A stretch of DNA of 64,000 bases, taken from an uncultured Thermoleophilia bacterium. GTDB lineage: Bacteria; Actinomycetota; Thermoleophilia; UBA2241. Below the pieces are notes generated by a model, which had not been told where the DNA came from, made no database searches, and saw only the letters and a program-made list of their open reading frames with translations. Location of the stretch: contig CAVQSP010000008.1 of NCBI GenBank assembly GCA_963715985.1, forward strand, positions 1 to 64,000. Reading direction: 5' to 3'. The translations under genes and the position numbers were made by a program. Shown piece after piece: positions 1 to 64,000 of this stretch. Numbering within the stretch: position 1 is the stretch's first letter; every line of letters starts with the position of its first letter.

Positions 1-28
1 GTCGCCGTCGTCCGTGCTCCGGCGCAGG

Positions 29-2567
29 TCAGTGGGGGGAGGAGTGCTCCAGGCGGAAGACGTGGTGGCGGTTGGCCGCGCGCGTGCAGTCGAAGGGGAG
101 GGTGGAGCGCGAGAGGTCCGTGACCGTGAGCCCGGTCAGCTCGCTGCGCTCGAGACGGAAGCCGCGGCGGTTGGTGGCGAAGAGCAGGACGCCGCCGGGG
201 GCCAGCAGCCGCCGCGCCGTCATGCGCAGCAAGTCGGTGTGGTCGCGCTGCACGTCGAACGTGGCGCGACCCATGCGCTTGGAGTTGGAGAAGGTCGGCG
301 GGTCCAGCCAGATGAGGTCGTACTGGCCGCCGGCCTCGGCCAGCCAGCGGAGGCAGTCGGCCTGGACGAGGCGGTGAGGGGAGGCGGCGGGTGAGGCGGG
401 GCGGCCGCCGCGGCCGCCGTGTTCGCCGCGCGTGGCCGTGGCGGGCGCTGCCGGGGGCGCCCTCGGCGCCGCCCGGCTCGAGCACGGAGGTGAACCCGTT
501 GGCCTGCAGGTTGCGCTGCGCCCACTCGAGGTAGGTGGACGAGAGGTCCACGGTGGTGGACGCCGGTGACCCGCCCGCGAGGGCATCCACCGTCATCGTC
601 CCCGTGTAGGCGAAGAGGTTGAGGAAGCGGCGGCCGCCGGCCAGCGCGCGCACCAGGCGGCGCGTGAGCCGCTGGTCCAGGAACAGACCCGTGTCGAGGT
701 AGTCGGTGAGATTCACCAGGTAGGTGAGGTCGTCCTCCTTGACCGGCAGGAACACGCCGCTGCGCGCGCGGCGCTCGTACTGCGCCGGGCCGCGCTGCCG
801 GCGACGCTGCTTGAGCACCACGCGGTCCGGCGGCATCTCGAGCACGGCGCCGACGACGGCGAGCGCGTCCTCGAGGCGCCGCGCCGCTTTGGCCGGGTCG
901 ATCTCGCTGGGCGGCGCGTACTCCTGCACGTGCACCCAGTCGCCGTACACGTCCACCACGAAGTTGTACTCCGGCAGGTCGGCGTCGTAGGCGCGGTAGC
1001 ACGTGATGCCCTCGCGCCGCAGCTGCTTGCCGAGGCGGCGCAGGTTCTTGTGCAGACGGTTGGCCAGCTGCTCGGCGCCGCCGCCCAGCATGCCGGCCGG
1101 GCGGCGCGGCGGCGCGGGCGGCGCGGACGGCGATACCGCGGGAGCGGAGTCCTCGTCCGGCTCCCACTCGTCCGCGTCCGTGTCTTCGCCGGTGTCCGGC
1201 AGCGGCTCCTTCGCGCCTCGGGACGACGAGCGCACGGCGGCGCGGGCGCTGCGGGCGGCCGCAGATGGGGACGGCGCCGGCCGCCCCCGTCCCGGTGCCA
1301 CCTCGCAGAACGCGAGCGTGCACTCCAGCGGGCCGTTGCGCAGCGTGGTCTCGCGGGCGATGGCCAGACCGGACGCGGCCGCCTGGTGAGGGCTGCCCGT
1401 GAGCAGCGCCGCGCGCCAGCCGGCGAACTCGCGCTGCAGCAGATCGCCGAGCTCCGCAGTGAGGGCCTCGGCATCGTCGCGGCGGCCGAGACGCTCCCCG
1501 TAGGGGAGATTGGCCGCCACCAGGCCGCTTGCCGCACACGGACGGGCGTCGCGCAGGTCGCCGCGGGTGACGGCGACGACGCCGGCGAGGCCCGCGTGGC
1601 GCACGCACATCTGGGCGACCTCCACCGCCCGCGGGTCGCGGTCGCTGCCGCGCACGGTCTGGCCGGGCGCCGCCGCCTTGAGGCGGCTCAGCCCGGCCTT
1701 GCGGCGTTCTCTCGCTTCCTTCAGGAGTGCGGCCCACGCGGCGGCGTCGTGGCCGCGCCAGCGCACGAAACCGAAGGCCGGAAGCTCCGCGCCGCCGGCC
1801 TCGCGGCCAGTCCTGGTGCGGGCCTCGCGCCCCCCGTCGGCCTCCCGAGCGCCCTTGGCGTCAGGCCGAGGCTCGAAGCCGGCGCGCACCAGCCCGGGCG
1901 CCACGTCGGCCGCCATCATGGCCGCCTCGATGGGCAGCGTGCCCGACCCGCAGAGCGGGTCCAGGAAGCTGCCTCCGGCGGCGGCCTCCTGCGGCCACGC
2001 CGCGTAGAGCAGTATCGCGGCGGCGAGGTTCTCCTTGAGCGGCGCCTCGACCTGCACCCTGTCGGTGCGGTAGCCGCGCCGGTGCAGGCTCTCGCCGCTG
2101 AGGTCCAGCGACACGGTGACGCGGCCACGCATCAGGTGCCCGTTGATGCGCAGGTCCGGGTTGCGTGCATCCACGGACGGCCGCCGGTCGCCGTGGCGCT
2201 CGCGGAACTGGTCCGCCACGGCGTCCTTCATGCGCACCGCTCCGTAGCGCGTGTCGCGGATGGTGTCGCTGACCCCGGTGAAATCGACGGCCAGCGTGCC
2301 GCCCGCGTCCATGTGGGTGTCCCAGAACACGCGCCGCGTGGTGGCGTAGAGCTGGTCGCCGTCGCCCGCCGGTCCGGTGGTGAGGGGCAGCAGCACGCGG
2401 CCGGCCAGACGCGACCAGAGGCAGACGCGATAGGCGTCTTCCAGGGCCCCCTCGAACGAGACGCCGGCGCGCGCCTGCTTGATGCGCTGCACGCCGAGAC
2501 CGCGCAGCTCGCCCGCGAGGAGGGATTCCATGCCGTGTGGAACGGTGACGAAGAAGGAGTGCTTCAC
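29..2567 (-). CDS. rlmKL: Bifunctional 23S rRNA methyltransferase RlmKL (one apparent frameshift near 400-480)
   Basis: Minus-strand translation from GTG at 2567 gives MKHSFFVTVPHGMESLLAGELRGLG..., with THUMP region, DPLCGSGT, NPPYGERL, DYLDTGLF and FLNLFAYTG. The C-terminus DLIWLDPPTFSNSKRM...DVQRDH is in the 29..586 frame. Confidence 0.9.
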
Positions 2568-2748
2568 CCGGCAAGGCTACCACGCGGTCATCGGCGGGCC
2601 GCGCCGCGCCGGTGGGCGCGATCGCTTCCGCGCGCCGCGCCGGGCGGCAGGCATTCAAGGGCGCTCCCAGAACTGACGACACAGAAGACGATGCCAGCGT
2701 GTGACGCCGGGCCTCTGCGAGAGGACCGGCGCGACGAGAGGTCCTCGC

Positions 2749-4133
2749 ATGTACCGCCTGCTGCTCATCACCGTCGCCGCCGTCGTGTTCGCCCTGCCGG
2801 GCGCGTACAGCGTGGCCACGAGCGCGGCGGCGGCTCAGCGCTCTCCCGCAGAGGCCCCGCAGGCGGTGCCCGGCGTGGACGCGCGCTCCACCGTGTGGCC
2901 GGCCGTCGCGCCGTCGCCTTCACCCTCGCCGCAGGGGCAGCCTCCGGTGACCACCGTCAGCGGCGCCGACGACCGCTGGCACCGCACGACCGTCACCTGC
3001 ATCTCACGGTGACCGACTCCGGCTCAGGCGTCGCCTACACCACCTACCGCGTCGGCAACGGCCCTTGGGAGAAGGGCACGACCATCGAGGTCGAGGCGCC
3101 GAGGGATCACTCCAACGACGGCGCCCAGCCGGTCTCCTTCTACTCCGTGGGCACGGACGGGAGCGTGGAGCCCGAGCAGCAGGTGGTGGTGCGCATCGAC
3201 ACCGCGCCTCCGGCCTTCAAGTGGAGCGGCGTCTCCCCGTCGATCACCGAGAGCGTCACGCCGGTGCAGTTCAGCTTCGTCGTCAAGGACGTGTGCGGTG
3301 AGGTGGACATAGCCTGGCGTGCCAGCGACGAGTACGGCACCTTCGCGGCCGGCAGGAAGGGCCTGCAGCGTGAGGTCGGCTCACGGTCCGTCGAGGTCGT
3401 GCCCCGGTACAAGAGCGGCGAAGCGTTCATGCCCGGCCTCTACAACGTCGAGTTCATACTCACGGACCTGGCCGGGAACACGACCACCACCAGTGCCCGC
3501 GCCTTCCGCAACTACCGCGCGGCGCCGGCCAAGGTGTGGCGCCACGTGAGCGGCGCCGGCAAGCGCGTGGCGCTCACCTTCGACGACGGCGGTGCCGGTC
3601 CGTGGGCGTCCATCCTCACCACGCTGAAGAAGTACAACGCGCACGCCACGTTCTTCCCGCTGGGCCCCTACGTCGCGGCGAGCCCGTCACTGGCGCGCCG
3701 GACCCTGGCCGAGGGGAACGCCATGGGCTCGCACGGCTGGACGCACGCGGACATGACGCGCCAGAGCTACGCGCAGGTCCGCAGCGAGCTCATCCGCAGC
3801 GAGGCGCCGTGGTGGAACGCGGCTGGATGCACGCCGGTGCCCTACTGTCGCCCGCCGTACGGCGCCTACAACGGCGCCACCGTGTCGGCCGCCGGGTCGG
3901 CCGGCTTCACGCGCGTGATCCTCTGGGACGTGGACCCCACCGACTGGTCCGAGCCCGGCTCCGGTGTGATCGCCCAGCGCGTGCTCTCGCACGTCCACTC
4001 CGGCGCCATCGTCGTGATGCACCTGCGCGGGCAGACGGCCGCCGCGCTGCCGGCCATCCTGAGCGGCTTGAAGGCGCGCGGCTACAAGGCCGTCTCGCTG
4101 CCCGAGCTGTTCCGCGCGGCCGGGTATCGCTGA
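2749..4133 (+). CDS. Secreted polysaccharide deacetylase (NodB/CE4) with N-terminal Ig-like region; frameshift near 3000
   Basis: Signal-peptide-like MYRLLLITVAAVVFALP. C-terminal CE4 motifs VALTFDDG, GSHGWTH, RPPYG, WDVDPTDW and GAIVVMH. Confidence 0.85.
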
Positions 4134-4154
4134 CGCCGCTGCCGGCGCCGGGAC

Positions 4155-6157
4155 TCAGGCCGGCCACTCGAGGCTGTCGCCGGCTTCCCCGCCTGCCCTC
4201 CCCGCCGCCCTCCTCGCCGGCGATGACCGCGAGAAACGCCTCGCCGTAGCGCTCCAGCTTCGTCTTCCCCACGCCGCTGACCTCGAGCAGCTCCTCCCTG
4301 GTGCGCGGCTTGCGCGCCGCCATCTCGGCCAGCGCCGCGTCGCTGAACACAACGTAGGCCGGCACGCGCTGGGCGTCGGCGAGGCGTTTGCGCAGCGCCC
4401 GTAGCCGGTCGAACAGCTCCTCGTCGACCGGGAGCCCCGCCAGGCTCTCCGCGCGTGCGGTGCGGCCGGCCGCGCGCCGTTGCTTTGCCGTAGGCACGCG
4501 CGTGCGCGGCTTCGCGAGGACGAGCGTCTCGTCGCCGCGCAGGAGAGGTCGCGACGCGTCCGTGAGCCGCAGGGCCGAGAAGCGCGCGATGTCCTGCGCC
4601 AGGTAGCCGCGGTGGATGAGCTGGCGGATGAGGCTCTGCCAGTAGTCGCGGCTGAGCTCGGCGCCGATGCCGTAGGTGCTGAGACGCTCGTGGCCGCGCG
4701 CGATGATCTTCTCGTTCTCCGAGCCGCGCAGCACGTCGATGACGTAGCCGACGCCGTAGCCGAACCCGTCTCGCTCCCACAGCCGGTAGACACAGCTCAG
4801 TGCCATCCTTGCCTGTTCTGTGGCGTCGAACGTCTCCGGCGGCTCCAGGCAGATGTCGCAGTTGCCGCACGGCGCGGGGTACGGCTCGCCGAAGTAGCCG
4901 AGCAGTGCCTCGCGGCGGCAGCTGAGTCCGTCGGCGTAGCCGACCATGGCGTTGAGCTTGTGGATCTCGATGCGCACGCGCTCGGGGTCGCGCTCGTGCT
5001 CCTCCTCGCCGTTCCAGCCCGAGCGTCCGGGGCTCTCGATGAGACTGCGGACCACGGCGGCGTCGCCGAGGCCGAAGAGCAGCAGGGCGTCGGCCGGCAG
5101 CCCGTCTCGGCCGCTGCGCCCGGTCTCCTGGTAGTAGCTCTCCACCGTCTTGGGCAGGTCGTAGTGCACCACGAAGCGCACGTTGCTCTTGTCGATGCCC
5201 ATGCCGAAGGCGACGGTGGCGACGACCACCAGCACGTCGTCCGCGGCGAAGGCGTCCTGTACGCGCCGCCGCTCCTCCGCCGGCAGGCCGGCGTGGTAGG
5301 CGGCGGCGCTCACGCCGTGCGCGCGGAGCTTCTCGGCGACCTCCTCGGTGCGCTTGCGCGAGAGGCAGTAGACGATGCCGGCCTCGCCGGCGTGCGCGGT
5401 GAGGAACTGCTGCAGCTGGTGGAGCGGCTCGCGCTTCTCGACCACCGTGTAGCGGATGTTGGGGCGGTCGAAGCCGGTGACGTACACGGCGGCGGAGGAG
5501 AGGCCGAGCCGCGCGCGGACGTCGTCGCGCGTCTCGGGGTCGGCCGTCGCCGTGCAGGCGATGATGGGTACGCCCGGGAACAGCCCGCGCAGCTGCCCGA
5601 GCTGCACGTACTCGGGGCGGAAGTCGTGGCCCCACTGGCTGACGCAGTGCGCCTCGTCGATGGCGAAGAGGGCGATGCCGGGGTCTGCGTCGCGGTCGCC
5701 CCGGTCGTCGCCCGCCCGCTCGGCGCCCAAGCCTTGAAGGCGTTCGAGGAAGGCCTCCGTCATCAGCGTCTCCGGCGCCACGTACAGCAGGTCCAGCTCG
5801 CCGCCGTGCAGGGCGCGCAGCACGCTGCGCGCCTCGCCCGCCTCCAGAGACGAGTTGTACGCGGCGGCGCTCACGCCGGCCGCGCGCAGCGCGTCCACCT
5901 GGTCCTTCATCAGCGAGATGAGCGGCGAGACGACGAGGCCGGTGCCGGGACGCACGAGCGCCGGCAGCTGGTAGCAGAGCGACTTGCCGCCGCCGGTGGG
6001 CATGAGCACGAAGGCGTCGCCGCCGGCGACCAGGTGGTCGACGATCTCCTCCTGGTCCGGCCGGTACTCGGCGAAGCCGAAGACGTCCCGCAGGAGCTCG
6101 CGGGCGCGGGACGGCGCAGGGGCCGCCGGGCCGGATACGCGGGAGGGCGGAAGCCAT
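4155..6157 (-). CDS. recQ: DNA helicase RecQ (both termini affected by apparent frameshifts)
   Basis: MPTGGGKSLCYQLP, IDEAHCVSQWGHDFRPEY, ATVAFGMGIDK, YYQETGRSGRDG, RQC Zn motif CGNCDIC and HRDC (VPAYVVFSDAAL...KLERYG). Stop at 4155 is inferred. Confidence 0.93.
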
Positions 6158-6253
6158 CGCCCGACTCTAGCAGGGTTGACGGACGGGACGAGTGGGGCGG
6201 ACGGGACGAGCGCGGCGGCGCCTGCGCCGGCCGCGTCGCGCAGCCCGCCGGCA

Positions 6254-8104
6254 TCAGCCCTGTTCCTCCACGCGCCGGTGGGCGCGACGCACGAGCACGA
6301 CGATGAAGACGATCACCACGACAGCCGCCACGCCCAGGATCACCGGCACGACGGCCGAGGCAGACTTCGTCTCGGCCGTCGTGCCGGCCTTGGGGTGCAC
6401 GTACAGGTAGCTGTCGACGTTGTCCACGGAGTAGATCGCCGACCCCGTCCCGGCCGGCGACTGCACCCAGCCCTCCCAGCGCGAGACGTTCACCGCCTCG
6501 AGGCCCTTGGGATAGGCGAGGATCACGTAAGGGCTTTGCTCGTAGACGATCTGCTGCATCCGGTCCACGAGCGTCTTGCGCTGCGCCGGGTCGATGGTCT
6601 GCGCCTGCTGCGTGTACAGGCGGTCGTACTCCGGCGTCCACCAGGCGCAGTCGCTCCAGTCGCCGATCTGGGCCTTGGTGAACAGCGACAGCATGAAGTC
6701 CGGGTCCACGTCTCCGGTCCAGTTGTAGACGAAGAGGTCCATGTCCGGCGTGAACACGCCGTCCTTCTCGTTGTAGAGGTACTCGTTCATGGCGCCCTCG
6801 GTCATGTACGAGAACTTCACGTCGATGCCGACGGCCTCCAGCCACCCGACCAGCAGCTTGCCGATCTTCTGGCCCTGCGGCGGCGCCTCGCAGGCGAACA
6901 GGCGCAGGGTGATGGGCTTGCCGCCCTTGTCCCGCAGCTTGCCGTCCACGGTCTGGTAGCCGGCGGCGGCCATGGCGGCCGTCGCCTTGGCCGGGTCGTA
7001 GGTGTAGGCCACGTCCGCGGGCGGGGTCCAGTGCCAGTCGGGGTCGCTGTAGAAGCCCTGGACCATGATCGTGGAGCCCGCGGTGGCATACCCGCTGTAG
7101 GCGATGGAGACGAGCTGCTGCTGGTCCACCGCATACTGCAGCGCCTGGCGGAACCTCCAGTCCTTCAGCACCGGGTTGCCGAGGCTCGGCCCCGTGTAGC
7201 AGTTGACGCCGAGCTCGTCGAAGCCCTTGACCACATAGTCGATGGCCTTGAACGACGGGTCCTGGCCGAGTGGCTTGAACTGCGCCTCCGGCAACCCCCA
7301 GGCGGCGTCGATGCCGCCCGTCTTGAGGTCCTGGATCATGGTGTCCGGGTTGGTGTAGTACTGGAAGATGAGCTCGTCGATCTTGGGGGCGCCGCGCCAG
7401 TAGCCTTTGTTGGCCTGCAGGCGCACGAAGTCGCCCTTCTTGAACTCCACCACCTGGAAGGGCCCGGTGCCGATGATGGGCGGCGCATTGCGGTAGGACG
7501 TCTCCGCCGCCTTGGGACTCACCTTGCTCCAGATGTGCTCCGGCACGATCGGCACCACCATGCCGAGGATGTTGGCCTTGGGCTCGGTGCAGGTGATGCG
7601 CACGGTGAGCGGGTCGACGGCCTCCACCGTCTCGATGCCGGTGGTGTAGCTCGTGAAGGCGGAGAGCTCGTTCTGCATGATGTAGTCGTAGGTGAACGCC
7701 ACGTCGGCGGCGGTGAAGTCCTCGCCGTCCTGCCACTTGACACCGCTACGGAGTGTGAATGTCCACACCCTGCCGGAGGCGTCGTGGGACCAGCTCTCGG
7801 CGAGGTCAGGGTCGGGGGTCACGTCGCTCGCCTTGTAGCCCGTCAGCTGGTCGTAGTTGAGGTGGTAGATGAGGTACGACGACGTGGAGTACCCGATGAA
7901 CGGGTTGAGGTTGTCGGGCTCGTTCACCCAGCCCACGCGCAGCGTGACCTTGCCGGCAGACGGGGAGGCCGAGGGGGAGGCGAGCGCCGTGGTGAGGCCG
8001 GCCGCGAGTCCGGCAGCGAGCAGGCAGCAGACGGCCAGGGCCGCGAGCGCCGCCGGGCGCCGCCGGCGCGCCTTACCGAACGTCTCTGGGTGCGAGTGCG
8101 GCAT
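6254..8104 (-). CDS. Family 5 (oligopeptide/nickel) ABC substrate-binding protein with C-terminal membrane anchor
   Basis: PDLAESWSH...WTFTLRSGVKWQDGEDFTAADVAFT and IIGTGPF. N-terminal signal peptide and a C-terminal hydrophobic helix followed by RR. Confidence 0.88.
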   Translation of the reverse strand: MPHSHPETFGKARRRRPAALAALAVCCLLAAGLAAGLTTALASPSASPSAGKVTLRVGWVNEPDNLNPFIGYSTSSYLIYHLNYDQLTGYKASDVTPDPDLAESWSHDASGRVWTFTLRSGVKWQDGEDFTAADVAFTYDYIMQNELSAFTSYTTGIETVEAVDPLTVRITCTEPKANILGMVVPIVPEHIWSKVSPKAAETSYRNAPPIIGTGPFQVVEFKKGDFVRLQANKGYWRGAPKIDELIFQYYTNPDTMIQDLKTGGIDAAWGLPEAQFKPLGQDPSFKAIDYVVKGFDELGVNCYTGPSLGNPVLKDWRFRQALQYAVDQQQLVSIAYSGYATAGSTIMVQGFYSDPDWHWTPPADVAYTYDPAKATAAMAAAGYQTVDGKLRDKGGKPITLRLFACEAPPQGQKIGKLLVGWLEAVGIDVKFSYMTEGAMNEYLYNEKDGVFTPDMDLFVYNWTGDVDPDFMLSLFTKAQIGDWSDCAWWTPEYDRLYTQQAQTIDPAQRKTLVDRMQQIVYEQSPYVILAYPKGLEAVNVSRWEGWVQSPAGTGSAIYSVDNVDSYLYVHPKAGTTAETKSASAVVPVILGVAAVVVIVFIVVLVRRAHRRVEEQG

Positions 8105-8251
8105 GGCCGTCCTCCCTGGTGCGGACGCCTTGCGTGGACGGCATCACGCTACCAGCCGTTGCGGGACCTGACCAGAGACCGCGACGGCGACGTAGAATCT
8201 TCGGCAGAGTCAGTCGAACACCGGCGTTGAACGCCGTGGGGGAGGCCGTCC

Positions 8252-8695
8252 ATGAAGTACGCCACAGCGAGCCTGGGCCGCAGCCTGGTGATCCGTCTCG
8301 AGGACGGCGACGTTGTGCACGAGTGCATCGAGGAGGCGGCGCGCGCCGAGGGCATCCAGCGCGCCGCCGTCATCCTGCTCGGCGGCGCGGCCGGCGGCAG
8401 CCGCCTGGTCGTCGGGCCTGAGGACGGCGCGGCGCAGCCGGTCGTGCCGATGCAGCGTGCGCTGCACGACGTGCACGAGATGGTCGGAGCCGGCACGCTG
8501 TTCCCGGACGAGACGGGCCGGCCGGTGCTGCACCTGCACGCGGCCTTCGGCCGCGACGCCGACGTCACGGCCGGCTGCATCCGCGCCGGCGTGGTCACCT
8601 GGGTGGTCGCCGAGGCCGTGGTGCTTGAGCTGACCGGCAGCGAGGCCACCCGTCGCCTGGACCCGTCCACGGGGTTCGAGCTGCTCGACGTCTGA
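8252..8695 (+). CDS. PPC/DUF296 domain protein
   Basis: VIRLEDGD, HEMVGAGTLF and PVLHLHAAFGR motifs; GGAGG RBS upstream. Confidence 0.8.
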   Translation: MKYATASLGRSLVIRLEDGDVVHECIEEAARAEGIQRAAVILLGGAAGGSRLVVGPEDGAAQPVVPMQRALHDVHEMVGAGTLFPDETGRPVLHLHAAFGRDADVTAGCIRAGVVTWVVAEAVVLELTGSEATRRLDPSTGFELLDV

Positions 8696-8740
8696 GGCGG
8701 GGCACCCGCACCGCCCGCCGCCCGCGGCGGGCGCGAAGAC

Positions 8741-8775
8741 GGCGAAGGCGGGGCTCAGTGAGCCCCGCCTTCGCC
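8741..8775. terminator. Perfect 16-bp stem hairpin, probable intrinsic terminator
   Basis: GGCGAAGGCGGGGCTC-AGT-GAGCCCCGCCTTCGCC. Confidence 0.7.
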
Positions 8776-8885
8776 TCAATCCCCCCCGGAGTCGGTGTCC
8801 GGCGCCGCCATCCGCCCCTGAGTGCGGATCCTCGGGTCCGTCGCCGCGTCCGGGGAACCTCGGAGGCTCATGCGTCCTCCGATTC
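8776..8885 (-). ncRNA. Candidate structured small RNA (alternatively a 31-aa sORF, 8871..8776)
   Basis: Minus-strand TTGCCT-16-TAGAAT promoter upstream, internal stems, 8 GGA motifs and a terminator hairpin directly downstream. No family recognised. Confidence 0.4.
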
Positions 8886-9093
8886 GCGGCATTCTACACG
8901 TTCCGATGACAAAGGCAATCGGAACAAGGTGTCAATCACGCCGGGTGTGCGAAGGGTCGACGGTCCGGCTTGTGGCTGCCGTAGCGCCGCCGCCCGCCGC
9001 GGCCCCGGCATCGTCTTCGCGACCACTCTTGCTCCCGTGCGGTGTCAGGAACATACTGACTAGTAAGGAATGCAGGACATGGGGGGTTCGTGT

Positions 9094-9342
9094 ATGCAAT
9101 CAAGGACTCGAGTCACCAGTAAGGGACAAGTGACCCTCCCTGTCGCGCTCCGCCGCCGGCTCGCAATCGAGGCCGGCGACGACCTCGTGTTCGACGAGAC
9201 TCCCGACGGAGTGGCGTTGAGGGTCGTGCATCGACGCAAGCTCGGCGACTTTCTCGGTGCGGTGCCCGTCGAGGGCACGGCGACGGACCACGCCGCAGAG
9301 CGCGCCGCCGCAGCCGAGAAGCTCTCGGAGCGCCACACGTGA
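9094..9342 (+). CDS. AbrB/MazE/SpoVT-type antitoxin (VapB)
   Basis: RVTSKGQVTLPVALRRRLAIEAGDDLVF; overlaps the PIN gene start. Confidence 0.88.
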   Translation: MQSRTRVTSKGQVTLPVALRRRLAIEAGDDLVFDETPDGVALRVVHRRKLGDFLGAVPVEGTATDHAAERAAAAEKLSERHT

Positions 9343-9764
9343 CTGAATCGGGGACTCCTCCCCACGTGTGGGTCGACGCGAACGTGATCCTGCGTCTCCT
9401 CACCGGTCGGCCCGAGCCGCAAGCGAGAGCATCGGCGGCCCTCATGGCTCGGGCTGACGCGGGCGAGCTGCGGCTGCGCATCTGCCCGCTCGTCGTCGCC
9501 GAGGTAGTCTGGGTCCTCACATTCGCCTATGGGGTGCCTTGCACCGAGGTCGCCGACGTGCTCCTCAGCTTTCTGGGATCTGGCGGACTCATCGTCGAGG
9601 AGGGCACCCTGCTGGCGGCTGCCCTCGCGCAGATGGCCGAGCAGCGCGTCGACTTCGTGGACGCGTATCTCGCCGCCAAGGCGCGGCATTCCCGTTCCCC
9701 GGTGGCGACCTTTGACGGTGACTTCGACAGGCTGGGAGTCGAGCGCCTCTCTTTGGAGGTGTGA
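9339..9764 (+). CDS. PIN-domain toxin (VapC family)
   Basis: VDANVILR, VVAEVVWVL, DFVDAYL and ATFDGDF supply the PIN acidic tetrad. Confidence 0.9.
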   Translation: MTESGTPPHVWVDANVILRLLTGRPEPQARASAALMARADAGELRLRICPLVVAEVVWVLTFAYGVPCTEVADVLLSFLGSGGLIVEEGTLLAAALAQMAEQRVDFVDAYLAAKARHSRSPVATFDGDFDRLGVERLSLEV

Positions 9765-9773
9765 TGCCATGAA

Positions 9774-9812
9774 GAAGGGCGGGGGCGAGGAATCTCCTCG
9801 CCCCCGCCCTTC
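9774..9812. terminator. 18-bp stem hairpin between convergent vapC and cooS
   Basis: GAAGGGCGGGGGCGAGGA-ATC-TCCTCGCCCCCGCCCTTC; TTC follows on the minus strand. Confidence 0.75.
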
Positions 9813-9924
9813 ATGTACGGGTGACTCGCCTGTGCGCTCGGTCAGATCCCCAGGGCCGCCCGCTTCTGGCCGATGGAGCGGTGCTCCTTCGGTGCCCCAC
9901 TCAATAGGCCCGAGCGCTCAGCCT

Positions 9925-11790
9925 TCAAATGCCCAGGGCTTCGCGCTTTGCGTCTATCCACGCCAGCATGGCGGCCACGGCTTCCTTGGCGTCCGTCTCC
10001 ACGGCGAGCTTGCCGCCGGTGACGCTCGGCAGGTCCTGCGTCACGAGCTTGACCAGGTTCGGGGCGCCGGTCACGAACGGCACCGGGTTCACATGGGTGT
10101 AGAGGCCGAAGGCCAGCGCGGCCATGGCGTCGATGGTGGCCTTCTGCTCCATGTACTCGGGAGCGGTGGCCACGACCGGCAGGTCGCAGGTGTCGACGCC
10201 GAGGGCGTCGGCGATGGCGCCCACCAGCAGCAGGATGCGGCCGGTGTCGGTGCAGGTGCCGAAGCTCAGCACCGGCGGGATGCCGAGCAGCTCGCAGACG
10301 GCGGTGAGGCCGGGGCCGGCGTACTTCTTGGCCTCGGCGGTCTCGAGACCGGCCACCTGGAGGCCGGCGTTGCCGCAGCCCATGGCCAGCACGAGCACGT
10401 CGTTCTTGATGAGCTCCTTGGCGATGGCGACCGTATGGCTGTCCTGGTCGGAGTCGCGCAGGGTGGTGCAGCTCACGAGGCCACAGACGCCCTTGAGCGT
10501 GCCGTTCTTGATCACGTCGAGCAGCGGGTCGAGGCTGCCGCCGAGCGCGCCGAGGATGCTCTCGGTGCTGAAGCCGGCGACGGCGTCGCCGGTGCGCAGG
10601 TCCGGCGCGACCTGGCCCAGCGCCGTGCGCTTGGGGAAGTTGGCGACGGCGAGGTCGATGAGCTGCTTGGCCTGCTCGCCGGCGTTGGCCGCGTCGAACA
10701 CGATGGGCGTCTCCGCGCCGTCCACACCGACGAGGTCGCTGACCGGGACGAGCAGCGTGCCGTGGGCGGCGCACGTGGCGCCCAGGGTCGGCACGACGCA
10801 GTTCATGTCGGCGGCGAACACGTCGACGCCGCCGGTGGCGACGGCCAGCTCCTCCGTGAGCCAGTTGCCGGTGAGGCCGACGAAGACGTCGTCCACCTCG
10901 AAGCGCTGCACGAGCTCCTGGCCGGTCTCGATGGAGCCGACGATGCGCAGGCCCTTGGCGCCGGCGGCCTTCGCCTTCTCCTGGGCGGCCGCTTCGTGTG
11001 CGGCGGCGATCAGGGCGGCGCCCACCATGGGCTCGTGGCCGTTGACGACGATGTTCACGTACTCGGGGTGGATGATGCCGAGGTCGACCTTGATGGCGTG
11101 CGGCGTCGGCGTGCCCCAGAGCGCGTCCTGGGCGAGCTCGAGCGGGATCTGGGCGCCGTAGGCGGTGGCGATGCCGAGGCGCAGACCCTTGAGGGCGAGG
11201 CTGACGTAGTTGCCGTCCACGTTGGTGAGGCAGCTCGAGGTGGCGAACATGTTCTCGTGGAGCACGCCGCCCGGCAGGATGCCGAGCTCCTTCCACTTCG
11301 CGACGCGCTTGGCCGGCGCCATCTTCTCGACGAACGGCGACGGGCTCTGGTGGTCGCGGTTGAACTCGGCGAGGATCGCGTCGGCGACGCGCTTGGGCAG
11401 CGTGTCCCGCGGCTCGACGGCCTCGCCGACGACGCCGGCGAGCAGCTCGAGCTTGCTCCAGTCCTTGATCTCGTAGGTGCCGCCGGGCTTGGCCTGCGCC
11501 AGAGTCTTCATGACCTCGACGGCGTGGTAGGTGTAGGTGGCGGTGCCCATCGTGTTCTGCAGCAGGAAGTTGCGCATGGCCATGCCGTCGGCGTCGATGC
11601 CGCAGACGCCGCGCGGGGACTTCTCAGAGAGGCGGCACGGGCCCTGCGAGCACAGCGAGCAGCGGACGCCCTTCTCGCAGAAGCCGCAGCGCGTGCCCAT
11701 GTCGTCCATGCGGTCGAACGCCGTGCTCTCGCCGGCCTCGCGCGACTCCTCGAGCATCGTGTGGACTGAAGCGTGGTAACTGTCTGCCAT
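9925..11790 (-). CDS. cooS: Anaerobic CO dehydrogenase catalytic-subunit homologue, atypical CooS-V-like
   Basis: CGFC...CSLCSQGPC...CG (D and B clusters), NGHEP, DMNC, VSCTT, GCG, GTCTD and EQKA. The C-cluster Cys position reads GSIETGQE. Confidence 0.9.
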   Translation of the reverse strand: MADSYHASVHTMLEESREAGESTAFDRMDDMGTRCGFCEKGVRCSLCSQGPCRLSEKSPRGVCGIDADGMAMRNFLLQNTMGTATYTYHAVEVMKTLAQAKPGGTYEIKDWSKLELLAGVVGEAVEPRDTLPKRVADAILAEFNRDHQSPSPFVEKMAPAKRVAKWKELGILPGGVLHENMFATSSCLTNVDGNYVSLALKGLRLGIATAYGAQIPLELAQDALWGTPTPHAIKVDLGIIHPEYVNIVVNGHEPMVGAALIAAAHEAAAQEKAKAAGAKGLRIVGSIETGQELVQRFEVDDVFVGLTGNWLTEELAVATGGVDVFAADMNCVVPTLGATCAAHGTLLVPVSDLVGVDGAETPIVFDAANAGEQAKQLIDLAVANFPKRTALGQVAPDLRTGDAVAGFSTESILGALGGSLDPLLDVIKNGTLKGVCGLVSCTTLRDSDQDSHTVAIAKELIKNDVLVLAMGCGNAGLQVAGLETAEAKKYAGPGLTAVCELLGIPPVLSFGTCTDTGRILLLVGAIADALGVDTCDLPVVATAPEYMEQKATIDAMAALAFGLYTHVNPVPFVTGAPNLVKLVTQDLPSVTGGKLAVETDAKEAVAAMLAWIDAKREALGI

Positions 11791-11864
11791 TGGTCCCTCC
11801 TGGGAGGTTTGAGAGGTTCAGGCGCGGGGCGCGCCGTGAAGACGGGGTGGGTGGAAGGCGATCG

Positions 11865-12248
11865 TCACCCGTGGATGAGAGCGGGCAGGCACTTGACGCA
11901 CACCCAGGTGCTCTCGCCCTTGGTGCGGGCGGGGAAGAGGACCGCGTCCATCTCGCTGCGGCCGCAGTTGAAGCAGTGCTGCTTGATGGCTACGTGGGCG
12001 GCGAGCTTCTCCGCGACCTTCTCGGCGGCGGCGTCTTCGTCGAACTCGGGTGCTTCGCGCTTCTCCACGGTGAGCGCTCCTTCCGGACAGACGGCCAGGC
12101 AGAAGCCGGCGCCGTCGCACAGCTCCTCCTTCATGACCTTGGCCTTGCCGTCGATGATCTCGATCGCGCCTTCGGCGCACGGGGTGACGCAGTCGCCGCA
12201 CCCGGTACAGAGCTCTTCGTCGATCTTCACGATGCTGCGAAGCGCCAT
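11865..12248 (-). CDS. 2x[4Fe-4S] ferredoxin with C-terminal CxxC...CxxC domain
   Basis: CTGCGDCVTPC and CDGAGFCLAVCP, then HCFNC...VCVKC. Confidence 0.85.
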   Translation of the reverse strand: MALRSIVKIDEELCTGCGDCVTPCAEGAIEIIDGKAKVMKEELCDGAGFCLAVCPEGALTVEKREAPEFDEDAAAEKVAEKLAAHVAIKQHCFNCGRSEMDAVLFPARTKGESTWVCVKCLPALIHG

Positions 12249-12360
12249 TGCGGACTCTCTTTCGTCGTGAGAAGGCGCCGGTGGCTGCTTCGCGCGCCGG
12301 CGCCTCAGTTGTCACTTGGCTGGTGTTGTTTACTGTACGCGACGGCCCGGCCGGTCGACC

Positions 12361-12374
12361 TTGACCTGCGTCAA
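12361..12374. promoter_or_regulatory. FNR/HcpR-type binding site upstream of the ferredoxin-cooS operon
   Basis: TTGAC-CTGC-GTCAA palindrome. A minus-strand -10 TACAGT at 12337-12332 puts the box centre near -41.5. Confidence 0.7.
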
Positions 12375-12529
12375 GACCCGGCCGCGCCGGTGAGGGGATC
12401 GCGAGCGGGCTCCTCGCGACCGGCGCGGCCGCGGCAGTCGAAGCCCGGCCGCGGTGCGCTCGCCGCATGGCGATGCAGGGGCGGGGCGCCGGAGGGGGAA
12501 GATTCAGCCCCGCCCCGACGGCGGCCGCC

Positions 12530-13785
12530 ATGATCACGGCTGAGACAGACACTCGCGTCATGTTCCTCTCTGCGCTCGCGCGGGCCTTGGCGCGCTTCGG
12601 GGAGGACTCCGACTCCATCGAGCGCGACCTCGTCGGGTGCGCGGCGCGTCTCGGCTTGCCCGGGCAGTTCTACGCCACGCCGACCATGGTGATGGCCTCG
12701 TTCGGCAGCGACGCACAGCCGCGCACCATCCTCCTGCGGATCCACGAAGGCAGGATCGACCTCGAGGCGCTCGACCGGGTCAACGTCGTGCGCAAGGGCG
12801 TGATGAGCGGCGAGAAGACGGCGCCGCAGGCCCTGGCCGAGCTCAACCTCATCGCCGCCGCTCCCGTGCGCTTTCCCTGGTGGGTGCGGGTGCTGGCCTC
12901 GGGCCTCGGCGCCGGGTCGTTCGCCATCTTCCTCGGCGGCGAGTGGCAGGCGTTCCTCGCCGCCGTCCCGGTGGGCCTCGTGGTGGGAGCGATCGTTCTC
13001 GCTTCGCAGCGGTTACGCGCGCCTCCAGCTGCTCGCCGAGCTGCTCGGCGCGTTCGCCGCCGCCGCGACGACCTTGGCGGTAGGCCACGTGATCCGCCAC
13101 TTCAGCCTGCCGAGCGTCGCCCTGGCCGGGCTCATCCTTCTGCTGCCCGGCCTCGCCATCACGACCGGGGTGTCGGAGCTCGCCGCGCGGCAGCTCAGCT
13201 CCGGCACGGCACGGCTTGCCGGTGCCACTGTCAGCCTCGTCAACCTCGGCGTGGGCAGCTTCCTGGGATTCGCCGTCGTCGCCCGCCTTGACTGGGTGCC
13301 GCGTACGCTGGCCGTCGCCTCCGACCCTTCGCTCGCGGCCGTGCTCGTGGCCGTGGTCGCGACCTCGGTGGCGTTGCTCGTGTCCACCAACGCTCGCACC
13401 CGCGACTGGCCGCTCACGCTGGTGGCCGTGATCGTCGCTCTCGCCGGGGCACGCTTCGGCGCGTGGCTGTTCGGCGCCACGCTCGGCGTCGTGGTCGCAG
13501 CGTTCGCCCTGGGGGTGTGCGCCAACGGGTACGCGCGGCTGCGGCAACGCCCGGCCGCGCTGGTGCTGATCCCCGGGCTGGCCGTGCTCGTGCCCGGGCG
13601 CGCTCGGGCTGCGCGGCGTCAGCGAGTTCCTGCGCTCCGCGGCCGGCGGCGTCAACGTGCTCGTGAGCGTCGTCATCATCGCCGCCGGCCTCGTGGTCGG
13701 CCTGCTCGTGGCCGACGCGCTGGTGCCGGCCCGCGGCCCGGACGCGCCCGGGGCCCGAGGCGGCGACGGGGACGACCTGGCGTAG
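12530..13785 (+). CDS. Threonine/serine exporter family (ThrE) membrane protein; two apparent frameshifts
   Basis: ThrE-like N-terminus, LILLLPGLAITTGVSELA...SGTARL and PGLAVLVPG, multiple TM helices across three frames. Confidence 0.8.
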
Positions 13786-14041
13786 GGCTCGCGACCCGCA
13801 ACGGCGCGGGCGCGGCGACGGTAGACGCGTAGCGGGTACAGCCTCGGCCGCGCGCCTTCTCTTTCATCATCGCGAGCGTCTTCTCGATGCGGCTTGCGCG
13901 CGTCTCGGCGCGGCGCGCCTCGAGGATCCAGTCGATGTACTCGCGCCGGTGCGAGAACGGCATGGCCTCGAACGCGGCGTCCGCCTCGGGGTCGTCGTGG
14001 AGCGCGATCTGCAGGTCGTGGGGGACGGCCGTCTCCGTCAT
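13676..14041 (-). CDS. YdeI/OmpD-associated family protein (true stop may be earlier)
   Basis: VPHDLQIAL...AFEAMPFSHRREYIDWILEARRAETRASRIEK. Confidence 0.75.
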   Translation of the reverse strand: MTETAVPHDLQIALHDDPEADAAFEAMPFSHRREYIDWILEARRAETRASRIEKTLAMMKEKARGRGCTRYASTVAAPAPLRVASPTPGRPRRRLGPRARPGRGPAPARRPRAGRPRGRRR

Positions 14042-14130
14042 GTGCTTTCCTCGTGGTCCTGTGGGTATATGTACCCGGCGGAGGGGGAACGCAGCGCGTC
14101 CGCGCTTTGGTGCGCGAGCCGTGTCGGGAG

Positions 14131-15845
14131 GTGACCGTGGACTCGTTCTCGGTGCTCATCGGAGGCAAGGCCGGCGACGGCATCACCGAGGCCGGCACCA
14201 TGATCGCGCACCTGCTGAACGAAGTCGGCTACCGGCTATACCGCCACGTGGACTCGCCGTCGCTCATCCGCGGAGGGCACAACTTCGTCATCGTGCGCGC
14301 GCACCGCCAGCGTATCGGCGCCATGCGCGACCACATCAACGTCCTCATCGCTCTCACCGAGGAGACCCTGGACAGGCACGAATGGCGCCTCAAGCAGCGG
14401 CCCATCACGGTGTACGACAACGAGTCGATCCGCGACCGGCGGCTGCCGTCCATGGCCCACCCGTTCCGCACAGGCATCCCCGTGAAGACCATCCTCGAGC
14501 TGGAGGGCGCGCCGCCGGTGATGCGCAACACCGCCATCCTCGGCGCCCTGTGCAAGGCGATCGCCATCCCGTGGATGGTGCTCGAGGACGTCATCACGCG
14601 GTATCAGCCCAAACAGACCGAGCTCAACCTCAAGGTGGCGCGGCGGGGCTACGACCTCGCCACCGAGAAGCTCCTCGTCGACCTCCCCGGCGGCGGCCCC
14701 CTGCCCGTCTGTGAGCGGCCTCGAGGCCATCGGCCTCGGCCTGCTGCGCGGAGGGCTGAAGGCGTACGCCGCCTACCCGATGACGCCGGCCAGCGGCCTG
14801 CTGCACTTCCTCGCCCGCCAGGCGCCGCGCTTCGAGCTCAAGGTGGTCCAGCCCGAGGGTGAGATCGCCGCCATGATGATGGCTCTCGGACACGCCTATG
14901 CCGGTGAGCGCGCCGCCGTGGGCACCTCGGGCGGCGGCTTCTGCCTGATGGTCGAGGGGCTCAGCCAAGCCGGGCAGGCCGAGCTGCCCATCGTCGTGGT
15001 GCTCGGCCAGCGGACCGGCCCCAGCACCGGCCTGCCGACGTACACGGCGCAGGCCGACCTGGACTTCGCCCTCAGCGCCGGCCACGGGGAGTTCCCGCGC
15101 GTCGTGATCGCCCCGGCGAGCGTGGAGCAGGCGTACGCCTGGAGCACGCTGGCCATGGACCTCGCGTGGGCGTACCAGATCCCCGTCATCGTGCTCGGCG
15201 ACCGGACACTGAACGACGACTCGCAGAGCTTCGTGGCCGGCGAGGCGCCGGACCTGCCACGCTTCGCGGCACGGGAGTGGAGCCGGCCCGAAGGCGCCGG
15301 CCGCGGCGCGGACGCCGAGTACCTGCGCTACCGGATCACCGAGGACGGCGTCAGCCCACTGGCGTTCCCGGGCCGGGCCGGCGCGACGTCAAAGTCGAAC
15401 ACGTACACGCACGACGAGGCCGGGCTCACCACCGAGGACCCCGGCATCACCGTCGCCATGCAGGACAAGTGGGAGCGCAAGGGGGCCGCGGTCGCCGCCG
15501 CCCTCGAAGCGGCTGCCGCTGGTCAATGTGTACGGCGACCCGCAGGCCGCGCACACGGTCGTGACGTGGGGTTCGCCGACCGGCGCGATGCGCGAGGTCG
15601 GCGAGCTCGAGGGCCTAGCGCGTCGTGCAGCCGGTGGTGCTCGCGCCGTTCCCCGTCCGCCGGCTGGCGCACGCGCTGGCCGGCAGCGAGCGGGTGGCGG
15701 TGCTGGAGATGAACTCCACCGGCCAGCTGGCCGGCCTGCATGGAGCGGCACGGGCTCGACAGCGGACGAGGCGATCCTCCGCTACGACGGCCGGCCCTGG
15801 GGCGTGGGCGAGCTGCGCCGCGAGGTGGAGAAGGTGTTCGCGTGA
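14131..15845 (+). CDS. 2-oxoacid:ferredoxin oxidoreductase alpha (gamma-alpha) subunit; several apparent frameshifts
   Basis: IGGKAGDGI, SLIRGGHN, AYPMTPAS, EGEIAA, TSGGGF and QRTGPSTGLPT. Confidence 0.88.
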
Positions 15846-16702
15846 GCGTGCCCGGCGCGCGACCTGAAGACCGACGGCCGCCAACACCTGGTGCCCCGGC
15901 TGCGGCAACTTCGCCGTGCTCACCGCCCTCAGCGGCCATGATCCAGGGGCTGATCGACGAGGGCACGCGGCGAGAGGACATCGTCGTGGTCGCCGACATC
16001 GGCTGCAACAGCAAGATCATGGACTACGTCGGAGTCAACAGCTTCAACGCCTTGCACGGGCGCTCCGTGGCGTCGGCGGTCGGCATCAAGCTGGCGAACC
16101 CGCGCCTGAAAGTGATCGTGCACGGCGGCGACGGCGGCACCCTCGCGGAGGGGCTCGAGCACACGCTCTTCGCCGCCAAGCGCAACGTCGACATCACGCT
16201 GATCATGCACGACAACGGCGTCTACGGGCTGACCATCGGCCAGGCCGGGCCGGAGACGCCGCCCGGCTACCGGGGACGCTCGACGCCGTACGGCAGCATC
16301 GAGGACCCGTTCAACCCGCTGGAACTCCTGTACGTGGCCGGGGCCACGTATCTGGCGCGCGGCTACACCCACGGCATCCCGCTGCTCAAGCGCCTGTATC
16401 GGGATGCCATCCTGCACAGCGGCTTCAGCGTGGTGGACACGCTGCAGGTGTGCGTCACGTTCCGCAACATGTACGAGGCGTACAACGCGCGGGTCTACGA
16501 GTTGGACGGGCACGACCCTCGCAACGAGGAGCAGGCGCTGGCGAAGATCCGTGAGTGGGACTACCGCTCAGAAGCGCCCATAGCCCTGGGCACGTTCAGC
16601 GTGCGCGAGCGGCCGGTGTTCGGCGAGCAGTTCGCCGGCTACGGGCGCGAGCCGGTGGACGTGGACGCTCGGCTCGCCGAGGTGTTCGCGAGCCTCACGT
16701 AG
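15842..16702 (+). CDS. 2-oxoacid:ferredoxin oxidoreductase beta subunit; frameshift near the N-terminus
   Basis: NTWCPGCGNF (alternate frame), DIGC, LHGR and the ThDP motif GGDGG...DNGVYGLT. Confidence 0.88.
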   Translation: MSVPGARPEDRRPPTPGAPAAATSPCSPPSAAMIQGLIDEGTRREDIVVVADIGCNSKIMDYVGVNSFNALHGRSVASAVGIKLANPRLKVIVHGGDGGTLAEGLEHTLFAAKRNVDITLIMHDNGVYGLTIGQAGPETPPGYRGRSTPYGSIEDPFNPLELLYVAGATYLARGYTHGIPLLKRLYRDAILHSGFSVVDTLQVCVTFRNMYEAYNARVYELDGHDPRNEEQALAKIREWDYRSEAPIALGTFSVRERPVFGEQFAGYGREPVDVDARLAEVFASLT

Positions 16703-16759
16703 CGCGCGGCCGGACACGGCTGCGGCGGCCGCGCCCGATGCGTGCCGGCCGCCGCCTCT

Positions 16760-17552
16760 TCAGTCCTGCGCCAGCCTGTGCAGCTTGGAGAAGCTGAGGA
16801 TCTCGATGAGCTCGTGGTCGCCGCTCATGCGGATGACCTCGGCGCGCTTGAGACGGTCGAAGGTGCGGCTGAGCGTCTCGGGCACGGTGCCGAGGCGGGC
16901 GGCCAGCTCGCGCTTGCTGGTGGGCAGCCGAACGACGCGCGGGCCGTCCGCGAGCGCGGCGGGGCCGCCGGGTCCGCCCGGGCACCACCGGGGGCGGGCT
17001 GCCTGGGACGCTGGGTCCCGTCTGCGTGCCGGCTCCCCCGGGGACGCGGTCGAGCTGCTCGTCCGCGAGGCCGAGCAGGTAGCGGGCCAGGCGCGCCGGC
17101 ACCGGCAGCAACAACTCCTCCACGCGGCGGTTGAGGAGCCCCAGCAGGTGCGCCATGGCGGCGATCATGTTCACGGCGAACTGGGGGTCCGCGCGCAGCA
17201 GAGCGAGCACCTGGTCCGTCTCGAAGCGGTACAGGCGCGACGCCGTCATCGTCTCCGTGCTCGAGGGGTAGGAGTCGCTGAAGAGGGCGGCCTCGGCGAA
17301 GGTCTGGCCGGCCGGCACGTGGCGTACGGTCGCCGTGCGGCCATCGCGCAGCAGCTTGAACACCTTGACGCGCCCCTCGGCGAGCAGGAAGAAGGCCTGT
17401 GCGGGGTCGCCCTGGAGGAAGATGGTGGTCTCCGGCGGCAGCTCCAGCGGGCGGGCGATGCCGGCCAGCTTGCTGAGCTGCGCCTCGTCCAGCTGCGCGA
17501 AGATCTGCGCCGCGTGCAGGTCGGCGACGATCTGCTGCGAGGAGACTGTCAT
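16760..17552 (-). CDS. Crp/Fnr-family transcriptional regulator (HcpR/DNR-like); frameshift in a Pro/Gly-rich insert
   Basis: IFLQGDPA...GRVKVFKL...TFAEAALF and HTH SKRELAARLGTVPETLSR. No N-terminal FNR cysteines. Confidence 0.85.
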
Positions 17553-19251
17553 GCGCGCAGTATATCGGCGGGCGTGCCGCCGTCCCGCGGCGCTGCCGGC
17601 GCGCCGCCCGTCTGCGACGGCGGCGCGCCACCCGGGGCCAGGGACGGGTTCGCCGGCAGCACGACGATGGCCGACGTCCCCTCCAGCGGGCACTTGTACT
17701 CGCAGATGCCGCAGCCGATGCAGCGTCTGGCCACCACGCTCGGCCGTGCGAGGTAGTCTTGCGAGCCGTCCGGCCTCGTGATCAGACGGGGCTCGTCGAG
17801 CACGATGGCCTTGTCGGCCACAGGGCACATCTCCTGGCACACGATGCAGGGCGTCGCCTGTGCCCACGGCAGGCAGCGGTCGCGGTCGATGACGGCCACG
17901 CCCAGCACCTGCCGGCGCTTCTCCTCCAGACCGAGCTTGGGGATGGCGCCCGACGGGCACACGTGGCCGCAGGCGGTGCAGGCGAAGTCGCAGTAGCCGA
18001 GCCGCGACACGAGCACGGGCGTCCACAGGGCCTCGAGGCCGCCCTGGGCGAGGGCAGGCTGCAGGCCGGAGGTGGGGCAGACCTTCATGCACTCGCTGCA
18101 GCGCAGGCAGTGGGAGAGGAACGCGCTCTCGTCCTGGGCCCCGGGCGGACGGATGAGCCCGGCGTTGGTGACCCCGCGCCACACGCCGGTGCCGAGCAGG
18201 GCCACGGCGCCGACGCCGACGGCCGCCGCCGTGATGAACTCCCGGCGGCCGGGGTCGTACTCCTCCCACGGCGCCGGGCGCAGCGAGGTGCCGAGGGTCA
18301 TCGCCTCCCGCTCGGGGCAGGCGACGAAGCAGTCCAGGCACATGGTGCACTCGGAGGTGACGACCGCCGCGTGGGATGCGCCGGTGTCGGGCGCGGCCGG
18401 GATCGCGTCCAGCCGGCAGGAGCGCGCGCAGGCACCGCAGTCGGTGCACCCCTCGCCGACCAGCGGCCGCAGGACCTGCACCTTGGCGACCAGCCCGAGG
18501 AGCGCGCCGAGCGGGCACAGGTACCGGCACCAGAAGCGGTCGGCGAAGACGTCGAGCAGGACGACGGCCGAGGAACAGCAGGAAGAGCGCGATGCCCTGC
18601 GAGAAGTGCGGCTGGTACACGGGCAGCACGTTGCCGCGGACGTGCGTCTCCAGCCACGTGACGACGCCCCCGCCGATGCCCCAGTCGACGAGGGCGGTCT
18701 CCACGGCGTTGACGGCGTAGACGAAGCCGGGGACGAGGGACGTGGTGGCGGTGCGCGTGAGCAGCGAGATGGGGTCGAGGACCATCAGCGTGAGGCTGCC
18801 GAACGCGGCCATCACGGCGATGACGCCGAGCAGGACGTACTTGACGGACTTGAGGCGCGGCGGCACACGCGGTCCGAGCCGCCGCGCCGACGTGAAGCGA
18901 GACCACTCGAGGATCGTCCCGAGCGGGCAGATCCAGCCGCACCACACGCGGCCGACGGCGAGGGCGGCGGCGATGGTGACGATGGCCGCCGCCAGGTGCG
19001 GCAGCCAGGCGCGCGCGGCCAGCATGGTGCCGAAGGCGGCCAGAGGGTCGAAGCGGAAGAAGATATCGGCGAGGGGGAAGGCCGCGCGGCGCTGCAGCGC
19101 GGCGAAGAGCAGGAGAGATGAAGAACGCGAGCGCGGCGATCTGGACGGCGCGGCGCACCCAGCGGGCGGCCTTCCAGCCGCCCGTCCGGCGCCGCGTCCC
19201 AGGCCCTCCCGCCCCGCGCGGCCGCTCCGCGCTCGTCGGCTCGTCTGCCAC
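17549..19251 (-). CDS. Membrane-bound polyferredoxin (NapH/MauN plus NapG/MauM-like); two apparent frameshifts
   Basis: GRVWCGWICPLG, FWCRYLCPLG, several CxxCxxCxxxCP motifs and IRPPGA. Confidence 0.82.
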
Positions 19252-19257
19252 GCCGGC

Positions 19258-20232
19258 TCAGACGATCCTGATCCTGACCTTGGTCAGGTCCATGGTCCCG
19301 AGATGCATAGCCGCTGCGGCTTTGATGTAGGGCACGGCCGCGGGCTTCTTGCCGAAGAGGCGGGTGGCATACGTGTCGGCCGCCACCCAGTCGGCGCAGG
19401 CGATCACCGTGTCCTTGGCGCGGACATCACTGAGACTGCCGCCAGACGGCCCGTTGCGTACGAGGATGCGGGTGGCGTCGATCACGGTGAGAGCGGGCCG
19501 GAGCTTGGCGTTGATCTCGGCGATGCTCTGGCTGAGCCCCAGCGTGTGCATGCGCCCGCGGTCGTCGGTGACGCCCATCATGTTCTTGCCGGCGAGGGTG
19601 AGCCCGGTGGAGCTGTGCTGCTTGGCCACCGGCACGTTGATGAGCACGTCGGCGTTCACTACGGTGCGGTACAGCGGCTGGGTCTTGAGCAGGTGCCCGG
19701 GGAGCTTGAAGTCCGTGAAGCCTGAGCTCCCCATCACCTGCATGTCGCCGCCGGCGCTGCGGACCGCTTTGCCGATGCCGCTGACGTCGTAGCAGGAGCC
19801 CGGGTCGGCGCTCACCGGGTTGTCCATGACGAGGACCTGCTTCGCGCCGGCCTGTCTGGCGAGGGAGACCAGCGTGGCGACGACTGCCGGGTTCGTGGTG
19901 GCCGCGTACTTGGGCGCCCTCGCCCAGCCGATGTTGGGCTTCACCACGACGACGTCGCCGGCGTGCACGAACTTCTTCATGCCGCCCACGGCCGCGACGG
20001 CCCTCTTGACGTTGGCCGCCGGGGACGTGCCGCGAGCCACCGCAAGCACGGTGGCCACCGCCGCTCGGGCTGCCTCGGCGTCGCCGTCCAGGGCGGCCCG
20101 GTCGAGGTGCTCCTCGTGCGCGGCGAGTGCCGCGAGGGCGCGTTCCGGCGCGCGACCGAGCATGGTCGCGCCGGCGCCCGCCAGCGCCAGCAGCTTCAGG
20201 AAGTCCGCGCGTTTGAGCGGTTCGGTCGCCAT
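19258..20232 (-). CDS. DUF362 family protein with Tat-like signal
   Basis: KRADFLK leader, VVVKPNIGW...ATTNP, INVPVAKQH...KNMMG and DWVAAD. Confidence 0.85.
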   Translation of the reverse strand: MATEPLKRADFLKLLALAGAGATMLGRAPERALAALAAHEEHLDRAALDGDAEAARAAVATVLAVARGTSPAANVKRAVAAVGGMKKFVHAGDVVVVKPNIGWARAPKYAATTNPAVVATLVSLARQAGAKQVLVMDNPVSADPGSCYDVSGIGKAVRSAGGDMQVMGSSGFTDFKLPGHLLKTQPLYRTVVNADVLINVPVAKQHSSTGLTLAGKNMMGVTDDRGRMHTLGLSQSIAEINAKLRPALTVIDATRILVRNGPSGGSLSDVRAKDTVIACADWVAADTYATRLFGKKPAAVPYIKAAAAMHLGTMDLTKVRIRIV

Positions 20233-20294
20233 GTGACACCTCTGCGCCGAGCTTGGCTGTCGCCGTGATGGTACTCCTCGGCGCAGCGGACCGC

Positions 20295-20324
20295 TTGACG
20301 GCCGTGCGGCCGCTCGTCTAGCAT
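20295..20324 (+). promoter_or_regulatory. Sigma70-type promoter for the riboswitch-1 transcript
   Basis: TTGACG-18 nt-TAGCAT immediately upstream of the riboswitch. Confidence 0.5.
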
Positions 20325-20334
20325 CCGCGACGCT

Positions 20335-20485
20335 TGGAGATGCCCGCGAGGGCCTCGAGGGAAGCCGGTGAGATCCCGGCGCGGACCCGCCGCTGTGACC
20401 GGGGACGACGGCTGCACGAAGCCACTGTCAGTTCGCTGACGGGAAGGCGCAGCCGGAGGACGATCCGGGAGCCAGAAGACCTGTC
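20335..20485 (+). ncRNA. Cobalamin riboswitch 1
   Basis: AGGGAAGCCGGTGAGATCCCGGCGCGGACCCGCCGCTGTGA...GCCACTG...GGGAAGGC...B12 box GAGCCAGAAGACCTG. Confidence 0.93.
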
Positions 20486-20555
20486 CCCAAGCGCGCTGAC
20501 GACGCTCTGCGTGGTGAACGGAGCGGCGGCGGCGCATGCCGCGGCCTCGAATACG

Positions 20556-20593
20556 GGAGGCCCGGGCCCGACGAAGTGTCGGCCCGGGCTTCT
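20556..20593 (+). terminator. Hairpin in the riboswitch-1 expression platform
   Basis: GGAGGCCCGGGCCCGAC-GAAGT-GTCGGCCCGGGCTTCT followed by a T-containing tail. Confidence 0.55.
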
Positions 20594-20621
20594 GTCGTTG
20601 TCGGGACCGAGAGGCGGTGCG

Positions 20622-21772
20622 ATGCGGGACTTGATGCAGGCGGTCGTCGTGCGCGACGTGGGCGGCTACGAGGTCACCGAGGTGCCGGTGCCCGAGCCCG
20701 GCCCGGGCGAAGCCCTCATCCGGGTGAGCGTGACCGGCCTCTGCCGCACCGACCTCAAGCTGATCCGTCACGGCCACCGCGACCTGGAGCTGCCCCGCGT
20801 GCCGGGGGAGGAGGTCGTCGGCGAGATCGTGGCGCTGGGGCCGGCGGCGGATGCGGCCGCCGGCTCTGCCGGCGCTCCAGCTGCGTCTGCCGCCATGGCT
20901 GCTGCGTCCTCCGGGGCCGGCCCCGGTTCAGCCGGCTCACCCGCCGGCGCGGCCGGCGACGCGATGCCCTTCGCCGCCGGCGACCGCGTCTACGTGTACC
21001 CCGGCGTGTGGTGCGGCGAGTGCCCGAGCTGCCGGCGCGGGGCGGAGAACCTCTGCCGGAGCATGCGCATCATGGGCTTCCACCGCGACGGCGGCTTCGC
21101 CGGCTACGTCGCGGCGCCGCTGCAGAGCCTGATTCGCGTGCCCGCCGGCCTGAGCGACGAGGAGGCCGTGTTCGCGGAGCCGCTGAGCTGCTGCCTCAAC
21201 GCCCTCGAGCTCGGCGGCGTGGGCGAGGGCGACGTGCTCGGCATCTGGGGGGCCGGCCCGGCCGGCACGCTCCTGTGCCGGGCCGGCGCCTTGCTCGGCG
21301 CGGCCCCTTTCGTGGTCGAGCCGGACGCGCGCCGCCGGGACCTGGTCAGGGCGGCGCCCGGCACGCCGGCGGCCGCCACGTTCGGCGCCACTCCGCCGCC
21401 GCTGGTGGACGTGGCCATCGTCGCCGTCGGCGACCCATCCGCCTACGCCGAGGCCGAGGAGACGCTCGCCCCGCGCGGCCGCCTGGTCGTGTTCTCGGCC
21501 TGCTGCCGCACGACGACGCTGCGTATCACCTGAGCCTCAACAGCATCCACTACCACGAGCACACCGTGGTCGGGGCGTACGGCTGCTCCTTCCGCCACGG
21601 CGTAGCTGCGCTGGAGCTCCTGGGCTCCGGCCGGCTTCGCGTGGACGACCTCATCAGTCACCGCCTGCCGCTGGCCGACCTCGAGCAGGGTCTCGGCATC
21701 GTCGCCGACCGTGCCGGCATGAAGGTGCACCTGCGTCCCGCTGCCTCCCACACCGACAAGGAGACGACATGA
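20622..21772 (+). CDS. Zn-binding MDR alcohol dehydrogenase family protein (threonine/sugar-alcohol DH-like); frameshift near 21500
   Basis: GLCRTD, PGEEVVG (GHE variant), CGECPSC...NLC, EPLSC, GAGPAG and ISHRLPL. Confidence 0.85.
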
Positions 21773-22905
21773 CCGCCAGCGAGTCCGACCTGCGCGCCTT
21801 CGGCGCCGACATCCAGCGGCTCATCGACGGTCGCGACCTGAGCCGCCGCCGTACCTACGAGCTGTTCCGCGACACGCTGCTTGGCGAGCAGCCGGACCTG
21901 CAGCAGGGCGCGCTGCTGGCCGCCCTGGTCGCCAAGGGCGAGACGCCCGAGGAGATCGCCGGGGCCTGGCAGGCCATCGTGGAGTTCGACACCGTCCGCG
22001 CCGCGGTGGACGCCCCCGGCCCGCTCGTCGAGAACTCCGGCACCGGCATGGACGCGCTCAAGACGTTCAACGTGAGCTCGGCGGCCGGGTTGATCGCCGC
22101 CGCCGCCGGGGCGCGCGTGGCCCGGCACGGCGCGCGCGCCCTCACCAGTCGCTGCGGAGCCGTGGACATCCTCGAGGCCGTCGGCGTGGACGTGGACTGC
22201 GACGGCCCATCCGTGGAGCGCAGCATCCGCGAGGCCGGCATCGGCATCTTCAACGGCATGAGCCCTGCGGTGCACCCGGGCGGCCTGGGGCGCATCCTCA
22301 GCCAGATCCGGTTCGGATCCACCCTCAACATCGCCGCGTCGCTGGCCAACCCCGTGCGGCCCACGCACGGCGTGCGCGGTGTGTACGCCGGCTGGCTCGT
22401 GGGCCCGGTGGGCGAAGTGATGATGGAGATCGGCTACGAGCACGCTGTGGTGGTCCACGGCTACGACGACCGTCGCGAGGCGGGCATGGACGAGCTCTCC
22501 GTGATCGGCCCGACGCTGGTGGCCGAGCTGCGCGCCGACGGGCGCCGGGACTCGTACACCGTGGAGCCCGAGGACTTCGGCATCAGCCGCGCCACGCACG
22601 CGGAGATCGCGCCGCTCGAGGACCTGCGGGCGGAGGCGCTCAGGTTTCTCGGCGTCGTCGGCGGGCGCGGGACCGAGGCGTGTCAGGACGCCGCCTGCCT
22701 CAACGCCGCAGCCGTGCTCTACGTGGCCGGGCAGGCCGGTGACCTCGCGGAGGGTCTCGCGCAGGCCCGCGAGGCCGCCGGCAGCGGCGCCGCTCTGCGC
22801 AAGCTCGAGGAGTGGGTGGCGGCGCAGGCCGGCGGGGTCGAGCAGCGCGCGACGGGCGAAGCCCGCCTGGCCGCGCTGCTCGATGAGGCCGGCCTCGGCC
22901 TGTGA
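21769..22905 (+). CDS. Anthranilate phosphoribosyltransferase-like protein (divergent TrpD paralogue)
   Basis: KGETPEEIAG, ENSGTGMD..KTFNVSS, ARHGAR, LANP and GMDE; ATGA overlap with the dehydrogenase. Confidence 0.85.
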   Translation: MTASESDLRAFGADIQRLIDGRDLSRRRTYELFRDTLLGEQPDLQQGALLAALVAKGETPEEIAGAWQAIVEFDTVRAAVDAPGPLVENSGTGMDALKTFNVSSAAGLIAAAAGARVARHGARALTSRCGAVDILEAVGVDVDCDGPSVERSIREAGIGIFNGMSPAVHPGGLGRILSQIRFGSTLNIAASLANPVRPTHGVRGVYAGWLVGPVGEVMMEIGYEHAVVVHGYDDRREAGMDELSVIGPTLVAELRADGRRDSYTVEPEDFGISRATHAEIAPLEDLRAEALRFLGVVGGRGTEACQDAACLNAAAVLYVAGQAGDLAEGLAQAREAAGSGAALRKLEEWVAAQAGGVEQRATGEARLAALLDEAGLGL

Positions 22906-22913
22906 GGAGGTGA

Positions 22914-22928
22914 TGATATATTTTCTCA
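22914..22928. promoter_or_regulatory. Fur-box-like element upstream of riboswitch 2
   Basis: TGATATATTTTCTCA, 14/15 identical to 56715-56729. Confidence 0.5.
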
Positions 22929-22943
22929 GCTCTGGATTGACTG

Positions 22944-23112
22944 GCAGGTGACGCGGGGGTAGCCTTCCCAAGCTGTCTCTCGACCGCAGGGAAGCCGGTG
23001 CGACACCGGCGCTGCCCCGCAACTGTGAGCGCCGACGAAAGCCGCTGTGTGCCACTGCCTCCGGGCGGGAAGGCGCGGCCGGTAGGACGAAGCGCAAGCC
23101 AGGACACCTGAG
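22944..23112 (+). ncRNA. Cobalamin riboswitch 2
   Basis: AGGGAAGCCGGTGCGACACCGGCGCTGCCCCGCAACTGTGA...GCCACTG...GGGAAGGC...AAGCCAGGACACCTG. Confidence 0.93.
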
Positions 23113-23152
23113 CCGGGAGATCATCGCGACAACGCCTCGAGGGAGGGCTGCG

Positions 23153-23837
23153 GTGGATCCACCTCACGGACGTCTCATCCTCGTCACCGGCGGCGCGCGC
23201 AGCGGCAAGAGCTCGTACGCCGAGCGGCTCGCTGCGCAGCTGTCCGCGCCGCAGCACGGCAAGGTGACGTACCTTGCCACATCTCAGACCTACGACGAGG
23301 AGATGGAGCAGCGGGTCGCGCAGCACCGCGCCGCGCGCCCTGCGACCTGGACGACCGTCGAGTGTCCGCTGGACGTGCCGGATGCCCTGCGCGCCGCGGC
23401 GGCCGACGCCGGCCCGGCCCCGGTCATGCTTCTCGACTGCGTCACCCTGTGGGTGACCAACCTTCTCTTCAGCGGGCGGCGCCTTCGGTGGCAGCGCGCC
23501 GCCGGGCGACGGCTACAACTACGACAAGGACCTGCTGCCACCGGCCGAAGAGCGAGCGGCGGCGGATCGTGTGACGGCGGCGGTGGAAGACCTGCTGGCC
23601 GCCGTCCCCGAGACCGGCGCCACCCTCATCGCCGTGTCCAACGAAGTGGGGCTCGGGGTGGTCCCCGAGTATCCCCTCGCCCGTCTGTACCGCGACCAGC
23701 TCGGCTGGGCCAACCAGCGCCTCGCGCGTGCCGCCGACAAGGTGTACCTCCTTGTCTCCGGCTATCCGCTCGACGTCAAGGCGCTCGCCGCCGCCGACAT
23801 GATCGTGACCGATCCTTTCTCCAGGGAGCTCCCGTGA
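23153..23837 (+). CDS. cobU: Adenosylcobinamide kinase/guanylyltransferase; frameshift near 23480
   Basis: VTGGARSGKS, LLDCVTLWVTN and VSNEVGLGVVP. Confidence 0.92.
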
Positions 23838-24919
23838 CCGACCTCATCAAGACCACCATCGCGGCCATCGCGCCGCTCGACGCGGCCGCCATGCGCGCCG
23901 CCGAAGACCGGCAGATGCACCTGACCAAGCCGCCCAAGGCACTCGGCCGCCTCGAGACTCTCTCCATCCAGCTGGCCGGCATCCAGGGCAGAGAGCAGCC
24001 GGTGATCGAGCACAAGGCCATCGCCGTGATGGCCGCCGACCACGGGGTGACCGCAGAGGGCGTCAGCGCCTTCCCCGCCGAGGTCACGCCGGCGATGGTC
24101 TTCAACATGGCCGCCGGCGGGGCCGGCATCAACGTCATCGGCCGCCACGTCGGCGCGCGTGTGGTGGTCACCGACGTGGGCGTGAACGCCGACCTGAGCG
24201 CGGCCGAGGGTGTGCGCCACGAGAAGATCCGCATGGGGACCGCCAACATGGCGGCGGGCGCCGCGATGACCCGTGAAGAGGCCGTGCGCGCCATCGAGGT
24301 CGGTATCCGCGTGGTCGAGGAGGAGCTCGAGAAGGGGCTCGACATCATCGCCACCGGCGAGGTGGGCATCGGCAACACCACCGCCGCCTCGGCGGTGATC
24401 GCCGCGCTCACCGGCGAGTCGGCCTCCAAGGTCACCGGCCGCGGCACGGGCATCACCAAGGACGCGCTGCCTCGCAAGGTCGCCGTGATCGAGAAGGCGC
24501 TCGTCACCAACGCGCCCGATCCGTCCGACCCCATCGACGTCCTCGCCAAGGTCGGCGGCCTGGACATCGCCGCGATGACCGGCGTCTTCCTGGGCGGCGC
24601 CGCGCACCGCGTCCCCGTGGTCATGGACGGCTTCATCAGCGCCGCCGCGGCGCTCGCCGCCGTGCGCCTGTGCCCCGAGTGCGCCAACTACATCCTGCCG
24701 AGCCACGTGAGCATCGAGATCGGGCATCAGGTGGTGCTGAACGAGCTCGGACTGACGCCGCTGTTCGACCTCGAGATGCGCCTGGGTGAGGGGACCGGGG
24801 CGGCGCTGTCGATGAGCATCATCGAGGCCGCCGCCCGCATCCTCAGCGAGATGGCCACGTTCGAGAGCGCCGGCGTTGCCGGCGACCCCACCGAGGCGGA
24901 CGCCGACCTCACGCGCTGA
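23834..24919 (+). CDS. cobT: Nicotinate-nucleotide:benzimidazole phosphoribosyltransferase
   Basis: LTKPPKALGRLE, AADHGV, GEVGIGNTT, DGFI and MRLGEGTGA. Confidence 0.95.
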   Translation: MTDLIKTTIAAIAPLDAAAMRAAEDRQMHLTKPPKALGRLETLSIQLAGIQGREQPVIEHKAIAVMAADHGVTAEGVSAFPAEVTPAMVFNMAAGGAGINVIGRHVGARVVVTDVGVNADLSAAEGVRHEKIRMGTANMAAGAAMTREEAVRAIEVGIRVVEEELEKGLDIIATGEVGIGNTTAASAVIAALTGESASKVTGRGTGITKDALPRKVAVIEKALVTNAPDPSDPIDVLAKVGGLDIAAMTGVFLGGAAHRVPVVMDGFISAAAALAAVRLCPECANYILPSHVSIEIGHQVVLNELGLTPLFDLEMRLGEGTGAALSMSIIEAAARILSEMATFESAGVAGDPTEADADLTR

Positions 24920-24948
24920 GGGCGGCGGAGAAGAAGAGGCGAGGATCT

Positions 24949-25935
24949 GTGAGCGACGGCACCGACTGGTTCGACGAGGAGCACCCCGGCGCGGCGGGCG
25001 AGGGCACGACGCCGGCGCCTGCCGGCGGTGCGCAGCCGGCCCATACCGGCGGCGAGGGCGAGATCCCGATGGCGGACGTCGCTCGGCCGGCCGGCGGGCG
25101 CGAAGTGCCACCTCCGCCGCCGGCGGCCGGGCGCCGTCCGTCGCACGGCGGTCCCGTCCGGCAAGCCACGCTCGCCGTCACGTTCCTCACCGGCATCCCG
25201 CTCAAGGTCGAGGGTGACGTGAGCCCGGCCGACCTGTGGCGCAGCATGGGCTGGTACCCGCTCGTAGGACTCGGCCTGGGGGCGCTGGCATGGGGCGTGT
25301 ACGCAGGCCTCGTCTCGTTCCTGCCGGGCCTCGTGGCAGCGACCCTGGTCGTGATCATGCTCGAACTGCTCACGCGCGGTCTGCACATGGACGGCGTGAT
25401 GGACACCGCCGACGGCATCCTCAGCGGAGCCCCGCGCGACCGCGCTCTGGAGATCATGAAGGACCACAACGTCGGCGCCATGGGCGTGGTGGCCGCGGTG
25501 CTGCTCCTCGTGCTGAAGGTCGCGGCCCTGGGCGCGCTCACGCGCGCCGACGCGGCCGCGCCCCTGCTCGCCGGCTGGTGCGCGGCGCGCGCGCTGCCCG
25601 CGCTGGACGTGTACCTGTGGCCCTACGCGCGCCCGGCAGGCACCGGCGAGGCGTTCACGCGGGAGCGCAGCCTCGGGCCGGTGGAGCTGTCCCTCGGGCT
25701 CCTCATCGGCGGTGTCGTGGTCGCGGGGGCCGTCGGCTTCGTGATCGACGGCGCCGGCACATGGTTCACTGGTCTGCTCGCGGCCGCGGTGGCGATGGCC
25801 GTGACGCTGGCGGTGCAGGCCGCCGTGGCGAAGAAGCTCGGCGGCCTCACCGGCGACGTGTACGGCATGGGCATCGAGCTGGCCGAGGCCGCCGCGCTCG
25901 TCACCGGCGCCGCCGTGGTGGGGGTGCTGCTGTGA
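24949..25935 (+). CDS. cobS: Cobamide synthase
   Basis: GLHMDGVMDTADG, IMKDHNVGAMG and GGLTGDVYG. Confidence 0.92.
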   Translation: MSDGTDWFDEEHPGAAGEGTTPAPAGGAQPAHTGGEGEIPMADVARPAGGREVPPPPPAAGRRPSHGGPVRQATLAVTFLTGIPLKVEGDVSPADLWRSMGWYPLVGLGLGALAWGVYAGLVSFLPGLVAATLVVIMLELLTRGLHMDGVMDTADGILSGAPRDRALEIMKDHNVGAMGVVAAVLLLVLKVAALGALTRADAAAPLLAGWCAARALPALDVYLWPYARPAGTGEAFTRERSLGPVELSLGLLIGGVVVAGAVGFVIDGAGTWFTGLLAAAVAMAVTLAVQAAVAKKLGGLTGDVYGMGIELAEAAALVTGAAVVGVLL

Positions 25936-26702
25936 AGCTGTACCTGGTCCGCCACGGCCAGTCCACGGGCAACGTCGGCGGCACGCTGATGGGCCAGAGC
26001 GACCACCCGCTCACCGCTCTCGGTGAGCTGCAGGCCCGCGCGGCGGCGGAGCGGCTGGCGCCGTTCGGCCCCATGCCGGTGTACCACAGCGACCTGCCGC
26101 GGGCGGCCGCCACGGCGGCGCACATCGTGGCGGCATGGGGCGCGTGCCGACGACGCAGCTGCTCTTTCGCCGACCCCCGCCTGCGCGAGATCAGCCTCGG
26201 GTACTACGAAGGCCGCTCCTGGGAGGAGTTCGAGGCCGACGAAGCAGCTCACCGCCGCCTTCGCCGAGGACCCCTACGGTACGACGCGTGCCGGGCGGCG
26301 AGTCCCTCGAGCACCTCGCCGATCGCGTGGCGGCCGCCGTGCGCGACATCCTCGCGCTTCACGGCGTGAGCGACCACAGCGAGCTGTCCACGGAGGCGGT
26401 CGCCGCAGCCGGATGCCAGCGCGCTGGCCACCGGGTTCCACCCCGCCGAGCCAGGGGAGAACGCCTGCATCGTGGCGCACGACGGCCCCATCCGCGCCAT
26501 CCTCAACCACTACCTCGGCGTCCCGCCGGAACGCTGGTGGACGCTGTCCACCACGCACGGCGCCGTCTCCCTGCTCGAGTTCAGCGGCGGCTGGGTGAAC
26601 GTGCGCTTCGTCAATGCCGCCAGTCACCTCGCGGGCCTCGAGCCCGATGTGTACGTGCCCTCGGTCGAGGAGCCGGACGCCGACGCCGGCTCCGCCGGCT
26701 GA
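25932..26702 (+). CDS. cobC: Histidine phosphatase (alpha-ribazole/adenosylcobalamin phosphatase); frameshifts
   Basis: LYLVRHGQS, SDLPRA, LREISLG, GGES and VAHDGPIR. Confidence 0.8.
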
Positions 26703-26712
26703 CGCGCCCCAG

Positions 26713-27678
26713 ATGGTCTGGTCGATGGTCTTCGTCCCCGGAGATTGGCGGCTCGCACTCTGCACCGTGCTCCTGGCCGGCGTCATCGACGTCACGCTCG
26801 GTGAACCGCCCAACGCACTGCATCCGGTGGTCTGGATGGGGCACCTCATCGCTTTTCTCGAGCGGCGCCGCCCGCACGGCCGTCCGGCGGCGGAGTTCGC
26901 CTACGGTGTACTCATCGTCGTCGTGACCGCCGGGGCGGCGTTCGCCGCCGGCCTCGCGCTCGACGCTCGTCCTCGACCGGCTGCCGTGGTGGCTGGCGCT
27001 GCTCGCCGGCGCCTGCGTGCTCAAGACGACGTTCTCGCTGCGCGGGCTGGTGCGCGCCGGCCGCCAGGTGCAGCGGGCGCTCGCCGCCGACACCGACGCG
27101 GCGCGCGCGAGCCTCGCCGCGCTGGTCAGCCGCTCTCCCGATCTCGACCCGCCCCTGATCGTCTCGGCAACGGTCGAGTCTCTGGCCGAGAACCTCACCG
27201 ACAGCGTCGTCTCGCCGCTGCTCTACTACGCGCTGTTCGGGCTCCCTGGAGCCCTCGCCTACAGAGCGGTCAACACCATGGACGCGATGCTCGGCTACCG
27301 CGATGAGCGCGAGTACGTGGGCAAGGCGGCGGCACGCAGCGACGACGCCGCCAACTGGGTCCCCACGCGCATCGCCGCGCTCCTGCTGGTCGCCGTGGCA
27401 GCATTCAGGCGCACGGCCGGGCAAGCCTGGCACGCCTTCCGCACCCAGCACCTGCCCGAGTACGGTCCCAACAAGACGCTGGCCATCGCGACGATGGCCG
27501 GGGCCCTGGGCGTGCAGCTGCAGAAGCCGGGCGCCTACGCGCTCGGGCCGGACCGACCGTCCGCTCACGGCCGGCGGTGATCGGCGACGCCGCGCGCATG
27601 GTATGGGTGGCCGGCGGCGTGACCGTCGCGGCCGCCGCGGGCCTTGCGGCGGTCCTCACCTGGGCGGTGGCGTGGTGA
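26713..27678 (+). CDS. cbiB: Adenosylcobinamide-phosphate synthase; frameshifts
   Basis: [42 protein letters not shown] and [10 protein letters not shown]. Confidence 0.9.
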
Positions 27679-28776
27679 GCGCCGCGCTGCTGCGACGCGT
27701 CACGCGGTCGGTGCACGGCGCGGTCGACCCGTCGGCGCTGCGCGCCGAGGGCGTCGACCCGGCCGCCATCGTGGACTTCAGTTCCAACCAGTCGCCGCTG
27801 GGCGCGGCGCCGGGCGTGGCGGCTGCGGTCGCCGGCGCCGCCGTTGATGCGTATCCCGACCCCCATGCGGCGGAGCTCACGGCGCGGCTGGCCGCGCGGC
27901 ACGGCGTGTCGCAGGAGCAGGTGGTCTGTGGCAACGGCAGCACCGAGCTCATCCGGCTGGTCGCCCAACTCGCGCTGCGGCCGGGCGACGTCGCCCTGGC
28001 GCTGGCGCCGGTCTTCGGGGAGTGTGAGGTGGCCACGGCCCTCACCGGCGCAGCGCTCGAGACCGTGCCTCTGACCCACGCCGGACACGGGGCCGGCTTC
28101 TCCTGCGACGAGCCGGCCCTCCGGAGCGCGCTGGCGCGCCTGCGGCCACGTCTCTGCTGGCTGTGCTCGCCCAACAACCCGACGGGTGCGGCGCTGCCCG
28201 CCGACCTGGTCGCCACGTTGGTCGCCGACTACCCGCGGACGCTCTTCGTACTCGATGAGGCCTACTGCGACCTGCTGCCCGAGCCGCAGTGGGAGCGAGC
28301 GTCCCTGGCTGAGGGCAACCTCGTGGTGCTCCATTCGATGACGAAGTACTGGGGCTTGGCCGGGCTGCGTCTCGGCCATGCGGTGGCAGCCCCGGAGACG
28401 GCGGCGGCGCTTCGCGCCGCGGCTCCGCCGTGGAGCGTCAACGCCTGCGCCCAGGCCGCCGGCGTCGCGGCGCTCGCCGATCGCGCCCATCACCGGCGGG
28501 CGGTCGACCTGCTCGTGCGCGAGCGCGACCGCCTCGCCGCCGGCCTGCGCCGGCTCGGCTGGGTCGCCGAGCCGACCTCCGCCGGCTTCTTCCTCATCCA
28601 CGCCGGCGATGCGCCTGCGGTCCGCCGTGCGCTGCTCGAGCAGGGCTGCCTCGTCCGCGACTGCACCTCCTTCGGTCTGCCGGCACACGTGCGCGTGAGT
28701 CCCCGGCACCCAGGAGGACAACGCGCTTCTGTTGGCGGCGTTCGCCGCGTTGACGCCGCCGGAGGCGGCTGCGTGA
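27675..28776 (+). CDS. cobD: L-threonine-O-3-phosphate decarboxylase (PLP class I/II)
   Basis: HG...DFSSN, GNGSTELI, CSPNNPTG, LDEAY and SMTKYWGLAGLRLG; cob operon context. Confidence 0.82.
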
Positions 28777-30213
28777 GCGCCGTGGCTCCGGCTCCGGCGG
28801 TCACCGTGCCCCGGCTGGTCGTGGCGGCGCCGCGCAGCGGCGAGGGCAAGACCACCGTCGCGCTCGGCCTCATGGCCGCGCTGCGCCGCCGCGGACTGCG
28901 CGTCCAGGGCTACAAGGTCGGTCCCGACTACCTGGACACCGGGTACCAGCGGTTCGCGGCCGGCCCGGCCGGGCGCAACCTGGACCTCTTCATGATGGGC
29001 GAGAGCGCCGTGCTCGACGCCGTGGCCGGCGCCGACGCGGACGTCGCCGTCGTCGAAGGTGTGATGGGCCTGTTCGACGGGCACCGCGACGGCGTGACGC
29101 CGACCAGCACCGCCGACGTCGCGGCCCTGCTGCAGGCGCCGGTGGTCCTCGTGCTGGACGCCTCGCGCCTGGCCGCCAGTGCGGGCGCGATCGCCCTGGG
29201 CTTCAAGACCTTCGATCCCTCCGTGAACGTGGCCGGCGTGCTCCTCAACCGCTGGAACCCGCGGCGCTCGCGGACGGCCGTGGAGGCGGCGCTGGTGCGC
29301 GCCGGTACGCCCGTCTTCGGCTATCTGCCGAGCGCGGACGACCTCGAACTGCCCTCGCGCCACCTCGGTCTGGTGGTGGCCGACGAGCTCGGCGCCGAGG
29401 TCGCGCAGGTCATGGAGGCGCTCGCCGACTGGGTCGAGGAGAACGTAGACGTCGAGGGCCTGCTCGAGACGGCGCGGCGCGCGGCGGACGTGGCACGGGT
29501 CTCCGCCGCCGGCCCGGGTCTCGCCCAGGCGGCAGCGTCCGCTGCTCAAGGTGCGGCATCCCCTGCCCCGGGCCCGCGCATCGCCGTCGCCTGGGACGCC
29601 GCCTTCGCCTTCTACTACGCAGACAACCTCGAGTTGCTGCGCGCTCGCGGCGCCGAGCTCGTCTTCTTCAGCCCGCTCGCGGCCGCCGAGCTGCCCGTCT
29701 GCGACGGGCTCTACCTCGGCGGCGGCTACCCCGAGCTGCACGCGGCGGGGCTCTCGGCCAACGTCGGCTCTGCGCCGCCGCATCGCCGCCGCCCTCGCCG
29801 GCGGACTGCCGGCGTATGCCGAGTGCGGCGGCCTGCTGTACCTGTGCGAGACGCTGGTGGACCTCGACGGCAGGTCGTGGCCGCTGGTCGGCGCCGTCCC
29901 CGGGCGCGCGGCCATGCACGAACGCCTCCAGGGCATGGGCTACCGGGAGGCGCAGCTGGCCTCCGGCGCGCTCCTCGGTCCTGCGGGAGAGACGGTCCGC
30001 GGCCACGAGTTCCACTACTCGTCCTGTCGCATCGACGGCGGCGATCACGCCGCCTACCTCGTCGACGGCGAGCCGGAGGGCTACGCCGCCGGTGACCTGT
30101 TCGCCTCGTACATCCACCTGCACTTCGGCGGGTACCCGGCCCTGCTCGAGCACTGGCTCGAACGCTGCCGGTCCTTCGCCCGCACCCCTCGTCCAGGAGG
30201 TCATCCCTCATGA
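28773..30213 (+). CDS. cbiA: Cobyrinate a,c-diamide synthase; frameshift near 29770
   Basis: SGEGKTT, KVGPDYLD, EGVMGLFDG, SRHLGL, AFYY, GGYPE, AECGG and GHEFHYS. Confidence 0.93.
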
Positions 30214-30581
30214 GTGTCGCCCTCATCGTGCTCGGCCACGGCAGCCGCAATCCGGCCGCCACCGGGCAGTTCCACGACCTGATCGCGCAGCTGCGAGAGC
30301 GCCGCGACGAGCCCGTGTATCCCGCCTTCATGGAACTGGCGGAGCCCTCGCTGGCCGACGCCGTCGCGGAAGCCGTGACCGCGGGTGCCGACGAGATCGT
30401 CGTGCAGCCGTGCTTCCTCTTCGACGGCAACCACATCCGCCGCGACATCCCCGAGCTGCTGGCCGGGCTGGCCGGCGAGCACGCGGCCGTGGCCTTCAGG
30501 TTCGGCCGCCCCATCGGGGCGGATGCTCGCGTCGCGGACATCCTGCTCGAGCGCGCAGGGGAGGCAGCATGCCTGGCCTGA
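30210..30581 (+). CDS. cbiX: Sirohydrochlorin cobaltochelatase, short CbiX/SirB type
   Basis: LGHGSR, AFMELAEP and FLFDGNHIRRDIP; 123 aa. Confidence 0.88.
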   Translation: MSVALIVLGHGSRNPAATGQFHDLIAQLRERRDEPVYPAFMELAEPSLADAVAEAVTAGADEIVVQPCFLFDGNHIRRDIPELLAGLAGEHAAVAFRFGRPIGADARVADILLERAGEAACLA

Positions 30582-31196
30582 AGCCGCACGAGATCGAGAC
30601 CCGGAGCATGGAGATCATCGACGGGCTGCTGCCGCCGGGGGACTGGTCGCCGGGAGAGCTGACCGTGGTCAAGCGCCTCGTGCACACCACCGGCGATCCG
30701 TCTCTGGCCACGGCCGTGCGCTTCTCCGCCGGCGCCGTGGACGCGGGAGTCGCCGCACTGCGCGGCGGCGCCTCCGTGTTCACCGACACGCACATGGCGC
30801 GCATCGGCGTGAACCAGGACCGGGTCGCGGCCCTGGGCGGCGTCGTGGAGTGCCTCATCGCCGACGAGGCGGTGGCGGCGGAGGCGAAGCAGACAGGCCG
30901 CACGCGCGCGGCGACCGCAATACGCGCGCTTGGGACCGCGCCTCGACGGGGCCGTGGTGGCGATGGGCAACGCGCCGACGGCGCTGCGCGAGGTGCTCGC
31001 GCTCGCCGCGGAAGGCGTGGCGAGGCCGGCCCTGGTCATCGGCATGCCGGTGGGGTTCGTGGACGCGGAGGAGTCCAAGGACGCGCTGATCGCCTCCGAT
31101 CTGACCTTCATCGCCATCCAGGGGACGCGCGGCGGCAGCCCGCTCGCGGCGGCCACGGTGAACGCCTTGCTTCGCGTGCTGGAGGCGGACGCCTGA
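30569..31196 (+). CDS. cbiC: Cobalt-precorrin-8 methylmutase; frameshift near 30930
   Basis: EIETRSMEII, RLVHTTGD, GNAPTAL, GMPVGFV..ESK and RGGSPLAAA. Confidence 0.92.
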
Positions 31197-31201
31197 GCCC
31201 C

Positions 31202-32977
31202 ATGGACGACGCACCGCGCTCAGGACTCACCACCGGCACCTGCGCCGCCGCGGCCGCCAAGGCGGCGGCGCTGGCGCTCGGCGGCGTGTCGTGCGACGCG
31301 GTCGAGGTCGAACTGCCGGACGGCGAGCGCGTGACCCTCGCCGTGGAATCGGTCGAGCGGCCGCGGGCCGGCGTCGCCCGCGCGGCCGTGGTCAAGGACG
31401 CGGGCGACGACCCCGACGTGACCGACGGCATGACGATCGTGGCCGAGGTCGAGGCCCTCGAAGGACAGGACGGCGGCGGAGGGCCGGACGAGATCGCGTT
31501 CGCTGCAGGCCCGGGGGTGGGTACCGTCACGCGGGCCGGCCTGCAGCTGGCGCCGGGCGAGCCCGCCATCAACCCGGTGCCGCGCCGCATGATCGCCGCC
31601 GCTGTACGCGAGGCGCTGCCCGAGGGAGCGCTGCGCGTCACCGTGAGCATCCCCGGCGGCGAGGAGGTGGCGCGGCGCACCTTCAATCCCCGGCTCGGCG
31701 TGACGGGCGGACTCTCCGTACTCGGCACCTCCGGGCGGGTGATCCCCAAGTCCGAGGACGCCTGGCTGCGCTCGCTGCTGCCGCAGGTCGAGATGGCGCT
31801 CGCCGACGGGCACCGGACCCTCTACCTGGCGCCGGGCGGCTTCGGCGAGCGCGCAGCTCGCGAGCAGCTCGGTGCTCCCGAGACCGCGATCGTGCAGTGC
31901 TCCAACTTCGCCGGCGACCTGCTCGACCACTGCGCCGAGGCGGGTGTGGAGCGCGTGGTCCTGGTCGGTCACGCCGGCAAGCTCGTCAAGCTCGCGGCAG
32001 GCATCTGGAACACGCACAGCCGGTACGGCGACGCACGGCTCGAGACCATCGCCGCGCTGGCCGCGGCGGCGGGCGCGGCGCCCACGCTGGTCGCGCGCCT
32101 GCTCGACCTGCCGACCACGGAGGCGGCCGCACCGCTGCTCGCCGAGGCCGGTCTGGACGGCGTGTGGGACGACGTGGCCGACAGGGTCACGCGCCGCGCC
32201 GCGGAGAGGGTCGCGCGCCGCGCGGTCGAGACGCCGCACTGCGACTGCGCGGTGGTGGCCTACGACGGCGAGATCCTCGGCCGCTCGGCGGCGCTGCGCG
32301 CCGTTCGGCCGGCGGGTGCGCGCGGCCCGGAGGAGCCGCCGGACGCACCCGCCCTTGAGATCGTCGTGGCCGGCGTCGGCCCGGGTCCCGAGGAGTGGCT
32401 CACGCCGGCGGCGTGGCGTGCGGTACGCACCGCGGAGGTCGTCGCCGGCGGGCGCCGCCAGCTGGAGCGCTTCGCGCCGGCCGGCGCCGAGCGCATCGTC
32501 GTCGGCGCCGACATGGACGAGCTGGCGGCGGCGCTCCGCGCCTGCGCCGGGAGCCCCATCGTCGTGCTGGCCAGCGGCGATCCGGGCTTCTTCGGCATCG
32601 GGGAGACGCTGCGCCGCCTGTTGCCCGAGGCGAGCATCCGCACGCTGCCAGGCGTCAGCTCGGTCCAGCTGGCGGCGGCCCGTCTCGGACGCCCGTGGCA
32701 CGACGTCGCCTTTGCCAGCGCGCACGGTCTGGACACGGATGGGGTGGTCGCCGCTGTGAGGGCGCACCCCCGGGTGCTGGCGCTGAGCGACGCCAAGCAC
32801 ACACCGCAACAGCTGGCCGCCGCCGTGCTCTCGACCGGCCTCGCGTGCCGCGTCACCGTGCTCGAGCGCCTCGGCGCGGACGACGAGCGCATCACCGCCG
32901 GCGACGCGGCGACCATCGCGGCAGGCGAGTTCGACGGCCTGTCGGTGACCTTCATCGAACGAGAGGAGCGGGCATGA
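31202..32977 (+). CDS. cbiD: Fused cobalt-precorrin-5B C1-methyltransferase CbiD and C5-methyltransferase CbiE
   Basis: GLTTGTCAAAA, KDAGDDPDVT, INPVP, TFNPRLG, GHAGKLVK, then in frame VAGVGPG, LASGDPGFFGIG and PGVSSVQ. Confidence 0.88.
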   Translation: MDDAPRSGLTTGTCAAAAAKAAALALGGVSCDAVEVELPDGERVTLAVESVERPRAGVARAAVVKDAGDDPDVTDGMTIVAEVEALEGQDGGGGPDEIAFAAGPGVGTVTRAGLQLAPGEPAINPVPRRMIAAAVREALPEGALRVTVSIPGGEEVARRTFNPRLGVTGGLSVLGTSGRVIPKSEDAWLRSLLPQVEMALADGHRTLYLAPGGFGERAAREQLGAPETAIVQCSNFAGDLLDHCAEAGVERVVLVGHAGKLVKLAAGIWNTHSRYGDARLETIAALAAAAGAAPTLVARLLDLPTTEAAAPLLAEAGLDGVWDDVADRVTRRAAERVARRAVETPHCDCAVVAYDGEILGRSAALRAVRPAGARGPEEPPDAPALEIVVAGVGPGPEEWLTPAAWRAVRTAEVVAGGRRQLERFAPAGAERIVVGADMDELAAALRACAGSPIVVLASGDPGFFGIGETLRRLLPEASIRTLPGVSSVQLAAARLGRPWHDVAFASAHGLDTDGVVAAVRAHPRVLALSDAKHTPQQLAAAVLSTGLACRVTVLERLGADDERITAGDAATIAAGEFDGLSVTFIEREERA

Positions 32978-33666
32978 CGGCGACAGATGCCGGGAGCGCG
33001 CCGGTTCGCGACGCCGTACCGCCGGGTCTACCAGACGAGTTGTTCACGCGCGGCGACGCGCCCATGACCAAGGCCGAGGTCCGCGCCGTGACGATGTCGG
33101 CGGCGCGCCTGCGGCCCGGCCACCGCGTCCTCGACGTCGGCGCCGGCACCGGCAGCATGACGATCGAGGCGGCGCTGCTGTGCCCGGCCGGCGAGGTGGT
33201 CGCCCTCGAGCGCGACGCCTCAGCGCTGGAGGTGCTGCACGTCAACGTGGAGCGCTTCGGCCTGGACAATGTGACGGTGGTGGCCGGGGTGGCGCCGGAG
33301 GCCATGGCCGGCCCCGCCTCCCCGTTCGCGCCGGCCTCCTTCGACTGCGTCCTGGTCGGCGGCAGCGGCGGCAAGCTGGGCGCCATCCTCGATCTCCTGC
33401 CGGTGCTGCTTCGTCCCGGCGGCCGCGTGGTCTGCAACACCATCTGCCTGGAGACCACGGCCACTGTGGCGGCGGCGCTGCGCCGGCCGCCCTGGGACGG
33501 CTTCACCTGCAGCCAGGTCGGCGTGGCGCGGGCCGTGCCGGCCGGGCCGCTGCTCCGCTTCGAGGCGCTGAACCCGGTGTGGGTCACCGCGGCCGCCCTG
33601 GGCGGCGCTGGGCGTGCTGTGACCGCGGCGGAGCCCGACGCGCTCGACGCGGAGAGCGGACGATGA
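32974..33666 (+). CDS. cbiT: Cobalt-precorrin-6B C15-methyltransferase (decarboxylating)
   Basis: PMTKAEVR, DVGAGTGS, VGGSGG and ALNPV. Confidence 0.9.
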   Translation: MTATDAGSAPVRDAVPPGLPDELFTRGDAPMTKAEVRAVTMSAARLRPGHRVLDVGAGTGSMTIEAALLCPAGEVVALERDASALEVLHVNVERFGLDNVTVVAGVAPEAMAGPASPFAPASFDCVLVGGSGGKLGAILDLLPVLLRPGGRVVCNTICLETTATVAAALRRPPWDGFTCSQVGVARAVPAGPLLRFEALNPVWVTAAALGGAGRAVTAAEPDALDAESGR

Positions 33667-34364
33667 GCGCCGCCATCTACGGGGTCGGTGTCGGCCCCGG
33701 CGACCCTGCGCTGCTCACCGTCCGCGCCGCCGAGGTGCTGCGGAGCGCGAAGTCCGTCATGGCGCCCGCGCCCCGCCGCGGCGGCGAGAGCCTCGCCCTG
33801 GAGATCGCACGCACGTACCTGTCGCCCACCTGCGAGGTCGTCACCGGCCACTTCCCGATGACGGAGGACCGGGACACGCTGCGCGCGGCCTGGGACGACG
33901 CGGCGGCGACGCTGCTGCGCCTCGCCGCCGCCTCGCCGCCCGTGGCCTTCATCACGCTCGGCGACGCGATGCTCTACAGCACCTGGAGCTACCTGCTCGC
34001 AGCGCTGCGCCGGCTCGCTCCCGACGTGGCCGTCGAGACCGTCCCGGGTGTGACGGCCATGGCCGCCTGCGCGGCGGCCGTCGGCCGTCCTCTCGCGGAG
34101 GGCCGCGAGCCGCTGCTCGTCTGGCCCGACGAGCCGCCGGCCGATGCCGCCGGACTGCTCGAACTGGCGCCCAACGTCGTCTTCATGAAGGCCGGGCGCC
34201 ATCTCGAGGCGCTGGCCGACCTGGCCGGCGAGTCCGGCGCGGAGGCGGTGGCCGTGCGCCGCGCCTCGCAGGCGCGGGCCAGTTCCACAGCCGACCTGCG
34301 CTCGTGGGCGGGCGACGGCGAGTACTTCACTACCGTCCTCATGCACCGGGAGGAGAGACCATGA
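33663..34364 (+). CDS. cbiL: Cobalt-factor II/precorrin-2 C20-methyltransferase
   Basis: YGVGVGPGDPALLT, FPMT, TLGDAMLYST and VFMK. Confidence 0.9.
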   Translation: MSAAIYGVGVGPGDPALLTVRAAEVLRSAKSVMAPAPRRGGESLALEIARTYLSPTCEVVTGHFPMTEDRDTLRAAWDDAAATLLRLAAASPPVAFITLGDAMLYSTWSYLLAALRRLAPDVAVETVPGVTAMAACAAAVGRPLAEGREPLLVWPDEPPADAAGLLELAPNVVFMKAGRHLEALADLAGESGAEAVAVRRASQARASSTADLRSWAGDGEYFTTVLMHREERP

Positions 34365-35149
34365 TCTGGTTCGTCGGCGCCGGCCCGGGTGACCCCGAGC
34401 TGATCACCGTCAAGGGCCGCCGCCTGCTCGAGGAGGCGGACGTCGTCGTGTACGCGGGGTCTCTGGTCCCCACCGCCGTCCTGAGCTGGACACGCGCGGG
34501 GTGCGAGTTGCACGACAGTGCGGCCATGACGCTCGGCGAGCAGGTCGACGTGATGGCGAGGGCGCAGGCGGCCGGCAAGGCGGTCGTGCGTCTCCACACC
34601 GGGGACCCGAGCCTGTACGGAGCCATCGGCGAGCAGATGCGGGCCCTGGACGCCCGCTGCCTGGAGTACGCGGTGGTGCCGGGGGTCAGTTCGTTCGTGG
34701 CTGCGGCCGCGGCGCTGCCGGTGGAGCTCACGTCGCCCGGCGTCTCGCAGACGGTGATCATCACGCGGCAGGCCGGGCGCACGCCGGTCCCCGAGGGTCA
34801 GGACATCGCCGGCCTCGCGGCGCACGGCGCCACCATGGCCATCTTCCTCTCCGCCGGCGACTTGTCGGGCACTGTGGCTGAGCTCTGCGAGCACTACCCC
34901 GACAGCACGGCGGCGGCCATCGTGCAGCGCGCTTCGTGGCCGGAGCAGCTGGTCCTGCGCGGCACCCTGGCGACCATCGCCGCGCAGGCGGCGGAGGCCG
35001 GCGTGGACCGGACGGCGATGATCCTGGTGGGTGACGCGCTGCGCAACGAGGGGGACCCGTCGCTGCTGTACGACGCCGGGTTCACGCACGGGTACCGCGA
35101 GGCCGGGGAGCCCGGTGGCGCGGCTGCCGGCGCCGGGGACGCCGGATGA
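34361..35149 (+). CDS. cbiF: Cobalt-precorrin-4 C11-methyltransferase
   Basis: FVGAGPGDPELITVKG, YAGSLV, RLHTGDPSLYGAIGEQ and SQTVIITR. Confidence 0.93.
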   Translation: MIWFVGAGPGDPELITVKGRRLLEEADVVVYAGSLVPTAVLSWTRAGCELHDSAAMTLGEQVDVMARAQAAGKAVVRLHTGDPSLYGAIGEQMRALDARCLEYAVVPGVSSFVAAAAALPVELTSPGVSQTVIITRQAGRTPVPEGQDIAGLAAHGATMAIFLSAGDLSGTVAELCEHYPDSTAAAIVQRASWPEQLVLRGTLATIAAQAAEAGVDRTAMILVGDALRNEGDPSLLYDAGFTHGYREAGEPGGAAAGAGDAG

Positions 35150-35979
35150 TCCACTTCTCTCGCCCGGGCCCCATCGCGCTGATCGCCGTGTCCGACGAGG
35201 GCGCGCGCCTCGGGCTCGGCCTGCGGGCTCGCTTCGCCGAGCCGGCGCGGGTCACGCTCTGGGCGGCCAGGCCGTACATCCCCGAGGCGCGCGTCTACGA
35301 CGGCTCGATGGCGGAGTTCGCCGGCCGCCTCTGGGCGGACCACGCGGCGATCGTCGGCGTGATGGCGAGCGGCATCATGGTGCGCGCGATCGCGCCCCAT
35401 GTGGCGAGCAAGTACGAGGACCCGGCGGTGATCGTGGTCGACGACGCCGGGCGCTACGTCATCAGCCTGCTGTCCGGTCACGAGGGCGGCGCCAACGCGC
35501 TGGCCGAGCAGATCGCCGCCGAGACACGCGGGCTGCCCGTGGTGACCACGGGCAGCGAGGCGCGCCGCCGGATCGTGCTCGGCATCGGGGCGCGCAAGGG
35601 CGTGAGCGAAGAGCAGGTGCTGGCGGCGGTGGACGAAGCCTTGGCCGCCGCCGGCAAGAGCCGCGACGACGTGCGCGCCGTCGCCACCATCGACCTGAAG
35701 AGCGAGGAAGCGGGCATCCTCGCGGCCGCCGAACGGCTGGGAGTGCCCGTGCAGATCGTCGGCCGGGAGCGCATCCGCACGCTGCAAGAGGTGCTGCGCG
35801 AACCGGGATTCGTGGAAGAGATCACAGGAGTGGCCGCGGTATGCGAACCGGCAGCGATGCTGGCCGGCGCCCAGACGGAGCTTCTCGCGCCCAGGAAGGC
35901 GCGCGACGGAGTGACGGTGGCGCTGGCCCAGGACATCTGTGGCTCGTCGGCCTGGGACCAGGCGGGCGAGAGCATCTGA
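35146..35979 (+). CDS. cbiG: Cobalt-precorrin-5A hydrolase
   Basis: ASGIMVRAIAP...KYEDPAV, SLLSGHEGGAN, KSEEAG and VCEPAA. Confidence 0.9.
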   Translation: MIHFSRPGPIALIAVSDEGARLGLGLRARFAEPARVTLWAARPYIPEARVYDGSMAEFAGRLWADHAAIVGVMASGIMVRAIAPHVASKYEDPAVIVVDDAGRYVISLLSGHEGGANALAEQIAAETRGLPVVTTGSEARRRIVLGIGARKGVSEEQVLAAVDEALAAAGKSRDDVRAVATIDLKSEEAGILAAAERLGVPVQIVGRERIRTLQEVLREPGFVEEITGVAAVCEPAAMLAGAQTELLAPRKARDGVTVALAQDICGSSAWDQAGESI

Positions 35980-36656
35980 CGGCGGCGGCGGTGGCGGCGC
36001 TGGCCGCCGCCGACGTGATCGTCGGGTACAAGCCGTATCTTGAGCTGGTCGCCGACCTGGCGGCCGGCAAGCGCACGGTCGCCAGCGGTATGCGCCAGGA
36101 GACGGCGCGGGCGGAGGCGGCCGTCGCCGAGGCGACGGCCGGGTCCCGGGTCGCCGTCATCAGCACCGGCGACGCCGGCGTGTACGGCATGGCCGGGCTC
36201 GTGCTGGAACTGCTGCCTGTGGGCTCGCCGGTCACGGTGGAGGTGGTGCCCGGCGTGACCGCGGCCAGCGCCGCCGCGGCCTGCCTGGGCGCGCCGCTCA
36301 TGAACGACTTCGCCGTGGTGAGCCTGAGCGACCTGCTCACGCCGCTCGAGGTCATCGAGCGCCGCCTGACGGCGGCCGCGGACGGCGACTTCGTGCTCGC
36401 TCTGTACAACCCGCGCAGCACCAGGCGTCACGAGCCGCTGCGGCGCGCGCTCGCCATCCTGCGCGAGCGGCGCGCTCCGGGCACGCCCGTCGGGCTGGTG
36501 CGCAACGCGCTGCGCGACGGGCAGGAGACGCACGTGACGACGCTCGGGGACCTGCGCGAGGAGGATGTGGACATGCTCACCATCCTCGTCGTGGGCAACA
36601 GCACGACGGTGGTCCGTGACGGGCGCATGGTGACGCCGCGGGGGTACCGCACGTGA
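35841..36656 (+). CDS. cbiH: Cobalt-precorrin-3B C17-methyltransferase (start uncertain; overlaps the cbiG end)
   Basis: LVGLGPG, STGDAGVYGMAG, LGAPLMNDF, SLSDLLTP, YNPRS and TPRGY. Confidence 0.88.
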   Translation: MRTGSDAGRRPDGASRAQEGARRSDGGAGPGHLWLVGLGPGGREHLTAAAVAALAAADVIVGYKPYLELVADLAAGKRTVASGMRQETARAEAAVAEATAGSRVAVISTGDAGVYGMAGLVLELLPVGSPVTVEVVPGVTAASAAAACLGAPLMNDFAVVSLSDLLTPLEVIERRLTAAADGDFVLALYNPRSTRRHEPLRRALAILRERRAPGTPVGLVRNALRDGQETHVTTLGDLREEDVDMLTILVVGNSTTVVRDGRMVTPRGYRT

Positions 36657-38077
36657 TCCTCCTCCTCGGAGGAACGGGCGACGCTCGGCAGCTGGCGGCC
36701 GCGGTGAGTGCGGCCGGCTACGAGGTGCTCGTGAGCACCGTGAGCGACTACGGCGCCCGGCTCGCGGCCGACGCCGGCGCCGAGGTGCGCGCCGGCGCGC
36801 TGGACGAGGCGGAGCTCGAGCGGCTCGTCGAGCAGGCTGAGGCGGTCGTGGACGCGACGCACCCCTTCGCGGCCGAGATCTCGGCGGGCGCGGCGGCTGC
36901 GTGCGCGCTGATCGGCCGGCCGTATCTGCGCTTCGCGCGGCCGCCCGGCACTCTCGGCGAGGGCGTGTTGCGCGCCGCCGACGCGGCCGAGGCCGCCCGC
37001 CTTGCCGTCGTCGCGGCTCTCCAGGGTCGGGCGGCCGGCCACGATGAGGGCGGCCCGCCGGCCGGTGCGGAGCCGCCGGCCATCCTGCTCACCGTCGGCA
37101 GCAAGACGGTGGACGCGTACGTGCAGGCGGCACGCGACGCCGGCGTGCGCGTGGTCGCGCGGGTGCTGCCGGTGCCAGAGTCGCTGGCCGCGTGCGCGGC
37201 CGCCGGCCTGGAGCCGCGCGACATCGTCGCCATGCAGGGCCCGACGAGCGCGGAGCTGGACGCGGCGCTGCTGCGCCACCTCGGGGCCGCGGTCCTGGTG
37301 ACCAAGGAGAGCGGCGACGCCGGGGGCCTCGGCGAGAAGCTGCGTGCCGCCGAGCTGGCCGGCGCGACGGCGATCGTGGTCGAGCGGCCGCGGATGCAGG
37401 CCTTCGCCGGTGCCCCGGCCTCACGGCTGGCGGCGCAGGCCGACGCGGATGCCGGAGGCGGCGCCTCGTCAGTGCACTCGGCGTCCGATGCCGCCGGCGT
37501 CATCGCCTGGCTTTCGGCGGTCGCTGGTGTCCGCACGGAGGCGCTCGCCGGCCGTCGCCTCTCTCGCGGCCTCCTTCAGGTGTACACCGGCGACGGTAAA
37601 GGCAAGACGACCGCCGCCGTCGGCCAGGCGCTGCGTGCCCGCGGCGCCGGGCTCGGCGTCGTCTTCGTCCAGTTCGTCAAGGGTGGCCCGGAGAGTTCCG
37701 AGCTGGCGCCGCTGCGCGCCGCCGGCGTGCGTGTGGAGCGCCCGGCGGTCGTCCGCACCGGCCTGCTGCGCGGGGCCGTCACCCCCGAGGACCGCGCCGC
37801 CGCCGCCGCGGCCTGGGCCGCGGCCCGGGCGGCGCTCGCCGACGACGCCTGCGACCTCGTGGTGCTCGACGAGCTGCACGCGGCCCTGCGGCACGCGCTC
37901 GTCGATCTCGACGAGGTCCTCGAGGCGCTGGCCTCCCGGCCGCCGCACCAGGAGGTCGTCTCCACCGGCCGCGGCGCGCCCGAGGCGCTGCTCGCCGTCG
38001 CCGGTCTCGTCACCGAGATGACGCCGCTCCGCCATCCCTATCCCGACGTCCCCGCCCGCAGAGGAGTGGAGCTGTGA
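36653..38077 (+). CDS. cbiJ: Fused cobalt-precorrin-6A reductase (CbiJ/CobK) and corrinoid adenosyltransferase (CobO/BtuR)
   Basis: LLGGTGDA, VDATHPFA, LTVGSK, AMQGP, VTKESG, then LQVYTGDGKGKTTAA, QFVKG, VLDE, STGR and RGVE. Confidence 0.88.
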   Translation: MILLLGGTGDARQLAAAVSAAGYEVLVSTVSDYGARLAADAGAEVRAGALDEAELERLVEQAEAVVDATHPFAAEISAGAAAACALIGRPYLRFARPPGTLGEGVLRAADAAEAARLAVVAALQGRAAGHDEGGPPAGAEPPAILLTVGSKTVDAYVQAARDAGVRVVARVLPVPESLAACAAAGLEPRDIVAMQGPTSAELDAALLRHLGAAVLVTKESGDAGGLGEKLRAAELAGATAIVVERPRMQAFAGAPASRLAAQADADAGGGASSVHSASDAAGVIAWLSAVAGVRTEALAGRRLSRGLLQVYTGDGKGKTTAAVGQALRARGAGLGVVFVQFVKGGPESSELAPLRAAGVRVERPAVVRTGLLRGAVTPEDRAAAAAAWAAARAALADDACDLVVLDELHAALRHALVDLDEVLEALASRPPHQEVVSTGRGAPEALLAVAGLVTEMTPLRHPYPDVPARRGVEL

Positions 38078-39744
38078 TGCCGCCCGCCGACCCGACCGCC
38101 ACCGCGCTTCCGGCGACCATCGCCGGAGCGACCGTCCCGCCGCCCACCGCCGGCGCCCGCGCCATCATGTGCGTCGGCACGGGCTCGCACGCCGGCAAGA
38201 GCGTGCTGGCCGCGGCGTTGTGCCGCATCTACGCGCGCCGCGGCTACCGTGTGGCGCCGTTCAAGGCCCAGAACATGGCCCTCAACTCGTTCGTCACGCC
38301 GGAGGGCGGGGAGCTCGGCCGGGCGCAGGCCTACCAGGCGCGCGCCGCCGGCGTGGAGCCGCACGTGGACATGAACCCCGTGCTGCTCAAGCCGAGCTCA
38401 CAGACCGGCAGCCAGGTCATCGTCCTCGGTCGTCCCGTGCGGCACATGTCGGTGCGCGAGTACCACGCCTACCAGGCCGAGGTGTGGCCGGTCGTCACCG
38501 CCGCCTACGAGCGTCTGCGCGCCGCCAACGACCTCATCGTCATCGAGGGCGCCGGCAGCCCGGCCGAGATCAACCTGCGCGACCAGGACATCGTCAACAT
38601 GCGCGTCGCGCTCTACGCGCAGTGCCCCGTCTTGCTCATCGGCGACATCGACCGCGGCGGCGTGTTCGCCAGCCTGGTCGGTCACATGGAGCTGTTCACT
38701 CCTGAGGAGCGCGAGCGGATCGCGGCGTTCGTCATCAACAAGTTCCGCGGCGACGCGAGTCTGCTGGACTCCGGCCTCGAGTTCCTGCGCGAGCGCACCG
38801 GCGTGCCGACCCTGGGCGTCGTGCCGATGCTCACCGAGTGGCGCGGCGACGAGGAGGACTCGCTTGGGATCGACGACCGGCGGCGCCGGGCGAAGCCGGA
38901 CGCGCCGCTGCAGATCGCCGTCGTGCGGCTGCCCTTCATCAGCAACTACACCGACTTCGACGTCCTCGCCGACGAACCGGACGTGAACGTCCGCTACGTG
39001 ACGGCGCCGGGCGAGCTCGACGGCGCCGCGGCGATCGTGCTGCCCGGCACCAAGAGCACGATCGCCGACCTGGAGTGGCTGCGGGCGAGCGGGCTGGCGG
39101 CGGCGGTGACGGCGCGGGCCGCCGCCGGCACGCCGGTGATCGGCGTGTGCGGCGGCTACCAGATGCTCGGCCGCCGCATCCACGATCCCGACCACGTCGA
39201 GTCCGACGGCGACGAGCGTCGACGGCCTCGGCCTGCTCGACGTCGAGACCACCTTCGCCGGCGACAAGCGCACCGTGCGCGTGGACGGCGAGCTGCTCGC
39301 CGCGCCCGCGATGACGGCACCCCGGCGGCCGTGCCGCGAGCCGGTCTGCTCGGCCGCGCGCCGGCACGCCGCTGCGCGGCTACGAGATCCACATGGGTCG
39401 CACCGACGCTCGGGCCGGGCGCCGCGCCGCTGCTGCGTCTTCGCGGCGCCGACGGCTCGGAGCACGACGACGGCGCCGTGGCGGCCAGGCAGGACGCGCC
39501 TGCGGCCGCCGGCCCGAGCGCGTCCGCCGCGGCCGCCGTCTGCGGCAGCTACGTCCACGGCCTGTTCGACCACCCGGCTCTGCGCGGCGCGTTCCTCGAC
39601 GGGCTGCGCGCCGCCCGCGGCCTGCCCCTGCGCGGCGCCGTCGCGGCACCGCCGGACGACGACATCGACCGCCTCGCCGACCACGTCGAGGCCCATCTGG
39701 ACGCCGAGCTCCTGGAACACATCGTCGGGCTGGAGGCGAGATGA
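38074..39744 (+). CDS. cbiP: Cobyric acid synthase; compensating frameshifts about 39210-39410
   Basis: GTGSHAGKS, PFKAQNMALNS, EGAGSPAEINL, DIDRGG, ISNYTDF, CGGYQMLG and YVHGLF. Confidence 0.93.
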   Translation: MMPPADPTATALPATIAGATVPPPTAGARAIMCVGTGSHAGKSVLAAALCRIYARRGYRVAPFKAQNMALNSFVTPEGGELGRAQAYQARAAGVEPHVDMNPVLLKPSSQTGSQVIVLGRPVRHMSVREYHAYQAEVWPVVTAAYERLRAANDLIVIEGAGSPAEINLRDQDIVNMRVALYAQCPVLLIGDIDRGGVFASLVGHMELFTPEERERIAAFVINKFRGDASLLDSGLEFLRERTGVPTLGVVPMLTEWRGDEEDSLGIDDRRRRAKPDAPLQIAVVRLPFISNYTDFDVLADEPDVNVRYVTAPGELDGAAAIVLPGTKSTIADLEWLRASGLAAAVTARAAAGTPVIGVCGGYQMLGRRIHDPDHVESDGDERRRPRPARRRDHLRRRQAHRARGRRAARRARDDGTPAAVPRAGLLGRAPARRCAATRSTWVAPTLGPGAAPLLRLRGADGSEHDDGAVAARQDAPAAAGPSASAAAAVCGSYVHGLFDHPALRGAFLDGLRAARGLPLRGAVAAPPDDDIDRLADHVEAHLDAELLEHIVGLEAR

Positions 39745-41294
39745 CCGAACTGACCGCACACGTTCCGCAGGCCGCCGATGCTCCGTCGGCCGCGACCGCA
39801 GCCGGCACCGTCTATCTGGTCGGCGCCGGCCCCGGGGACCCCGGGCTGCTCACGCGCCACGGGGCCGACGCGCTCTCGCGTGCGGACGTCGTGGTGTACG
39901 ACCGCCTCGCGGACAACTCCATGCTCGGCCTGGCGCCGCCCGACGCCGAGCTCGTCTACGTGGGTAAGCAGGCGGCGGTGCACGCCGTGCCGCAGTGGCG
40001 CATCAACGAGCTGCTCGCCGAGCACGCGCTGGAGGGCAAGTGCGTCGTGCGCCTCAAGGGCGGCGACCCATTCGTGTTCGGGCGCGGGGCGGAGGAGGCC
40101 ACGCACCTGCGGGAGCGCGGCGTGCCGTTCATCGTGGTGCCGGGCGTGAGCTCGGCCGTGGCCGTCCCGGCGTACGCCGGCATCCCGGTCACCGACCGCC
40201 GGTACGCGTCGAGCTTCGCCGTCATCACCGGCCACGAGGATCCGACCAAGCCGCACACGCGCCTCGACTGGGCCGGCATCGCCAAGGGGGCGGACACGCT
40301 CGTCTTCCTCATGGCGCTGGCCAATCTCACGGCGGTCACCGAGCGCCTGGTCGCCGAAGGCCGCCCGGCGGAGACCCCGGCGGCCGTGATCGAGCGCGGC
40401 ACCACTCCGGGCCAGCGTGTGATCACCGGCACCCTGGCCGACATCGAGGAGCGCGTGACGAGCGCAGGTCTGCACCCTCCCGCGCTCATCGTGGTCGGCG
40501 AGGTCGTGCGCCTGCGCGACGTGCTCGTCTGGCACGACTCCCAGCCGCTGGCGGGACGGCGCATCCTCGTGCCGCGCGTGCGGCGCCGGCCCAGCGAGAT
40601 CGTCCGCCTGCTCAAGGCCGCCGGTGCCGACACGGCAGAGGTCCCCGTGCTCCGTTCGGACACGCTTCCGGCGGCGCGGGACCTGGTGGAGCGCCTTGCC
40701 GCGGCTGATTGGCTGGTCTTCACGTCACCCGGTGGCCTCGACGCGCTGCTCGAACAGCTTGCCGGCCAGGGCCGCGATGTGCGGAGCCTCGGCTCGGCCA
40801 GGGTGGCGGCCGTCGGGCCGGCCACGGCGGCCCACCTCCGCCGCCGTGGGCTGCGGGTGGATCACGCGCCTGAGACCGCGGCGGGGTTCGTCCACCACCT
40901 GCCTGACGTCGCGGGCGACACGCTGGTGCTGATCGGTGAGGACGGCGGAGACGACCACGTCGCCCGCGGCCTGGACGCGCTGGGCGCCACCGTGGTCGAT
41001 ATGCCGGTGTTCCGGATCGCCGTGGACGATCGGGCTCCGCTGCCGCCGGTCGACGAGTTCGACGCGGTGGCGTTCGCAAGCTCGAACACCGCGCGTCGCT
41101 TCCTCGAGGCCTACCCGGAAGGGCCGGCGGACGGCCAGTACGTGGTGAGCATCGGGCCGTCCACCACTGCCACGGCCCGGTCGTTGGGACTTCGTGTTGA
41201 CGATCAGGCGGCGGAGTCTTCGCCGGCGGCCGTGGTCCGCTTGCTCATCGCCCAGCTTGGGACCGGCGGCCTCGTGACCTTGCCCACGATCTAG
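39741..41294 (+). CDS. cobA: Uroporphyrinogen-III C-methyltransferase / uroporphyrinogen-III synthase fusion (CobA-HemD)
   Basis: LVGAGPGDPGLLT, RLKGGDPFVFGRG, GIPVTDR, then FTSPGG, AVGPATA, FASS and SIGPST. Confidence 0.92.
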   Translation: MTELTAHVPQAADAPSAATAAGTVYLVGAGPGDPGLLTRHGADALSRADVVVYDRLADNSMLGLAPPDAELVYVGKQAAVHAVPQWRINELLAEHALEGKCVVRLKGGDPFVFGRGAEEATHLRERGVPFIVVPGVSSAVAVPAYAGIPVTDRRYASSFAVITGHEDPTKPHTRLDWAGIAKGADTLVFLMALANLTAVTERLVAEGRPAETPAAVIERGTTPGQRVITGTLADIEERVTSAGLHPPALIVVGEVVRLRDVLVWHDSQPLAGRRILVPRVRRRPSEIVRLLKAAGADTAEVPVLRSDTLPAARDLVERLAAADWLVFTSPGGLDALLEQLAGQGRDVRSLGSARVAAVGPATAAHLRRRGLRVDHAPETAAGFVHHLPDVAGDTLVLIGEDGGDDHVARGLDALGATVVDMPVFRIAVDDRAPLPPVDEFDAVAFASSNTARRFLEAYPEGPADGQYVVSIGPSTTATARSLGLRVDDQAAESSPAAVVRLLIAQLGTGGLVTLPTI

Positions 41295-41983
41295 GCGCGG
41301 CCGGCCTCCCCGAGCACGTGCTCGAGGATCGCGCGCGCCTGCGCCTCGGCCTCGGGCCGCTCGCCCTCGCGGAGCAGCTCGGCGAGGGGGAGGTCGAGGA
41401 CCTCGTGCCAAGCCGCGCGCCGCGCGGCCGGCGGAACGCCGGCCGCGATCGCGCGCGGCTCCCACTCGGCGCGCAGCTCACCCAGCAGAGAGGTCAGATC
41501 CGCGTACTCGGGGCCGAACTCGTCGTCCAGGCGCTCACGCAGCCGCCTGGCCAGGGCCGGGCTGGCGCCGCCGGTGGACACGGCGATGCGCAGCTCTCCG
41601 CGGCGCACGACGGCGGGCAGGATCACGGTCCCCTCGTTCGGGTCGTCCACCACGTTGACCCAGATGCCGCGCTCCCGGGCCAGCCGTGCGACGCGGGCGT
41701 TGAGCTCGGGGTCGTCGCTGGCTGCGACCGCGAGGGTCACGCCGGTCAGGTCGCTGTCGACGAAGGGTCGCGTGATGACCGTGACTCCCTCCGGCATCGG
41801 CAGAGAGTCCAGTGCGACCACGGTGACCGCTGCCCCCGCTTCGATCAGACCGCCGACCTTGCGCAGCGCCACGCCGCCGCCGCCTACCACGAGGCAGGTG
41901 CGGCCGCGCAGGTCCAGGCCGGCCTGGTAGTAACGCCGGCCCGGCCCGGCCTCGCCTCGCGCTGTCGGATCGCCGCTCGTCAT
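41291..41983 (-). CDS. Precorrin-2 dehydrogenase/ferrochelatase (SirC/Met8/CysG-N family)
   Basis: LVVGGGGVALRK, VNVVDDP and IAVSTGGASPALA. Confidence 0.9.
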   Translation of the reverse strand: MTSGDPTARGEAGPGRRYYQAGLDLRGRTCLVVGGGGVALRKVGGLIEAGAAVTVVALDSLPMPEGVTVITRPFVDSDLTGVTLAVAASDDPELNARVARLARERGIWVNVVDDPNEGTVILPAVVRRGELRIAVSTGGASPALARRLRERLDDEFGPEYADLTSLLGELRAEWEPRAIAAGVPPAARRAAWHEVLDLPLAELLREGERPEAEAQARAILEHVLGEAGRA

Positions 41984-42027
41984 TCCGCACAGAATACACG
42001 GCGACCGTCGATGAGGAGGGCCTGACC

Positions 42028-43761
42028 GTGCACATCATGGAGGGCTACCTCCCGCCCGTGTTCTGCGCCGCGTGGACGGCCGCTTCGGCGCCTGCTGTGG
42101 TGCAGAGCGTGCGCAGCACGGCCCGGATCGTCGCTGAGAAGCGCTCGTCGCTGCTGCTCCTGGGTGCCGCGGGCGGATTCTGCTTCGTCCTCTCCGCCCT
42201 CAAGCTCCCCTCAGTCACCGGCAGCTCGTCCCATCCCACCGGCATCGGCTTGGGGGCGATCCTTTTCGGGCCTTGGGTGATGGTGCTCGTCGGCACCATC
42301 GTGCTCGTCTTTCAGGCGCTCCTGCTCGGCCACGGCGGTATCACCACCCTGGGCGCGAACACGTTCTCCATGGCCATCGTGGGCGCGTTCGTGGCCTACT
42401 TCACCTGGCGGCTGGCGAGGAGGCACGGGCTGTCCATGCCGCTGTCCGCGTTCCTGGCCGCGGTGCTCAGTGATCTCGCCACCTACCTCACGACCTCCAT
42501 CCAGCTGGCGTGGGCCTTCCCCGACCCTGCGGGCGGCCTCCTGGGCTCGCTCGCCAAGTTCGCCGGCATATTCGCGCTCACGCAAGTGCCGCTGGCCATC
42601 GTCGAGGGTCTGCTCACCATGCTGGTCGTACAGTCGCTGCTCGCCCACGGGCGCGCCGACCTCGCCGGCACGGCTCTTCTCGACGGCGAGGAGCCGGACC
42701 CCGTAGCCATGCGCTGGGTCGCGCTGGCCGGCGGCCTGGGCGTGCTGATCGTCGTGGTCGCCGCCGTCCTCGTGTCGACGGGCGTCCTCGGATGGGCCGG
42801 CGCGGACGACAGGGCACGCCTTGCCGTCCAGAGCGTGCGCCCGGGATACCAGCCCTGGTTCCACGCCCTCTGGAAGCCCGGCAGCAAGCGCGTGGAGAGC
42901 CTGCTCTTCGCGCTCCAGGCGGCCATCGGTCTGACGGTCATCGGCCTCTACGTGCGGCACGTGCGTCGCCGGCGGCGTGACATGTCGCGCCGTGAGGGAG
43001 GAGGTCCACTCAACCTCATCGACAGCGCCGCACACGGCAACCGGCTGGCGCGCGTGAGCGCCGTCGAGAAGATGACGTTCACGGCCGGTCTGCTGCTGCT
43101 CGCGCTCGTGCTGCCGCCCGTCCCCGGCGATCTGCTGGTCATCGCCGCCGCCGTCATCGCCACGCTGGCGGTGGCGCGCGTCCCCCTCGCGGTGTACGCC
43201 AAGGTCATGGCCATCCCGCTGGTCTTCCTGCTCATCGGTGTGGTGCCACTGCTCTTCAGCCTGTCGCTGGGGGGACACTGGTTCGTGCATCTCTCGGCGG
43301 CCCCCAACGGCCCTGAGCTTGCCTTGCGCGTCGCCCTGCGCGCCGCTGCGGGTCTGAGCAGCATGATCTTCCTGGCGCTCTCCACTCCCCTGCCGCAGAT
43401 CCTGCTGGCCCTGCGGCGTATGGGCATGCCGGCGGTGGTCGTCGAGGTGGCGGCCCTCGTCTACCGCTCCATCTGGACGTTCGTAGAGACCGTGGCCGCC
43501 ACGCGCCGCGCTCAGGCCGCGCGCCTCGGGTACCGCTCCTTCAGCAGCTCGTATCATTCGCTCGGGATGCTGGTCGCCTCCTTCTTCGGCCGCTCGCTGC
43601 AGCGGGCCCGGGCCATGGAGAACGGCCTCGCGGCCCGCAACTGGCACGGCGAGTTGCGCGTGCTGGACGAGGAGGCCGCCGTCTCCGCCGGCCATGTCGC
43701 GCTGATCCTCTGCCCACAGGCGGCCATCGTCGCCGCCACGCTCCTCTGGGTGCTGCGGTGA
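42028..43761 (+). CDS. cbiM: Cobalt ECF transporter CbiM-CbiN-CbiQ in a single ORF
   Basis: MHIMEGYLP and GSSSHPTG (CbiM); GADD...YQPWF...ESLLFALQAAIG (CbiN); STP...YRSI...AQAARLGY...LAAR (CbiQ). Confidence 0.88.
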   Translation: MHIMEGYLPPVFCAAWTAASAPAVVQSVRSTARIVAEKRSSLLLLGAAGGFCFVLSALKLPSVTGSSSHPTGIGLGAILFGPWVMVLVGTIVLVFQALLLGHGGITTLGANTFSMAIVGAFVAYFTWRLARRHGLSMPLSAFLAAVLSDLATYLTTSIQLAWAFPDPAGGLLGSLAKFAGIFALTQVPLAIVEGLLTMLVVQSLLAHGRADLAGTALLDGEEPDPVAMRWVALAGGLGVLIVVVAAVLVSTGVLGWAGADDRARLAVQSVRPGYQPWFHALWKPGSKRVESLLFALQAAIGLTVIGLYVRHVRRRRRDMSRREGGGPLNLIDSAAHGNRLARVSAVEKMTFTAGLLLLALVLPPVPGDLLVIAAAVIATLAVARVPLAVYAKVMAIPLVFLLIGVVPLLFSLSLGGHWFVHLSAAPNGPELALRVALRAAAGLSSMIFLALSTPLPQILLALRRMGMPAVVVEVAALVYRSIWTFVETVAATRRAQAARLGYRSFSSSYHSLGMLVASFFGRSLQRARAMENGLAARNWHGELRVLDEEAAVSAGHVALILCPQAAIVAATLLWVLR

Positions 43762-44645
43762 CGGCGGCCGTGCTCTCGGCGCGTGAGCTCACGTTCCGCT
43801 ACGGCGACGTGGTCGGCGTCAGCAGCCTCTCGCTGGAGGTCAGCGAGGGTCGGCGGCTCGCGATCGTCGGCGCCAACGGCGCCGGCAAGACGACACTCCT
43901 CCTTCATCTGAACGGGACGCACCGGCCGTCCGCGGGCACCGTCCTGCTGCGCGGGGTGCCCGTCTCCTACGACCGCCAGGGCCTCACCGCCCTGCGCACG
44001 GCCGTCGGCCTGGTGTTCCAGAACCCGGACGACCAGCTGTTCGCCGGCAGCGTGTTCCAGGACGTGTCGTTCGGGCCGCTGAACATCGGGCTCTCCGAGG
44101 CCGAGGCGCGCACGCGGGTGGACGACGCCCTCGAGGCGCTCGAGATCGCGCACCTGCGCGACCGCCCCACGCACATGCTCAGCTACGGTCAGAAGAAGCG
44201 CGCCGCCATCGCCGGAGCGGTTGCCATGCGGCCCGAGGTGCTGATCCTCGACGAGCCCATGGCCGGCCTCGACCCCAGCGGCTCCTGGCACCTCATGGGC
44301 CTGCTGACGCGTCTGCACGAGTCGGGCACCACGCTGGTGGTGGCGACCCACGACATGAGCCTCGCCTACGAGTGGGCCGACGAGGTCGCCGTGCTGCGTG
44401 AGGGCGCCATCGTGGCGCACGGCGAGCCGCAGGACGTGATGCACGATCCCGCGGAGCTGGCACACTGTGGCCTGCGCGTGCCGTGGGTGGCCGACATCGC
44501 GCAGACGCTGCGCGACTGCGGCGTCCTGCCGCCCGACGTGCCCTCGCCGCGCACCCGTGACGAGCTCAAGGAGATGCTCACGGTGCGCTGCGGGGTCGCC
44601 CGGCCATGCGCGGACGAGGTGCCGGCGCCGTCGCGGGCCGAGTAG
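43758..44645 (+). CDS. cbiO: Cobalt ECF ATPase
   Basis: GANGAGKTT, FQNPDDQLF, LSYGQKKR and LDEP. Confidence 0.92.
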   Translation: MTAAVLSARELTFRYGDVVGVSSLSLEVSEGRRLAIVGANGAGKTTLLLHLNGTHRPSAGTVLLRGVPVSYDRQGLTALRTAVGLVFQNPDDQLFAGSVFQDVSFGPLNIGLSEAEARTRVDDALEALEIAHLRDRPTHMLSYGQKKRAAIAGAVAMRPEVLILDEPMAGLDPSGSWHLMGLLTRLHESGTTLVVATHDMSLAYEWADEVAVLREGAIVAHGEPQDVMHDPAELAHCGLRVPWVADIAQTLRDCGVLPPDVPSPRTRDELKEMLTVRCGVARPCADEVPAPSRAE

Positions 44646-44733
44646 AGGAGTGGCGCGCTCACCTCTGCGCAGCAGTGCCGCTGTGGTCACGCCGGCCTGC
44701 TAAGCTCCGCGACATACCGGACGGGAGCCCGCC

Positions 44734-45345
44734 ATGCACCACCTCGCCGACTTGTTCGCCCGCAACCGCGACTGGGCGGAGGGCCGTGTCGCAGCCGACC
44801 CGGCCTTCTTTGCGCGGCTGCGCGACATCCAGCGCCCGGATCTGCTGTGGATCGGCTGTTCGGACAGCCGCGTCCCGGCCAACGAGATCGTCGGCCTGGC
44901 GCCCGGCGAGCTGTTCGTGCACCGCAACGTGGCCAACGTGGTGCCGGTCACCGACCTCAACGCGATGGCGGTCATCGAGTACGCGGTGTCCTCCCTTGGC
45001 GTGCGTCACGTCATCGTCTGCGGCCACTACCGCTGCGGCGGCGTGCGCGCTGCCCTCGAGGGTCATCAGGCCGGGGCCGTGGCGCTCTGGCTGCAGCCGC
45101 TGCGGAACCTCGCCGACGAGCACCGCGCCGAGCTCGACGCTCTCCCCTCGGCGGAGGCGCGCTGGGACAGGCTCTGTGAACTCAACGTCGCCGCACAGGT
45201 GCGTGCCGTGGCCTCGTCGGAGATCGTCGAGTCCGCCTGGGAGCGCGGCGCCGAGCTGGCGGTGCACGGCTGGATCTACGACCTGGGGGACGGCCTGCTC
45301 CAGGACCTCGAGGTCACGGTCGCCAGCGCCATCGCGCCGCGATGA
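44734..45345 (+). CDS. can: Beta-class carbonic anhydrase
   Basis: WIGCSDSRVP, FVHRNVAN and CGHYRCGG. Confidence 0.93.
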   Translation: MHHLADLFARNRDWAEGRVAADPAFFARLRDIQRPDLLWIGCSDSRVPANEIVGLAPGELFVHRNVANVVPVTDLNAMAVIEYAVSSLGVRHVIVCGHYRCGGVRAALEGHQAGAVALWLQPLRNLADEHRAELDALPSAEARWDRLCELNVAAQVRAVASSEIVESAWERGAELAVHGWIYDLGDGLLQDLEVTVASAIAPR

Positions 45346-45465
45346 CCGCGCGCGGTCCGGCCGTCGGCCTGCTTGCAACGATCTGCGCGGGGAAGAACAG
45401 GCATCACACGGGCTCGTGACCGGAACGCTGCGGGCGACGAGCCAGCCGCGAAAGGCAGGCGCACG

Positions 45466-45838
45466 ATGACGAACAGGTCGACCGCCCGCACCATCGACGA
45501 GTACTTGGCGGAGTTCCCGCCGGAGACCCGGGCGGTGCTCGAGGAGATGCGCGCCCTCATCAGGGCCGAGGCGCCGGAGGCGACGGAGACGATCAGCTAC
45601 GCGATCCCCACGTTCGACCTCCACGGCAGGCATCTGGTGCACTTCGCGGGGTACGAGAAGCACATCGGGTTCTATCCGGGTGCGCGCGGCATCGCGGCGT
45701 TCAAGGAGGAGCTCACCGGCTTCAAGAGCGCCAAAGGCTCGGTGCAGTTCCCGCTCGGTCAAGCCGCTGCCCGCAGACCTCATCCGCCGCATCGTCGCGT
45801 TCAGGGTCGAGGAGGGTACCCGCAGGGCAGCGAAGTAG
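45466..45838 (+). CDS. DUF1801/YdhG-like protein; frameshift near 45760
   Basis: TIDEYLA, ETISYAIPTF, HIGFYP and KGSVQFP. Confidence 0.82.
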
Positions 45839-45938
45839 CACGCGGCCGCGCGGAAGCTGCGCGCTCACGCGCTCCAGACGGCTGTCAGGTGCGCCGATAG
45901 AGCAGGTGACGATCCGGGCTCGCCGATGGGAGGACGCC

Positions 45939-47603
45939 GTGTCCGCGGACTACACCGTTTCCCGCCACCTTCTGAGACGCCTCGAGGAGGTCGGCATCCG
46001 GCACCTCTTCGGGGTGCCCGGGGACTACGTGCTCGACTTCTGCGACGAGGTCGTCGCCGGTCCCCTCCAGTGGGTGGGGACCTGCAACGAGCTGAACGCC
46101 GGGTACGCGGCGGACGGCTACGCCCGACTCAACGGCGCCGGCGCCGCCGTGGTCACCTACGGTGTCGGCGGCCTCAGCGTGCTCAACGCCCTCGCCGGCG
46201 CGTACGCCGAGCAGGTCCCCGTGATCATCGTCAGCGGCGCCCCGCCGGCCCGGCGCCGCGAGTCTCACGCCATGGTCCATCACCTCATCTCCAGCTACTA
46301 CCTGCAGCTGGACATCTGCAAGAGGATGACGGCCGACGCGGCCATCCTCACCGACCCGGAGACCGCGCCCGACGACATCGACCGCGTCGTCGCCGCCTGC
46401 GTCGCCGGCAAGCTGCCGGTGTACCTCGAGCTGCCCGCCGACGTCGCCGTGGCCGAGTGCCCTGTGCCCGGAGAGCTGCACATCCCGGCGCCGCCACCCT
46501 CCGACGAGGACGCGCTGGAGGAGTGCGTCGCCGAGGTGGTCGCGTTGCTCGATGCCGCCGAGCACCCACTGATCCTGGCCGGGGTGGAGCTGATGCGCTA
46601 CGGCCTCGGCGAGGAGGCGCTCACCCTCGTGGAGACCACGGAGATCCCCTTCGCCTCCATGCTCAGCAGCAAGTCCCTGCTGCCCGAGCTGCATCCGCAG
46701 TTCGTCGGTGTGTACCAGGGCGCCTGGAGCCGCGAGGCAGTGCGGCGCGAGGTGGAGAGCGCCGACTGCGTACTGTCGCTCGGCGTCCGCAACACCGACC
46801 TCGACACGGGGCTGTTCAGCGCCGACCTGGACAGCCGACGCGTCATCGGCGCCCACGGCGGCGAGGTGCGTATCGGCCATCACTTCTACCGTCAGATCCG
46901 GCTGGACGACCTGATGAAGCGCCTCGCCGGGGCCGTGCGGCCGCGCTCGTACGTGAGCTCGCACCCGGCCGAAGCCTACCGGCCGCTGCGGCCCTTTGAG
47001 GCGCGGCCCTCGTGCCAACTCACCGCCAAGCGCCTGTACGAGGCCGTGGACCACTTCCTCGACGACGACATGATCCTGCTGGCCGAGCCCGGCGACGCCT
47101 TCTGCGCGGCGCCCGAGTTCCACATCGAAGAGGCCGAGAACTTCATCGTGCAGATCTACTACAGCTCCATCGGGTACTGCACGCCGGCGGCGCTCGGCGT
47201 GGCGCTCGCTCGTCCGCGCAAGCGCCCCGTGGTCCTGACCGGCGACGGCGCCTTCCAGATGACGGCGCAGGAGGTCTCCACGCTGATCCGCGAGCGCCTT
47301 CCCGCCGTGATCGTGGTGATCAACAACGACGGCTACCTGGTCGAGCGCAAGCTCCACGAGGACGGTCCGTACAACGACATCAACATGTGGCAGTACTCGC
47401 GCCTCCCGGCGGTGCTGGGCGACGGGTCGTTCGTCGTGGGGATGCGCGCGACGACCGAGGACGAGCTCGCCGACGCTCTGGCGACCGCCGACGCCGAGAA
47501 GGACAAGCTCGTGCTCATCGAGGCCTGTATCCCCGGCCGCGACTGCTCGGAGGGTCTGGAGCGGCTCGGCGAGGCTTTCCGCCGGGCGCAGGGCAAGAAG
47601 TAG
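45939..47603 (+). CDS. ThDP-dependent alpha-keto acid decarboxylase (pyruvate/indolepyruvate decarboxylase family)
   Basis: FGVPGDY, CNELNAGYAADGYAR, HH motif and GDGAFQMT...NNDGY. Confidence 0.9.
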   Translation: MSADYTVSRHLLRRLEEVGIRHLFGVPGDYVLDFCDEVVAGPLQWVGTCNELNAGYAADGYARLNGAGAAVVTYGVGGLSVLNALAGAYAEQVPVIIVSGAPPARRRESHAMVHHLISSYYLQLDICKRMTADAAILTDPETAPDDIDRVVAACVAGKLPVYLELPADVAVAECPVPGELHIPAPPPSDEDALEECVAEVVALLDAAEHPLILAGVELMRYGLGEEALTLVETTEIPFASMLSSKSLLPELHPQFVGVYQGAWSREAVRREVESADCVLSLGVRNTDLDTGLFSADLDSRRVIGAHGGEVRIGHHFYRQIRLDDLMKRLAGAVRPRSYVSSHPAEAYRPLRPFEARPSCQLTAKRLYEAVDHFLDDDMILLAEPGDAFCAAPEFHIEEAENFIVQIYYSSIGYCTPAALGVALARPRKRPVVLTGDGAFQMTAQEVSTLIRERLPAVIVVINNDGYLVERKLHEDGPYNDINMWQYSRLPAVLGDGSFVVGMRATTEDELADALATADAEKDKLVLIEACIPGRDCSEGLERLGEAFRRAQGKK

Positions 47604-47622
47604 GCGCCGGCCGGCGGTCCGC

Positions 47623-48078
47623 TCAGCTGTACTCGCCCCAGCGGCCCCAGGGCTCGCTCTCCACGCGACCCCGCCGCCAGTGGAAGCGTGCGAACACGGG
47701 AGCATCGTCCAACTCGGGGAGCGCGGCCGAGAGCGCGGCGTCGGCGCAGCGCATCGCGCCGAGCACCATGGTCCGGTAGCGGCGGAAGATCCCGCGGCGC
47801 ATCTTCCCCGTGCCGAAGATGGGGAGCCCGCCCTGCGCCATCATGTGCAGGTCCAGGCGAGGACCGTCGTCGTCGACGACCCACTCGCCCAGCACCTCGT
47901 CGCGCTCGAGGCGCACCTGCAGGGCGCGAAGGGCTTTGCGGTCGTAGTCGGCGCCGATCGCCAGGAACAGGTGGCCGGTCCTGTCCGAGTGCGTGAGCGT
48001 GTAGCGTCGCGGCGCCGGCGGGCCGGCGGGCCGGACGCCGTCGAGGAAGCTCACGTGGAGTCTGGAAGCATCGAACAT
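47623..48078 (-). CDS. Stay-green (SGR) family protein, Mg-dechelatase homologue
   Basis: MFDASRLHV...PRRYTLTHSDRTGHLFLAIG...RDEVLGEW...LH...IF...F...WG. Confidence 0.8.
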   Translation of the reverse strand: MFDASRLHVSFLDGVRPAGPPAPRRYTLTHSDRTGHLFLAIGADYDRKALRALQVRLERDEVLGEWVVDDDGPRLDLHMMAQGGLPIFGTGKMRRGIFRRYRTMVLGAMRCADAALSAALPELDDAPVFARFHWRRGRVESEPWGRWGEYS

Positions 48079-48270
48079 AGATTGGCCCGGGATGGTCGCA
48101 GGGACGGACGTTGCACTCAGGGTACCCGCGGCGGGGGCGAGCGTATGCATGGCTGCGCGCGGGTTGCGGGCTGGGTGGGTAGACTGCGGCCGAGGCTCCA
48201 GCGACGAAAGGCGGCGTGCGGTGGCGATCAGGGCGACTGAGACGGACCTCCTGCGCGGGACGGGTGCCCC

Positions 48271-49149
48271 GTGACCAAAGCGGAACGCGCCGCGATCGTG
48301 GCCCTGCCCGTGGCGGTTGCAGTCGCCGCCGGCGTGGCGGTGGCGGGAAGCCAGGGCGGGAACACCGTGGGCGGCTTCCCCGTGTTCGCCCTCTGCGTGG
48401 TGCTTGCGTTCGCCGTCCAGTGGGTGGCGTTCGTGCCGGCCTACATCATGCAGAGCGAGCGCTTCTTCGACCTCACCGGCAGCCTCACCTACATCGTCGT
48501 GACGGTCGTCGCCGTGGTGCTCTCGGCCGGCGCCGACGACAGGTCCGCGCTGCTCCTGGTGATGGTCGTCGTCTGGGCGGTGCGCCTGGGGTCCTACCTC
48601 TTCCTGCGCATCCGCCGGGCGGGCGCGGACGCTCGCTTCGACGACATCAAGCCGTCGTTCTTGCGCTTCCTCAACACATGGACGCTGCAGGGCCTGTGGG
48701 TGAGCCTCACGCTGGCGGCGGCGCTGGCGGCGATCACCACCACGGCGCGCGAGGGCATCGGCGCGGTCACGTGGGTGGGCGCCGCCATCTGGCTGCTCGG
48801 CATCGGCCTGGAGGCCACCGCCGATGTCCAGAAGAGCCGCTTCCGCTCCGACCCGGCCAACAAGGGCCGCTTCATCCACACGGGCCTGTGGTCGTGGTCG
48901 CGCCACCCCAACTACTTCGGGGAGATCGTCCTCTGGGTCGGCGTGGCCGTGGTCGCGGCGCCGGTGCTGCACGGCTGGCAGTGGGTGACGCTCATCTCGC
49001 CGGTCTTCGTCTTCCTGCTGCTGACGCGCGTCAGCGGCGTCCCGCTGCTGGAGAAGAGCGCCGACGCGAAGTGGGGCGGTCAGGCCGACTACGAGGCGTA
49101 CAAGGCACGCACGCCGGTCCTCGTGCCACGGCCGCCAAGACGGGCGTGA
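48271..49149 (+). CDS. DUF1295 / steroid 5-alpha-reductase-like membrane protein
   Basis: WAVRLG, DARFD, ADVQK, GLWSWSRHPNYFGE and SGVPLLE. Confidence 0.88.
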   Translation: MTKAERAAIVALPVAVAVAAGVAVAGSQGGNTVGGFPVFALCVVLAFAVQWVAFVPAYIMQSERFFDLTGSLTYIVVTVVAVVLSAGADDRSALLLVMVVVWAVRLGSYLFLRIRRAGADARFDDIKPSFLRFLNTWTLQGLWVSLTLAAALAAITTTAREGIGAVTWVGAAIWLLGIGLEATADVQKSRFRSDPANKGRFIHTGLWSWSRHPNYFGEIVLWVGVAVVAAPVLHGWQWVTLISPVFVFLLLTRVSGVPLLEKSADAKWGGQADYEAYKARTPVLVPRPPRRA

Positions 49150-50126
49150 GCACCTCGTCGCCGGGCGCCGGGCGGGCCGTCCGCGCCGCGATCCTGGACA
49201 TGGACGGCCTCATGTTCGACTCCGAGCGCGCGGCGCGCGAGGCGTGGCGCGCCGCGCTCGCCGGGCGCGGCTACGCCCTCGACGATGATGTGTACGCGCG
49301 TGCGATCGGGCGCACCGCGCAGGAGGCGCGCGCTGTGTTCGTCGAGGCTTTCGGTGAGGACCTGCCGGTCGCGGCGATCGAGGCCGACATGGCGCTGCGG
49401 CTGCGCCAGCTACTCGAGCCCGTGCCGCCGCTCAAGCCGGGGCTGCACGCGCTTCTCGACACCCTCGACGAGCTCGGGCTGCCGGCGGCCGTGGCGAGCG
49501 CCACTGCCGCCGCCGAGGTGCGCCGCCGGCTCGCGGCGGCCGCTCTCGCGGACCGCTTCGCGGTCGTCGTCGGCGGCGACGAGGTGCGCGCCGGCAAGCC
49601 GGCTCCCGACCTGTTCGTGCACGCCGCGGACGTCCTGGGCGTCGCGCCTGCCGCCTGCGTCGTCCTCGAGGACTCCGAAGCCGGCATCCGCGCGGCCGCC
49701 GCCGCCGGCATGGTCCCGGTCATGGTGCCGGACCTTGTGCTGCCGTCGGCCGAGTGCCTCGCGCTCTGCGAGTCGGTGGTCGGCACGCTGGGAGGCGCCG
49801 CTATGGTCATCCGGGCGCTGGTCCGCGGCGTCCAGCCCGGCGGAGGTGCGGTTCCGAGGGCTCTTCGGCCGTTCGGCTCCCTTGACGGCTACTTCGCCGC
49901 CGCGAAGGAGCTCATAGCTCGCCTCGAGCGCGGCGGCCATCGCGCCGCGGCGGCCCAGCTTGGTGATGGGTATAGCTGTCTCAACGGGCTCACCGACGGC
50001 TGGGCGCTCTTCCTCGAGTCCATCGACAGGGTGCGGGCCGAGCACGCCGCGGCGCTGAGCGATGACGAGCGGCGGGAGCTTGACGAGTTAAGGCTCGTGG
50101 CCCGGATGATGGTGAGGCGCCGCTGA
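49146..50126 (+). CDS. HAD-family phosphatase with an unexplained C-terminal helical extension
   Basis: ILDMDGLMFDSE, KPAPD and LEDSEAG. Confidence 0.8.
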   Translation: MSTSSPGAGRAVRAAILDMDGLMFDSERAAREAWRAALAGRGYALDDDVYARAIGRTAQEARAVFVEAFGEDLPVAAIEADMALRLRQLLEPVPPLKPGLHALLDTLDELGLPAAVASATAAAEVRRRLAAAALADRFAVVVGGDEVRAGKPAPDLFVHAADVLGVAPAACVVLEDSEAGIRAAAAAGMVPVMVPDLVLPSAECLALCESVVGTLGGAAMVIRALVRGVQPGGGAVPRALRPFGSLDGYFAAAKELIARLERGGHRAAAAQLGDGYSCLNGLTDGWALFLESIDRVRAEHAAALSDDERRELDELRLVARMMVRRR

Positions 50127-50190
50127 ACTGGGCCGGGTGCAGGCGCGGCGGTAGACTGCGGCCGAAGGGCGACCGACACGTGAGGTGCCG

Positions 50191-51693
50191 ATGAGCGGGT
50201 TCTCCGAGTTCCACGAGTACGACGGTCTGGGCATGGCGGAGCTCGTGAGGTCCGGGCAGATCAGCGCCGCCGAGCTCGTGGACGAAGCCGCCGGCCGCAT
50301 CGAAGCGCGGAACCCGCGTGTCAACGCGGTGGTGCGCCCGATGTTCGACAGGGCGCGTGCGGAGGTGCGCGGGTCGCCGCCCGGCGGGCCGTTCGGCGGC
50401 GTGCCCTTCCTGCTCAAGGACCTCGTCTCGACGGTCGAAGGCGTGCCCACGAGCTGCGGCACGCGCATCCTCAGGGACGTGCCGGCGCTACACGACAGCG
50501 AGATGGTGCGCCGGTACCGCGCGGCGGGCCTCGTGATCCTCGGTAAGACCAACACGCCGGAGTTCGGCTTGCTGCCCTACACGGAGCCGGTGGCGTTCGG
50601 TCCGACCAACAACCCGTGGGACCTCACACGCACGCCCGGCGGCTCGAGCGGCGGTTCCGCGGCGGCCGTGGCCGCCGGCGGATGGTGCCCCTCGCGGGAG
50701 GCGGCGACGGCGGCGGGTCGCTGCGCATCCCGGCCTCGTGCTGCGGCCTGTTCGGCCTGAAGCCCACGCGCGGACGGACGCCTACCGGGCCGGACGTCGG
50801 CGACATCTGGCGCGGCTTCGTCCAGGAACACGTGGTCACGCGTTCGGTGCGCGACAGTGCCGCGCTGCTGGACGCCGTGGCCGGGTCGGACGCAGGCGCG
50901 CCGTACTGGGCTCCGCCCGCGGCGCGTCCGTACCTGGACGAGGTCGGCACGGAGCCCGGCCGCCTGCGCATCGCCTGCTCGGCCAGGCCGCTGCTCGGCG
51001 GAGCGGTGGACCTGGACTGCTTGGCAGGCTTGCAGGCCACAGCGAGACTGCTGGAGGGGCTCGGCCACGAGCTCGTGGAGGCCTCGCCGCCGGTGGACAA
51101 GGAGCGCTTCGCCGTCTCCTTCCTGATGGTGATCGCGGCCGAGACCGCGGACTCTGTGGAGTCGGCCTCCAGAGCGGCCGGCCGCAAACCGTCCCTCGCC
51201 GACTTCGAGATCGGCGACGCGGGCGCTGGCCATGCTCGGCAGGGCGTTCAGCGCCGGCGAGTACGCCGGCGCGCTGAACTACCTCCTCGCCGCCTCGCGG
51301 CGCATCGCCCGCTTCTTCGAGGACTACGACGTCCTCCTGACACCGACGCTGGCCAAGCCGCCCGTGCCGACGGGCTCGCTGCAGCCCTCGAAGTCAGAAG
51401 CGCTTCAGGTCGAGCTCGCGGGCCGCCTCAGCGCCTCGTGGCTGCTCAAGACCCTCGGCGTCATCAAGCCGCTGGCCGAGAGGACGTTCGCGTTCATGCC
51501 CTACACGCCGGTGTTCAACGTCACCGGCCAGCCGGCGATGTCGGTGCCGCTGTACTGGAACGCGGCCGGACTGCCGGTCGGCATGCACTTCGTCGGGCGC
51601 TTCGGTGACGAGGCCACCCTGTTCCGGCTCGCCGCGCAGCTCGAGCGCGCGCAGCCGTGGTTCGCGCGCACGCCGCCGGGCATGAGCGGGTGA
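50191..51693 (+). CDS. Amidase signature family enzyme; two apparent frameshifts
   Basis: [39 protein letters not shown] and [11 protein letters not shown]. Confidence 0.88.
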
Positions 51694-51945
51694 CGGGCCG
51701 TAGTGAGCGCCGGCGCATCGCACCAGGCGACGGCCGCGGCGGACGACCTCGGCCCGCGCGCGGCGGCCATCACTGCCGGCTACTCGCCGGAGGCGCCGGA
51801 GGCGACTGCCCGAGCCCTGCGTGCCCCTCGCTCGGCTGTTGTGGGACGAGTACGGACGCGAGAGGCGCGTCGTGGCGCTCATCGTCTTCGGCGCTCGCGA
51901 GCGGCGGAGCCTGGAGAGTGCGATCAAGGCGCTGAAGGGAGCGCG

Positions 51946-52782
51946 ATGAAGGACCTCACGGACGCCGTCGCCTACGTGGTCGGCGGGTCGAGCGGGATCG
52001 GCCTTTCGACGGCCAGGCTGCTGGCGGCGGCGGGCGCCCACGTCGTCGTCTTCGCCCGCACGCCGGAGAGGCTGGACGCGGCGCTGGCAGAGCTCGAGCG
52101 CCGCCGCATCTCGCCGGGCCAGCGCTTCGCGGCCCGCCGGCTCGACGTGACGGACCACGCCGCGGTCGGCAGGGTCATGAGTGAGACGGTCGGCATGTCC
52201 GGCGCGCCCGACCTGCTCGTCAACTGCGCCGGACGTGCCCTGCCGCACTACTTCAAGGACGTCACCTACGAGCAGTTCGACGAGACCATGAAGGTCAACC
52301 TCTACGGCGTCTGGAACGTCGTCTCCGCCCTGGCGCCGCACATGACGGCCCGCGGCGGCCACATCGTGAACGTCTCCTCGATGGCCGGGTTCATCGGGGT
52401 CTTCGGCCTCACCGACTACTGCGCCTCCAAGTTCGCCGTCGTGGGCTTCTCCGAGGCGCTGCGCCAGGAGCTGCGGCCGTTCGGCATCGCCGTCTCGGTG
52501 CTGTGCCCGCCGGACACCGACACGCCGGGCTTCGCCCGCGAGAACCTGACGAAACCTCCGGAGACGAAGGCCGTCTCGTCCGGCGCCAAGCTGATGCAGC
52601 CCGACGAGGTGGCCCACGCCCTGCTCGACGGCCTTCGCCGTGGCACCTTCATGATCGTCCCCGGCGCCGGCGGCAAGCTGACGTACTTCCTCAAGCGGCA
52701 CGCTCCCTCCGTGGTGGACGTCAGCGTGAGGCGGACCATCCGCAGATCGCAAGCCGAGACCGGGCAGACTGGAGTCACATGA
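51946..52782 (+). CDS. Short-chain dehydrogenase/reductase (KDSR-like)
   Basis: GGSSGIG, NCAG, YCASK and PPDTDTPG. Confidence 0.88.
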   Translation: MKDLTDAVAYVVGGSSGIGLSTARLLAAAGAHVVVFARTPERLDAALAELERRRISPGQRFAARRLDVTDHAAVGRVMSETVGMSGAPDLLVNCAGRALPHYFKDVTYEQFDETMKVNLYGVWNVVSALAPHMTARGGHIVNVSSMAGFIGVFGLTDYCASKFAVVGFSEALRQELRPFGIAVSVLCPPDTDTPGFARENLTKPPETKAVSSGAKLMQPDEVAHALLDGLRRGTFMIVPGAGGKLTYFLKRHAPSVVDVSVRRTIRRSQAETGQTGVT

Positions 52783-52831
52783 TGGGCAACGAGACCGGGC
52801 AGACTGGAGTCACATGATGGGCAACGAGACC
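52756..52831 (+). repeat. Exact 35-bp tandem duplication (2 copies plus a partial)
   Basis: GAGACCGGGCAGACTGGAGTCACATGATGGGCAAC at 52756-52790 and 52791-52825, then GAGACC. Confidence 0.9.
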
Positions 52832-53218
52832 AGACATGTGGTGGGCTGGCTGGTGCTGCCCGCCGCGGCGGCCGCCAACGGCGCACTGCGCGATGCGACC
52901 TACGGTAAAAGGATGGGGCGGACCGCCGCGCACTCCCTGGCGGTGGTGCCGCTCATCGTGACCGTCTTCGCGTGGGCAGCCGGGCTGGAGCGGCGCTGGC
53001 CACTGGCGTCCCGTCGCGCCGCAGCGAAGGTCGGTGTCGTGTGGCTCGCGTTGACGCTCGCCTTCGAGTTCGGGATGGGCGCCACCAGAGGGACCCCGGC
53101 CCGAGAGATGCTCGCCGAGTACGACGTCCGCGGCGGTCACTTGTGGCCGCTGGTGCCGCTCGCCGTGGTCGTGGCGCCGGTGCTGGTGTTCCGGCGCACG
53201 GCGCGGCGGACGCCCTAG
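52814..53218 (+). CDS. Small membrane protein of unknown function
   Basis: ANGALRD...WLALTLAFEF...YDVRGGHLW; hydrophobic helices. Confidence 0.65.
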   Translation: MMGNETRHVVGWLVLPAAAAANGALRDATYGKRMGRTAAHSLAVVPLIVTVFAWAAGLERRWPLASRRAAAKVGVVWLALTLAFEFGMGATRGTPAREMLAEYDVRGGHLWPLVPLAVVVAPVLVFRRTARRTP

Positions 53219-53237
53219 GACCCCGACTGCGCCGCTG

Positions 53238-54254
53238 ATGGCTCCCACCGTTTCTGCGAACAGCGTGCCCGGCCCCGCCGCCCCGGTCGACTGGCTCCTG
53301 GCGGCGGAGCCGTTCGTCGAGTACAGGACCCGGCTCGACCTGCTCGATCAAGGGCCGGGCGAGCCCGCGGTGCGGGAGGCGCGCCGGGCCATGCTGGCCG
53401 ACCCGCGGGTGCTCGCTCTGGTCGGCGAGCTGGCCGGCTGGCCGGTCCGGGTCATCGCCGGCCACAAGAGCGCCGGCCAGCCGTTCCACAAACTGACATT
53501 CCTCGCCGACCTCGGCCTCCACGCGCGCGACCCCGGCGTCGGATCGGTCGTCGCGGCGATCGTCGCCCACCGGTCCGAAGCGGGCCCCTTCCAGCTGCCC
53601 ATGAACATCCCGCGACACTACGGTGGGTCGGGCGAGGACGCGTGGGCGTGGGCCCTCTGCGACGCCCCGTTGCTCGTCTACGGCCTGGCGGGGCTCGGCC
53701 TGGGCGGCGACCCCGCGGTCCGCATGGCCTTGGCTCACCTGACCGGCCTGGTCCGCGAGAACGGGTGGCCGTGCGCGGTCTCCATGGAGCTCGGGCGCTT
53801 CCGCGGACCGGGACGCAAGGACGACCCGTGCCCCTTCGCGACGCTGGCCATGCTCAAGGCGCTCGCGCTCTTCGACGACCTTCGCGACGGGCAGGCCGCA
53901 CGCACAGGAGCCGAGACCATCCTCGCCCTGTGGGAAGACAGTCGCGCCCGGCACCCCTACCAGTTCTACATGGGCACCGACTTCCGCAAGGTCAAGGCGC
54001 CCTTCGTGTGGTACGACCTCCTGCACGTGCTCGACGTCCTCTCGCGGTTCCCGCGACTTCGCGGTGACCCTCGCTTTCGGGACATGCTCGCCACGCTCAC
54101 AGGCAAGGCGGACGGCGCCGGGCGGTACACGCCCGAGTCCGTGTGGACGGCGTGGAAGGCGTGGGAGTTCGCGCAGAAGAAGGAGCCGTCGGCCTGGGTC
54201 ACGCTGTTGGCGTGGCGCATCGTCGCCAGGGCCGGGCTCGCCCCGGTGGCGTGA
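53238..54254 (+). CDS. Hypothetical protein, probable alpha/alpha-toroid (prenyltransferase-like) fold
   Basis: Long ORF with high-GC codon usage: VDWLL..EP.V.YRT, NGWPC and F.APFVWYDLLHVLDVL. Confidence 0.6.
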   Translation: MAPTVSANSVPGPAAPVDWLLAAEPFVEYRTRLDLLDQGPGEPAVREARRAMLADPRVLALVGELAGWPVRVIAGHKSAGQPFHKLTFLADLGLHARDPGVGSVVAAIVAHRSEAGPFQLPMNIPRHYGGSGEDAWAWALCDAPLLVYGLAGLGLGGDPAVRMALAHLTGLVRENGWPCAVSMELGRFRGPGRKDDPCPFATLAMLKALALFDDLRDGQAARTGAETILALWEDSRARHPYQFYMGTDFRKVKAPFVWYDLLHVLDVLSRFPRLRGDPRFRDMLATLTGKADGAGRYTPESVWTAWKAWEFAQKKEPSAWVTLLAWRIVARAGLAPVA

Positions 54255-54303
54255 GCAGTGCCGGCCCGAGAAGGATCATCAGAAGAGGTCGACGCATCAC
54301 GCG

Positions 54304-54405
54304 GTGCGCCCCGAGGAGCCCGGCGACGAAGCCCGCATCCGCGAGGTCAACGAGCGCGCCTTTGGACAGAGCGCGGAGGAGGACGTCTTCGACGAGCTGC
54401 GTCGA
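54304..54405 (+). pseudogene. Fragment of a YhbS-like GNAT acetyltransferase N-terminus
   Basis: VRPEEPGDEARIREVNERAFGQSAEEDVFDELR, with no recognisable continuation. Confidence 0.45.
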
Positions 54406-54491
54406 CCACCACCAGCCCGAGTCCGACGCCGCGGTGTAGGCTGGCGGGCGCGCGACGCATTCCGCGCAGACACCCGACCGAGGAGCCCGAG

Positions 54492-54830
54492 ATGTTCGCC
54501 ACCGCCGACCCCGAGGGGTTTGTCACCGTCGCGCCCGGCGTCCGCCGCAAGACGCTGTGTTTCGGCCGCGAGACGCTGCTGGCCGAGTTCCGCCTCGACG
54601 CAGGTCACGACCTGCCCCGGCACGCCCACCCGCACGAGCAGACAGGCTACCTGGTGAGCGGGCGCCTCACGCTCACGATCGGTGAGGAGACGCGCGACCT
54701 CGCGCCCGGCGACAGCTGGTGCATCGCCGGCGACGTCGAGCACGGGGCCCGCGTTCTGGAGGACGCCGTGGCCGTGGAGGTGTTCTCGCCGCTGCGCGAG
54801 GACTTCCTCCCCGAGGCGTCCACCACGTAG
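54492..54830 (+). CDS. Cupin domain protein
   Basis: PRHAHPHEQTGYLVSG...GDSWCIAGDVEHG...EVFSPLRED; AGGAG RBS. Confidence 0.85.
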   Translation: MFATADPEGFVTVAPGVRRKTLCFGRETLLAEFRLDAGHDLPRHAHPHEQTGYLVSGRLTLTIGEETRDLAPGDSWCIAGDVEHGARVLEDAVAVEVFSPLREDFLPEASTT

Positions 54831-55022
54831 GCGCTCGGGGCCTGTGCGGCCTCGCCGTCCGGACGCGGGGTGCGAGTGCCACCCGTCGCCGGCCCCGCGC
54901 GGCCGTGCACGAAGGTCGCGTTTGCGCCGTGCCGGGGCGGGAACAAGAGGCGGGCAGGCGGCTGCTGCTCGCCGGCAACGCCGGCAGCCGCCCCGCGACG
55001 ACGCTCCCGCAGGGAGGACGGT

Positions 55023-55469
55023 GTGCGCGAGGCCACACCAGACGATGTGCCCAGGCTCCTTGACTTGATGGAGGAGTTCTACGCGGAGGCCGGCTACGTG
55101 CTCGACGAGCCGGAGGCGCAGGCCTCGTTCCAGAGCCTGCTCGACGAACCCCGGCTCGGCAGGGTATGGGTGGCCGAGCAGGACGGGGACGTCGCAGGGT
55201 ACGTTGTCGTCACGTTCGTGTTCGCGATGGAGCACGGCGGCACCATGGGCATGGTGGATGACTTCTTCGTGCGTCCCGAGTACCGCGGCGCCGGGCTGGG
55301 GACCGCCCTCCTGACAGGCGTCCGCTCCGCCTGCGCCGGCCTCGGCCTTCGTGCCCTGCGCGTGGAGGTCGGTCACGACAACGCTCCCGCACAGGCCGTA
55401 TACCGCGCGGCCGGGTTCGAGACACTGGATCGCCGGCTCATGGCGGCACGCCTGCACGGACCGGCGTGA
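55023..55469 (+). CDS. GNAT acetyltransferase
   Basis: DDFFVRPEYRGAGLG and NAPAQAVYRAAGF. Confidence 0.85.
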   Translation: MREATPDDVPRLLDLMEEFYAEAGYVLDEPEAQASFQSLLDEPRLGRVWVAEQDGDVAGYVVVTFVFAMEHGGTMGMVDDFFVRPEYRGAGLGTALLTGVRSACAGLGLRALRVEVGHDNAPAQAVYRAAGFETLDRRLMAARLHGPA

Positions 55470-55483
55470 CAAGGAGACCCACC

Positions 55484-55891
55484 ATGAGCGGGCGGATCTT
55501 CGTGAAGCTGCCGGTCAGGGACCTCGACCGTTCGGTCGGATTCTTCGGCAAGTTCGCGTTCGCGTTCGATCCCCATCTCGCCAACGAGCGGGCCACGTGC
55601 ATGATCGACGCCGACGGCATCTCCGTGATGCTGCTTGTCGAGGACTTTTTCGAGACGTTCACCGACAGGCCGGTGGCGGATGCGAGAGCGGTCACCGAGG
55701 CCATCATCGCGCTCTCCGCGGAGAGCCGCGAGGCGGAGGACGAGATGGTCGCCGAGGACGTGACCGCCGGAGGCTCCACCGTCCGCGAGCCGGAGGACCA
55801 CGGCTCCATGTACGGCCACGGCTTCCAGGACCCGGACGGCCACATCTGGGAGCTCGTCTTCATGGAACCCGGCGCGGTGCCGGAGGGCTGA
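55484..55891 (+). CDS. VOC/glyoxalase family protein
   Basis: IFVKLPVRDLDRS and FQDPDGHIWE. Confidence 0.85.
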   Translation: MSGRIFVKLPVRDLDRSVGFFGKFAFAFDPHLANERATCMIDADGISVMLLVEDFFETFTDRPVADARAVTEAIIALSAESREAEDEMVAEDVTAGGSTVREPEDHGSMYGHGFQDPDGHIWELVFMEPGAVPEG

Positions 55892-55932
55892 GACGGCCCT
55901 CGCGCCGCGCTCACGACGCCAAGGAGGACACC

Positions 55933-56319
55933 ATGTCACGTGTCATCCACTTCGAGATCCACGCCTCCGAGCCGGAGGCCCTGGCCGCCTACTACGCCGA
56001 CCTGCTGGGCTGGACCTTCGCTAAGCAGGAGGGCATGGACTACTGGCTGATCGACACCGGGCCGTCCGCGCAGCCCGGCATCAACGGCGGGCTGCTGCGC
56101 CGCCCCGTCGCCGGGCCGGCTCTGGGTCAGGCCGTGAACGCCTTCGTCTGCACTGTGGAGGTCGACTCACTCGACCAGACCCTGGCGCGCAATGCGGAGC
56201 TCGGCGGCGAGGTCGCGCTGCCGAGGATGCCGGTCACTGGGCTCGGCTGGCTCGCTTACCTGCTGGACCCGGACCGCAATATGCTCGGCGTGCTGGAGCG
56301 CGACCCGGCGGCAGCCTGA
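55933..56319 (+). CDS. VOC/glyoxalase family protein
   Basis: VIHFEIHA, GINGGL and DPDRNMLG; AAGGAGG RBS. Confidence 0.87.
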   Translation: MSRVIHFEIHASEPEALAAYYADLLGWTFAKQEGMDYWLIDTGPSAQPGINGGLLRRPVAGPALGQAVNAFVCTVEVDSLDQTLARNAELGGEVALPRMPVTGLGWLAYLLDPDRNMLGVLERDPAAA

Positions 56320-56615
56320 TCGCAGGCGACTGCATGTGAGCTTCCCTGCGCGGTCGCTCGCTCGGCGATGATCTTCGTGGCCTCCACGATGGACGCCGTG
56401 CTGCCGTCGTCCCACTTGACCGTGTACGTGTCGTCGGTCGCCTCGCCGATCCCCCCCGAGTAGAAGCGGCCGTTCGACCACACCGCCGGCACGCGGTCCC
56501 CGACGGCGAACGTCCTCGCGGGGATCGCGCGCACCTCGCCCGCCTTCAGCGTGCTCGAAGAGCCTCGCGCGGCCGACCCGGCAGCGAGCGCGCCGAGCGC
56601 CGCCGGTACGAGCAT
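56256..56615 (-). CDS. Hypothetical small protein with a Tudor/SH3-like segment
   Basis: FAVGDRVPAVWSNGRFYSG...TYTVKWDDGS; boundaries uncertain. Confidence 0.45.
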   Translation of the reverse strand: MLVPAALGALAAGSAARGSSSTLKAGEVRAIPARTFAVGDRVPAVWSNGRFYSGGIGEATDDTYTVKWDDGSTASIVEATKIIAERATAQGSSHAVACDQAAAGSRSSTPSILRSGSSR

Positions 56616-56694
56616 GCCTCTGAGGATCCTGGACCGCAGGTGCTGCTCCTCTGCCGGGTGGGACCCGAGGCATGGACGCGTACCTCGGTGACGC

Positions 56695-56752
56695 TTGACG
56701 CGCGGGTGGCGCGTTGATATCTTTTCTCAACTGTTCTGAGAACAGTTCTCAA
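56695..56752 (+). promoter_or_regulatory. Promoter with overlapping Fur-type operator array
   Basis: TTGACG-17-TATCTT with TG extension; TGATATCTTTTCTCA at 56715-56729; perfect 7-1-7 TGAGAAC-A-GTTCTCA at 56737-56751. Confidence 0.75.
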
Positions 56753-56774
56753 GACTCCTGCAAGAGAGGCTGCC

Positions 56775-57227
56775 GTGGTCGATCCGCGACCCACACACGA
56801 CATCGAGACCGTCTTTCACGAGAAGGGCATCCCCTTCACGCGCCAGCGCCGGCTCGTATGGAGCTACTTCTCCGGCGAAGACCGCGCGGCGACCATCACT
56901 GAGGCGGCGGAGGCTTTGCGCCCCGAGGGCGTCGGCCAGGCCACCGTGTACCGCACCGTCACCCTGCTCGGCGAGCTCGGCCTGCTGGCGCGCGTGCAGG
57001 ACGGGCAGGGCGAGATCTGCTACACCGCGCCCCCCATCGGCCACAGCCACCCGCTGATCTGCGGCGAGTGCCGCCGCGTGGTGCGCTTCGACGGCAACGG
57101 CGACGTCAAGGAGCTCGAGGTGCGGTTGGAACGTGAGACCGGGTTCTCGGTCTACGGCCACCACCTCGAGGTGTACGGGATCTGCCCGCAGTGCGCGGCG
57201 GCCAGAAAGGAATGGGACGGTGTCTGA
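56775..57227 (+). CDS. Fur-family transcriptional regulator
   Basis: TRQRR, ATVYRT, HSHPLICGEC and HHLEVYGICPQC. Confidence 0.9.
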   Translation: MVDPRPTHDIETVFHEKGIPFTRQRRLVWSYFSGEDRAATITEAAEALRPEGVGQATVYRTVTLLGELGLLARVQDGQGEICYTAPPIGHSHPLICGECRRVVRFDGNGDVKELEVRLERETGFSVYGHHLEVYGICPQCAAARKEWDGV

Positions 57228-57945
57228 CGCTACGACCTCAGCCGCGTCGAACCCCGGCGTCTGGCCGGATGCGGCGGCGCTCGACGGCCACCGCTTCTTC
57301 GTCTCGTGGAGCGGCGGCAAGGACGCCTGCTTGGCCATGCAGCGGGCCGCGGCCGCAGGCGGCCGGCCCGCCGCCCTGCTCTGCATGCTGCACGAGGAGG
57401 GGCGCGTCAGCCGCGGGCACGGCCTGCCCGTCGCCCTCCTTCAGGCGCAGGCCGATGCACTCGGCGTGCCGCTCGTCACGCGCGCCACCACCTGGGACGA
57501 CTACGAGGCCACCTTTGTCCCCGTTTTGCACGAACTTCGCGACCAAGGCGTGGAGGCCGGCGTGTTCGGCGACATCGACCTGCAGGCGCATCGCGACTGG
57601 GTCGAGGGCGTCTGTGAGGTCGCCGGCCTGGACTGCCACCTGCCCCTGTGGCAGGAGCCGCGCCGCCGCCTGCTCGCCGAGTTCCTCTCCGCCGGCGGCC
57701 GCGCCACGATCGTCGCCGTCGACTCGTCCAAGCTCGGCGCCGAGTACCTCGGCCGCGAGCTCGACGACGCGCTCATCTCCCGCCTCGAAGCCGCAGGTGT
57801 CGACGCCTGCGGTGAGGAGGGCGAGTACCACACGATGGTCACCGCCGGTCCGCTCTTCCGCGCCCCTGTCCCGCTCGCGTGGGACGGCGTGGAAGAGCGC
57901 GACGGCCACTGGGTCCTTCGCTTCTCGTCCGCACACCAAGCATGA
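57220..57945 (+). CDS. DUF71/COG2102 PP-loop ATPase (diphthine-ammonia ligase family)
   Basis: SWSGGKDA, FGDIDL, PLW and DACGEEGEYHT. Confidence 0.88.
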   Translation: MSDATTSAASNPGVWPDAAALDGHRFFVSWSGGKDACLAMQRAAAAGGRPAALLCMLHEEGRVSRGHGLPVALLQAQADALGVPLVTRATTWDDYEATFVPVLHELRDQGVEAGVFGDIDLQAHRDWVEGVCEVAGLDCHLPLWQEPRRRLLAEFLSAGGRATIVAVDSSKLGAEYLGRELDDALISRLEAAGVDACGEEGEYHTMVTAGPLFRAPVPLAWDGVEERDGHWVLRFSSAHQA

Positions 57946-58925
57946 AGGGAGTCACCGTCACCATGAGCACCACCCGCACCGTCCGCGCCGCCGCGCTCCT
58001 CCTCGTCATCGCCCTCGCCGCGGGCGCCCTCGCCCTGAGCGCCTGCGGTTCGGGCGAAGAGACAGTCTCGGCGTCTGGGTCGCCCTCCGCGGCCGCTTCC
58101 GCCGGCCCCATCACCGTCACCGACGACACCGGCGCCACCGTCACGCTCGCGGCGCCGGCGGAGAAGATCGTGAGCCTCGCTCCGGCCAACACCGAGATCA
58201 CCTACGCCGTCGGCGCCGGCGACAAGATGGTGGCCGGCACGAGCTACGACGACTACCCCGAGGAGGCCAAGGCGCTGCCCAAGGTCGGCGACTTCGCCAA
58301 TCCCAGCGTGGAGAGGATCGCCTCCTACGAGCCCGACCTCGTGCTCGCCGCCGGCGGCATCCAGGACAAGCTCCGCACCAAGCTCGAGGATCTCGGCATG
58401 CAGGTGTACGTGGTGGACCCCAAGACGTACGCCGCCGTGCAGAACGACATCGCCAACATCGGCACGCTCGCCGGCACCACCGACACGGCCCAGCAAGTCG
58501 TCGACACGATGGAGCAGGCCAAGACCGACGTGACCGCCAAGGTCGGCTCGCTGACGCCCGCCACCACATTCCTTGAGATCTACAGCAAGCCGCTGATGAC
58601 CGCCGGCGCCGAGACGTTCATCGACGACATGATCACCATCGCCGGCGGCACCAACATCGGCGCCGCGGCGGGCAGCGGCTTCCCGACGTTCAGCACCGAG
58701 GTATTGGCCAGGGACGACCCGCAGGTCTACATCGCCGATTCCGGCTCCATGAGCAAGCCGGGCGACATCACCAAGCGCGCCGGCTTCGCCGAGCTCACCG
58801 CCGTGAAGAACGGCACGGTGTACGTGATCGACGACAACGTCATCGCGCGCCCCGGTCCGCGCCTGGCAGACGGCCTGAAGCAGCTCGCTGGAATGATCCA
58901 TCCCGAGGCCTACACCGCGCAGTGA
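57942..58925 (+). CDS. btuF: Cobalamin/Fe-siderophore ABC substrate-binding lipoprotein (BtuF-like; alternative start 57963)
   Basis: Lipobox LSAC, IVSLAPANTE, DYP and RPGPR. Confidence 0.8.
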   Translation: MKGVTVTMSTTRTVRAAALLLVIALAAGALALSACGSGEETVSASGSPSAAASAGPITVTDDTGATVTLAAPAEKIVSLAPANTEITYAVGAGDKMVAGTSYDDYPEEAKALPKVGDFANPSVERIASYEPDLVLAAGGIQDKLRTKLEDLGMQVYVVDPKTYAAVQNDIANIGTLAGTTDTAQQVVDTMEQAKTDVTAKVGSLTPATTFLEIYSKPLMTAGAETFIDDMITIAGGTNIGAAAGSGFPTFSTEVLARDDPQVYIADSGSMSKPGDITKRAGFAELTAVKNGTVYVIDDNVIARPGPRLADGLKQLAGMIHPEAYTAQ

Positions 58926-59920
58926 CGCGAGCGGCCCGCACAGGCGTGTGGCCGGGAATCGCTCTGGCCGCGGGCATCTTCGCCCTGTGCCTCGTGCTGG
59001 CTCTCGTCCTGGGACCGGTCCCGCTCTCACTGGGTCGCCTTTGGCAGCTGGTGACGGCGGGGCCGGTCCACGGCGACCTCCAGAACGCCATCTTCTGGCA
59101 GATCCGCCTGCCGCGCGTCCTCGTCGCCTGCCTGGTCGGCGCGGCGCTGGCGGTCGCCGGCGTCATCCTGCAGGACCTCTTCCTCAATCCGCTCACCGAC
59201 CCGTACGTCACCGGCGTCTCGTCCGGCGCCGCGCTGGGAGCCACGATAGGCATCGTCCTCCACTTCTCGAGCCTCGCCTGGACCACAGTGCTGGCCATCG
59301 TCGGCGGTCTGGGTACGCTCGGCATCGTGTGGCTGGCGGCACGGCGGCGCGGCCGCATCGACATCTTCGTGCTGCTGCTCGCCGGCGTGACCATCTCGTA
59401 CCTCGCCGCCGCGGTCGTCACCGTGCTCATGATCGAGGCGAACGAGGACATGAACGCCATCATCTTCTGGCTCATGGGGAGCTTCTCGGGGCGCGGCTGG
59501 CCCGACGTCGAGATCGCCCTCGCGGTACTTCCGTTCCTCGCGGTGCCCCTGTTCTTCACGCGGGAGATGGACATCATGCTGCAGGGCGAGAAGCGGGCGC
59601 TCGAGCTCGGCGTGGAGGTCGAGCGCACCAAACGGATCCTGCTGGTCACCGCCGGCGTGCTGACCGCGCTGGCCGTCTCCGTGAGCGGCATCATCGGTTT
59701 CGTGGGCCTCGTGGTGCCGCACATCGTGCGGCTGCTGGTCGGCCCGGGCCACCGTGGACTGCTGCCGGTGTCGCTGCTGGCCGGAGCCTCGATGATGGTG
59801 GTCGCCGACCTGCTCTCGCGTACGGTGATCGCTCCCAACGAGATCCCCGTGGGGGTGGTCACCACGTTCGTCGGGGCGCCGCTGTTCGTCTACCTCCTGC
59901 GCCGCGGGAAGCGCAGCTGA
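58922..59920 (+). CDS. btuC: FecCD/BtuC permease
   Basis: IRLPRV, NPLTDPYVTGVSSGA, GFVGLVVPH and EIPVG. Confidence 0.85.
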   Translation: MTRAARTGVWPGIALAAGIFALCLVLALVLGPVPLSLGRLWQLVTAGPVHGDLQNAIFWQIRLPRVLVACLVGAALAVAGVILQDLFLNPLTDPYVTGVSSGAALGATIGIVLHFSSLAWTTVLAIVGGLGTLGIVWLAARRRGRIDIFVLLLAGVTISYLAAAVVTVLMIEANEDMNAIIFWLMGSFSGRGWPDVEIALAVLPFLAVPLFFTREMDIMLQGEKRALELGVEVERTKRILLVTAGVLTALAVSVSGIIGFVGLVVPHIVRLLVGPGHRGLLPVSLLAGASMMVVADLLSRTVIAPNEIPVGVVTTFVGAPLFVYLLRRGKRS

Positions 59921-61167
59921 TGGCCATCGTCTCGCTGCGCGACGTGGACTTCGCTTACGACGAGCGCCCGGTGCTGCGGCGCATCTCGTTCGAGCTCGAG
60001 CCCGGCGAGTTCGTGGGCATCGTCGGGCCCAACGGCAGCGGCAAGTCCACGCTCATCGACCTCGTGGACGGCATCCTGCGTCCGGGAGGCGGCGAAGTAC
60101 TCGTGGGCGGCCGGCCTACGAACTCCTACCGGCGCCGCGACATGGCGCGTGAGGTGGCGCTCGTGCCGCAGCACTTCGACCTCGACTTCGACCTCGAGGT
60201 GCGCGAGGTCGTCGAGATGGGCGCCTACTGCCGCGGCAAGGGCCCGGCGGTCTGCGACGACGCCGAGCTGACGCTGGCGCGCCTCGGCGTGGCCGCCCTC
60301 GCCGGGCGCCGCTTCGTGGAGCTGTCCGGCGGCGAGAAGCAGCTCGTGGTGCTCGCTCAGGCGCTCATGCAGCAGGCGCCTCTGCTGCTGCTCGACGAGC
60401 CCGCCTCGGCCCTGGATGTCTCCCACCAGCTGCGCCTCTTCGACCTGCTCCGTGAGCTCAACGCCGACGGCCTCACCGTGCTGTGTATCCTCCACGACCT
60501 CAATCTGGCGCTGCACTACTTCGACAAGCTGCTGGTGCTCAGCGGCGGCGAGGTGGCGGCGTACGGGCCGCCCGACGAGGTCCTGCGGCCCGAGATCCTC
60601 GAGGCCGTCTACGGCGTGCGCGCCTACATGCACCGGCACGCCGGGCGCACGTACCTCACGTTCTCGCCGCGGCTGCGCGGCGAGCGCCTGGGCCGCGTGC
60701 ACGTGGTCAGCGGAGGCGGCACCGGCGCCGGACTGATGCGGGAGCTGGTCGACGCCGGGTACGAGGTCACCGCCGGCGTCCTCAACGCCCTCGACACCGA
60801 CGAGGAGACCGGGCGTGAGCTGGGCCTGCACATGGCGGTGGAGGCGCCCTTCTCGCCGGTCGGCGACGAGGCCCACGCCGACAACCTCGAGCTCATGGGC
60901 GGCGCCGACCTCGTGATCATCACCGCTGTGCCGGTGAGCACCGGCAACGCGCGCAACGTGGAGGCGGCGCTGCAGACGCTCGCTACCGGCACGCCGGTGT
61001 GGGCCGACGCCGGCGTGCTTCAGACCGACTTCGCCGGCGTCACCGGCGGGCTGGCCGACGCCGGCGTGCGGCTTTTCAGCGACGAGGCCGAGCTCCTCGC
61101 CGCTGTGCGCGCCAGCGGCGCCTTCGCTGAAGGCGAGTCCTCGCCGGAGGCCGCGCCGCCTGCGTGA
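59920..61167 (+). CDS. btuD: BtuD/FepC ABC ATPase with C-terminal extension
   Basis: GPNGSGKST, LSGGEKQ, LDEP and LHDLNLA, plus about 160 extra residues (RVHVVSGGGTG...GVLNALDTD). Confidence 0.83.
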   Translation: MAIVSLRDVDFAYDERPVLRRISFELEPGEFVGIVGPNGSGKSTLIDLVDGILRPGGGEVLVGGRPTNSYRRRDMAREVALVPQHFDLDFDLEVREVVEMGAYCRGKGPAVCDDAELTLARLGVAALAGRRFVELSGGEKQLVVLAQALMQQAPLLLLDEPASALDVSHQLRLFDLLRELNADGLTVLCILHDLNLALHYFDKLLVLSGGEVAAYGPPDEVLRPEILEAVYGVRAYMHRHAGRTYLTFSPRLRGERLGRVHVVSGGGTGAGLMRELVDAGYEVTAGVLNALDTDEETGRELGLHMAVEAPFSPVGDEAHADNLELMGGADLVIITAVPVSTGNARNVEAALQTLATGTPVWADAGVLQTDFAGVTGGLADAGVRLFSDEAELLAAVRASGAFAEGESSPEAAPPA

Positions 61168-61246
61168 GGCCGGGCGGACGTCAGTCGGCGCCCTGCGCCT
61201 CCGCTTCGCGCGGCAGGTCCACGGCCAGTCTGGCGGCGCCGAGGCG

Positions 61247-62848
61247 TCAGTCGGCGTCGGGGTCGAGCGCTCGCACGTACTCGACGAGCTCGTGCGACTC
61301 CTCGGAGTCCACGGCCATCACTTCGTAGTCGACGATGACCCCGTTGAAGTACTGCATCAGCAGCCACTCCACGCCGGGTCCGCCGGGGCGCACGCCGACG
61401 AACAGGAAGCCGAGTTCCTCGAGCTGCGCCGCCGCCGCAGCCGCTCCCGGCTTGGTCATGTCCAGCGCCGCTTCCACCACGCGGAACTCCGACTCCCGCA
61501 GCATGCGCAACTCGTCGTGCAGGCGCGTGCGCGCGTCGTCGCCGAAGCTCGTCACCGTGAAGCCGGCGATGGACGACGCGGGAGTGAGGCGCACCTCGAT
61601 CGCGGTCTCCGCAGGACGCTCGCGGACCGCATCGAGTCCTCCCGGGGGCGAGCCGTCGAGCCGGTCGGGGGCGCCGATCCAGCCGTAGAGACGGGCGATC
61701 ATGTCCCGGTGCCGGGGCGGCACGTCCAACGGGACCCGCGAGGGCTCGACGAAATAGCGGAACATGGTCATCGCCGAGTTGCGGTGGCGGGGGTGCTCGT
61801 CGATGCCACGGAACTCGCGGTCGGGAGGGATGGACGCCAGTCGCACGCCGCACGTTCCGAGGCCCAGAGCCACGTTGAGGTGCTGTGTGTACGGGTGCAC
61901 GGTGATCGCCTCGGCGAAGGTGCCGTACAGTCCGCGGCGCTGTCCCTCCTGCATGAGGAGGTCGGCGAGGCGATGCGCGATGTGCCGCCCTCGCCAGTCT
62001 CTGCGAGTGGCGGCGATGCCGAGCTCGGGGACAGAGCGGTCGTCGGCGAACGAGAGCGCGAAGTGACCGACCACGGTGCCGTCCGGCACGGTGGCTACGG
62101 CGGAGATCATGTCGCCGCTCTGATTGAGGGCGGCGATGCGCAGCGGGTGGTACATGTCCTCATGCAGGTAGGTCAGGCGGTAGGCGTCGTAGATGCAGCT
62201 GCTGACCGCGGCCGCCTGCTCCGGCCGGAACAGCTCGTACGTCACTTCGACTTCGTCCACTGACGCCGGGGCCGCGGCGCCCGCCGGACCCGCGGCCGGT
62301 CGCGGAGGCGTGTCCGGCGTGAGCGCCGGCGCCGCTTCGCCGGCCGGCTCCGTCGCCTCCGGGGAAGCGGTCACGACGAAGGCATCGTCTTCGTCCGACT
62401 CCTGCGGCAGGTCGGTGGCCGCGTCCGTCGTCGCGCTCCCCACGTGCAACATCACCTGCACCGTGGTGCCGCCGCGCCCGAGGTTGCGGAACTCCACCCA
62501 GTCCGGGGAGCCGTCCGTGAGGAGGCCGTGCACGAAGGCGCTGGCCTGGCCGCGAAGCGAGGGATCGAACGGCGGGCCGTCGTCGTGCAGTGTGACGCTG
62601 AGCCCGCCGGGCACGACCTCGCAGGTCAGGTCGATCTCGCCGTCTTCCAGCGGTCGTGCGGGCGTGCCCATGAACACCTGGGCGAGCTGGCAGACGACGT
62701 TCGACGCCCTGTGGCGGCCACCTTTGTGAAAGCCTGCCAGACGCGCCGCGTCGCGTGTCGTGTGCTGCACCAGGGCCAGGTAGTCGGGCCTGTTGGGGAT
62801 GGTCAGCATGAGGCGCGACGGCGCGCCTGCGGTACTCCCATCACTCAT
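61247..62848 (-). CDS. HATPase(anti-sigma)-like N-terminal domain plus GNAT-like C-terminal region
   Basis: LHDDGPPFDP, FRNLGRGG, ELGIAATRRDWRGRHIA and AEAITVHPYTQ. Confidence 0.65.
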   Translation of the reverse strand: MSDGSTAGAPSRLMLTIPNRPDYLALVQHTTRDAARLAGFHKGGRHRASNVVCQLAQVFMGTPARPLEDGEIDLTCEVVPGGLSVTLHDDGPPFDPSLRGQASAFVHGLLTDGSPDWVEFRNLGRGGTTVQVMLHVGSATTDAATDLPQESDEDDAFVVTASPEATEPAGEAAPALTPDTPPRPAAGPAGAAAPASVDEVEVTYELFRPEQAAAVSSCIYDAYRLTYLHEDMYHPLRIAALNQSGDMISAVATVPDGTVVGHFALSFADDRSVPELGIAATRRDWRGRHIAHRLADLLMQEGQRRGLYGTFAEAITVHPYTQHLNVALGLGTCGVRLASIPPDREFRGIDEHPRHRNSAMTMFRYFVEPSRVPLDVPPRHRDMIARLYGWIGAPDRLDGSPPGGLDAVRERPAETAIEVRLTPASSIAGFTVTSFGDDARTRLHDELRMLRESEFRVVEAALDMTKPGAAAAAAQLEELGFLFVGVRPGGPGVEWLLMQYFNGVIVDYEVMAVDSEESHELVEYVRALDPDAD

Positions 62849-62887
62849 CGATGCCCTCCGCCTCTTCGTCCTCCCACCGAGGGGCCG

Positions 62888-63334
62888 TCAGCCAAGCAGC
62901 TCCCTGAGTTGCGCGCCGGCCGCCCGGTCTTGCGCGGCGCTCTTGCGAAACGCCGTCGCGCGGCGGCCGAGCATGCTCTCGCAGCCGGCCACGAAGGCGT
63001 CGTGAAAGCGCGCCGCGTCCTCCTCGGCGCGCGCCAGCTCTTCTGCGACTGCGGGCCAGTTGGTCGCGGGCTCGGCGTCGAGCGTGCCGAGGAAGTCACG
63101 GCCGTCCAGGGTCACCGGCGCGCCGGCCTGGTCCGCGGTCTCCTGGCGTGTGGCCGCGAGCTTCGCCACACGGTCGTCGTGGGTGCAGACGATCTCTTCG
63201 AGCTTGTCGCGCCACGTCTGGTCGGGGGCCAGGACGCCGGCCGCCGCGGCCAGGTCGGCGCACGCTTGCTCCGCCTCGAGAGCGAAGCGAAGAGCCGAGC
63301 CGTACGTGGTGATGTCGGGGAACTGGTGAGCCAT
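62888..63334 (-). CDS. Ferritin/rubrerythrin-like helical protein
   Basis: TYGSALRFALEAE and AEEDAARFH pattern; AAGGAG RBS. Confidence 0.55.
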   Translation of the reverse strand: MAHQFPDITTYGSALRFALEAEQACADLAAAAGVLAPDQTWRDKLEEIVCTHDDRVAKLAATRQETADQAGAPVTLDGRDFLGTLDAEPATNWPAVAEELARAEEDAARFHDAFVAGCESMLGRRATAFRKSAAQDRAAGAQLRELLG

Positions 63335-63410
63335 GGGCGCTCCTTGGGTCGGGTTCTGAGGAGCGTCCTACCCGCCGCCGCCGTTCCCGTATCGGCGGCA
63401 CACCAAAGAA

Positions 63411-63442
63411 GAGGGCGGGGGACCTGCCGGTCCCCCGCCCTC
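63411..63442 (-). terminator. Intrinsic terminator downstream of mmsA
   Basis: GAGGGCGGGGGACC-TGCC-GGTCCCCCGCCCTC, followed by TTCTTT on the minus strand. Confidence 0.8.
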
Positions 63443-63498
63443 GAGAGCGCTGCGAGCGGATCGCTGAGCCGGGGCTCAGTCGCGGCGTGTGCCGCTGC

Positions 63499-64000
63499 TC
63501 ACCACTGCTTGTTGACGGTACCCTCCCAGGTGCCGACCTTCTTCTCCTTCTTCTCGGCCTCCGTGAACCAGCGCGACGTGACGCACTTGCTCTCGGTGAA
63601 GAAGCGGATGCCGTCGAGGCCGAACACGTGGCTCTCGCCGAAGAACGAATCCTTGTGGCCGGCGAAGGGGAAGAAGCTGACCGGCACCGGGATGCCGACG
63701 TTGATGCCCACCATGCCGGCGTGCGTGCGCTTGGCGAACTCGCGCGCGTACGAGCCGCTCTCGGTGAAGATGCAGGAGCCGTTGGCGAAGCGGCTGTTGT
63801 TCATCAGCGTGATGCCCTCTTCGAAGTCCTCGACGCGCTTGATGCCGAGCACCGGGCCGAAGATCTCCTCGCGGCCGACCTCCATGTCCTCGGTCACGTT
63901 GTCGAAGATCGTCGGACCGACGAAGAAGCCGTTCTCGAAGCCCGGCACGACGCAGTCGCGGCCGTCGAGGATGAGCTCGGCGCCTTCGGCGACGCCCTTG
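63499..64000 (-). CDS. mmsA: CoA-acylating (methyl)malonate-semialdehyde dehydrogenase, 3' part (runs off the window)
   Basis: EEIFGPVL, GMVGINVGIPVPVSFFPFAGHKDSFFG and FFT..K.VTSRW. Confidence 0.88.
   Translation of the reverse strand, partial: KGVAEGAELILDGRDCVVPGFENGFFVGPTIFDNVTEDMEVGREEIFGPVLGIKRVEDFEEGITLMNNSRFANGSCIFTESGSYAREFAKRTHAGMVGINVGIPVPVSFFPFAGHKDSFFGESHVFGLDGIRFFTESKCVTSRWFTEAEKKEKKVGTWEGTVNKQW

What the first reader, a model, noticed from the sequence alone, without database searches (positions are those of the whole stretch)
20335..22905. B12-riboswitch-controlled dehydrogenase plus divergent TrpD pair heading the cob cluster: candidate undescribed cobamide lower-ligand or linker module
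Seen: a clear cobalamin riboswitch with its own promoter precedes two translationally coupled genes (ATGA overlap), a Zn-MDR dehydrogenase and an anthranilate-PRTase paralogue. They sit directly upstream of a second riboswitch and cobU-T-S-C. No other trp gene is in the window, and no bluB, bzaA-F or pduX/bluE is seen although cobT and cobD are present. Established: neither family is part of the standard anaerobic cbi/cob pathway. Inference: the pair could make or activate a non-canonical lower base by PRPP-dependent ribosylation of an aromatic amine or heterocycle plus a redox step, or supply the aminopropanol linker.
Basis: partly seen in the sequence, partly recalled or inferred. Interest (0 to 1): 0.85.

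Follow-up and report, generated by a model that had tools for sequence, protein, structure and literature searches.

The report
Riboswitch-controlled dehydrogenase–TrpD-like cobamide module
A vitamin-B12-sensing RNA switch controls a pair of enzymes of unknown job, a dehydrogenase and a look-alike of a tryptophan-pathway enzyme, and the same trio recurs in many unrelated anaerobic B12-making bacteria, which points to an undescribed step in making the vitamin.

Summary
Rfam finds two cobalamin riboswitches (20321-20502, 22988-23109). The first precedes a Zn-MDR dehydrogenase and a TrpD paralogue joined by an ATGA overlap; the second precedes cobU-T-S-C-cbiB and a full anaerobic cbi cluster. The dehydrogenase frame is broken after 21496 in this assembly, but contigs from 3 of 4 public runs carry the missing base, so this is an assembly error.

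The pair is not local. In 75 of the 80 best related loci (292 found), spanning many phyla, the same dehydrogenase sits directly upstream of the TrpD-like gene. In 58 of 70 evaluable loci a cobalamin riboswitch precedes it. A canonical trpD lies elsewhere in the genome.

All 10 diverse carrier genomes tested have CobT and CbiD. BluB was absent from the 5 of these tested and from all 24 sampled genus genomes. In congeners without the pair, the same riboswitch slot holds an NMT1/THI5-type ABC importer.

Anticorrelation with bza is not supported: 3 carriers also have riboswitch-controlled ThiC-like genes.

Best reading: an undescribed accessory module of anaerobic cobamide synthesis, most likely supplying or activating a lower ligand. 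The chemistry is unproven, and six paper searches found no description.

The parts
20295..20324 (+). sigma-70-like promoter (TTGACG-18-TAGCAT) just upstream of riboswitch 1
   Evidence: 1 site found; shuffles give a mean of 0.1. This is a consensus match only.
20321..20502 (+). cobalamin riboswitch 1 (full-length aptamer)
   Evidence: RF00174, 100.4 bits, model positions 1-189. Orthologous riboswitches lie upstream of the dehydrogenase in relatives.
20555..20595 (+). strong G+C-rich hairpin between aptamer and start codon; candidate expression platform, mode not established
   Evidence: fold of 20480-20640 gives -87.8 kcal/mol, z-score -3.4. The terminator scan did not call it because the T run is poor.
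20622..21772 (+). Zn-MDR-type dehydrogenase gene (start ATG 20622 or 20634), read in two frames in this assembly because one base is missing after 21496
   Evidence: ADH_N and ADH_zinc_N domains. One frame in 6 of 9 relatives' loci. Contigs of 3 of 4 runs carry the extra base.
21769..22905 (+). TrpD-clade phosphoribosyltransferase paralogue (378 aa); its ATG overlaps the dehydrogenase stop (ATGA)
22988..23109 (+). cobalamin riboswitch 2, before cobU
   Evidence: 87.3 bits. A second riboswitch lies before cobU in 14 of the 15 Thermoleophilia loci that hold cobU; none was found in L049, which shows no cobU.
23153..23837 (+). cobU (context; frame shifted near 23476 in this assembly)
23840..24919 (+). 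cobT (context)
   Evidence: DBI_PRT, 450.6 bits, at 23867-24877.
24949..25935 (+). cobS (context)
25932..26700 (+). cobC-type phosphatase, His_Phos_1 (context)
26722..27580 (+). cbiB (context; frame shifted near 26930-26960)

Best explanation
Riboswitch 1, the dehydrogenase and the TrpD-like gene form a self-contained two-gene operon that B12 most likely represses (the switch's polarity was not shown). It is an accessory module of anaerobic cobamide biosynthesis. Shown: the trio is conserved across many phyla, it occurs only in genomes that also have CobT and the anaerobic corrin gene CbiD (all those tested), and it repeatedly lies next to nucleotide-loop, remodelling or hem/cbi genes. Inferred: the TrpD-like enzyme still uses PRPP and Mg2+, but on an acceptor other than anthranilate, because its acceptor-side motifs are changed. 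The dehydrogenase, an MDR in which the usual catalytic His of the GHE motif is Glu, carries out an NAD(P)-linked redox step on the ribosyl or ribulosyl product or on the acceptor. The product most likely feeds CobT as a lower-ligand base or an activated form of it. It would thus serve the same pool as the NMT1/THI5-type ABC importer that fills the same riboswitch slot in congeners lacking the pair. When cobamide is plentiful, the riboswitch shuts the operon off. The confidence given is for the lower-ligand reading; that the pair is a cobamide-biosynthesis accessory module at all I hold at about 0.8.
For: Subfamily: the TrpD-like protein is 37% identical to the genome's own TrpD but 54-64% identical to proteins in Desulfobacterota, Nitrospirota, PVC-group, Dehalococcoidales and Myxococcota genomes. 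It forms a clade apart from 11 canonical TrpDs (SH-aLRT 100, quick tree).
Pairing: the dehydrogenase lies directly upstream at 45% identity or more in 75 of 80 loci. The gap is -17 to +139 nt in 54 of 56 loci. One fused protein, P0122, was found.
Riboswitch: Rfam finds one directly upstream in 11 of 20 short loci. An nhmmer profile built from those finds one in 58 of 70 evaluable loci, 45 of 56 outside Thermoleophilia.
Context where no riboswitch is seen: hemB-pair-hemL (L050, L061), cobA/hemD-pair (L075) and pair-cbiZ-cobT (L107). cobT lies within 10 kb in 20 of 80 loci.
Carriers: CobT 10 of 10 and CbiD 10 of 10; BluB 0 of 5.
Genus: pair 9 of 24, CobT 22 of 24, BluB 0 of 24, ThiC-like 0 of 24.
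Same slot: in pair-lacking congeners riboswitch 1 precedes an ABC permease, an NMT1/THI5-like binding protein and an ATPase. The binding protein is in 6 of 13 CobT-positive pair-lacking genomes and in 0 of 10 pair-bearing ones (Fisher one-sided p = 0.017; the genomes are kin, not independent). L038 carries both in one operon.
Motifs: GTGGD becomes GTGMD, KHGN becomes RHGA, LGPLTNP becomes AASLANP. These changes are invariant in alignments A1 and A3. GMDE is kept.
Against: There is no biochemical evidence. PRPP transfer by TrpD-type enzymes gives beta-ribosides, while cobamides need an alpha link (recalled chemistry), so the enzyme cannot simply replace CobT. The pair coexists with riboswitch-controlled ThiC-like (Bza-type) genes in G186, G193 and G045, and carriers are not depleted in second ThiC-like copies (3 of 7 against 21 of 144), so it is not a plain substitute for Bza. 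Thirteen CobT-positive congeners lack the pair, so it is dispensable. Twelve of 70 evaluable loci show no riboswitch. In most non-Thermoleophilia loci no cob gene lies within 10 kb. Placement inside hem/cbi operons does not point to any particular step. The importer's substrate is unknown.
Confidence: 0.5

Rival explanations
1. The pair has some other cobamide-related role that is not lower-ligand supply. Examples: remodelling or salvage together with CbiZ, recycling of a by-product, or a missing core step in some lineages.
For: The pair is followed by cbiZ and cobT in L107 and sits between hemB and hemL in L050 and L061. All 10 carriers tested are de novo producers with CbiD.
Against: cbiJ, cobD, cobC, cobA and the other core genes are all present in the window cluster, so no core step is visibly vacant for these two families. 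NaMN supply is not needed, because NadC is present. The distribution is patchy: 9 of 24 in the genus and 7 of 151 in a phylum sample.
Confidence: 0.2
2. Linker supply: the Tdh-like dehydrogenase makes aminoacetone or aminopropanol from threonine for the aminopropanol arm, standing in for the missing L-threonine kinase route.
For: The nearest curated models include L-threonine 3-dehydrogenase, and archaeal Tdh structures are among the closest solved relatives. No threonine-kinase-type domain was seen in the cluster.
Against: The Tdh models score far below their cut-offs (103.9 against 458 bits). The catalytic His of GHE is Glu in all 25 aligned members. A PRPP transferase has no evident role in this route, yet it is always paired. 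A CobD-type decarboxylase in the cluster implies the threonine-phosphate route. A core step would not be missing from 13 CobT-positive congeners.
Confidence: 0.1
3. B12-independent bypass: like metE or nrdDG, the pair replaces a cobamide-dependent reaction and is switched off when B12 is present.
For: In most non-Thermoleophilia loci the pair is a stand-alone riboswitch operon away from cob genes, as is typical of such isozymes.
Against: I can name no cobamide-dependent reaction that a PRPP transferase plus a dehydrogenase could replace (reasoning only). Adjacency to cobT/U/S, cbiZ and hem/cbi genes recurs in at least 6 lineages. An importer shares the slot directly before cobU.
Confidence: 0.1
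4. The TrpD-like gene is an ordinary second anthranilate phosphoribosyltransferase for tryptophan synthesis.
For: It passes the TIGR01245 cut-off, and sources name it anthranilate phosphoribosyltransferase.
Against: A canonical trpD is present. The paralogue forms a separate clade and its conserved motifs are changed. No trp genes are nearby, and it lies behind a B12 riboswitch.
Confidence: 0.03
5. The dehydrogenase is a decaying pseudogene, and the pair is non-functional in this organism.
For: The frame is broken after 21496 in the window.
Against: Contigs of 3 of 4 public runs carry the missing base. At least 8 similar shifts hit other genes, including cobU, between 14 and 32 kb. The gene reads in one frame in 6 of 9 relatives' loci.
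Confidence: 0.02

Closest known systems
Anthranilate phosphoribosyltransferase TrpD (glycosyltransferase family 3; TIGR01245)
   Same: It has the same two-domain architecture and scores above the curated cut-off. It aligns end to end with solved TrpDs. The GMDE motif and most of the PRPP-side motifs are kept.
   Different: It forms a separate clade and is only 37% identical to the genome's own TrpD. GTGGD becomes GTGMD, KHGN becomes RHGA, LGPLTNP becomes AASLANP, and there is a 5-6 residue insertion before GMDE. It always sits behind a dehydrogenase and usually a B12 riboswitch, never with trp genes.
Zn-dependent MDR polyol and threonine dehydrogenases (Tdh; PDB 4ej6, 2dfv)
   Same: It has ADH_N and ADH_zinc_N domains, four structural-zinc cysteines, the Cys of CRTD, the Glu of EPL, and a GxGxxG motif.
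   Different: It falls far below every curated cut-off. GHE is replaced by GEE in all 25 aligned members and in at least 90% of 62. The Thermoleophilia members carry a variable Ala/Gly-rich loop.
bza operon (riboswitch, bzaA/B or bzaF, cobT and further genes): anaerobic benzimidazole synthesis
   Same: The layout is the same in some loci: a cobalamin riboswitch, then ligand-supply genes, then cobT (L053, L107, L049 and Thermoleophilia). Both occur in anaerobic producers.
   Different: The enzyme families are unrelated (no radical-SAM ThiC-like protein). The pair coexists with ThiC-like riboswitch operons in 3 genomes.
CobT (NaMN:base phosphoribosyltransferase)
   Same: Both would transfer a phosphoribosyl group to a base-like acceptor in a cobamide context.
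   Different: The fold and the donor differ. CobT is present in every carrier tested, so the pair does not replace it. The PRPP route would give the beta anomer (recalled chemistry).
ThiXYZ and RibXY-type NMT1/THI5 ABC importers of vitamin precursors
   Same: The importer that fills the same riboswitch slot in congeners has a BPD_transp_1 permease, an NMT1/THI5-like binding protein and an ABC ATPase.
   Different: It lies behind a cobalamin riboswitch, not a TPP or FMN one. Its substrate is unknown. That ThiY and RibY belong to this family is recalled, not tested here.

Membership tests
TrpD (anthranilate phosphoribosyltransferase, TIGR01245) | Profile score above the curated cut-off | tested here: met
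   250.8 bits against 199.05.
TrpD (anthranilate phosphoribosyltransferase, TIGR01245) | Canonical GTGGD and KHGN motifs (their roles in PRPP and anthranilate binding are recalled) | tested here: not met
   GTGMD and RHGA, invariant in A1 and A3.
TrpD (anthranilate phosphoribosyltransferase, TIGR01245) | Groups with canonical TrpDs in a tree | tested here: not met
   26 TrpD-like sequences split from 11 canonical ones with SH-aLRT 100. This is a quick tree, and the canonical set comes from one class only.
TrpD (anthranilate phosphoribosyltransferase, TIGR01245) | Is the genome's tryptophan-pathway copy, or sits in a trp context | tested here: not met
   A canonical copy lies at C1:37144-38130 with 402.7 bits. 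No trp genes appear in the scanned ORFs of the window.
TrpD (anthranilate phosphoribosyltransferase, TIGR01245) | Catalyses anthranilate + PRPP to phosphoribosylanthranilate | not testable with these tools
   Needs an enzyme assay.
Zn-MDR dehydrogenase / L-threonine 3-dehydrogenase | ADH_N and ADH_zinc_N domains, structural-zinc Cys4, GxGxxG | tested here: met
Zn-MDR dehydrogenase / L-threonine 3-dehydrogenase | Catalytic-zinc His of the GHE motif (ligand role recalled) | tested here: not met
   PGEEVVG: both Glu invariant in 25 of 25 sequences, the Gly majority only; the whole motif in at least 90% of 62. Alignment to 4ej6 and 2dfv shows His replaced by Glu.
Zn-MDR dehydrogenase / L-threonine 3-dehydrogenase | Tdh equivalog score above cut-off | tested here: not met
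   TIGR00692 scores 103.9 against 458.35 bits on the N-terminal part.
Cobalamin riboswitch (RF00174) | Covariance-model score above the gathering threshold | tested here: met
   100.4 and 87.3 bits against 31.5; 11 further loci pass.
Cobalamin riboswitch (RF00174) | Binds a corrinoid and represses the downstream genes | not testable with these tools
   Only a hairpin between the aptamer and the start codon was seen.
Cobamide (B12) regulon / biosynthesis accessory genes | Riboswitch linkage conserved across distant taxa | tested here: met
   58 of 70 evaluable loci, 45 of 56 outside Thermoleophilia.
Cobamide (B12) regulon / biosynthesis accessory genes | Co-occurs with nucleotide-loop and corrin genes | tested here: met
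   CobT 10 of 10 and CbiD 10 of 10 diverse carriers. All 9 genus carriers have CobT.
Known lower-ligand synthases (BluB, BzaAB/BzaF) | Homology to BluB or to ThiC-like HBI synthase | tested here: not met
   The pair belongs to the GT3 and MDR families. The genome has no BluB over its cut-off and no ThiC-like match.
Known lower-ligand synthases (BluB, BzaAB/BzaF) | Complementary distribution expected of a functional substitute | tested here: inconclusive
   BluB is in 0 of 5 carriers and 0 of 24 genus genomes. But riboswitch-controlled ThiC-like genes coexist with the pair in 3 genomes. TIGR04386 never reached its cut-off, so Bza calls rest on context.

The most novel reading that the evidence does not exclude
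The pair is a third, oxygen-independent and radical-SAM-independent way to supply a cobamide lower ligand. The TrpD-like enzyme would N-ribosylate an aromatic amine or heterocycle with PRPP. The atypical MDR would then oxidise or reduce the ribosyl or ribulosyl adduct. The result would be either a benzimidazole-type base (ribose C1' becoming ring C2, as in the last steps of BluB chemistry) or a new N-aryl ribotide ligand. That would imply a cobamide structure, or a route to one, not yet described in anaerobic soils and sediments.
Probability: 0.25. Interest if true: 0.9.

Novelty: new variant of a known kind. Interest (0 to 1): 0.74.

Why it matters
Lower-ligand identity decides which microbes can use a shared cobamide, yet for many anaerobic producers the source of the ligand is unknown. 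Several steps also still lack genes. Here is a compact two-gene unit annotated everywhere simply as "anthranilate phosphoribosyltransferase". At least 1418 database proteins match it at E <= 1e-100, and 292 loci were found in species-representative genomes. A B12 riboswitch ties it to cobamide synthesis in many phyla.

This makes the question directly testable. Express the two proteins, offer PRPP and candidate acceptors, and profile the cobamides. It also flags a systematic mis-annotation of TrpD. It points as well to a second unknown: a riboswitch-controlled NMT1/THI5-type importer that may take up a lower ligand.

Tried and rejected
Binding of the two proteins: complex prediction on alignments A2 and A3 gave no verdict (score 0.00 twice). 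I draw nothing from it.

RNA evidence: the look-up of sequencing runs listed no RNA holder. This says nothing about expression.

NaMN-supply idea: rejected, because NadC is present. PncB was not found, but the genome is 88.8% complete.

CbiJ replacement: rejected, because cbiJ is in the cluster.

Conserved third gene: clustering of neighbours in 80 loci found none outside the cob genes.

Fusions: one dehydrogenase-TrpD-like fusion, P0122, was found. P0121, fused to Peptidase_C11, is probably a gene-calling artefact. L033 and L080 read as a single ORF but were not examined further.

TIGR04386 as a Bza marker: no genome reached its 700-bit cut-off (maximum 655.7). I fell back on copy number and riboswitch context.

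Terminator scan: none was called between the aptamer and the start codon.

Cultured carriers: none was named among the 120 best hits of either protein search.

Literature: six searches found no paper describing the pair. For PMC8620254 I read passages only: its Fig. 4 legend lists trpD and a dehydrogenase among variable genes of a Chlorobium beside cobalamin genes, with no function claimed. Its supplementary Table S6 may show the arrangement, but supplements are closed. For PMC545781 and PMC2211319 I read passages only; nothing was relevant. Rodionov et al. 2003 (JBC) is not held, so I cannot exclude a mention there.

Tree: the careful search did not finish in 300 s, so the quick tree is reported.
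Full report
WHAT IS IN THE WINDOW. The window is contig C8:1-64000 of a 4.35-Mb, 22-contig genome (88.8% complete, 7.3% contaminated). It is about 72% G+C. Its close relatives are Thermoleophilia MAGs.

Rfam finds exactly two RNA families in the window, both cobalamin riboswitches: 20321-20502 (100.4 bits) and 22988-23109 (87.3 bits). A sigma-70-like site (TTGACG-18-TAGCAT, 20295-20324) lies at the 5' edge of the first. A strong hairpin lies between the aptamer and the first start codon.

Behind riboswitch 1 come two genes. The first is a Zn-MDR dehydrogenase with ADH_N and ADH_zinc_N domains. The second is a 378-aa TrpD paralogue at 21769-22905. It has Glycos_trans_3N and Glycos_transf_3 domains and scores 250.8 bits on TIGR01245, whose cut-off is 199. 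Its ATG overlaps the dehydrogenase stop as ATGA.

Behind riboswitch 2 come cobU, cobT, cobS, a His_Phos_1 cobC and cbiB. These are followed by cobD, cobQ, cbiC, cbiD, cbiE/T, cbiF/G/H-type methylases, cbiJ, cobA(BtuR), cbiA, cysG-hemD and cbiMNQO.

THE BROKEN FRAME IS AN ASSEMBLY ERROR. The dehydrogenase is split between two frames, with one base missing after 21496.
- The two halves lie in one frame in 6 of the 9 relatives' loci compared. The other 3 (L014, L017, L020) are themselves disrupted.
- Intact ORFs of the short-read relative L036 match the window in two frames at no fewer than 8 places between 14 and 32 kb, including cobU near 23476 and cbiB.
- Contigs of public wetland runs X1 and X2 carry an extra G, and those of X4 an extra A, behind 21496. 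An X3 contig lacks one base at 23476.
I therefore treat both genes as intact in nature.

THE PAIR IS A CONSERVED, WIDESPREAD UNIT. The TrpD-like protein is 37% identical to the genome's own TrpD at C1:37144-38130, which scores 402.7 bits on TIGR01245. It is 54-64% identical to proteins of Syntrophobacteraceae, Desulfobacterales, Electrothrix, Smithella, Nitrospirota, Kiritimatiellia, Victivallales, Verrucomicrobiia, Dehalococcoidales, Myxococcota and others.

A scan of species-representative genomes found 292 loci, and I studied the best 80. In a quick IQ-TREE tree, 26 TrpD-like sequences separate from 11 canonical TrpDs of the same class with SH-aLRT 100. The Thermoleophilia copies nest among those of other phyla.

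An orthologous dehydrogenase (45% identity or more) lies directly upstream in 75 of 80 loci. Three more loci have a more distant MDR there, one has a remnant, and one has none. The gap between the two genes is -17 to +139 nt in 54 of 56 loci with both ORFs whole. One fused protein was found. No third gene is conserved.

THE RIBOSWITCH TRAVELS WITH THE PAIR. Rfam found a cobalamin riboswitch directly upstream of the dehydrogenase in 11 of 20 short loci; several of the other nine are cut by contig ends. An nhmmer profile built from these seeds found one within 700 nt upstream, on the same strand, in 58 of 70 evaluable loci. That is 13 of 14 Thermoleophilia loci and 45 of 56 others. Five further loci are cut too short to judge.

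Where no riboswitch is seen, the pair often sits inside cobamide or tetrapyrrole operons:
- hemB-pair-hemL in L050.
- hemA/sirC, hemC-cobA-hemD, hemB, pair, hemL, cbiE/T, cbiF-G-H in L061.
- cobA/hemD-pair in L075.
- pair-cbiZ-cobT in L107.
cobT lies within 10 kb in 20 of 80 loci, 5 of them outside Thermoleophilia.

WHO CARRIES IT. All 10 diverse carriers tested have CobT and CbiD. None of the 5 tested has BluB.

In the window's genus (24 sampled genomes), the pair is in 9, CobT in 22, BluB in 0 and any ThiC-like gene in 0. In a 151-genome sample of the phylum of G041, the pair is in 7.

THE bza TEST FAILED. Of those 7 carriers, 3 have two ThiC-like copies, against 21 of 144 non-carriers. In G186, G193 and G045 one ThiC-like gene lies directly behind its own cobalamin riboswitch, and in G193 it is followed by cobT. 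That is the bza layout. The pair is therefore not a simple substitute for Bza.

A SHARED SLOT. I looked upstream of cobU in six congeners that lack the pair. Three (L121, L124, L126) show a single riboswitch before cobU and no importer (upstream of L124 not annotated). The other three keep two riboswitches, and between them lies an ABC permease, an NMT1/THI5-like binding protein and an ATPase.

Across the genus sample, the binding protein is in 6 of 13 CobT-positive genomes without the pair, always beside cobT. It is in 0 of 10 genomes with the pair, counting G000. Fisher's one-sided p is 0.017, but the genomes are kin, so this is only suggestive.

One further genome, L038, has riboswitch-importer-dehydrogenase-TrpD-like-riboswitch-cobU in a row. 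An importer and an enzyme pair that alternate, and once combine, directly before the nucleotide-loop genes are most simply read as two ways to fill one precursor pool. In a genus with no BluB and no ThiC-like gene, the lower ligand is the obvious candidate. This step is inference.

THE ENZYMES.
- TrpD-like protein. Compared with solved TrpDs, it keeps the GMDE motif and most PRPP-side motifs. It has GTGMD for GTGGD, RHGA for KHGN, TSRCGAVD for SSKSGSAD, AASLANP for LGPLTNP, and a short insertion before GMDE. These changes are invariant across phyla. From recalled TrpD structural work, the Asn of KHGN and the GP stretch line the anthranilate site, so a different acceptor is likely.
- Dehydrogenase. 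It is closest to an uncharacterised Zn-dehydrogenase structure (4ej6) and to archaeal threonine dehydrogenases, but it is far below every curated cut-off. It keeps the structural-zinc cysteines, CRTD, EPLSC and GxGxxG. GHE is replaced by GEE.

COMPARISON WITH WHAT IS KNOWN, AND VERDICT. Neither protein belongs to BluB, Bza, CobT/ArsAB, PduX/BluE or any other family that I know to act in cobamide synthesis. Six literature searches found no description. One paper lists trpD and a dehydrogenase among Chlorobium genes near cobalamin genes, without comment. Rodionov et al. 2003 and all supplements could not be read.

I conclude that the pair is an undescribed accessory module of anaerobic cobamide biosynthesis. 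I am fairly confident of that much. I put about even odds on the specific reading that it supplies or activates a lower ligand. The chemistry is open.

Noticed in passing
L122:6906-10256 (-), L123:9588-12651 (-), L125:6007-9063 (+), L038:2055-5149 (+): In congeners, a cobalamin-riboswitch-controlled ABC importer (BPD_transp_1 permease, NMT1/THI5-like binding protein, ATPase) sits directly before riboswitch 2 and cobU, in the slot that the dehydrogenase-TrpD-like pair occupies here. It may be a lower-ligand or precursor importer. I found no description of it.
   Followed up: partly
window 14000-32000 (e.g. ~14708, ~17010, ~18567, 21496, ~23476, ~26940, ~29767, ~30930-31040): The assembly carries frequent single-base indels that split genes between frames. 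Two of them were checked against public contigs and corrected there. Any pseudogene call in this genome should be distrusted.
   Followed up: yes
window 20863-20942: There is in-frame length variation in the Ala/Gly-rich loop of the dehydrogenase. Contigs of runs X1 and X3 replace 78 bases with 30. The loop is absent from non-Thermoleophilia orthologues.
   Followed up: partly
window 57238-59896: A DUF71/Diphthami_syn_2 gene is followed by btuF-like (Peripla_BP_2) and btuC-like (FecCD) genes. The title of PMC3541065, seen only in a search listing, predicts a B12-salvage role for bacterial DUF71. No riboswitch was detected before this cluster.
   Followed up: no
whole genome G000 and genus g1: No ThiC-like gene at all was found in G000 or in the 24 sampled congeners. 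The genus may depend on external HMP or thiamine, or use another route.
   Followed up: no
L032:11403-13991 (-), L041:10596-13583 (+), L123:7020-9467 (-): In several relatives a large ORF is inserted between the riboswitch-1 unit and riboswitch 2-cobU; the one scanned (L123) has Peptidase_C11 and BNR repeats. Database protein P0121 looks like a false fusion of such a gene with the TrpD-like gene.
   Followed up: no
window 9928-20232: The upstream neighbours are redox genes: a prismane/CO-dehydrogenase family protein and a ferredoxin (-), a ThrE-type exporter (frame shifted), a 2-oxoacid:ferredoxin oxidoreductase, a Crp regulator (-), a multi-4Fe-4S protein (-) and DUF362 (-). This fits an anaerobic lifestyle.
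   Followed up: no
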